Assembly (NCBI GenBank): GCA_964035545.1
Contig: OZ037771.1
Span: 5,985,190 to 6,049,189, forward strand
Direction: 5' to 3'
DNA: 64,000 nt
Source: Bugula neritina
Lineage: Eukaryota > Animalia > Bryozoa
Shown: positions 1 to 64,000 of the stretch, piece after piece
Layout: each line of letters opens with the position of its first letter
How positions within the stretch are numbered: position 1 is the stretch's first letter
Notes under the pieces: model-generated
What the model saw: the letters and a program-made list of their open reading frames with translations, nothing else
The model's database searches: none
Told to the model about the DNA's origin: nothing
Position numbers and translations under genes: made by a program

Positions 1-660
1 TACAGAGTGTGACAGATGTAGATACAGTAGGTTTAGAGCTCCAGTTGCTCCATACACACTAGTTATAGTAAACGCTTATAATATGAAAAGCCAACTGTAA
101 ATAAAGCTAAGCAACTAAGCCCTTGCGTTAAACCAAAAAACTTGAAACCCAAGCAGAACAAAATCTAACTGTTTTGCTTAACAAATTTACATTCACTGGA
201 CCGCACAGTGACTTACATGTAATACCACAGTGACTTACATGTAATACCACAGTGACTTACATGTAATACCACAATGACAATAAAGACCACACATAATTAG
301 TTGTCAAAACATCCGGGTTAGCATTTTACCTGCGATATACTAACTTGAGAGTTACTACGAGAAATAGAGTGCACGCTACAATAACCAATAATGCAATTTT
401 GTTGATACAAAATTAAAAAAATATGCATTCTGAACAGTACCAAATATTCTTGATGAAAACATGGCATGTATAAGAGTTAAGCAGGTAAACTACCCACCAT
501 AATCGGGAATGTAGAATTCCAGAGATGTCATGATTAAAAATATAATAATCATTCCAATCGCTCTCCTGTACATAACTAAATTATGTCAAACTTTATTGAC
601 CACTTAAATAACATAAAATGACTGCAACATGGTGGGTATTAATTGAGTGAGTAATCCTAA

Positions 661-14392
<13,732 letters not shown>

Positions 14393-14669
14393 CTTTTCAA
14401 TTGTTCACCTTTAAATAAAACTTAAGGTTACGTGTTTTTTGCAAAAGTTACCAAAATTAAGGCCGGTCAAATTCAATAGAAATACATGACTAAATTTGTA
14501 AAATTACACGTGTTTTGAGTCTTGTGAAAGCGATTTTGTTGTCGAGTAAATATGTAACTTTTAACTTACAATCCATGTATTCTACAACTTATATATTCTA
14601 CAATATAGCCAAACGAAAGTGCCCTAAAACTTCATAATTTTTCAAATATTATTTAGCTTTCCATAATTC

Positions 14670-15090
14670 CTTTTTACCCTCTATTTTTCCCATGCAAAGT
14701 ATTATCAGCATGGCCTAAGTTGTTAAAAGATGTACAACACATCAGGTGGTAGAAAACTTTAAATGTGTCTGATATGTGATTATAGGCAAAACATTTAAGT
14801 AGAATGTAGATATTGCTTTGCAAAATTCCTTATCACCGGTGCTACTATGCTTACATCATTCCATTCACTTCTGGTTATCCAATCAAAGTTGGGCACAAAG
14901 CTAGGAATGACTGTGTAAACTCTATCAAGTTTTATCTCATTAAAATATCTTGATGCTTGTCCAACTATAAATTGCACACTGGACAGAGGTTAGTAAATAG
15001 AACAGGCATCCTTTGTGTACCAAATGCCATCATGAATGTCTAAGGGTTTAATAAAAGCTAATATATAAAATTTGAAGGAAGAGAAAGCAG
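14670..15090. repeat. Dispersed repeat, copy 2 (copy 1 at 10500-10925)
   Basis: Same shared blocks as the copy at 10500-10925. Confidence 0.85.
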
Positions 15091-17263
15091 ACTTGGGAGG
15101 TTATCTGCAACTTTTCTGACAGTTTATGACAAAACTTAAAAAACACAGCAGCACAGTTAAACCTTCGAGCTGTTTATTAATGTGTTTGAGACTATGATAA
15201 ATGCTGCCACTAATGGGGACCACATTTGAAGTATCGAGACACTGTGAATTGTATCACTGTACAGTATGGAAAGTCTTAATAATTGATGACAAATATGAAA
15301 CTTGAATAAATCTGATGTTGAAAACTAATCTTCTCCTAAATTTACCACAAGAGGAAGAAGGGGGTAGGATTGCCTGGTAATTCAACTACACAGTCGCAAT
15401 GTGAAACTATTTTCACTTTAGATTACAGTGAGCTGTAACTATAATTTTGTAGCTCAAAAACATGCCATGAGCTGTCAGATTATGTACAATGTAGTGTAAT
15501 ACACTGTAGATAAGGAGCCCAAAGTTAGCTTTGCAGCTGTTATAATTCACTGAAGCCATTGCCAAGTAACCTCACTCTACTTTGACTTAACAATGGGTCA
15601 GTTTAATTTACTTGCATATGCCCTTCCCTCCACTTGAAATACCATATCGAATTTACTAAATTTGAATTTTGCTAAAACTTACAAAAGCTCCAGTTAGTAG
15701 AATTTATTGAAAATATCACATCATAAATGGGCGTTAAACCCTTACACGACTTAGCTGTTTATTAGAGTAAGGTTTAGCAGAATGGTTAATAATTATTAAC
15801 TGCTATTTTTTTTATTTGAAATTGCCTTTTTAGAGAAAAATGTTTGGCGAAAATGTGGACAGCCAAAACATGCTAAAATTAAAAGCACTCAGCACTGTGC
15901 CATAGTAATGGAATACCAATACTGAGCCTTGTAGTATCAGTTATACTGACTGATGTTCATAGCAATACACTTAGTTGTTATATTTGAGAGGGTTTTACAG
16001 TAATACCTATTTGATACACCACAATAACAGCAATGATAAATGAGAATATTGATATTGAGAGCCATTATTAATATAAGCAATTATAGTTATTTTACAACAA
16101 TTAGTATTACTATAACTATGTGAATGACAAAGGAGACATTTACATTAAACCCAAAAGTAAATGCAAACTAATATAAAATTATGGCTATATTTATAGCATA
16201 TAAATAATAATCATATATTTTTATCATTATAATAATTAATAATATTACAGATTATCATAATATAATTAAATTCAATATCAGATTAAAGTAAACTTAATGT
16301 TATCAGATAATATCACTTACAATCTTAATTACAATGTCATTATCATTATGATTATCATCAAAATGTACATTTCCATATTCTTACTCAAGTCACATACTGA
16401 TGATATTAATAGTAATACAAAAAATACAATAGTGAATAAAATATCATTATTATGGTCATTATAGAAGCACACTGATACTGTTACTATAACTATGCTTATA
16501 TTTATTAATATTATTATTATTATTATTATCATACGTATGGCTTTAAGTTAATATTAATATAACTAATCATAATTTTAATCACATTTCAATAATAATGACC
16601 ATCACTACGATTATGAGTAGCATAAAATTAAATAGAAGCTATAATAATAATTATACTTATTCTTATTACTACTTGTTGTTGCAAATTATTCAATATATTT
16701 ATTATTGATAAAATGATTTAAATTAATTTACTTTTACTTTTTGATTTAGTTTTAGTGATACTATCAGCATCTGTCTAACTCTATGACTATGAGTATGAGT
16801 ATCACTGATACTAATATTCAGACCTAGAGACAAATTGAGATTCAAATTGAGATACTCATACCCATAATGATAATCTCACTGATACTGACTTACAGTTACA
16901 ACTTACTGTGATAGTCAATGACTTAAAGTTAATCACTGAATGAGTGAACTTGAAAGTCAAAGTGAAAGTGAAACTGAATGTAATACTTATAGTTATAGTT
17001 ATGTTATACTCATAGTCTCATACTGATAGTCAGATTTATTTTAATTTTTATATTACGTCAAATAAACTGAAACGTTATTGAATATTGACCAAATAGTAAT
17101 ATATTTATTGTTAGCCTACTGCAACTGTCTTGTGTTATGTCTGGTGTGTCATCATCATGTGAATGAGTATGACTATCACAAACGCTAAGAAGAATATCGG
17201 TAGAAGCAGCACCAAGTTGGGAATGACTGGGTACAGTCTTTTTAATGATGCACATCGGTACAC

Positions 17264-17420
17264 CTGCAAGACTATTTCTTCCGTTTGAACTAATGCATTT
17301 AGTGACCGCCATTTCGGTGCTGTTTTAAGCGATTGCTTTTTCTATTAAGGGCACGTGAGTGACAGCCACTGAACTGAAACTATAGTTCAATGGTGACAAC
17401 TTTTAGAGCTGATTGGCTTA
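17264..17420 (-). promoter_or_regulatory. Putative non-coding first exon and core promoter of the ABCC gene
   Basis: Donor CAG|GTGTAC at ~17263 on the - strand; locally higher CpG; CACGTG E-box at ~17353 and a CCAAT box (gattgg, ~17411). The coding exon at 14280-14408 begins at an acceptor, so an upstream UTR exon is needed. Confidence 0.4.
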
Positions 17421-19269
17421 CGGTGTGTTTGTTTAAATAGCCTATGTGTAAATACTAGCCTTTACTAAAATGAATGACACCACTTCAGGGCTCCGTAAAT
17501 GTTACTGTTTCTCAGCTAACCCATGACATCGAAGTAGGACACTAGAATATAATGATTGATCCTCACCATAATAATAGCAGTAGCAGAATTTCTTGAAGAT
17601 ATCACCCATCATTTTATATGAACAGGATTAAATAATATTTTCTATTTTGACTTCAATATGAAAAAAAACTGTACAAATAACTCCAGCAGTAGTAAGATGC
17701 AAAAAAGTGCAGAAACCCTTATTGTTTTTTGTGTGCTACTAATGAAATTAAAAAGTTTTATTTTCCCCTAACTAATATAATGTTATCTAGCCTAAATTGT
17801 TACCCAAATAAGCTAATAGTCACAACTCACAAGCTTCCTGGATTGGCTTTAAACAGTTATACCTTTTTATTTGAGAGCTTAAAGTTCAAAACTATTCAAC
17901 TTGATATTCAATTGCAATTAGATTTTTTAGCTGGCATACTTCAGTAAGTATCAAATCTTCTATATAAAAAGTCCTAAAGTGAAAATCTTGACGGATTATT
18001 TAAACCTAAATGTATTTATGATCAAAATAAAGCATATTAAATGTTTACAGTTATAACCAAAAGTGTCACATATATAAGTATTACAGAATATTTACTGGCA
18101 TCACAAATCTTTTCATTACAACATACAAGCTACAAATAGGGCTGCAGCAAGCACAGTTGTTAGCATTGTAAAAACAACAAAAATATACCATCATATATTT
18201 TTGCCATCAAAATTGAAAGCAGATAATTTAACATCATAGTTATATTACTAGGAGTATAATATGGCAGATTCCCCATTGTTATATATGTAGCACTTCATCG
18301 AAAGCACTTTAGGATCAACATGATAGCTATTTGCATAAATTATACCTTATGTATACATGATCTATTGAATTCAGACTGTGGAAGATGAAATATTCTATAA
18401 AGATGTAGCATATACCAGCATATAAACAGCTCTTCTCTTTCGTCTAATCAATTCTGCTGGTTCTCAATGTAAGTACATTTCTGTTAGTTACCAATGGAGA
18501 CGTGACGAGGAACTTTTGTCATCAGGTTGTGTCAGTAACCATGTGATGGTGGCCGTCTGTCAATTATACTACTATATACTTAATGTAGAAGTGTGGATAG
18601 TAGTTAACACAGGATAGATGTCTGATGTGTTGGTAGCAGATAGTCATAAACTTGACAAGCTTTTGAATTGTAAATTTGTGCAGTTATTTAACATTCTAAC
18701 TTCTTGATATAATGAAATCACTTTCCGCAAGAAAGTAAAGGACGTAAGATATGCTGACTTGTATATTAGAAGTTAAAGTAATGACCATCTCATGCATCCT
18801 TTTATAGCTTTTAGTAATGATATTATTTTATACTTATAATATTGCTTAGTGAATATACAGCAGATATACAGTGATGATGGTAGTTATGCGACTACAATTA
18901 TAACTAATTATATTTTGCTCAGTATTTACAAGGTGATATAGGGCAGTATGCACGTACCAATGAAAGGTTAAATATGTTCTCTGCAAGATTATTTTAAAAA
19001 TCATTCAATTTTAGTTTTTCTAGTACAATAATCAGCCAATATACTCATTTTAGCATTGAGATAGAAATGTTCTAGTACAAATTACACATTGACTCTTTAA
19101 AAAGTTGCAATAGACTTTGCTTACTTTTTAACATACTACTTCTTTGAAACTAAATTGGTGGCCCTGGAAAGGGCCATTGAGTGTATTTTATGGATTTTAA
19201 TAGCCTTAACATGCCGGAAATTTTGCAGATAACACTTTTAACCAGGATTGTGTAAGGAGCTTAATCACA

Positions 19270-19700
19270 GAGAATCTTTGCAGAAAAAGTTGACTGCACA
19301 AAGAATAGTTTTGACCATTGGAAGGAAACTGGAGGGTTAGGTGAGTGTGAAGGTAAAAGGAAGATTACCATGTGAAGGTTAGTCAGGCTTTTTATCTCCC
19401 TGGCCAGCATTTCATTAGCCCTTAGTTGAGCAGAGACCTTAGAGAATCTTTTGAAACTCAACTGGCACCAGTCCTGTGTGATATTAGTTTAAGAGGTCAC
19501 AGAGCCAGAAGAGAATATCTCGTAATTGAGTACCAATGGAAGGCACAAGTGGCCAGGCCTAAAAAGCACCAGACATGGACACCCCAGAAGTCCCAGAAAA
19601 ATTTTTAGTGATGAAAGCATTTTTGTTACTGAACTCAAATGCATAAATAATAGCTAGCTTGGAAAAACAATCTGACAATTTCTATGACATTCTACAAAGT
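19270..19700 (+). mobile_element. Degenerate Tc1/mariner transposase remnant
   Basis: Translates as ...LRGHRARREYL...WKAQVARPKKHQTWTP... followed, after a frameshift, by FSDESIF. This matches the Tc1 pattern 'W.KKH..WT...FSDESKF' around the first catalytic Asp. Confidence 0.7.
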
Positions 19701-20141
19701 ATAGGATTTATATGGAACTGCCATTATTCATACATAGTATAATAAGATGACTAATCAATGTAAACAAGTGTTGCACAACAATAAATTGCCCTAAAATTGC
19801 AAGCTACACTACTAAGTACTAAAGTACTAAGTACTAAATAGGCAGGCTAGTGTCAAAAGAGTATAATATAAAATAATTTATAGAGTAGGATTTGTGACAA
19901 CTGATCCGGACATAATTATTTAAAAAGTTGTGTATTTATAACGCATTTATTGGTCTATGGAGAGCAACAGACTTCGTTGTGATACTAAGGAGTAAGTAAG
20001 GGCTGCTCTTGGTATTACAGTTAGGAGTTATCTACCTTTGTACAGCATCTATTAAATTGCATTACGTAAAACAATCACTTGAAGAAAATTCAAAGTATAC
20101 AACAAACCCTGAATACCTCAGTTTATCAATTAAATGCAGAC

Positions 20142-23100
20142 ATGGATGATGAAGAACGTGTCTTAGTGATTGCTCATAGAATCTTGACTGGGATATTATC
20201 TGTGCTGAGTATAGGGAACTTAGTGAGTCATTTTAAATAATTACTGTTTTCATGCTGCTTCCTCATTTGTATCTGTTGCTGTGGTCTTGCTGGTTCCATC
20301 AGTTTGCTTTCACTTCCTGTATATACAGACTTTAAGTCAGGTCCAACAACTCTAGCACTTCCAGAATTTTAATGCCTCGCTAGCCTCATTTCAACTTAAA
20401 ATGTTTTCTGCATGTTACTTTAAATATCGTATAAAGTTTTGGGGCTAACTTTTACAAATATCAAGCCAAATGGCAACAAACCTTGCAAGTAGTTACAAAT
20501 TTAAGCTTGCTCTGTTTGCTTTACCAATTTAAACTCACAATTAGAACATTGTTGTTCTCTGAACGCTAGACTTAAAAGTCTGGACACCACACATGTTACT
20601 GAGTGGTAGAGTTTAGAGTTTAAAGCAGATACCTGCATATCTGTTTACATGCAGGTACAGCCATTACCCACAGTCCTCATACTATGTTTATGATACCTTA
20701 TACAATAATGATTACTATGTACGCTACATACTATATACTAATACTAGCAACTATCTGCACTATATATTATATATTATATACCATATACTATATATTATAA
20801 TTAGTATACCATATACTATATAATATAATTAGTCTACTATATATACTATATATTATAATTAATATACTATATACTATATACTATAATTAATATACTATAT
20901 TATATTTCATACTATATATTATATTCTCTATATTTCATACTATATGCTGTATACTATATATCATATATTACATATTTTTCATAACTTCCACAAATAAGAA
21001 TAAAGTTACAAATTTTCTACCCAACTCTAGTTACCAAATGCTCACCTGTATTTACCTGCTGTATCCTTTCAGCTCACTGGAGCAGCGGTGGTGGGGATGG
21101 GCATATTCATTCTGCTAGACTTGAGTCCACAATATGGATATAACTATATCATGTATTTTGCCCACTTATACGGCTTCAACCAGAAACCAGGCATTTTCAA
21201 GGCAGCCCTTCTGATGGTTGTTGGTGGTTTAATGGTTATTGTGTACGGAATAGTTAGTCTGGTAACTTTCTGCAGGCGAAGCTACAAATATATGTTCACA
21301 GTAAGTGTAGAGCTAATAGAAACAATGGTATGGCACTGCTAGCTTCATTATATAACATTATATTATATTTTAATACTCTTTTGGTTTTTTTCGTAACTAT
21401 GTACTGACATGCATACACAGTGTGTAGAATTTGTGTACTTTGAAATTAAAATTGTTACCAGATAAAAACAACATAAGCTCCATTTCCTAACCCAGTCTAT
21501 TTTTAATTCTATAATTTATATAAACTTTTACATGAAAATTAATTCGCATTATAAATTGAGTCTTGAATCAATTAGGACTAAAATATAAATCTAGTTTTGC
21601 AGCTGTCTGTGTAACTGAAAACAGTCATATCTCTATAATTTTGCAGCACATAATTCTATTGATGGTTTGCATTGCAATTGAAGTATCAATCGGAGTGTAT
21701 GTCGTACGATTTCAACAAGAGGTACATATTATATACTTAACTTTGTTTACAAGCCTTAAAACATGTGCACTTCTAGTTATAGGTGTGCAGTAATGATATA
21801 TCGGAGGCAGAATTTTTGAGTTTCAAGTTTTTAAGCAGTGAGGCAGGGCCAAGCTCAGAAAATTTCAAAAAGCCACAATCTTTGAATTCTGAAATGCAGT
21901 GTTTATTTTAGACCCATATAGCCTAATCGTTATCCATTATGATTTTTCTGTTATTAGTTAGCATAAGCCTGTTTAACTGCTCATCAAACTAAGAGGCTGG
22001 TCATATATATGGACTTTTAAGGCACCATGCTTAGCTTTCGGATCGCCGTAGATCATAATCATGAATTTCTGCTCTTGAATTATGAAGATGTTGCTATGGT
22101 TTAAATTTTGTAGGCTTACAGAATTCAGAAATTAAGTTTTTAAATTAGGTTTTTTAAAGCAATTTCTACAGTTTTTCAACAAATGACTGTAACTTTAAAA
22201 ATATGCCCCTAAACAACTATGATACAGCTAACACGCTGACCAGATGTTATAATAACTCACAACGCATGAGAACAAATATTCCAGGTTTATGCTTGGGTAA
22301 ACCTACAGACTTATTTTGCAAAGTGACCTGCAGATAATATTAACATTTAATTAGAATAAAAAATGACTAGATCTCAGACTAGATAACTTTGTTATAAGCC
22401 AGAGGCTCATAGAGTTTTTAGCAAGAATGTAAATTCAGAAGTTTATTGTGAACTAGATTCACTAGATGGTGTTATTCAAGTAGAAGTATTTGAATTTAGA
22501 TTGATAAAAGTTTGGGAAAGTTTTTGATGTGGACGATTAGGGAGCAGTATGAGATGAATGAGAATACAACACATTACTACTTGTCAGCCTGGAACCATGT
22601 GCAGAAAGAGGTGCTGATTCAGTTCTCCATCCTATGTTTCCTATGCTTTGTTTCCCATGCTTTGTTTCCCATGTTTTGTTTCCCTTGTTTTGTTTCCCAT
22701 GTTTTGTTTCCCATGTTTTCTTTCCCATGTTTTGTTTCTCATGTTTTGTTTCTCATGTTTTGTTTCCAATGCTACGTATTAGTTAATGATTTCCATGCTA
22801 CGTTTTCCATGCTAGCTATCATAATAAAATGCCTTATTTTAATCACGGATTATACATTAAAAAAATACATGAAACAATTAATTTATTAGATAATTTAATA
22901 TGCAACAAATTAAGTGCAACTCAAATCAACACACTCCCAGCAGCATTAAGTGCAGATGCGAAAACTTGTACTCTATCATATTATGTCACGTTGTTTATAT
23001 TTCCTTATCGATAAATCTAACCTGAATGGTCACGTGTGGTTTTTTATTGGACTAACTTGAAGCTGCATATAAGCTAGCCTATATTCTGTTGTGCAGTATA

Positions 23101-24164
23101 TGTGTTGTGGGGCCAACAATGGGTCTGATTGGACGTTGGCAGAAAGATGGGACAGAGACACTAAAGTTCTTCTTTCCAACGGTTCCTACGAACAGCTCAA
23201 CCTGACAGTTCCAGTATCATGCTGCAGAATGCTGTCCAAGTCTCAGCTACACACCAAGTGGTTTGGTCTTTTGCTCACATCAGAAGGTTCATAGACTTTG
23301 TCAAAGTGCACAATCTAATAAATAAAGTTTTACATTTAGATCTGTAAAGTACTGTACGATTAATATTATAACATTTATTTAAATTTATTATGTTAACTGA
23401 ATCTGTTACCCCTTTTCTAAAAACATTTGTTATATTTCATGATTCCAGAAAAATTAGAAATGAGAGATTCAGACTCAGAACTCTATGACCAGCCATGTTT
23501 GCACACACCAACAGCTTACAACAGTTATATAGAGACTGGATGTGAGAAATCTCTAGCTAAGCACATGCTTCATTACAACGCTGTTATCCTCAGTGGAGCT
23601 GTCGTCCTCACTGTTGCTCAGGTGAGAGATATGTAGAATGCAGATACGCCACCAATGATTTCAGAAATGTTGAAAACTTAAATACTAATGATAACCTCTA
23701 ACGAAAAGTTTTTTAGTAGGCTATTATAAAGGCATATAATTAGCTTGGCAAACATGTCCTGTACATGCAACGAATTCATCTATAAGGTCTGAATTTCTCA
23801 ACTCATCTAACTTAAGAAAAGAAACACATTTTTATACCTTTTGTATCTGATATTTATTTGCTTTGCTAAATTTAGAAATAAAACACTAGCCACTGTAATC
23901 TTTTATATCACTAAAATAAATAGAAAATGTCTCATTTGGTAAGACTTGCTTATTTAGGCTTTGGGAATTCCACTCACAATAATATTCTTCAAAAGTGGAA
24001 AGAAGCCGACAAACCAAGCTGGGAATCCCTGTGCAGGCATTATTTCAGAAAATGAAAAAATGGGTTTTCAGTCATCAAGACTAAAGTTTCGTGAAAGGGA
24101 GGTGAAGAAAAAGTACACATACTTCGATGATGACTTTGATGACAAATGGGAGTCTCCATTGTAG
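20142..24164 (+). CDS. Tetraspanin family protein (divergent)
   Basis: Exons 20142-20222, 21073-21300, 21647-21721, 22500-22610, 23097-23286, 23449-23621, 23958-24164. Four hydrophobic segments; large extracellular loop with W..VQ, CCG motif (YMCCG), PVSCC and GC before TM4; stop TAG at 24164. Confidence 0.88.
22630..22770. repeat. ~14-bp minisatellite after a tetraspanin donor
   Basis: Unit CCCATGTTTTGTTT, about 20 nt after the donor at 22611. Confidence 0.85.
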
Positions 24165-24900
24165 CTGTCGTTGAATGGGACTAAAATAACAACAGTGTAT
24201 ACCCTTTTAACAGGGCTATAGCAACTCATAATGCTACTAGTTCTTTTTTTTAGTAATTTAAACAGTTTTTTGTTTATTTGAGTTTTTTGAGCAATTATCC
24301 TGATTATTTTGCTTTAATGTCAGTTTGTGTTTTGGTGCTTTAATCTACAATCTTTAAAACTATGTATTATATACTTGGCATAAATAATTTTTTCATTGAG
24401 AAAAAATAAAACTATAATAAAAGCGAGCTTAGGGAAATAAATTGACTCTAGATTTTATAGGCTAAATTATAACAGATTTTTGTAAAGTTTGTAATAAAAT
24501 CAAGAGGAATACAGCGTTGTCTATCGGAAAGATGACTGCCTTCACAGCTGTGGACTCTTATCCCCAAGATAAGTGCAGGTTTGACAGTTTTGAAGGTACT
24601 AATATCTAACACTTAATCAGACCAACTAACATGAAATTAATATAAAAAATAAAGCAGCCATAATATTGCATTTTGTCCTCCAGGCTCCAGGGTTCTTTCA
24701 AGTCCTGCTTCACACAATCTTTATTGCTTTGCCTTGTGTCGTTTTCTCAGCCATCTTCATGCATGTTACACAAACTACTGTATATAATATATATACTATA
24801 TATATTATGTATTACATAACTTCCATTTCATTTGGAGAGTAGATGCATTTCATCTAGGGCAGTAGCAACGTCGCCTCTGATAGTCACTGCAGATATTGAC

Positions 24901-27900
24901 ATGCATTTCTATATTATAAGTGTTTGTTTCCTTTTCTGCATACAAACCATCACTGGTGAGTTATCTTTGCTTGATTTTATTTTATTCCTGATTTAACAAA
25001 CAAAACACGATTATGTGTTGAAACTAGCGCTTCATGTTCCTATAAAACAACTGAGTGAGTTGGTGAGGTGAAGATACAAACCACATAGTCATCAAGGGCT
25101 CTAATATAAGCATGTTATTTTTTGCATCATATAACATAAAACTCAAATTATATAGCTTTTGATGGGTCTTTTTCTTTAGATAACTAATTTTATGCTAAAT
25201 TATAACCTTTTTATACAGTTTTTTTACTTGGCCCTTGTATTTAAATAATTTGTTTGTCAGCCAATTTTCATCTTTAGTAATCCTATATAGTTTATAAATA
25301 CATACTGTAATGCATATTTACATATTCGAAGGCTGTAATGAATGCTGCCAAGCTGGAGGTTCATGTGGAGATGCCGTGTTTGATGACTGCGTAGGCGGGA
25401 GCTGGGACTACAGAATATCCTGCTCTCCCAGCTATCACGCATGCTGTGTCCCTTCCAACCCCACGAGACCTACATCCACCACTTCACGGACCCACCCCAC
25501 GACGTCTAGCACTCATTCCGCCACTCCATCTGTCACTCCACCCTCTCGACCAGACTCCCCTGCCCCCTCTCACTCTCCACCCGTTTCTAGTGAGTCATCG
25601 AGTTCTATATTTTTAATTAATCGCCTTGAATGGGTCACAATGTATATTTTCTGGTTATTAGGTTAAAGCCGAAACTCCATGTAGTGTTTCTGTTGGTATT
25701 AGTATTTATTTACTGCTAATTAATCATGTGCTGTGCTTTCAGAAGGCACAAAGAGAAGTGAACTCCATAAATGTCTTTTGTGTAGATTGTTTTGAAACAC
25801 ATTGTTGCTTGCACTTTTCTGGTAAACTTGTCAGGAAATTGTGGATATAAGAAAAACTCTGCACCACGTATTGTTGGGGGTGACATAGCCGTGCCCAACT
25901 CATGGCCATGGATTGCTCAGTTAGAACGAGACTATTTTGGTTGGAATGGGTGGGAGCACTTCTGTGGCTCTACACTGATATCTGACCGATGGGTGGTGAC
26001 AGCAGCACATTGCGTTGCTAAGTATAACGAGTAGGTTCTAAATGCTGCCGGCTTTTCCAACAGCACCTCTGCACTGTCAGCCTGTAGCACCCCTGTGGTG
26101 TCAGCCTGTAGCACCTCTGTGGTGTCAGCCTGTAGCACCCCTGTGGTGTCAGCCTGTAGCACCTCTGTGCTGTCACCCTCTAGCACCCATGCGCTGTCAG
26201 CCTATAGCATCTCTGTGCTGTCAGCCTGTAGCACCTCTGTGCTGTCAGCCTGCAGCACCCATGCGCTGTCAGCCTGCAGTAGGCCTGCGCTGTCAGCCTG
26301 TAGCACCTCTGTGGTGTCAGTCTGTAGCACATAGCTCTTCCCAACCGCCTTAATAGCTTCTTCTTGCTTGCAGATTGCGGTAGGCGAATAGAGCATGCTC
26401 TCTCCTCTCACCCTTTGATTGTGGGAGGTCAACAAGCTCACCCAAACAGTTGGCCATGGCAGGCTTCATTGCAGGAAGACTTTGGCTGGGCTGGCTACTT
26501 CCACTTCTGCGGTGCAACACTCATTACTAGTAGATTTGTTGTTACAGCTGCACACTGCGTTGGCAACTGGTCAGTAACTGCTATTACATGCTACCCAATG
26601 ATTTGTTTTATTTAGTGTTGTGTATAACTACTGCTACTGCTACTGCTACTGCTACTGCTACTGCTACTGCTACTGCTACTGCTACTGCTACTGCTACTGC
26701 TACTGCTACTGCTACTGCTACTGCTACTGCTACTGCTACTGCTACTGCTACTGCTACTGCTACTGCTACTGCTACTGCTACTGCTACTGCTACTGCTACT
26801 GCTACTGCTACTGCTACTGCTACTGCTACTGCTACTGCTACTGCTACTGCTACTGCTACTGCTACTGCTACTGCTACTGCTACTGCTACTGCTACTGCTA
26901 CTGCTACTTCTACTTCTGCTACTACTGCTGCTACTACCACAACTACAACTACTGCTACTTCTAATTCCACTTCTGCTGCTACTGCTGCACTACTGCTGCT
27001 ACTACCACAACTACAACTACTGCTACTTTAACTTCTACTTCTGCTGCTACTACTACTGCTATTTTGAACACTAATGCTTGTTCTGCTACAACTAATAATA
27101 TTGATTGATTTATTGCATATCACAAACATGACAATACGTTGTGAAATTCAGTGTAAATACTGGCTATAGCATAAGTAAGAATGAACAAAAATGAGAGAAA
27201 AAGTCAAAACTCTGTTGCATTATTTAGAATAAAAGCTCATTTAAAGTATTTGCAAGATGTCGCAAGAAGCTATCTCTGCCCCATGCCCCTCTATATTTGA
27301 TGGTTCGATATCTTCCAGAAGGGCATTGACTCAGAAAGTTATTGATGAAATGGTCGTTGTCTACTATATATTTGATATAGCATAAGCTGTATATTGCGTT
27401 TATTACTTTGAGCTTTTATATTGTAGGGCCGACCCAAATATGTTCAGAGTGGTTTTGGGAGAACATGACAGAACTGCTACTTCTGGCCGAGAAGTTATCG
27501 CCTCCATCAAAAGAATTATTGTTGTAAGTCTAGCATTAAATGGATTCGTAGAGTGTTATCATGTATATAGAAATAGAGAACTGCTAACAAATTAAAAATA
27601 AGAGAACAACCCTTAATTTCAAAATGGTGATTGATTTGCTGGGCATGACTTTATATAGATCGGGGTTCAAAAAGCTTTTCCTAAAATGTATTGGTATACG
27701 CACATAAATTTTACTTTCTTTCTTATTTGCATAAAGATTTTTTATTTTTGATGAAGCCTTTGAGATCTCTGGGAATGATGTATCCCATTTTACTGCTCAA
27801 AATGTGGCCTCATTGTGACTCCGTGCATGGGGTCAAGCCAAGGTCATTGCTGATGCCAGGAAAAGCATCTGATCATAATGGTTCCTGTGTCACAGTAAAT

Positions 27901-29956
27901 TCTTTTTCAAATCATGTAGCTAGCATGGTAAGAGGCATAGTCTTTGGGTCTTTTGAAAACCCTAGTAATCAGGGGCTCTCACAAAAACAAACTCAAACAA
28001 GATGGGTTGAATTTCACAGCTCAAAACTTCAGTCAGTTATATTTTGATAAACTTTTGAGTATAAAATTAATGAAAAGGCATATTATGGTAGTATGTTTTG
28101 TAAATGTTGAGAGACACAGCTCATTACATGCTGCATTCACTGTCTTGTCAGCACGAAGACTGGAGTGCTGATGTAAGAGGATCGCCAAGTGATTTGGCTC
28201 TTTTGGAGTTATCAACTCCCGTTGAGTTTAATGACTACATTCAGCCAGTCTGCCTTCCAGAATATCAGCATCAAGATTTCTATCCTGAAGATGATTGCTG
28301 GATCAGCGGATGGGGAGATACTAAAGGTTCGGCATTTTCTTCAACCGATTAATTACACACTATTACAGTAGTATTGGTAATGTTATATATACTGTATCTA
28401 TAATGTTGATTTGACATTTTACCTAATATATTATGTGTTCAACTAAATGTTCTGTAATCAAATTTAGCCTGTGTTACAGGCACTGGAGATAGCAACTTTC
28501 TTCAAGAAGTCAAGCTAAACATAACACCCTACGAGGAGTGCAGAAACAAATGGCTAACAGGTCCTCATTCTATAGCTGTGTCTCACTGTAATAGTTCTCA
28601 GTCTATAGCTGTGTCTCACTTTAATAGTTCTCAGTCTATAGCATGTCTCCACTGTAGTAGTCCTCACTCTATAGCCATGTCTCACTCACTATAATAATTC
28701 TCAGTCCATAGCCATGTCTCAATGTAGTAGTTCTCAGTCTATAGCTGTGTCTCACTGACAATTTGATTGTTTTCAGTCTCTTGAAAATGGTTTTATTTTT
28801 TTAAAATAAATTTTTAGGAAATTTAAAGCTAAATTTATAAAAATTAATTCAATTGAGACAAACCAAGTCAATATTGCATGGTCAAGTTGAATGCGCTGGT
28901 TCGAAATTTGACATCTGTGCATTGTCATTAAAGTACTACAATATTAAACTGCCACTTTAAATTAGTTTGTGTTTGTTTCTTGTAGCTGCAACTGATTCAA
29001 TTAATAGAGGAAAAACTCCTCATTCCTGTTGTCAGGATGGCTGTCACATTTAGACAATTTCCTGCAGTTTTTTAAAACATAATTTGTATTTTATTTAGCC
29101 ATCAGACATAAGTGTTGTTGCATTATATGCAAACTAATATATGTCAATACAGGTACTGGTGGTAAAGATTATGTGAAAACATCTCATGTCTGTATTGGAA
29201 ATGGCGTACCAGGTGCTTGCAATGTGAGTTAAAGACTGTTAATGTGTAATTTAGTATTTTATTTCCTGCCCAAAACCTAGCCTCAACATAAAGTTTCCAC
29301 ATGTGGGCCATATATTGCTATGTCCCACACAGAGGTGTTATACTATTAGTTGCTGTGTGATGACTGCCAATAAGTATAATTTATTAATTTAAACAATGCC
29401 TTTGATAAAAACCTGCTAGTTGAGAGTTGTTATTAGTAAATGTTGGCTATAGTTTCTTTGCTCTATTGAACATTTGACAGAAGGCAACTGGCAACATGCT
29501 TGCATGACCAACCCAAAGTAAAAGTGAAGTTTTTTGCTCTTTTGATATGATATCTAGAATGTATAATGTGTAAACTGAGTGCGTGCGCAGTGTGTGAATT
29601 GTATAAATATATTTATGAGCTAAATAAATGTATGTGTAAACTGTATAAATGCATGTGTGTACTGTATAAATGAATGTGCGTACTGTATACATGAATGTGT
29701 GTACTGTATACATGAATGTGCAAACTGTATGCATGTGTGTGAATTATATAAATGTGTATGAAATGTATAAATGTACAAGTTTTCTCATTTCCAGGGCGAC
29801 TCTGGCGGGCCCCTAGTCTGTGCCCGAGACAACAAATACACACTGGTTGGAGCCACTTCCTTCGGGGCAGCTGGTTGCCAGGAACCTGAGGCTCCCAATG
29901 TTTACACTAAGATTTCTCACTTCCTTCCTTGGATTTTGGAGAAGATCAGCCCATAA
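24901..29956 (+). CDS. Secreted S1A (chymotrypsin-fold) serine protease zymogen with N-terminal Cys-rich module and P/S/T linker; two alternative activation-site exons
   Basis: Exons 24901-24955 (signal peptide [18 protein letters not shown]), 25332-25589, [25835-26030 or 26374-26569] (IVGG...TAAHC), 27427-27523, 28152-28326 (DLALLEL; CWISGWG), 28480-28560, 29153-29223, 29795-29956 (GDSGGPLVC). The His/Asp/Ser triad is intact; AATAAA at ~30013. Confidence 0.9.
25835..26030 (+). CDS. Protease alternative exon A ([11 protein letters not shown]|IVGG...TAAHC)
   Basis: tgtcag acceptor, GA|gtaggt donor, 196 nt, phase 1 in / phase 2 out, open frame. Confidence 0.85.
26062..26330. repeat. 24-bp minisatellite (~11 copies) filling the intron between protease exons A and B
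   Basis: Unit TGTCAGCCTGTAGCACCTCTGTGG/C. Confidence 0.93.
26374..26569 (+). CDS. Protease alternative exon B ([14 protein letters not shown]|IVGG...TAAHC)
   Basis: ttgcag acceptor, TG|gtcagt donor, 196 nt, phase 1 in / phase 2 out, open frame. Confidence 0.85.
26628..27060. repeat. (GCTACT)n hexamer microsatellite with a degenerate tail
   Basis: Perfect run ~26630-26906, then degenerate CTA/CTG triplets. Confidence 0.97.
28565..28757. repeat. ~33-bp minisatellite immediately after a protease donor
   Basis: Unit ~TCTCAGTCTATAGCTGTGTCTCACTGTAATAGT; starts about 5 nt after the donor at 28561. Confidence 0.85.
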
Positions 29957-31118
29957 TGTTACAGCAACCTTGTCCCTAATTACCTGCTGTGTCATTTATT
30001 CATTGCAGCTGAAATAAAACTGTTGGCAAAATATCATAACTAATTCCTACTTATTTAAATCACTTGGTGTATGTCTATCGTTATTGCTCTTTAAAATAGA
30101 GGCAGACAGAAATAAGACTTTGCTGCTAAATCTGGTAAAAATGCTACCTCCGCATTGATATACCTTCACATTACTGTTAGTATCTATATTAATGTGGCAT
30201 TTGAAATGCGACCAATAACTCAGTGTCAAGGTTTTGTTGGTTTATATAACATTCCGATTAAAAAGGTATATCAAGATTTTATATTCTAATAGTAAATATG
30301 CATTTTCTCTATTGGTTTATAAATATCAAAATAATTATAGTGTCACATTTAAGCAATGACAGCGAGACGCGCAGGGGAGACGAAATAGTCAAAAACAATC
30401 ATAAATTCTCGTGGATAGCTTTTTATAAACAACGAGATGATTATAATTTATTAATTTTTTCCAGCATCTTATGAACTATTTACTCAAATTCAGCAACTAT
30501 TTGTTGTTGCGAAATGACTTGTGTAAAAATAGTTTAAGAGGATAACAGTCCTGGACTGGATTAGAGCAAAAGATGATAAATGATTGTTTTTCATTCCCGC
30601 TGCATTCCAATTACTTTTGCTGATGATATGCACATGTTTTTCCTAAAATCATTCTTAGCTTAACTTTAGAAGAGCAATCCATGACTTGGTATCAAGGCCA
30701 CTGTGGATTTAGCAAAACCATAAAAAATCAGTAGAGAAATACTTTCGAAAAGACTTGCGGGATCATCTCCCCTACACAGCTTGCTCTAACGCAGTGCTTT
30801 TTACATAAAGTCATGTTACAGTTCTTTACGTATCGGCCATTATACATCTATAAAATAATTATTCTGAACTGAGTATAGCTGTACTTTTAGATACTGAAAC
30901 CCGTGCACTCTTTAACCAAATACAGTACTAACTGTTGCTAGAATGGTGTTCAACCTACTATAAACAATCGAACATTAATAATATGACATTCTTGGCAGCC
31001 GCTATATAACTTGCTCAAATTAGATATTCATATATATTATATTATAGAACTGCACATGTATTACTTCTGCTGCATACAGCTACGTTATACATTTGGTGTT
31101 GCTCTATTATGTTTTGAG

Positions 31119-34100
31119 TTAGAGAGATCCGGGACAGATAAATGTGGTGCTCCAATCACAGCGACAGTTAACAGTATTGAACTTAAGACCACCGTTACAC
31201 CTGAACTTCCCTCTTGACTTTAAGGACGATGACAAGGTGTTGTGGATGCCAGAGTAGTAAGACGAGCAGTTAGTGGTCGGGACCAGAGAGTAACTGCAAT
31301 ATATAATACAGCATATACAGTATACGCAATATCTGGAGATCAGCAACCCACATGATGTCTAGAGTCTAACAGAAGTACATGATGTTTAGAGTCTAACAGG
31401 AATACATGATGTTTAGAGACTAACAGAAGTGCACGATGTCTAGAGACTAACAGAAGTGCACGATGTCTAGAGACTAACAGAAGCACATGATGTCTAGAGT
31501 CTAACAGGAATACATGATGTCTAGAGTCTAACAGGAATACATGATGTCTAGGGACTAACAGAAGTACACAATCTCTAGAAAGGTAGATACTCACAAGCTG
31601 CCATAAGCCTGGCACCAATAGTCGGTTGGCACTCCATCTACAAATTTTGTTACTTCGGCTCTAGGCAGGACGGATATTTCTACAACATGAGATATTGCAA
31701 TGAATGAAAGAGCAACTCCTTTATGTTGGGGTTAAAACTTTGAATGCAACAAACTGTGGCAGTGTCACTTTATAAGTCTTGCATTTACAAGTATTAGATC
31801 GGCTTTCATAGTTGACGTGACAGATATCTATTTCTATCGGTATGATTCACTTTTCTTATAAAAAATAGTTAAGTACTTTTTTCTTTGCAATGCAGGAGCA
31901 CACTGTTTAAAGTTGAGCTAGCATATCTTGTACATTTAGGTTTTGGAATTTTTATAAAGAAATTTCCGCAGTGAAACACTAGACAAACACTAGACAAACA
32001 CAGTAAAATAGGAACAGCACAAAAACCCCAGCTTTCACTATGGGGAGACTACCTCAACTATTGTAAGTCTATGTGATAAGGATCTACAGGCTAAAGTTTC
32101 TTAGTCCCACTAGCTTAGTAAGCTTAATGTAAAACTTGTAGACTATTTAAAATCCACCTTTACCATTTCCTTTAGAGCTTCTATGAAATGGCATGTAAAT
32201 ACTGTGGTCGGATGTATCAGAAGTTGCATATTAAGACTACATACACAGGGTATTAGGCAAGATAACAATGGCTACCACCTACTTGTGGTGGTCTCTAGCC
32301 CTTCACCAAGAGTAGCTGTTGAGGTTGGTGAGAATGCGGTGGTGGTTTCGGTGTCATTCCCGTCAGTTGAATTGAAGAAAGTATTATTCCCTTCAAGGAA
32401 AGAAGAAGGGCTGGCCGTAGTCTGAAAGCAAACAGGTGTGGCTTTTCAATCTATGCACTGTATAGGATTATCCCCTGCTTTCCATGCAGAGAAATAGGTT
32501 GGGACAACCCAGATGAAGTGTAAAGACTAGTCATGTTAAATGAAGTACCCACACCCTTTAGCCTCATCTAATTACCACCTATCAACTTCACCCTTATTTT
32601 AAATTATATACCTATTAGGTAGTGCTACATGGGTGAGTTTGCACTACAGTCCATTTACAACCTTAATATAAAATCATTATATCAACTATTAGAATAAACA
32701 CACCCTAACTAATTAAACACTGAAATGCATGAACATGTCTCCTTGAAAGGTAACACTGCTTAATTCCTGTTGGAGCATTGTCCAGTAATAAAACATCTAT
32801 AAATACAGCCTTTGTGCAAAACTTTCCATTAAAAACAAGTAATAATATAAACCATTAAATATTCAAAGAATTTCTGTGCCATAATAGTTTTGAGAGTTGT
32901 TGAAAGCTGTGTAGTGACAAGGGTCTGGAATGATATCTCTGCCAACTGTATATGCTAATTCACACATACCCAAGCGTTTTTACTATTCTAATTCACTGAC
33001 GTTGATTGTGGAAAACAAGAATACAGATTAGTCTACATGAAAGTGTTGGATTGTTTCACAATTTGAACTCAAATACAAGACAGCTGCAGTAACACTGTTG
33101 GTAGATTGTACTGCTTTCTTTGTTACACTAGTGGGCAGTAATTATTCAGGGAGTGAAACTGGTTCTAATAATACACCTGGTATAGCCTATTCTATAACAC
33201 AACGTGCTGTAAAAGAAGACATGATGCCATACCACTTGCAAGAATGTTCCCTAAGGCTACAATTTTTTTCATACAGCATGTATGGTGCGCGCATATTATA
33301 TGTGTATATTATGTGTGTATATTATGTGTGTATATTATATGTGTATATTATGTGGGAGTGCGTGTGCGTACGTGCGTGCGTGTGTAACGTGTGTAGTGTG
33401 GTGTGTAGTGTGTGTGTGTGTGTGTAATGTGTGTAGTGTGCGTATTTTTGTTGCCAATGCTGCACATCACAGCCTAGCTGCTTGTGTACAGTAATTAGTG
33501 TAAGTGTGTATATGAATGGGTAAGTTATTTGTTTGAGATCACCACCCAGCCTAGAATTACATCACATATTTAATAAATTATTAAACTTATGAATAAATTT
33601 GCATAATATTTCACTAAAATTATTTAAATTCAAATTATGTAAAAGTGGTAGACATTTTTCACAAGCAATATAGGCATATTACGTATTTTAACAACTATTT
33701 ATAACTTCATAGTAAATAGCCTAAAACTGACACCAATACCCTGATAAACGCCCTATTACATTCATAACTAAGAATTTAAGAAAGTCTAAAGCTTCAAAAA
33801 ATATTTTTAACTTGCAAGTTTTGCACCATCATATAATTTACAACAAATTAAATTAAATCCCTTATTTCAACATATGTTTGAATATGTCTATAATTTTCTG
33901 TAACTCTTAAAATAATTTTCACATCATTGTAAGTGCATGTGTAAATTTTACTATTTGCTTCAAGCATAGAAGGGAGGTGCTTCAACAAAGCTCTGTGTAG
34001 GCTGTAGACCATCAGCCCTTTGAGTGATATTTCTTACTCTTACATTAACTCCTGGAAGAACTGTGTAAACCTTCACAGACCATAGTTTTACTACTATTCA

Positions 34101-36937
34101 CCTAAATACTGGATGTTAGAATCAAAATAGACATCTTACCTGCTGGCTACCAATACTTGAGCCGGCCACCACTGTTACGTCATTCCAGTAGTTAGTCAAT
34201 GACTCAGCTATCAGGAATCTTACAAAGACAAAGACATACAGTATAAATGTAGCCTCCTACATCAAAGATATAATCACCAGTTTATCATATATAATAAGCA
34301 ATCCACACTTCTTCAAGTAATATGCCACGCAATGTAGTCAAAAATGGGCAGTTCAAACTGTAAAATCTTAACCTAGTAAAATTAAGAAAACATATACTCA
34401 TAAATCACATTTTCATTTTCAAGGTAGAGGTAACTACCTGCATTTCACATTAGTCAAGTCGGCACTAGGTGGAATGTTCCAGCTTTGGGTAAAGACTGTA
34501 TGACGTGAGAAATCATTCTTTACAATACTTGCGCTCTGTAAACATCAAGTTGAAAATATATTACAACTTTTGGTGTTCCACCATACTATAAGTATGATAA
34601 TCAAGTCATGCTATGTTTTTGATAAAGCAAAAAAATGAGGCAGAATTACTGTACAGAACAAAATTTTGTAGCAATGCAGCTTTAACCGTCAAGCAACACA
34701 TGCGATACAATACACTGCACAGTTACCCAATCAATAAACATGTGCAAAATAATACATTGCACTTCACATCTACCCAATAGACTTGTGCGATACAATATAC
34801 ACTTTACAGTTACCCAATGGACATGTGTGATGCAATACACTACAATTCACGGCTATCCAGTAGATATGTGTGATGCAATACACTACAATTCACGGCTATC
34901 CAATAGACATGTGCAATGCAATAGACTGCACAATACAGCTGCTCTATTGCGGCAACTTCTAACTCAATGTGTCATAAGCGACATAAAGTGACACTTAGTA
35001 CAAGGTTATAGGAGGTGGTCTGATATGCAGACATTTCAAACTACAACAGAACTTGACACTTTGCCTCCATCTAATTGTCCTCACCCCATCATTGCAGGTG
35101 ACTTGCGTGTATCCATGGAGGGGTTCGTCCCACACCCCTGCTGCATCCACCCAAGCATTGTTTTGCTTGTCAACAGGAGTAGCAACAATTCCAGCAATTG
35201 TTCCACTTGGTGTGGAAGGAGCAATTTGCACTGCAGAAGGAGAACAAACATATGAGTTTCTATTAATATTAAATATACTTCCCAATTCGTCTCCTCACAC
35301 AGTCTGGCAGGTTTTCCAGAACATGTAACATTATAATATAATTTTGACAGTTTTTAGACATGGCTGCTGTTTCCTAAACTAAAATAAGTTTGAAATGACT
35401 GCTAGGAATAATGACTCATTGTGACACAGTTTACTTGATAGTCAACAAATAGAAATCAGAGAATTTTTAATACACTTTATAGCTGTATATCAGTATGGAT
35501 TGCATTACATTTTTGAGGTTTTACTTTACTGGCAAACATTTTATCAAGTTTTATGTTGCTAGCTCTGCTCTCTGCCTATCATGGCATGTGTCATCAGGTT
35601 GCCACATGTTCAGGTGTGCAGCATTCAGTAGGCAACTGTAGGGTGTAGCTCTCTTGTGACACACTGACTCATTATACCACACTGACTCATTAGACCACTG
35701 TGACACAATTAGTCAGTGTGGTACAATGACTTAGTGTGTCACAAGAGATCTACATCCTACAGTTGCCTACTGAATGCTACACACACTGGGGCATGTAGCA
35801 ACCTGATGACACATGCCATGGTAGGCAGAGAGCAGAGCTAGCAACATAAAACCTGATAAAGTATTTGCCTTCAAAGCCAAACCTCAAAAATGTGATGCAA
35901 TCCATATTTATATACCGCTATGCAGCTATTAAAAATTCTCTGATTTATATTTGTTGACTATAAGGTAGACTAAAATGCCACACAAAGTAGACAACACGTG
36001 TGTTACGGTGCTGTAAAGTACAGTATAAAACTAAATACGTTGGCACTTAGTTGCTTGCTATAAATGATTAGGTTTTCTCTTCCAGGTGTGACTAATAGCA
36101 TATGGGAAGCCCTCCCAGATATGCAGAGATTATTGCATGGATTATAGTATTAGTGAGACAGACAAGGATGTGCTAACAGATATATTATACGAATTATGAA
36201 AGATTAGCTGCTACTATAAACAGCTGAAGCAACAGTTATTGGGAGAGGTTGTTGTTAAATAACTAAATATATGGCACCATATTGTACTATGACTTTTAGA
36301 CTTAACTCATCCTTATATTTTTTATGTAGTAATTGTCTTTTAGAAATAGACATTACTTGAAAGCATTTATTTTATAATTTAAATAAATGCTTGAAGTAAA
36401 TCCTTTCAGCCATTACTTTTGCTCATCTTAATTTTAAAAATCAACATAATTTATTCGGGTGTATTGAACCAAAGGTTATATTTTACTAAACAGATTTATA
36501 ACTGTATTCTCCAGAATTAAAGGTGGGAGGGGGTGTGTTTGGTGAACTGTTTACCTGCATTACATTTTACAGTGGATAGCAAAAACTTTCATAAGTTCTA
36601 ATAATTAAATGGCGCTTGAACCAAAGGCTTGATGTCAGCTATCAACTTAGCTGAGATAAAGTACATAGTCTAGAACTAGAAAATACATTATAACAAAGTA
36701 GGTAGTTACCAGATAGCAACAGTGATTTTAACTTGATTTATGTTAGAACTCACTAATGAGCTTGGAGCCGTCAGGTGAGGGAGAGCAGAGCACTGTATAA
36801 GGCAAGGTGTCCAGAGGTTGACTTGTGGACCCAAGTGGATACCATGTAGAACAGACACTGAGACTCAACAGACTGGTAGGCTTGGCAGAAACCGTCATCG
36901 CCAATACCAAGACGAGCTTCACTGCGTGTTTAAACAT
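31119..36937 (-). CDS. Secreted protein: signal peptide + divergent Reeler-like domain + Thr/Ser-rich linker + chitin-binding type-2 (CBM14/peritrophin-A)-like domain
   Basis: Phase-compatible exons 36937-36754, 35230-35085, 34535-34438, 34218-34140, 32421-32283, 31679-31595, 31293-31119. The Reeler-like end reads 'QSWNIPPSADLTNVKCRFLIAESLTNYW'. The C-terminus 'YWC...TNCSSYY...FRCNGGLKFNTVNCRCDW...IC' matches the CBM14 pattern. Domain calls are by eye. Confidence 0.72.
31349..31575. repeat. 27-bp minisatellite (~8 copies) filling most of the last intron of the Reeler/CBM14 gene
   Basis: Unit ACATGATGTCTAGAGTCTAACAGAAGT. Confidence 0.9.
35428..35971. mobile_element. Long foldback (palindromic) element, ~260-bp arms
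   Basis: 35428-35690 is the imperfect reverse complement of 35708-35971 (e.g. GTTGCTAGCTCTGCTCTCTGCCTA / TAGGCAGAGAGCAGAGCTAGCAAC), with a short central spacer. Confidence 0.85.
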
Positions 36938-37989
36938 CTTTCTTCCTGAAATATGTTTGAATGGAAAAATATCTTACATAAAGCAATATTTTATCATTAT
37001 ACTAAGTGAATTAACCTAATAATATTTTGAAATTTTGATATATAAAATATAACTAATTTTGTAGCTACTTATAGGTTTTATCAACATGTATCGATGTGAA
37101 TTATATGATATTTAGGCACTCATTGTAGGTCAATTATTCTGCATAAAATATAATTGCATTTATTGTGCAAAAAAGTGTATTACAAGATCATTTGTTGATA
37201 TTTACCTTTAACCAAGTTTCTGTCCAGTTCAAGCGGCAAATATTCTTCAATTACGATGCATCAACACATTTCAATATATTTATATATGCAGTGGCACATA
37301 AGTAGATAAAACTAATTAAATATTCAGTTGCCATGACAACAGAACAAAAAATAAATGTGTAATTTTCTTGGCTCCAACTGAACATAAAAAGAGCAGTTTG
37401 AGACACTGGAACGTGTGTGTCATGGCAATTAATAGCTGAAATGGAAAATTTGTGAGAGATATCACATCTTCTATTATCAGCAGCACATAGAATATTATAT
37501 ATATAAATATATAAATATATATATATACAAATATATATATATAAACATGTGGGTTACCAAGAAGCTTGATCAACTAGCAGTTAACTGCTTAAATCAACTT
37601 TTGTCTGATGTAGGCATCTGATTACTCAGTCCCCAGACACTTTAGAGCTCACTTACTAGAACGTTTCCGGTTTAGGGTTAATGTATTTTCTCTGTAATGA
37701 CATCAAAAAGTTTTGACAGGACGGCAAATTTTTTGCTACTTGAAAGGAAGGGATTGGCAAATATAGAACCCATTAGATAGAGTTGTGTCTATAAATAAGC
37801 CATAATCATACTGATTACACTGTCAATGCAGTCACCGCATATAATTTACACCCACATAATTATACTGTGTGTAATATAATGTACATATTATTATACTGTG
37901 TATAATATACATTTACATATACAAAGTATATAATGCACATCTATTGTACATATACCCAGTACAATGTACATCTACATATTATACACTGC

Positions 37990-38160
37990 ATTTCTATTGC
38001 TTCGAATTATGCAAATGGATTTTTCCTTCGATGTTTGGGAACAGTTGCATAGAATTAAATCACAACCATACATGTAAGTTAATGCAACCGGCAACCACAA
38101 GGTCATCCATTCAAACATCCGTACGGATCCATTCAAAGCAATGGAAACGCGGTGATACAG
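37990..38160. repeat. Old dispersed repeat, homologous to 43355-43505
   Basis: Shared GAAT.AAATCACAACCATA...GTTAATGCAA.C..CAACC.CAA...ATGG..ACGC.GTGAT. Confidence 0.6.
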
Positions 38161-38712
38161 AGTATTACGTACAACTACAAGAGCTACATTACAGTTGCAA
38201 CATACAAACATTCAACTCTCAAAGCTACAACTTTACACACTGATGAAAGGCTAAATATCAAATGTTTCTGAACTAAATTTATCCAATGCATCTTTCTTAA
38301 TAAAACGTTTGCTTTAAATCCTGTACATTTTGCAGATGAGTTGCTTTGCTGAAAGACACATTGAAGTTCTTAGTCTAACGTTTAGTTAACACAGGACTAT
38401 GTTGTGACACAAGAAATGTGCTGTGACAAATATTTTCATAGAAATTGTAATAAAATTTTATTCAAGTGACCATAAAGTTCAATAATAACATTGATAAGCC
38501 AAGAAAAAACAAGGAAAAAGTAAGTAAAATAAAATATTTAACCTATGAATAATTAATACAACAATGTTACACAGCTACCAAGTGTGTATAATATTTGAGT
38601 GTGTTTGTATAGTGTGTAGTCTTTGAGTGTATATAGTCTTTGTATAATTCGTATAGTATTTGAGTGTGTTTGTATATTGCACCAGTATATTTGAAGACAT
38701 CTTCGTTTCTCT

Positions 38713-41700
38713 TTAAACGATCTCTTCAATATTTGATCTTCTCAGCTCGGAATGACCACTGAAAGCAGACAATGTTAACTGTAGTTACAACCATATTATA
38801 TGATATTACAATATTCTATTATATTTTATTACACTATATTATGTTATACTACGTTATATTATACCATGTTATATTATACTATATTATATATACTATATTA
38901 CATTAGATTACAACTAGCAATAAGTATATCATAATTATCTATAACTATAGTTCCATCATCATAAATGGAATACATTTCTGTACACCCAGCAAGAGCATTG
39001 TTCTAGTGAACTGCACAGCGACAGTAATCTACCCACCCTGCATGTAACGTGGTGAGGTAAGGTGAACAACTGCACAATACACAGACATATGGAGAGTCTC
39101 CCACCTTTTCATATTCGGTAAGACAATGTGCACAATAGAAATCTATTTCATGATATAATTTATTATCTGCATATAAATAATACTCCAATGCTAGTGCGAC
39201 AAATTAGAGAATACATTAAGACATTATTAAATGAATATTTTACCCAAGCATAGACGACACAGCGAAATGAGCAGACGACTCTATATAGAACTATATATAG
39301 TCTAGTATACAACAGTTATATATAACCTAAAACTATACTATAATATATTATTTATAATATAAAGTTATACTATATAATATTGCATATAATATAAAGATAT
39401 ACTATGCTATATGATGTTGCATATAATATAAAGATATACTATGCTATATGATGTTGCATATAATATAAAGATATACTATGCTATATGATGCTGCATATAA
39501 TACTACCTTTGGGCTTGATTATTAGAAAATAAGAAGAAATGACTCACTCAATGTTTTTCCCAATCTTATAATAATGTTCCACTCCAATCCTGTGGCCGAG
39601 AATCTCCACAAACTGGGTGTCGTGTGTGATGATAATGAGCTGGAAGTTACGCTGAGCTTGCCGAGAACGAGTTATACTGGAGAAAGAAAGAGAAGTTAGA
39701 GGTATCAGAATAGCAAGAGCTAGTCACTGCTGCATAAATCAGCATTACATGGAAGACAGAGTTTAGTTGCTTTTATATTACACAGTGAAATATATGAGGT
39801 ATACTTCCCATTTGACGCTATATCAATAGACAGCATGTGCATAGCATCACTAAGGGACAAGATAACCAGTGTTCACCAGGCTATGATGCCCCTGTCTATG
39901 TACTGCACGTCACAAGATGAAGAACAACTTACTCAGCTAGAGCACAGGCTAGACTCTCAATATTCTCTACGTCCAGATTGGTTGTCGGCTCATCTAGAGC
40001 CAGGATACCACAACTCAGGCAGAATGTCTCGGCTAGAGCCAGACGTATGATGAGTGACGCTAATACCTGCATACGGTACAGTGTATACAGTACATTATAC
40101 AGTGTATACAGTACATTATACAGTGTATACAGTACACTATACAGTGTATACAGTACATTATACAGTGTATACAGTATATTATACAGTGTATACAGTATAT
40201 TATACAGTTTATACAGTACATTATACAGTTTATACAGTACATTATACAGTTTATACAGTACATTATACAGTGTATACAGTATATTATACAGTACATACAG
40301 TACACTATACAGTGTATACAGTACATTATACAGTACATTATACAGTACATACAATACATTATACAGTGTATACAGTACATTATACAGTGTATACAGTATA
40401 TTATACAGTGTATACAGTATATTATACAGTTTATACAGTACATTATACAGTTTATACAGTACATTATACAGTTTATACAGTACATTATACAGTGTATACA
40501 GTATATTATACAGTACTTACAGTACACTATACAGTGTATACAGTACATTATACAGTGTATACAGTACATTATACAGTACATACAGTACACTATACAGTGT
40601 ATACAGTACATTATACAGTACATTATACAGTACATACAATACATTATACAGTGTATACAGTACATTATACAGTGTATACAGTATATTATACAGTGTATAC
40701 AGTATATTATACAGTTTATACAGTACATTATACAGTTTATACAGTACATTATACAGTTTATACAGTACATTATACAGTGTATACAGTATATTATACAGTA
40801 CTTACAGTACACTATACAGTGTATACAGTACATTATACAGTGTATACAGTACATTATACAGTACATACAGTACACTATACAGTGTATACAGTACATTATA
40901 CAGTACATTATACAGTACATACAATACATTATACAGTGTATACAGTACATTATACAGTACGTTATATAGTTTACACAGTACATTATACAACCTGTACAGT
41001 GCATATAGTATAGTAAATACAGTTTATACAGTGTATACAGTACACTATACAGTGTATAGAGTATACAATATATACAGTACAGTGTATTATATAACATAGA
41101 TGGTAATAGACAGTAGTCAATATAATTGATTTGGTAAAACAAGAAGAATCAGAGCAGCAGTATTCAGGATACAACAGATTGATCTCTGCTACAACATTCC
41201 GCAAGTGTTACTAGATAATCCAGATTCTAATTACTGTATCATTTCTTTACATTATATACAAGTAGAAGTACACACTGCCCTAAGTTCACAGTCCATACTG
41301 CCTACTTGAGGGTGGAGTATGACCGACCCGAAGCATGAGAACTATTCTGGAGACGTCAGACTATCAGAAAAATGCACCAACCTTTTGTCCGGCACTGCAG
41401 CGCCCTCTCATATCCATCTGTGTGCCGTTTCGCACCATTACCACCCGGTAGTTGTACGTCTTTCTCTTGGAGATATCTACAGCCTCTCCATGATCATCAT
41501 TAGCACTGTCTGAGCAGATCTCAATGTAGTCGATATCTAACCAGGGAATATATTAGATGATGTGTAGAGTTAATACAGCTGTTTACAGTTACTATATTTC
41601 CATAAGTTGATACCATGTCTCAGCATGGCGAGTCAGGTAACAAGAAACTACAGTATGAAGATGCAATTTTTATGAAATTGATAAAATTTCTTTATTTCTC

Positions 41701-44700
41701 AACTACATTGTAGAGAACAGGAAAATCTATAATTCATAGATATTATGTTATTGTAAAAGATTGTCATTTTGCCATAGAAAAAGTTAAAACAAAGCAAATG
41801 AGAACTGAAAACTGAAAAGTGAAGCAGCAACCCATAATGTGTATATAAAGTAGTACACAGCACAGAAATCTCACCGTGGCCACGATACGTCTCTTTCCAA
41901 AGATCTTTGATAATTCTGTTAAGGTCAGCCATTTTGTTCTGATGGTATTGCATGATGGCTCTGTCCAACGCTTTGTAGTATTTGTCCAGGTCTGTCACAA
42001 CAACCTTATTTACCTGCAGTTCAACGTAGCAATGTCAATTGTTTTACCTGCTGCATAATGTCCTAATGTTAGCTACCATACCTGCAGTATAGTGCAGTAG
42101 TGTACACTAGTCTACCTGTCAGACACCTGTCATACACCTGCCACCTATCTGCCATGCACTTGTCACACACCTGTAATACACCTGTCACACACCTGCCATA
42201 CACCTGTCATACAGTGTTCTAGTGACAAATAACCTACATGCACAGTGGTGTCACAACTCATCACACACCTGCAAGGCAATACTCTGCTTCATGTACACAG
42301 CCTGCGCATCTTTCAACTCCTTCGCATTGAGTTCTAAGGTGAGAGCTTTTAGCTGTTCTTCTCTCATCTTTTTCCTTTCTGTGGCAGCAACTTTCTACAG
42401 ACAATTGTGTTCATATACATATATAATACTCTGTGATATACTATATTATACTCTGAGATATAATATACTCTGTGATATACTATATTATACTCTGTGATAT
42501 ACTATATTATACTCTGTGATATACTATATTATACTCTGTGATATACTATATTATACTCTGTGATATACTATATTATACTCTGAGATATACTATATTATAC
42601 TCTGTGATATACTATATTATACTCTGTGATATACTATACTATACTCTGAGGTATACTATACTATACTCTGAGATATACTATATTATACTCTGAGATATAC
42701 TATATTATACTCTGTGATATACTATATTATACTCTGAGATATACTACTCTGTGATATACCATATTATACTCTGTGATATACTATATTATACTCTGTGATA
42801 TACCATATTATACTCTGTGATATATTATACTATACTCTGAGATATACTATATTATACTCTGTGATATACTATATTATACTCTGTGATATACCATATTATA
42901 CTCTGTGATATACTATATTATACTCTGTGATATACCATATTATACTCTGTGATATATTATACTATACTCTGAGATATACTATATTATACTCTGTGATATA
43001 CTATATTATACTCTGAGATATACTATATTATACTCTGTGATATACTATATTATACTCTGAGATATAACAGTCTCACTTCATTCACAAGCTGGTCCTGTCT
43101 GTTCACCAACTCATCTCGCTGCTCCGACAGCCGGGCAGGTTCCAGTCCACCGAGTTTTAGATTTATCTTCTCCATGTCCTTAGCGCACTCTGCGGCTTCC
43201 TCTACTTTAGCTCTGTACCGTAAGTTGTCCTTCAGCTCTCTCTCCCGCAGCTGAAGGACAAAATCGTATCTTACACATAGGAATATACAACTAACATTTA
43301 CCACAATACATTGCTCTAATTATAGAAATAGAACTCATTCACTACGTCCCCATTTTTCGCATTATGTGAATTGATTTTTCACTCAATGCATGGGGACAAT
43401 GTCAGTCGAATGAAATCACAACCATAGGTTAATGCAAGCCTCAACCGCAAATCCATATGCGCCATACCGGACAGGTCCTTCCGAATCATGGGTACGCAGT
43501 GATTAATAACATTCGACTGCACACAGAATTAACACTTAGTACATGTACCAACACTTAGTACATGTACCAACACTTAGCACATGTACCAACACTTAGCACA
43601 TGTACCAACACTTAGCACATGTACCAACACTTAGCACATGTACCAACACTTAGCACATGTACCAACACTTAGCACATGTACCAACACTTAGCACATGTAC
43701 CAACACTTAGCACATGTACCAACACTTAGCACATGTACCAACACTTAGCACATGTACCAACACTTAGCACATGTACCAACACCGTGTATTAAATCTCTCA
43801 AGTTATAAAACAAACCCTCTGCTCTGACAGCAACTTGTTAAGTTCGTTGATTTCATTCGTGTGCAACTCTCTAGTTTTCTCGCATTCCTTCGTCTTGGCG
43901 CGAACTCTCTGCAGCTTCTCTTCAACCTCAGAGAGCTCCTCGTGTTTCTTATCGGCAACATACCTGGATGAACACGAGACTGCTTAAGAACGAAGACAGA
44001 GTTTAGAAGGTCTGGAGGAGTCTCAAGTCAACTACTAGTAAGTCAAGTCTCAAGTCAGCTACTAATTAGAGTCAAGTCTCAAGTCAGCTACTAGTAAGTC
44101 AATATAATTGTGTCAAATTTTCAGTTTTATTGAGTTTTCATGTACTGATTAGTAATATTTGACTTATTCAGTTTCTCAAATAAACCACAGCAAATCCAAT
44201 ATTGTCTAAGAAATTATTAACACACCCATATATTACTAAACTATCTAACTCAGAAAAGAGAAGGTAAACTACAACATAAGTAATGAAAGCCAAGCTCTTT
44301 ACCTGCCAATATCTGATTGGACTTTACTGAGTCCATCAAGTTGAGACGCCAGAGTTTGTTTCTGAGCAGCTAGCTCTTCCAGTCGGCTTTCTTTCTGGTT
44401 CCGTATTCTCCTCTTTTCAGCCAACTTACTCTCAATTTCTTTCTCAACAGGATGAAGTTGATCAGTCAGTTCCTGAAATACATCTTAATATAACAGTTCA
44501 GCACATCTGGTGAACATAACTTATATACTGTAACTAACTACACTGTAACCTAACTATAATGTAACCCAACTAACTATACTGTAACCTAACTAACTATACT
44601 GTAACCTAACTAACTACACTGTAACCTAACTATACTGTAACCTAACTAACTACACTGTAACCTAACTAACTGTACTGTAACCTAACTAGACTGTAACCTA

Positions 44701-47700
44701 ACTAACTATACTGTAACCTAACTAACTGTACTGTAACCTAACTAACTAGACTGTAACCTAACTAACTATACTGTAACCTAACTAACTATACTGTAACCTA
44801 ACTAACTATACTGTAACCTAACTAAATACACTGTAACCTAACTAACTATACTGTAACCTAACTAACTACACTGTAACCTAACTAACTATACTGTAACCTA
44901 ACTAACTATACTGTAACCTAACTAACTACACTGTAACCTAACTAACTATACTGTAACCTAACTAACTGTACTGTAACCTAACTATACTGTAACCTAACTA
45001 ACTATACTGTAACCTAACTAACTGTACTGTAACCTAACTATACTGTAACCTAACTAACTGTACTGCAACCTAACTAACTATACTGTAACCTAACTAACTG
45101 TACAGCAATGTAACTAACATTAAACATATTATTAACGTAGATTCGTCTTCTATCATACTGTAGTCAGTCTGAAACCTCTCTATTGAGAAGCATGGGTTTT
45201 GACTCAATAAATTACAAGTTTAATTCTAACCTAACAAATCACAACTCATACTTTTTTCAACTCTTCATGATTTAGATGGACAACTCCTAAACTTGTGTAC
45301 CTCAACTTCCTGTTGCAGTTTGGTGACTTCTTCCTGTAAAGATGTCTTCTGCTCTTCCATCTTGTGTTTCTCCTGCACGCCCTGCTGGATCTTCAACTTG
45401 TCAGCATTCAAGTCATTCACTTTGGCTCTTAACCTCTGAACTGAGTCGTTGTGTTTGCTGATTTTCTTCTGCTGCCGCTCCGCACTCCTGGTCACAGTGT
45501 CACTACATAAAGTATCAGTAGTCAGTCATGGGTCATTTTACTTAATATAGTACACACTGGAAATCTCCAGTTTTTAGCTATTTTTCACAATTTAGGTGCT
45601 AATGCACAAGGTTTTTTTCACAAAACTAGTAAAATATCAATAAATACACCTAAATAATCAAGGATCTTCTTAATTTTGCTTGATTTCCCATGTTTTTTCT
45701 AATTTATTTCGCTAATTTGGATTGCGGATCGTTATGGAAAAAACCATAACGGCCCCCATTTGAAAGTAGCTGAATAATTAGGAAAAAACATGGGATATCA
45801 AGCAAAAGTAAAAATAACCTCGATTATTTAGGTGTATTTATTGATGTTTTACTAGTTTTGGGCAAAAATCCATGTTCATTAGCCGCTAAATTGTAAAAAA
45901 TAGTTAAAAACTGGAGATTTCCAGTGTGTACTATATTAAGTAAAATGACCCTCGTGGCACAGAGACTGCCCAGCAACCTCTTATCACAGATACATGTCGG
46001 GGAAACGAGGAAACGGTGCAGTGATCGGCAGAGATGTACAGAAAAACTTCATGAAACAAGTTATTCTCTTTTTATGTGAACTCTAATTTAGAAGAGAGTA
46101 CAGAGTCCCATTGTTTATGAGTATGGAGGATTCTCTGCTATGTTTGTCCATTGAATGGTGAAACTGCGTCCAAACTACGTATAAACAACAAATCAACATC
46201 TGAAGTCTAATAGCTGCAGCCATGGCATGCTGGGCAGAGATATCAAACTTGTGAAATACAACGTAAAATTATCACTGGCAATATAAGAATTCATAATCTA
46301 TATAAATTGACTTTTAATAATATACTATTACTAGCAGTGAGTAGTGAATGATTAGTAGGAAGTAGATAGTAGTGAAGAGTTAGTAGTAAGTAGGTAGTAG
46401 TGAAGAGTTAGTAGTAAGTAGGTAGTAGTGAAGAGTTAGTAGTAAGTAGGTAGTAGTGAGTAGTGAGTGACTAGTAGTAGTGAGTATGTAGTAGTGAGTA
46501 GTAAGTAGGTAGTAGTGAGTATTAAGTAGGTAGTAGTGAGTAGTAAGTTACTAATAGTGAGTAGTGAGTGACTATTAGTGAGCAGTACAGAGTGAGTGAC
46601 TAGACTTACAGAATACAGAGAGACAGTGAAGATACCACAGAGAAGACTTACTACTTGATTTGTATATCGTCTTCTTCTTCTGTTATGACATCCACACTCC
46701 TCGTCACCTCTACGTTTACAGTATAATATATTGAATGATACAGCTCTACGTTTACAGTATAACATATTGAATGATACACCTCTACGTTTACAGTATGATA
46801 ATATATTGAATGATACACCTCTACGTTTACAGTAGAATATATTGAATAATACACCTCTACGTTTACAGTAGAATATATTGAATGATACACCTCTACGTTT
46901 ACAGTATGATATATTGTATAATACACCTCTACGTTTACAGTATGATATATTGTATAATACACCTCTACGTTTACAGTATGATATATTGTATGATACACCT
47001 CTACGTTTACAGTATGATATATTGTATAATACACCTCTACGCTTACAGTATGATATATTGAATAATACACCTCTACGTTTACAGTATAATATATTGTATA
47101 ATACACCTCTACGTTTACAGTATGATATATTGAATGATACACCTCTACGTTTACAGTATAACATATTGAATGATACAGCTCTACGTTTACAGTATGATAA
47201 TATATTGAATGATACACCTCTACGTTTACAGTAGAATATATTGAATAATACACCTCTACGTTTACAGTAGAATATATTGAATGATACACCTCTACGTTTA
47301 CAGTAGAATATATTGAATAATACACCTCTACGTTTACAGCAGAATATATTGAATAATACACCTCTATGTTTACAGTATGATAATATATTGAATAATACAC
47401 CTCTACGTTACACCACATTCATGCCTATCCTGTCAGAGCTACCTAAATAACTTACTTTTATTTTAAAATCTCGCCGTTTGTGAACCTCTGATGGTAATGG
47501 CTTTGTTAAGCAGGCTAAGGATCTATTTTTACCAAATTACCGCAAGGTTTTAGTATAGCCTCATTAAAACAATGGCCGGTAAGCTTACCAAGTTGGCTGA
47601 TTTTGCTCTGTTGGAGTTGTACTTTCTCTTCAAGCTGAGATATATCAGATGCTAGCTGGTCTAGTTTATAGACATCAGATAATATGGCTTTCATAGACTC

Positions 47701-50700
47701 CTCATCATCTAGTCTCATAGACACGTCTCCTTCCAGCTACACAACCAGATATATAACATAACCTTCTAGCTACACAACCAGATATATAATATAACCTTCT
47801 AGTTACACAACCAGATATATAACATAACTATCCAGCTACACAACCAGATATATAACATAACCTTCCAGCTACACAACCAGATATATAATATAACCTTCTA
47901 GCTACATAACCAGATATATAATATAACCTTCTAGCTACATAACCAGATATATAACATAACCTTCCAGCTACACAACCAGATATATAATATAACCTTCTAG
48001 TTACACAACCAGATATATAACATAACCTTCTAGCTACACAACCAGATATATAATATAACCTTCCAGCTACACAACCAGATATATAATATAACCTTCTAGC
48101 TACATAACCAGATATATAATATAACCTTCCAGCTACACAACCAGATATATAACATAACCTTCCAGCTACACAACCAGATATATAATATAACCTTCTAGCT
48201 ACACAACCAGATATATAACATAACCTTCCAGCTACATAACCAGATATATAACCTTCTAGCTACACAACCAGATATATAACCAGCCATATATATAACATAA
48301 CCATATAGATAATATAACCATATATATAACATAACCATATAGATAATAAAACCAGATATATAACATAACCACATATATAAAATAACCATATGCCTACAAA
48401 ACCATATATATAAGATAACCATTTAGCTACACAACTAGTGAAACATGCTTACAGTGTGGTGTTATAATACTGTAGTGACAGTCATGGCACTGAATAGTCA
48501 TCTCATCACAGCTAACTAAACCAGTACAGTGAAATCACAACCAAAATGCTTTTCTGAAGCGAATCAAAAATATACTATGAGAGAAATCCATTCCCTAACT
48601 CTTAACAATACTAAATTGCTTGCTAATACCCAATTATGTATTTATTTCTCTAAAGAATAAGTTTGGCTATTTTTATTTTATAAAAATAGCCAAACTTAGT
48701 CAACTTCATAAGGCGGTTCTAGGTAAGCATGAGTGTGGGGAGACAATTTTAATATTAAAACCAAATAAGAGAAACATTAGAAAAGAGACTATCCGTACCT
48801 TTGACATAGCTAATTTCTTGGTCTCTATCTCTTTGCTGATGTCAAACATACTTTCCCGGTGTGCAGGCAACTCCTTCTCAAGTTCACGCAGCTGTATAAA
48901 ACACAATCAATAGAGTTATCTTTCAATACACATACTGGACTCTATACTGCAAATTTCATGACACAAAGTGAAAGCAATACTACAGAAATCATAGCACCTG
49001 CTGCAAAGTGTCATGCTTGGTGGATTTATTACCTGATGTATCTGTGGGACCAGGTGTTGAAGTTTCTCGTGTTTGGCCTGAAATTTCTCGAGCTCCTTCT
49101 CGCAACTCTCCAATCTTGCAGGTAACCCTTGCACTGTCTTCTCCAACTACATGCATATAGCAAGTCACGCATGTCACACAACCTGACATTGGCTGACACA
49201 AGTTGTTATTGGTTGACAAAATTTGCTAGTGGTTGACACCAACTGCTATTAGTTGACGCAATTTGCTATTAGTGGACACGCCGTGATTTTCTTTTAAACC
49301 AATAAAAGAACCAAGTGTCCCACTAACTCATAGGCAGCCAGAACGATCTTTTGGCAGACCACTACACATTTAGTGAACCCAAAAGATAAGGCAGAAATTA
49401 CTAGCTAGTTGCTCTCTTGCAATGAAAAACCACCAAAATTCATCTTAAATTTCAAAAGAAGACCTGAATATTGAGAAAAATAACTGGAAATAAGAAAGCA
49501 GGCAAAAAAGGTAAAAGCAGATAAGGAAAGAGAAGAGAGACTAAGAAGAGATCAAGAGAGCTTAGCATCTGTGACTCACCTCATTGGCTAGTTCATCTAC
49601 TTCCTCTTCCTCGGAGAAAGGACGCTTACACAAAGGGCACTTCTGCTCACTCTTAGGCTTGTCTGCATCTGTTAACATTCCATGATATCGTGCAAACATG
49701 TTTTTCACTCCGTGTAGCAGGCCTCGGTCACTAGGAGATATAAAGATGTGTCGTTAAGTACGAGAATACTGTTGAAATACAAAAGGGCACAGAAGTGAGA
49801 GAGCCGTGACTTCATGTTTACTAAAGGTAAGATGCCTAGTTTAGCTTATTTCACCACATACCAAAAAACATCTAAACCAAAAGTGCTACGGTCTACAGTG
49901 CAGCTAGCTAAAACAGCTGTAGATGTGAGAACGTACTGTGAAAGTAAACTGGGCATATGATAAATTATTCCATGTATGAATAACTTACTCTTGCTTGGCA
50001 GCGATTCTGTTCGCGTAGTCAGCCAACGTGTCATCAAAACGATTGATGTCGCACTCTGCTGTTACCTTTGAAGTTATCTTGGCAATGCTTGACTCACAAC
50101 TGGTCACCTTTTCTCTGCCAACAGAACATACACACAGATAAAACTCAATAAATCAAAGTGGCTGACTTGACTATACAAATTTTTAGCTCTCCTAAAGTCA
50201 TCAACAAATAACTGTGTCAGTTAGGTTTATCAACATTACGCGTAAGTTGCTTCAAAAATATAATCCAGTTTGCAGGTAGTTTGCTTTAAAAATACACGCC
50301 AGTTCACCTGGTGATGCAAGTATTATGTATATAATACGCATTTTATTATTTCTCCCTATTGGTATAAAGTAGGAACCAAAGAAACTCAATCTGCTGAGGA
50401 TTGAGTGTACATGAAGTAAGATGATGTAAACTAGCAAATATTTCTAAAGTACACATGACCAAGGGTTAGTTTGGCTTAGTATGGACCACGTGTTTGACGC
50501 AGTGTGGCATGTGTACTTAACATAGTTTGATTAAATTCGACACAGTTCGACTATTTCTAAACTACACATGACTAAGGGTAAGTTTGGAAATGAACCATAT
50601 GTTCGACACAGTTTGACATGTTTGTTTGACTTAATTTGACAGAGTTAGGCGCGTCTGTATGCAGTGAACAAGTTACCCAGCAGCAGAATGCTTCATCTCC

Positions 50701-53700
50701 AGAGAGCTCAGCTCCATCTTCAGTTGATTCAGCTGAGAACTTGATGACTTGTTCGACTCAATCATCACATTCAGGCAGTCGTCCACTCTTTTCTTCAGCT
50801 GAGCTTGAGGGAACTCTCCAAGATTCTCCACCACCACGTCTTCAATTTTACTCCGCCTACATTATGATAGAAATAAAAATTAGTTATTCCGCTTCAACCT
50901 TCGCGAGTTACGAGACGTTGAGTGGAACAACTCGCACTGTAAAAGTTAATAATATATAACTTCGTGACATATCACATACACTGTACTTGAGGAAATGGTA
51001 AATATCATATAAAATGTTAAGTCAAAATACTTACAGTTGTGTTACCTGACTTTGCTTGTCTTGTTTAGACTCGGTGAGCATGTCGAGACTCGTCCTCTCC
51101 TTAGTCTGAGAGTTGGCTACAGAAAGCTCTTCTCTACAACCAGACTACAGCATTGATCATATCATATCGTTAATATCAGTGTATATCACTGATATCACAG
51201 TATGACCATATCATATCACTGATATCATAATGAAACTGTAACTTCTCAACCAATGATATGAGAGTCCAGCCCAAAGTAATCACTGCTTACGTACTTGAGT
51301 TGGCGCAGCTTCAAGTCAAGCTCCGCCTTCTGCTGCTGGAGTTTGTGGACCTCCGAGTTGGCAGCGCTGAGGTCCAGTGACAGCTGAGTTTCGGCCAGAT
51401 CTTTCTCCTGGAAAGAGGCCATGTGAGGTTGAACTGAATGCATAGAAATAGTAGAGAGGGGCCATGTGAGTTTGAACTGAATATATAGAGACAGTAGAGA
51501 GGGGCCATGTGAAGTTAAAGTAGGAAAAGATGTGGAGAAACACTGAAGCAAACAGTTGTGAGATAGAATAACACAATACTGCACACCCATATATCTATAC
51601 AATACCTATATTAATATAGTGGCTATCCTCTAGAATTTAGACAAACTGAAGTGTATCACATATTGCTACTCACAGCTCTGCTCAGTTCCAGGAGGATAGT
51701 ATCCAATCTACCAGAACTGGCCTCAACGTCCGAGAGCTTGAAGTTGAGAGATCTAACTTGGGCCTTGTTACTGGAGATCTGCTCTCTCTTCAGTTTACAC
51801 GATGTCTCCAACTCACTCTTCTTCTGGCGGCAGCTGTCCAAACTCTTCTGTATTTCCTGGTCTTGTAAGTCAAACGATGCCTGCAGACAGACACATGGCA
51901 TACGTGAAGAAACTCAGAGCCTCAACTAATGTCGAACTTATTGTTTTGAATCTATTTTCAGTAACTTGATGCCTTTGTATTTTATAATAACACTACTACT
52001 ACTACTACCACTACTAATACTAACTACTACTACCACCACCATCGCTACTACCACTACTATTATCGCTATTACCACTACTATTATCGCTATTACCACTACT
52101 ATTATCGCTATTACCACTACTGCTACTACTGCTACCGCTACTACTGCTACCGCTACTACTGCTACAGCTACTACTGCTACCGCTACTACTACTACTGCTA
52201 CCACTCCTACTACTGCTGCTGCTACTACTGCTACTACTACCACTACCGCTACAACTACTACCGTTACTACTACTACCACTCCTACTACTGCTGCTGCTAA
52301 TACTCCTGCTGGTACTAATGCTACCTCTGCTGCTATACTTGCATGTCTTTCAAATATTTCCAATAACTATTATTATTTTAACAATGCCAATACCATTACT
52401 GTACCTTTTCTCTTTTTATTGTGTCCATCAAGTCATCTTCTTTCTCTTTGATAGAATTGTTGAATTTCTCGATGTGACTTTGAGAAAGATCAGAGGTAAT
52501 ATTTTTATACCCTGAGAGCTCGTAATCTCTCACCATGGTTCTAATTGTGTCATCTCGTTTGGAGATGTTAGCCAGATGTCTTTCCTGCTGCTGCTTACAC
52601 TTGCCATGAGTTTCAAGCAGCTGTTTCTCTGCATCGAGCAGCTTCTGAATGCTGCGCTCGTCGTGCGCCACCCTAGCTTGCACCTCTTGCAGCTGCTGAG
52701 TCTTTTCTGACATCTCAGATTCAAACTGTTTCAGAGCTTGCTCCAGCCCATCTTTGGAACCTACAGAGCCACCACATGTTATACTGCATAGAGGTAACAA
52801 CTATAGGAGGCAAGCACCACCAGCAATCGCACTACTACCTTGCCACAAACCGTGTACTCAAAATGCTACCAAAACATAGCAACAATATGTTTATTATCTT
52901 AAATCTATCACACAAGATCCAAAGTAATTATTTTCGGAAAAGCTAATGAACTTCACGTGTTTCATGCAGGGCCGTCAACAGAGAGCGCATATGTCTATAC
53001 TTCTACAATATATTTCCTGGTAAAACTCAATTTACAAGCACATGTTACAGGTAAAATATGCACACCACAAAATTCATAACAAGACTGCCATTATCGTTGT
53101 AGAAAACGGAGTTAGCATAGATAGCTTATGCTGCCACAAACCATATATTGATCAGCTGATACTTGATCAATACAGTATAATAGTAGACTAACTAAGATAA
53201 AACCCATACCGTTGAAGACACTTCCTTTAAGGCTGCTTTTAATTTCTTCTGCATCTTTAATTAACAGTCCGTGAGTATTTTTCTTTTTAACTGTTGACCA
53301 ACGAAATGAGTAGTGAGCAAAACATATGAGAAAATTCAAACTTCACACATGACTTTTTATAATCTTGTGAAGATTTTGATTTGACACTCTCGAATATGAA
53401 AAAGATCTAAACTGAAAAAAAGTTTAGCTCGTTATTGAACATGTACATGAAGTTTAAAACAAATTTCTAGATACTCTACCTAGCTTTATACTGTGTATTG
53501 ATACAGACTATATACTCTACCTAGCTCTATACTGTGTATTGATACATACTATATACTCTACCTAGCTCTATACTGTGTATTGATACAGACTATATACTCT
53601 ACCTAGCTCTATACTGTGTATTGATACAGACTATATACTCTACCTAGCTCTATACTATGTATTGATACAGACTAGATACTCTACCTAGCTCTATACTGTG

Positions 53701-56700
53701 TATTGATACAGACTATATACTCTACCTAGCTCTATACTGTGTATTGATAGAGACTATATACTCTACCTAGCTCTATAGTGACTTGGTTAATGGCTTCCAA
53801 CTCGTGCATTATCTTATCAATTTTTTCCTCTATGGGTTTCAGTTCTTCCACCACCTGGTCGTAGGTCGCCTGGGCCAGTTTCAACTCCTTCTCTGCGTTT
53901 TCTTTCTTACTCTGAATCTGGATTTAGATACATAATATATTATACTGATATAGTGAGAGTGCATAATACACACTGATACAGCAAAGGTGTAAAATATTGA
54001 ATAACGAATAGAAAATATGTATATATATTACATATTATATATGCTGGTTATTTTTTTCTTTCAATTGTCTAAAGGAAAAAATCACAAAAAATATATGAAA
54101 ACTTCCCATAAAAGAAGTTTTACTGAATGAAAACTGTTATTATATAAGTAACAAAATAAAAATACCTTGCATTGAAATAATTCCAGTAACTACAGAAAAG
54201 TACCTGGAACACACAACCATGATGTGCAAGAAAAATTCTTCTAGCTTTTTAATTATCAAGTCTTTATCAACTATACAAAACTGTATTTTGAATTTTTTTC
54301 ACAAAATAATAATATTGAACTGGTATAGACAGTTTCAGTTAGTGGGTTGTGGCCCTCACCTCAGCAGCCCTCTCTTTGTTAGAACTCGCATGCTTTAGCT
54401 CAGCCTGCTGCACCTTCAAGTCTTGAGTCTACAAAAGACGGGCGGATACATTACACCACCCACTTGCACTCATTCTAGGGTATTATGCTACGCCATACCA
54501 ATACAGCATCAAGTCTATATAATACAATCTTCTTGTATAACTACTACAGAAACACGAGAGTATTACTACGAAATAAGGTACAGAAAAGAATCGCCTTTCA
54601 TAAACTCTGAGCACATCTGCAACAGTTGCAACAACATGTGGTGAATCACTGACGTCAGCCATTACAGTGTACAAACGTTACAGCTCACCTTCCCCTTCCG
54701 TATCTTGGATATATTATCCAGGGCTTTAACATATCTTGTCGATGCAAAGATATCATCAAATTTCTTCTTTAAAGCCTGTCCTTCACTCAGCGGCCTATTC
54801 AGCACAAGCAATAGCATATACTAAGCCACAACATCAGTAAACACAGTCTATCCTTGGCTAGTCGTAACCATCTCAAATAATTTAGTTTAACGTAAATACA
54901 AATTATTGATAAAAATGCATTCAAACTGTATATAAGCTATATAAATGTCATAGCAGAAGATGACCATACCCTAATAGTAAAAAATGAGAATAAAATTTCA
55001 AGAGCAGAAGGATTTACAACACAAGGCAGTAACCTATAAAGATATGCAAATAAAAGAAACTTTATTGCAGAGGTTATTAGTATAAAGTGAAAAAGGCCTC
55101 TTGTCATTTCCATTGCAAGTAAGCTGTGCTAAATCTGCAGTAAACTTCCACACTTGCAAACAGTTTACATGACTTTTCCAATTATAAAAGATAAACTAAA
55201 TTGAAAGTCATGAACATTTCACTGCCACTGCTCTATTCATTGCTTTATAGGAAACAGTGTACCTGTGTGCAGTATGAATTGATCTAAGAAACAAGACTTG
55301 ACTAGGTGAACAGTAAGCACCACCTCCAAATCATTGAGACATACAAAGCATCACCTTAACACTAAATTTCACCAGATAATAGACTGTATAACTTTTTCAT
55401 ATTAGGACAGCACAAGCTAATCGAGACTCAATTTGGAAATAGCACTAACCAATTAGATTCTTCCTGGTGGCAAAATATAACATTCTGTAGAATCGGAGCT
55501 GAGACACCCAAAGCAAACTTCATCTGTAATAATAAGACAACTCTAAGTAATTTAAAGAATGTTGCATCCTCCAACATCCCCTTACTTTTATACAGAGAGT
55601 GATTTCCATTTAGTAATGTGAAATTAAAAGTTACATGTTCTTATGTTATATATGTAACAGACGGAATAATTTGAAACCTGTATCCTTTCATGCAATAACC
55701 TCAAAACTAACATACATTTTAAATAGAGAAAATAATTTTTTACAGCTAAATAAGTTGAGCTTTTTTATGTCTTACAAGAACTGAACACATACAGTATATA
55801 AATATCTACAGGTATATCAACACTTACAGTATATGAATATCTACAGGTATATCAACACATACAGTATATGAATATCTACATGTATATCAACACATACAGT
55901 ATATGAATATCTACATGTATATCAACACATACAGTATATGAATATCTACAGGTATATCAACACACACAGTATATGAATATCTACATGTATATCAACACAT
56001 ACAGTATATGAATATCTACAGGTAAATCAACACATACAGTATATGAATATCTACAGGTAAATCAACACATACAGTATATGAATATCTACAGGTATATCAA
56101 CACATACAGTATATGAATATCTACAGGTATATCAACACACACAGTATATGAATATCTACAGGTATATCAACACATACAGTATATAGATATGATATATCAG
56201 AACCACTGATACTAACCTCAGAGTTTATACCAGCACACCGAGAGTTCACCGCAACTTCACCTCCGTGTTTCGTTTTTCTTTTTAAGGCAGCGTCAACCGT
56301 TTTTACTGTTACAGACTTGCCCTGTGGACAGAGAAAGTGGCATCGTAAGTATACAGTTACACTATAAGCCAGTACTTGGGACAGGGTTTTATTTAGTCTT
56401 CACATTTGCACTGCTTTAAAATGTTCCATTTCCATCCAAGTGGCTTTAAATGTTACGAAAAATGGTAAACATTGTTTGAAAAAATAATAGATTAACATGA
56501 CCACAAGCACAAACCACACCTGTCAGATTAGGAAGCACAAGCACTAACTACACTTGTCAAATTATGAAGCACAAGCACAAGCACTAACTACGCCTGTCAG
56601 ATTATACAGGTGCTTACCTTCCTGCTAGCTTGTTGACTTCGGCTAACCAGACACTGCTCTGATGTCACACACCGAAACTGCAGCTTTACTTGAGCTTTAA

Positions 56701-57709
56701 TAGTGCTTTCATCACTCAACTGAAACAAACAGCAAATGTTTCACCACTAGATCTAATCTTGACTGGGAACTAATCAGACTGGGAAAGGCAACTCTTAAGA
56801 GCAAATAGCTGTGTAATAAAACTGATAGAGAAAAATAAACTGAAGTAATTCTAGGATTTGGGGAATCAAACCTTAGGGTCATAAAGGAAGGCTCCTCCCT
56901 TGGTGTTGGGTGGCTGATCTCCGGTTGTGGCGTAACGAAGACACTCAATAACCGTCTGAAAATATTAGATTGCGAGAATATCCAAATAAAAATCGAAGAG
57001 AACACTTGTAAATATTCCATTCATAACCATTGACAAATTATTGCTCATAACAATGTTCTCAATGGCCACAAATAATGCATCATCATAACAAGTATAAATG
57101 TAGGATATTTGAAATTTCAATATCCATTTTAAAACCTTACTCATCAACACAACCCAAACTGCTTGAAAATAACTACAGCTAAGGAGCTACTATTGAAAAC
57201 CTACTATTTGCTGCAGATAGTCATAGCATTTCAGAAAAAAAAATAAAAGAGCTTGAATTATAATTAAATTATTCTTTGCTACTTTTGCAATTAAATTTTA
57301 AAAATCCTTTGCAATCAAAAATAAAAATTTTAAGGAATGTTACTGTGCAAATAAAATCCTGAGTAATTAAGGGCATCATATTAACTTATAACTTACTCAA
57401 GTTAAATGATAATAATTCATTGAGGTTTGCGCAAGAAAGTAAAAACAAATTTCAAATACATATACGACATGTTTTGTAATTTAACAAAGATTCAAGAGCA
57501 AGTGAGTTCTCATTTTAACTTGTATATACATGCAAAATTTGACCGAAAGTTGTTCATTTGTAGTGATGTTCTGTAATATATGTTACCGTTTTTCCTGTTC
57601 CATTGGGTCCATGAATTAAAGTCACAGGATTTATGAATTGCAGTTTTTGGGGCTCTCTTGGACCAAAGCTACGTATTCCCAAAATTTCCAAGATTTCTAA
57701 AGTTGCCAT
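38713..57709 (-). CDS. RAD50: DNA repair protein RAD50 (complete)
   Basis: First coding exon 57709-57587 [16 protein letters not shown]...GPNGTGKT (Walker A); [12 protein letters not shown] (56955-56872); [15 protein letters not shown] (55523-55450, 54794-54689); coiled-coil exons; zinc hook KCPLCKRPF (~49620-49645); signature [10 protein letters not shown] (41536-41382); Walker [12 protein letters not shown] (40066-39933); QLIIITHD (39676-39548); last exon 38758-38713 ending TAA. Confidence 0.96.
39345..39502. repeat. 37-bp minisatellite near a RAD50 donor
   Basis: Unit GCATATAATATAAAGATATACTATGCTATATGATGTT, about 4 copies. Confidence 0.85.
40076..41090. repeat. 21-bp minisatellite with a 285-bp higher-order period, abutting a RAD50 acceptor
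   Basis: Unit TACAGTGTATACAGTACATTA; the variant ACAATAC recurs at 40351, 40636 and 40921. Confidence 0.95.
42420..43065. repeat. 22-bp minisatellite making up nearly all of RAD50 intron 42395-43076
   Basis: Unit CTCTGTGATATACTATATTATA. Confidence 0.95.
43531..43782. repeat. 19-bp minisatellite (~13 copies) near a RAD50 donor
   Basis: Unit AACACTTAGCACATGTACC. Confidence 0.95.
44525..45105. repeat. 20-bp minisatellite near a RAD50 acceptor
   Basis: Unit CTGTAACCTAACTAACTATA. Confidence 0.95.
45530..45951. mobile_element. Long foldback/MITE element, ~205-bp arms
   Basis: GGGTCATTTTACTTAATATAGTACACACTGGAAATCTCCAGTTTTTA at the left is perfectly inverted at the right end; centre CGTTATGG-AAAAAA-CCATAACG. 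Confidence 0.88.
46706..47410 (-). repeat. ~36-bp minisatellite (~19 copies) built from a RAD50 acceptor junction
   Basis: Minus-strand unit ...ATATTATACTGTAAACGTAG|AGGTG...; the real junction is AAACGTAG|AGGTGACG at ~46710. Confidence 0.92.
47729..48435 (-). repeat. 33-bp minisatellite built from a RAD50 acceptor junction
   Basis: Minus-strand unit TTATGTTATATATCTGGTTGTGTAG|CTGGAAGG; the real junction is GTTGTGTAG|CTGGAAGGAGAC at ~47737. Confidence 0.92.
51990..52340. repeat. Degenerate (CTA/TAC)n trinucleotide microsatellite in a RAD50 intron
   Basis: Directly visible. Confidence 0.9.
53471..53777 (-). repeat. 41-bp minisatellite (8 donor copies) built from a RAD50 donor junction
   Basis: CTCTACCTAG at 53474, 53515, 53556, 53597, 53638, 53679, 53720 and 53761; on the minus strand this is TATAGAGCTAG|GTAGAG, with the real donor at 53767/53766. 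Confidence 0.93.
55785..56185. repeat. 35-bp minisatellite (~11 copies) near a RAD50 donor
   Basis: Unit CAGTATATGAATATCTACAGGTATATCAACACATA; ends about 30 nt from the donor at 56216. Confidence 0.93.
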
Positions 57710-59062
57710 GTCCTATGCAGATATATAATGTGTAATCATAATGAGTGATTGTGAAACATTTGACCAAAAGATGTGTTATTGTCATAAATAGGTTTTTAAA
57801 AAAGGTTTCGAAAAGCAAAATACTTACTACAAATGCAGTTTACTCTTATAGCTACTGAATGCATGGTGAGTGAGTCTTGGACTTGAAGTTGCTAACTCAG
57901 TTAGTGTTACAGTTACTGTTAGTAGTAATAATATCTTAGTATGACTAGTATGAGTAAAATTATAAGTTCAAATATAAGACAGTATCTTTAAGTACTAGTA
58001 CTACTACTACTACTACTACTACTAGTAGTACTAGCTGTTTAGGCTTTACTTCTATATAAGCATAAATATAACTATAACTTATAGTTATGCTTATACTATA
58101 AGTATAACTATAACTTATAGTTATACTTATAGTATCAGTATTGGCTACTATTTATTACTAATCAGTAATTGTTATAGTAATACAGCATTAGTAGCACTAG
58201 TACCACGTCTACTGTACTAATAGTGGTAGTAGTAATACTAATACTACTACTAGTACTACTACTACTAGTAGTAGTACTAGTAGCAGTAGTACGAGTACCA
58301 ATAACCAATATAAATATCAATAGTAATAGTACTACTACTAGTACTAGAGTAAAACTAAAAGTAAATAAATAATTAATAATTATTAGTACCAGTAGTAGTA
58401 GTAGACGTAGTACTATAGTAGTACTACAACTATCTAATTCTTATAGTTATTCTATCTACTTTTAGTTCTACTACAGTACTACAGTTCTACTACTAGTACT
58501 CATACTCATACTGAGTATGAGTATGAGTACTAGTATTACTATTAGCCTTAGGTCTAGTAGTAGTAGTAGCACTAGCCCTGAAGTCAGTAAACCTAAAACT
58601 AAGTAAAAGTAAAAGAAAGTCAAGTAAAAGTTTTACAATCACTCTTCCTGTAAAACTAAAACTTAATCAGTAAATGTAAAAGTCAAAACTAAAACCACAG
58701 CAAATTGAAATAAAACTAAAAGTAAAAGTTAAACTTAAAACACTTTGAGTTTGACTTGCCCTTGGGAGTTAAAGTGGGGTGTGTTTTTAACACCTAAAAT
58801 AAAAGAAACTTTTGTTGTTAGCCCCAAAGCAATTATTCTTTAATTTTATTGAGAATGTCAGTGTGAGTATGACTGACCCTTGGTGATTAATCATTATCAT
58901 TATGAAATTGAATATCAAATACAATATCAATATGTTCAAACTCAATGCTTCAATACTTGTTTAAATTAGCTGAAGTTTTAAATAACTAAATAAACGTTGT
59001 CGGGTGGGGGGGGGGAGCGGAGGCAACCATTTTACTTCAATTCAAAGAGTTTCAAATAAAGG

Positions 59063-59075
59063 TTTTGCGCGCCAA
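59063..59075. promoter_or_regulatory. E2F-like site (TTTTGCGCGCCAA) upstream of RAD50
   Basis: Resembles the TTTSSCGC E2F consensus, in a CpG-containing patch about 1.3 kb upstream of the RAD50 ATG exon, which itself starts at an acceptor. E2F control is common for replication and repair genes. Confidence 0.4.
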
Positions 59076-59157
59076 CGCGATGAGAAACCTGGAGTTGCTT
59101 CCTATGGAAAAAAATATGTTCATGAATTTTTTTGTCATCATCTGGCAGTTTTATTCG

Positions 59158-59245
59158 TGTGTTTGTGTGCGTGTGTGTGTGTGTGCGTGCGTGCGTGCGT
59201 GTGTGTGTGTGTGTGCGCGCGCGCGTGCATCTATTTGCGTGTGTA
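59158..59245. repeat. (TG)n/(TGCG)n/(CG)n alternating purine-pyrimidine tract
   Basis: Directly visible; a similar tract lies at 33290-33445. Confidence 0.9.
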
Positions 59246-59657
59246 ATGTGTATGTGTATGTATTATGCGCATGTGTAATATTGTGTAATATTATATAATT
59301 ACATTAATTGTTGGATAGCTAGGCATAAAGATCCCAGCATGTTATTAATTATTATGTTCCTGTGCAGCGGTTATGGGCAACAAAAATGATTTTTGCTACA
59401 AATCATATAGTAAATTTCAGTTGCAAGCAATCGATTTCTAATACAACAGCATAATATTATATGATCTATGTCCATATAATTATTTTATGGCCATTCGTGG
59501 TCACCTGTGTTGACAACTCTTAATTTGGGGTTCGAGAAGATAGTTTTGTTAACTCGGAGTTGTCCAATATTGCTTCAAGTGGATTTTGTCGTGTCAACGA
59601 TAAACAGCCGCATTAAACGTCGAATATTACCCGAATTTCTGCCTACTTGCCAACAAG

Positions 59658-59672
59658 CAGCGCCATCTAGGG
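59658..59672. promoter_or_regulatory. CTCF-like motif (CAGCGCCATCTAGGG) in a CpG-rich promoter-like patch
   Basis: Close match to the GCGCCATCTAGTGG CTCF-type core; lies between the two stutter zones. Confidence 0.35.
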
Positions 59673-62600
59673 ATAACCAAAGGAAACAATTTTAATATGG
59701 TAATTTTATTTCAACAGTTGTCAAAAGGTGAATCATCTGGTTTTTGTTATGATTCATTACAATTGTTTTTTACTAGTTTTTATCAAAATATATATTATTG
59801 CTAGCAAAGCCTTTGATCGTGATAGTTATACGTACGATACATAGCTACAACCTAAAAGTAAAAGTTTTAGTTGACAACTTAAAAGTTAAAACTAAAAGTT
59901 CAAGTTGATGGTTAATCTCAATCTGATAGTGATACTCGTAACTCTCACAGTCAGTGTCACTCAGAGTTAGACCTATAACTACTACTACTACTAGTACTAC
60001 AAGTGAACAACCACTACAAGTACCAGTAGCAATAACTATAAGTATAGCTATAAGATATAGTATAGCTGGTTTAACTTTATTAACCTCGGGCTCGTGTTGG
60101 CTATTGCTATTACTATAACTATAAGTATTACTCTATTAGTATTACTATTACTATTAGTATTAGTATTAAAGTATTTTTATTTTATAATTTGAATTACATT
60201 TACTTTTAGTTTTAGTGATTTAGCCATTTACAATTACCATGGCCATAGGTATAATACTAACTATTACTTCAGTAACTATGTAATTTTTACTTATACTTAT
60301 ACTTATAGTATTGATTAAAATTTAATAAATTTGTAGTTGTAGTTACACTCATACTGGTGGTGATACTGTTAAACTTAAAGGTAATCTTATAGTTATACTT
60401 ATACTTATAGTCATTGTTATTATTTATAGTTATTCATATGGGTAGTGATATTGAATTATCATTATGAATATGATATTCATATTGATATTCATCTTGATGT
60501 TGTAAAAACTATTAGTATTACTGTGAGTAGTAGTACAAGTGAGTGAATATCAATAATTCAAAGTCGAAACTCTCAATGTCAAAGTGAAATGATCAACTTT
60601 ACAGTTGGTCTCATGGTTCATTATGACTAATAGTAATACCATCACTATCTTTTGTCAGGATTAAATTGAATTGTATTAAGGCCAGCAAAAGCTCTAGAAC
60701 TCAAAAAAAGTCGGAGTAAATGTGAAACTTTATTTTTATTTTATTCATGACTTCTATCTTGTACCAATTGACAAACGGCCGAAAAGACATTTTCCTCGGA
60801 TTCCGAAAGTTGTTCATCGATTTTTAGACAAATACTTTTTGTAGTTGAAACAGTCTTTATGTGAAGAGGATGGTCATTTTTCTGAAATTGTTATAGCTTT
60901 AATGTGCTTCTAAAACTAGAACATGAATCACAGTAATTCAGCTACTGACCAACTCTCCGACAGAGAGTAAGGTTGAGGTAGAAGTGGAATGAAATTAATT
61001 CTTCAGACTGAAGTAATACTAATAATAAACTCATTCAAGTTGATGTAAGTATTAGTAATACTAATAATAAGTATTATTATTACACTTGCAGCAATACTGT
61101 TGATAGAATTGTCGTCAATGACAGTCCTGGTTATCTTAAAACTCACAGGTAATGTTATGGTAATAGCATCAGTGTGTCTATTATTTAGTTTATTTTTTAG
61201 TTTTATTTATAGTAATTAGATATTTTCCAAGCAAGACCTTATACAAAAACAGTTACTGTTCCGATTATATATTAATGCTAGTACAACTAGACAATGATCC
61301 TACACATGATAATCAAAATCATTTTAGTATTGATGTTGCTCTATAATCTATATTAATACCTATGGTATTAGCTGTTTTTAAATTATGATCATCATATTTT
61401 GAGTATTCCAACATTAAATAAATAAAAATTAAAACTTTATGTTGATTTTCTGCGAAGATAAAATTTGATTCCTACTCCTGGTTTATGGCTTCAGATTTGA
61501 AAGCCGATGGTATAATGTAACTTCTATTTAAGCTACGTTACTTTTGTCTCTAAAACTAAAAATCAGAGCTTAAACTCCTTTGAATCAAGTGTACTTGCCA
61601 TAACTTCCTCAACTTATTGACCTGACCCAAAACTTTTGATTGACTTGTTTTCACTAGTCTTTGAAGTTTCTTCAATTGAGTAGTCTAAAAACAAAATTGC
61701 CAATTTCAGTTTTTAGTATTTATAGCAAACTTTCAAATAAGTTTCTTGCGTTAGAGCGATTTGATAATGTTTTAACAGAACTTCCAGCAACTACAATTTT
61801 AACGCTGTTGGAGAGATTCAATGGCAACTGCAATTCAATTGGTTTGATAATTATGATTACTGTAGTAGATATTGCTATTTGTATGTTCATTACATCAGCT
61901 AAATAGCCAGATCTAAATTTACAAAACCCATTATGCTTTTTTAGCTACTCAACTTTCATTAATTGTAAGTAATATTGTCCTTTTAAATTGTATTATTGAC
62001 TAGATAGAGCACCGTAATTTATTTGCGCGTGTAAGTAGGTGATAAAAACTCTTAAAAACTACCCTCCTCTCCTAACTAGTGATAAAATAAATGAAGCGTT
62101 CTTTTGATAGCTTCTTGCAACATCTTGTAAATACTTTAAATGAGCATTTATTTTAAATAATCCAACAGAGTTTTGATTTTTTCTCTTATTTTTGTTCATT
62201 CCTACTTATTATAGCCAGTATTTACACTGAATTTTGCAACGTGTTGTCATGTTTGTGATATGTAATAAATCAATCAATCAATCAAAGTTGCACTCTCTGG
62301 GCTGTAGTCATATAGAATTGGAATATAAAACAAAATACGTGATGAAATAATGTAATATGGTAGAAAGCTTTTACCTAGTTATTTAGAGTTAGTGTTTATT
62401 ACATGTATGCAGGGGTATTTTCTCTTACTTCTGTTTTACCTTTGTGCGGAGGTTTAAACTGCATATTATAAAAGTTTTTCTTTAAATGTCGTTTGACACC
62501 CCTTGGAGTATCAACCAAAATTCAGTTGAAATATTTAGGCTTACAAAAGTTTTCAGCTACCCACATAAATGCTAATTAAAGCTATCAAAGTTTTTTGATG

Positions 62601-64000
62601 TAGTCATTCCTATAAATAGCTGTAGGATAATGGGGATGACTGCTAAATGAAAAATTTGCATAAAATGCTAATTTGAAATACAATTATTTTATCTGAATTT
62701 TCTGATAATGTGGCGTGGTGTGTTATTGTAATATATTGTTTGTACTGCAGTATTGTCCTTTTACACAAGAGGAACTCATGTTTATCATATAGATTTGGTA
62801 AATTAGGGCCCATTTTAAATAGCTGTTCTGGTTTCACTTCTTTACATTTCTAATTATGTGGCTTCCCTGTGGAAACTTAGTAATTACTTTGTTAAGGGAT
62901 TCTTCGAGCCATATTGAAATCCAAAAGTCAATAACCCTTGACAGATTGTATGTATTGAAATTTGCATATAAAATGTTAGTATATTAGCCTTACAGCAAGG
63001 GTTTTCACGTCACTTCTTTTTAAAGTAAAGCTAGCAGCTTCTTGCTTAGCGTAGTATAAAATAAAGTTAACAGGTAAACGGACAGAAAATATAAAGTATC
63101 AAGAAGTTGATTTGCCACACAAATTCAACCATGCTTAAGTTACAGAATAGTTCTTCAAATTATTGTCACAGGCAAACAAACTGTCTTCAAATGATAACCT
63201 CTGTGGCTAAAACACTTGGATCACCCACCTGTATCAACAGCAATGGCTCTAATGTTATGAAAAGAACTGGTGTCCTCAGGCCTTATTCATTTAATTAATT
63301 GCTATTCCTTATAAGTGTAGTAGTTTCTTTGTTCACTGCATGAGTCACTGTGCTAGTCCTTCTAGTATTGTTTTCTATCTTAGTTTCAATGAGCACAGCT
63401 ACTCCAACACCTGAAGTATATTCAAGTGCTCCAATTCAAACCCTAATCTTTGAACTTGCATAAGAGTAGCAATCCGCTTTTTACTGGAGCCATAGGCATT
63501 TGTAAGTATTTCAAGTTGTGGTTTTCCTGTAATACTGTAGGGACTTGAAACTGTCCCATAACAATCCTGTCTTCAAAGTCAGCTAACAGACCTGTTCAGT
63601 TTTACTGGCTACAAGTTTATCGCAGACATGTTGGGCATATTAGGGACTGTTACTTGATGCATACTTGGCTAATATACAACTATGTGTTACTAATACAGCT
63701 TACTGTGTCAGAATCCGACTTAATTTGTTGGTAATTACCACCTGGCCTTTGAAGTGTCCTTGAATACGTAGTGCATTAATTAATACTGCCTTGTATTCAA
63801 AATGGAGTGGGTTGATACATTATATAGGGAGTTGGTAATCAAGGAAATGTTGACTTCATTCTACTCTACTTTCAAGTTTGTCATAGGATTAGAGCTGCCA
63901 ACTGTATTCTACTTCTCTTTCACCCCCAGTGTAATCTCTAGCTATTAGTTGTAATGGTTAGCCTTAGGATTGTCTTTCAATTTATTATAATTCTAAGTTC

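Follow-up and report, generated by a model that had tools for sequence, protein, structure and literature searches.

The window, a 64-kb stretch of chromosome 7 of Bugula neritina (OZ037771.1), contains on its plus strand a gene for an S1 protease of the secreted type, with GT-AG introns throughout. The exon that encodes the activation site and the catalytic His57 is present twice in tandem, as exon A (OZ037771.1, 6,011,024-6,011,219) and exon B (6,011,563-6,011,758). The parts of the gene, in window coordinates, are as follows.

24901-24955, + strand: exon 1, with the ATG, a hydrophobic signal peptide (called by eye) and a phase 1 donor; from sequence and translation
25332-25589, + strand: exon 2, a domain of about 40 aa with eight Cys (weak matches to a beta-defensin-like fold), followed by a Ser/Thr/Pro-rich linker
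25835-26030, + strand: exon A (alternative), pro-peptide ending in Pro-Arg, residues 16 to about 63, His57; the derived type (Ile30, Gln32, Arg35, Tyr insert, Glu39, Trp51, Ala60-Lys61)
26031-26373, + strand: A-B intron, 343 nt
26374-26569, + strand: exon B (alternative), pro-peptide ending in His-Pro-Leu, residues 16 to about 62, His57; the canonical type (Gln30, Ser32, His40, hydrophobic residue 39, Gly60)
27427-27523, + strand: exon 4, common to both isoforms, end of the 60-loop and the 70-loop; phase 2 acceptor for both A and B
28152-28326, + strand: exon 5, common to both isoforms, catalytic Asp102 and Cys122
28480-28560, + strand: exon 6, common to both isoforms, with the weak donor GTCCTC
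29153-29223, + strand: exon 7, common to both isoforms, Gly189-Ala190-Cys191 of the S1 pocket
29795-29956, + strand: exon 8, common to both isoforms, Asp194, catalytic Ser195, Gly216, Asn226 and the stop codon
30013-30018, + strand: AATAAA after exon 8

Exons A and B are each 196 nt long, flanked by AG and GT, and enter in phase 1 and leave in phase 2. Both encode the pro-peptide Cys, an activation site (SAPR/IVGG in A and SHPL/IVGG in B, the slash marking the cleavage) and the SWPW, HFCG and TAAHC motifs. Translation of the exons joined through A gives an open frame of 364 aa; isoform B has the same length and phase, and exon B joins exon 4 in frame. Including both exons brings a stop at codon 173, and including neither a stop at codon 143. 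Downstream there is one Asp exon and one Ser exon, and the genome contains no second close copy of the gene, the next matches being at most 58% identical. The preliminary description of this DNA, made from its letters, had claimed the tandem exons with their motifs, the single downstream Asp and Ser exons, and productive splicing with only one or the other of the pair; all three claims were borne out. At the other S1 loci checked in the B. neritina genome, the gene either stands alone or forms a tandem pair of whole genes, and each gene has one His exon. The donor of exon 6 (GTCCTC) is weak beside the GTATGT, GTAAGT or GTTAGT of orthologues, and a 33-nt minisatellite follows it directly (window 28560-28757).

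Three other features of the window were noted. A plus-strand gene lies upstream (20143-24165), with hydrophobic exons and a Cys-containing loop; it looks tetraspanin-like by eye, and Pfam gave no match for two of its exons. A near-perfect inverted repeat of 544 nt (35428-35971), with arms 87-91% complementary, is probably a MITE or foldback element. On the minus strand lies a RAD50-like gene (39900-53800) with its Walker B exon near 39932-40018; its introns contain large tandem arrays.

Exons A, B, 5 and 8 match PF00089 (Trypsin) with 42-54 bits, against a cut-off of 20.6, and His57, Asp102 and Ser195 stand in conserved motifs, which places the enzyme in S1A. It has the marks of a zymogen in the IVGG of both A and B, with Ile16 as N-terminus, and in Asp194 before Ser195. 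The pocket is not of the trypsin type: Gly189 stands in place of Asp189, as the preliminary description had pointed out, and is accompanied by Gly216 and Asn226, so that the enzyme is not trypsin-like. This Gly189/Gly216/Asn226 pocket is kept in every orthologous lineage covered (window, L001, L003, L024 and L026). The best PDB sequence matches of the orthologous exons are 1bru, 1pyt and 1acb (elastase, chymotrypsin C and chymotrypsinogen). The enzyme resembles chymotrypsin C, pancreatic elastase and chymotrypsinogen A, all S1A, in having a pro-peptide Cys1 together with Cys122 and a residue other than Asp at 189, a likeness that consists of sequence matches and may not mean orthology to any vertebrate enzyme. 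It differs from them in its extra beta-defensin-like domain, its mucin-like linker and the Gly189/Asn226 pocket. By homology, both products would be secreted and, after activation, held as two chains by a Cys1-Cys122 bond.

The domain of exon 2 is single copy in the B. neritina genome, and its Cys pattern is conserved in six lineages, with eight Cys against the six in beta-defensin spacing. An AlphaFold model (pLDDT 67) has a short helix and three strands, and its fold matches are mostly beta-defensin-like and weak (Z 3.0-3.5, Foldseek E >4); we take this fold as a lead only. Pfam gave no match for the domain in seven sequences, and neither did the ESM Atlas; a clip domain was found neither by Pfam in the seven sequences nor among the fold matches. 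Speculatively, a small disulfide-rich domain on a mucin-like linker might attach the enzyme to a surface or matrix during digestion or defence.

Searching with a profile built from A and B brought up short gene calls in marine metagenomes and sequencing runs, and the contigs that carry these calls were examined. The A/B pair, with identical exon phases, was found in seven further lineages (L001, L003, L004, L014, L016, which is the same as L024, L020 and L022), which by their similarity appear to be other bryozoans; L003 and L004 come from one run and could represent either two paralogues or a sample in which two species were mixed. With B. neritina included, the pair is present in all eight lineages whose contig spans both positions. 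The order A-B-exon 4 recurs in each of the other seven, with single Asp and Ser exons wherever contigs reach; the Asp exon of L024 is a variant form. Two retrieved contigs contributed little: P0164/L010 looks chimeric and has low coverage, and was left out except as a length-carrying query, and P0169/L023, a short contig with one distant exon, was of no use for dating the duplication. This L023 exon (134-329), which has the same phase, carries Ser32 and Met at P1 together with a DYFGW loop like that of A. Protein homologue searches returned no spliced full-length relative.

These loci refute the reading in which A and B are two paralogues collapsed by the assembler, which has become hardly credible. 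Repeats do flank exon B, and tandem S1 gene pairs do occur elsewhere in the B. neritina genome, but the order A-B-exon 4 is found on independent contigs of seven other lineages, some with gaps of 65-75 nt between the exons, and a second Asp or Ser exon is found neither nearby nor elsewhere in the genome.

In a tree of the exons, a single label change is enough to part the A exons from the B exons, and this is so in 100% of the bootstrap trees (support 90/82). The A exons thus cluster together, as do the B exons, which makes the duplication older than these lineages; homogenisation is not visible. Over the mature part, mean pS is 0.80 for A and 0.76 for B, which is saturated, while mean pN is 0.11 and 0.21. 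Between B. neritina and the other lineages pN is 0.05-0.15 for A and 0.15-0.26 for B, and pS 0.53-0.94. Splice sites are kept across lineages, and introns share nothing. Exon lengths range from 184 to 208 nt and are always 1 mod 3; because only this remainder is kept, the equality of 196 and 196 nt in B. neritina is chance and not a signal. The earlier view that both exons are maintained is upheld by the presence of the pair in eight of eight lineages and by pN far below pS; both exons are old, intact and under purifying selection.

An ancestral pair of which B. neritina now hardly uses one exon, or is losing it, seems improbable to us. Exon B evolves twice as fast as exon A, and repeats have expanded on both sides of it in B. 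neritina; in the other direction, both exons are open with good splice sites, and the pN values just given are low in both. One contig of another lineage (L002, 655-665) has a frameshifting deletion in exon B that removes the Cys42 region. However, short direct repeats flank this deletion, and L003, of the same lineage, lacks it; the deletion may be a null or rare allele, or an assembly slip.

The pair has the properties of homologous mutually exclusive exons: the two are tandem, homologous, of the same phase and of similar length, and are conserved across eight lineages. In all seven lineages tested, A and B are each in frame with exon 4, A plus B is out of frame, and each exon alone keeps the frame where both or neither does not. 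The frameshift of A plus B is automatic for any duplicated phase 1/2 exon, and so makes single inclusion the only productive form but does not prove that both exons are used. Either-or use of both exons is very probable.

Beyond the frame, no exclusion device was found in intron motifs, RNA pairing or intron length. The A-B intron ranges from 65 to 397 nt across lineages and has internal AGs; an intron of up to 397 nt with many AGs speaks against steric exclusion as a general device. No motif or stem in this intron is conserved across lineages and its folding is no better than that of shuffles (z = -0.88), which also speaks against conserved RNA pairing. In B. neritina the intron is mostly a lineage-specific 24-nt minisatellite (26062-26330, 11 copies). 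Just 3′ of the exon B donor there is a 6-nt microsatellite of about 72 copies (window 26628-27061) that is absent from orthologues, and in L016 (6515-6680) the exon 4 acceptor and first codons are tandemly repeated several times before the real exon.

Co-inclusion of A and B, or retention of the intron between them, could instead be the point of the arrangement, yielding a truncated or double-headed product or a regulated decay switch. We regard this as very doubtful. The 65-nt intron of L001 reads through in frame when retained (P0005), and an unspliced A donor reads Glu-stop in five lineages. The in-frame read-through, however, is not conserved even among alleles of the L001 lineage (the intron is 66 nt in L012), and the other six lineages tested stop within A or just after it. 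A half-barrel product would also leave unexplained the conserved catalytic motifs in both exons.

The preliminary description had centred on the P1 residue, proposing that splicing switches the activating enzyme by exchanging Arg for Leu before Ile16. Across lineages the P1 residues of A and B are Arg and Leu in the window, L001 and L004, Arg and Met in L022, Phe and Leu in L003, Arg and His in L016, and Arg and Arg in L014 and L020. An Arg versus Leu/Met contrast thus exists in four of the eight lineages. A contrast of P1 class is absent in three (L014, L020 and L003), and as these still keep both exons, P1 is not what defines the pair. Nor is it noise. Exon A has Arg at P1 in seven of eight lineages (eight of nine with L030), and His-Pro-Leu or His-Pro-Met precedes Ile16 of exon B in five of eight, despite saturated synonymous sites. 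The locus tree is unrooted, has one strong branch and does not polarise the P1 changes; these five lineages occur on either side of that branch. Leu at P1 occurs in only seven of 239 other S1 domains compared. A Pro-Leu sequence suits an enzyme of the chymotrypsin-C or elastase-2 type. Given the recurring His-Pro-Leu/Met and the conserved non-tryptic pocket, an activator of this type, perhaps the enzyme itself, is plausible for B in the lineages that have this site.

Some individual sites stand out. Exon A of L003 (409-604) has Phe at P1 and Arg at P2, so that both isoforms there have hydrophobic activation sites. The exon B pro-peptide of L020 (598-660) ends in LSGSPR/IVNG, close to the LSGLSR/IVNG of chymotrypsinogen A, which may hint at an ancestral Arg in B. 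At L007 (G000:C8:12354500-12364499, minus strand) two tandem S1 paralogues have His at P1 in one and Arg in its neighbour, the same kind of activation-site difference arrived at by whole-gene duplication.

Aligning the eight A with the eight B exons gives nine columns in which the two sets have no residue in common, and all nine lie after Ile16; the columns of the pro-peptide contain none. In chymotrypsin numbering, taken from an alignment to chymotrypsinogen 1acb_E, A versus B has Ile/Val versus Gln at 30, Gln versus Ser at 32, Arg versus Glu at 35, a Tyr insert in the 37-loop of A, Glu versus a hydrophobic residue at 39, Trp versus Phe/Tyr at 51, Ala versus Gly at 60 and Lys versus varied residues at 61, and the 60-loop is longer in A. 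Contacts with substrates and inhibitors in S1 enzymes are shaped by the 37-loop, the 60-loop and residue 39, all of which lie along the prime side of the cleft. Ser32, His40 and Asp194 form the zymogen triad (PMC4418343). Exon B keeps this triad in eight of eight lineages, and exon A has Gln32 in eight of eight. Among 239 other S1 domains Ser32 is found in 136 (57%) and Gln32 in 7 (3%), and six paralogues in the B. neritina genome all have Gln30, Ser32 and His40. As both sets favour Ser32, B is the canonical version and A a derived one, more strongly constrained. In tissue plasminogen activator, reinstating the triad reportedly made the zymogen tighter, His40 contributing the larger share. Gln32 by itself may therefore have only a modest effect, and in A it might still form a hydrogen bond to His40.

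These results bear directly on the proposal that the pair exists to choose its activator, with a trypsin-type enzyme for A and a chymotrypsin/elastase-type enzyme, or the protease itself, for B, making a one-gene cascade or amplifier. We give this a minority place. The prevalence of Arg in A and of His-Pro-Leu/Met in B speaks for it, as does an uncharged pocket in an enzyme whose non-Arg P1 residues are Leu, Met, Phe and His; initiators that cut after Leu and autoactivate are known in insects (ModSP, PMC10732536). Against it stand the lineages with Arg/Arg, Phe/Leu and Arg/His, all with both exons, and the pro-peptide without a fixed A/B difference. Of the earlier Arg/Leu switch, then, what stands is the recurrent His-Pro-Leu/Met site and the conserved pocket, while two Arg/Arg lineages, one Phe/Leu and one Arg/His depart from it; as the main reason for the pair it does not hold up, the fixed differences being all downstream of the cleavage site.

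We favour, as the rather more probable account, one gene that yields two isoforms by use of A or B, in which splicing swaps the prime-side loops and perhaps the latency of the zymogen, with a P1 that varies by lineage added to this. Cells would splice in A or B to make two full-length secreted zymogens of the chymotrypsin/elastase type, and double-inclusion products would be lost to premature stops. Both isoforms would have the S1 pocket, Asp102, Ser195 and the N-terminal domain in common, and hence the same P1 preference; what selection keeps apart would be the N-terminal half of the mature enzyme. Isoform B would have the canonical Ser32-His40-Asp194 triad and a hydrophobic residue 39, and isoform A Gln32, Glu39, a longer 37-loop and a Lys-bearing 60-loop. 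The isoforms would then differ in prime-side contacts with substrates and inhibitors and possibly in the latency of the uncut zymogen, effects drawn from general knowledge of S1 enzymes and not from a model of the B. neritina protein. The P1 of the activation site would travel with the exon, and in B. neritina isoform A would need activation by a trypsin-type enzyme and isoform B by one that cuts after Leu.

In a stronger version splicing sets both trigger and latency. Isoform A, without Ser32 and cut after Arg, would be a leaky or trypsin-triggered starter, and isoform B, a tight zymogen, would be switched on by A or would activate itself; the His-Pro-Leu site of B may fit the enzyme's own pocket. 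This seems unlikely to us, although if it were true a single gene would provide a two-step cascade.

The pair is real, conserved and probably functional. Whole-gene duplication is the usual way in which S1 proteases diversify, and the other S1 genes checked in the B. neritina genome follow it; here one gene has kept two versions of the activation site and of the N-terminal active-site loops until synonymous sites were saturated. The arrangement amounts to a swap experiment done by nature, in which the S1 pocket stays constant while the 37-loop, residue 39, the 60-loop and Ser32 of the zymogen triad change, and it bears on whether splicing can set zymogen latency or the choice of activator. For bryozoans it offers a first way into the study of extracellular proteolysis. 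In a literature search that covered few subscription journals, neither this gene nor any internal exon pair exchanging the S1 activation site and the His57 half was found described. The class of mechanism is known; the swap of activation site and His57 half, of which we found no report, is the new part.

The MASP1 gene makes MASP-1 or MASP-3 by splicing after common N-terminal domains, and there the whole protease domain is swapped by alternative terminal exons. In the B. neritina gene an internal exon swaps only the first quarter of the domain, and the S1 pocket is common. In serpin-1 type genes of insects the alternative exons vary the reactive loop. The likeness to such genes, for instance PpSerpin-1 of Pteromalus as cited in PMC12758981, is that exon duplication and splicing tune a protease system from one gene; according to that account they diversify the inhibitor, whereas the B. 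neritina gene diversifies the protease and its activation site, with two copies only. Drosophila Hayan PA and PB (PMC10732536) are a further case, being splice isoforms of an extracellular S1 zymogen whose N-terminal domain is small and Cys-rich; the two Hayan isoforms have identical clip and catalytic domains, differ in a linker insert and are both cut after His, while in B. neritina the exchange affects the catalytic half and P1. A known class of homologous mutually exclusive exons alters functional sites of enzymes (Lam et al. 2021, PMC7954323), with PKM1/PKM2 as an example, and the main text of that paper mentions no protease, trypsin or peptidase. The B. neritina gene resembles the cases described there in its tandem duplicated exon, its either-or use (for B. 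neritina, as we infer) and its variable residues at functional sites, and differs from them in that the exchanged exon also bears the zymogen cleavage site and a residue of the catalytic triad.
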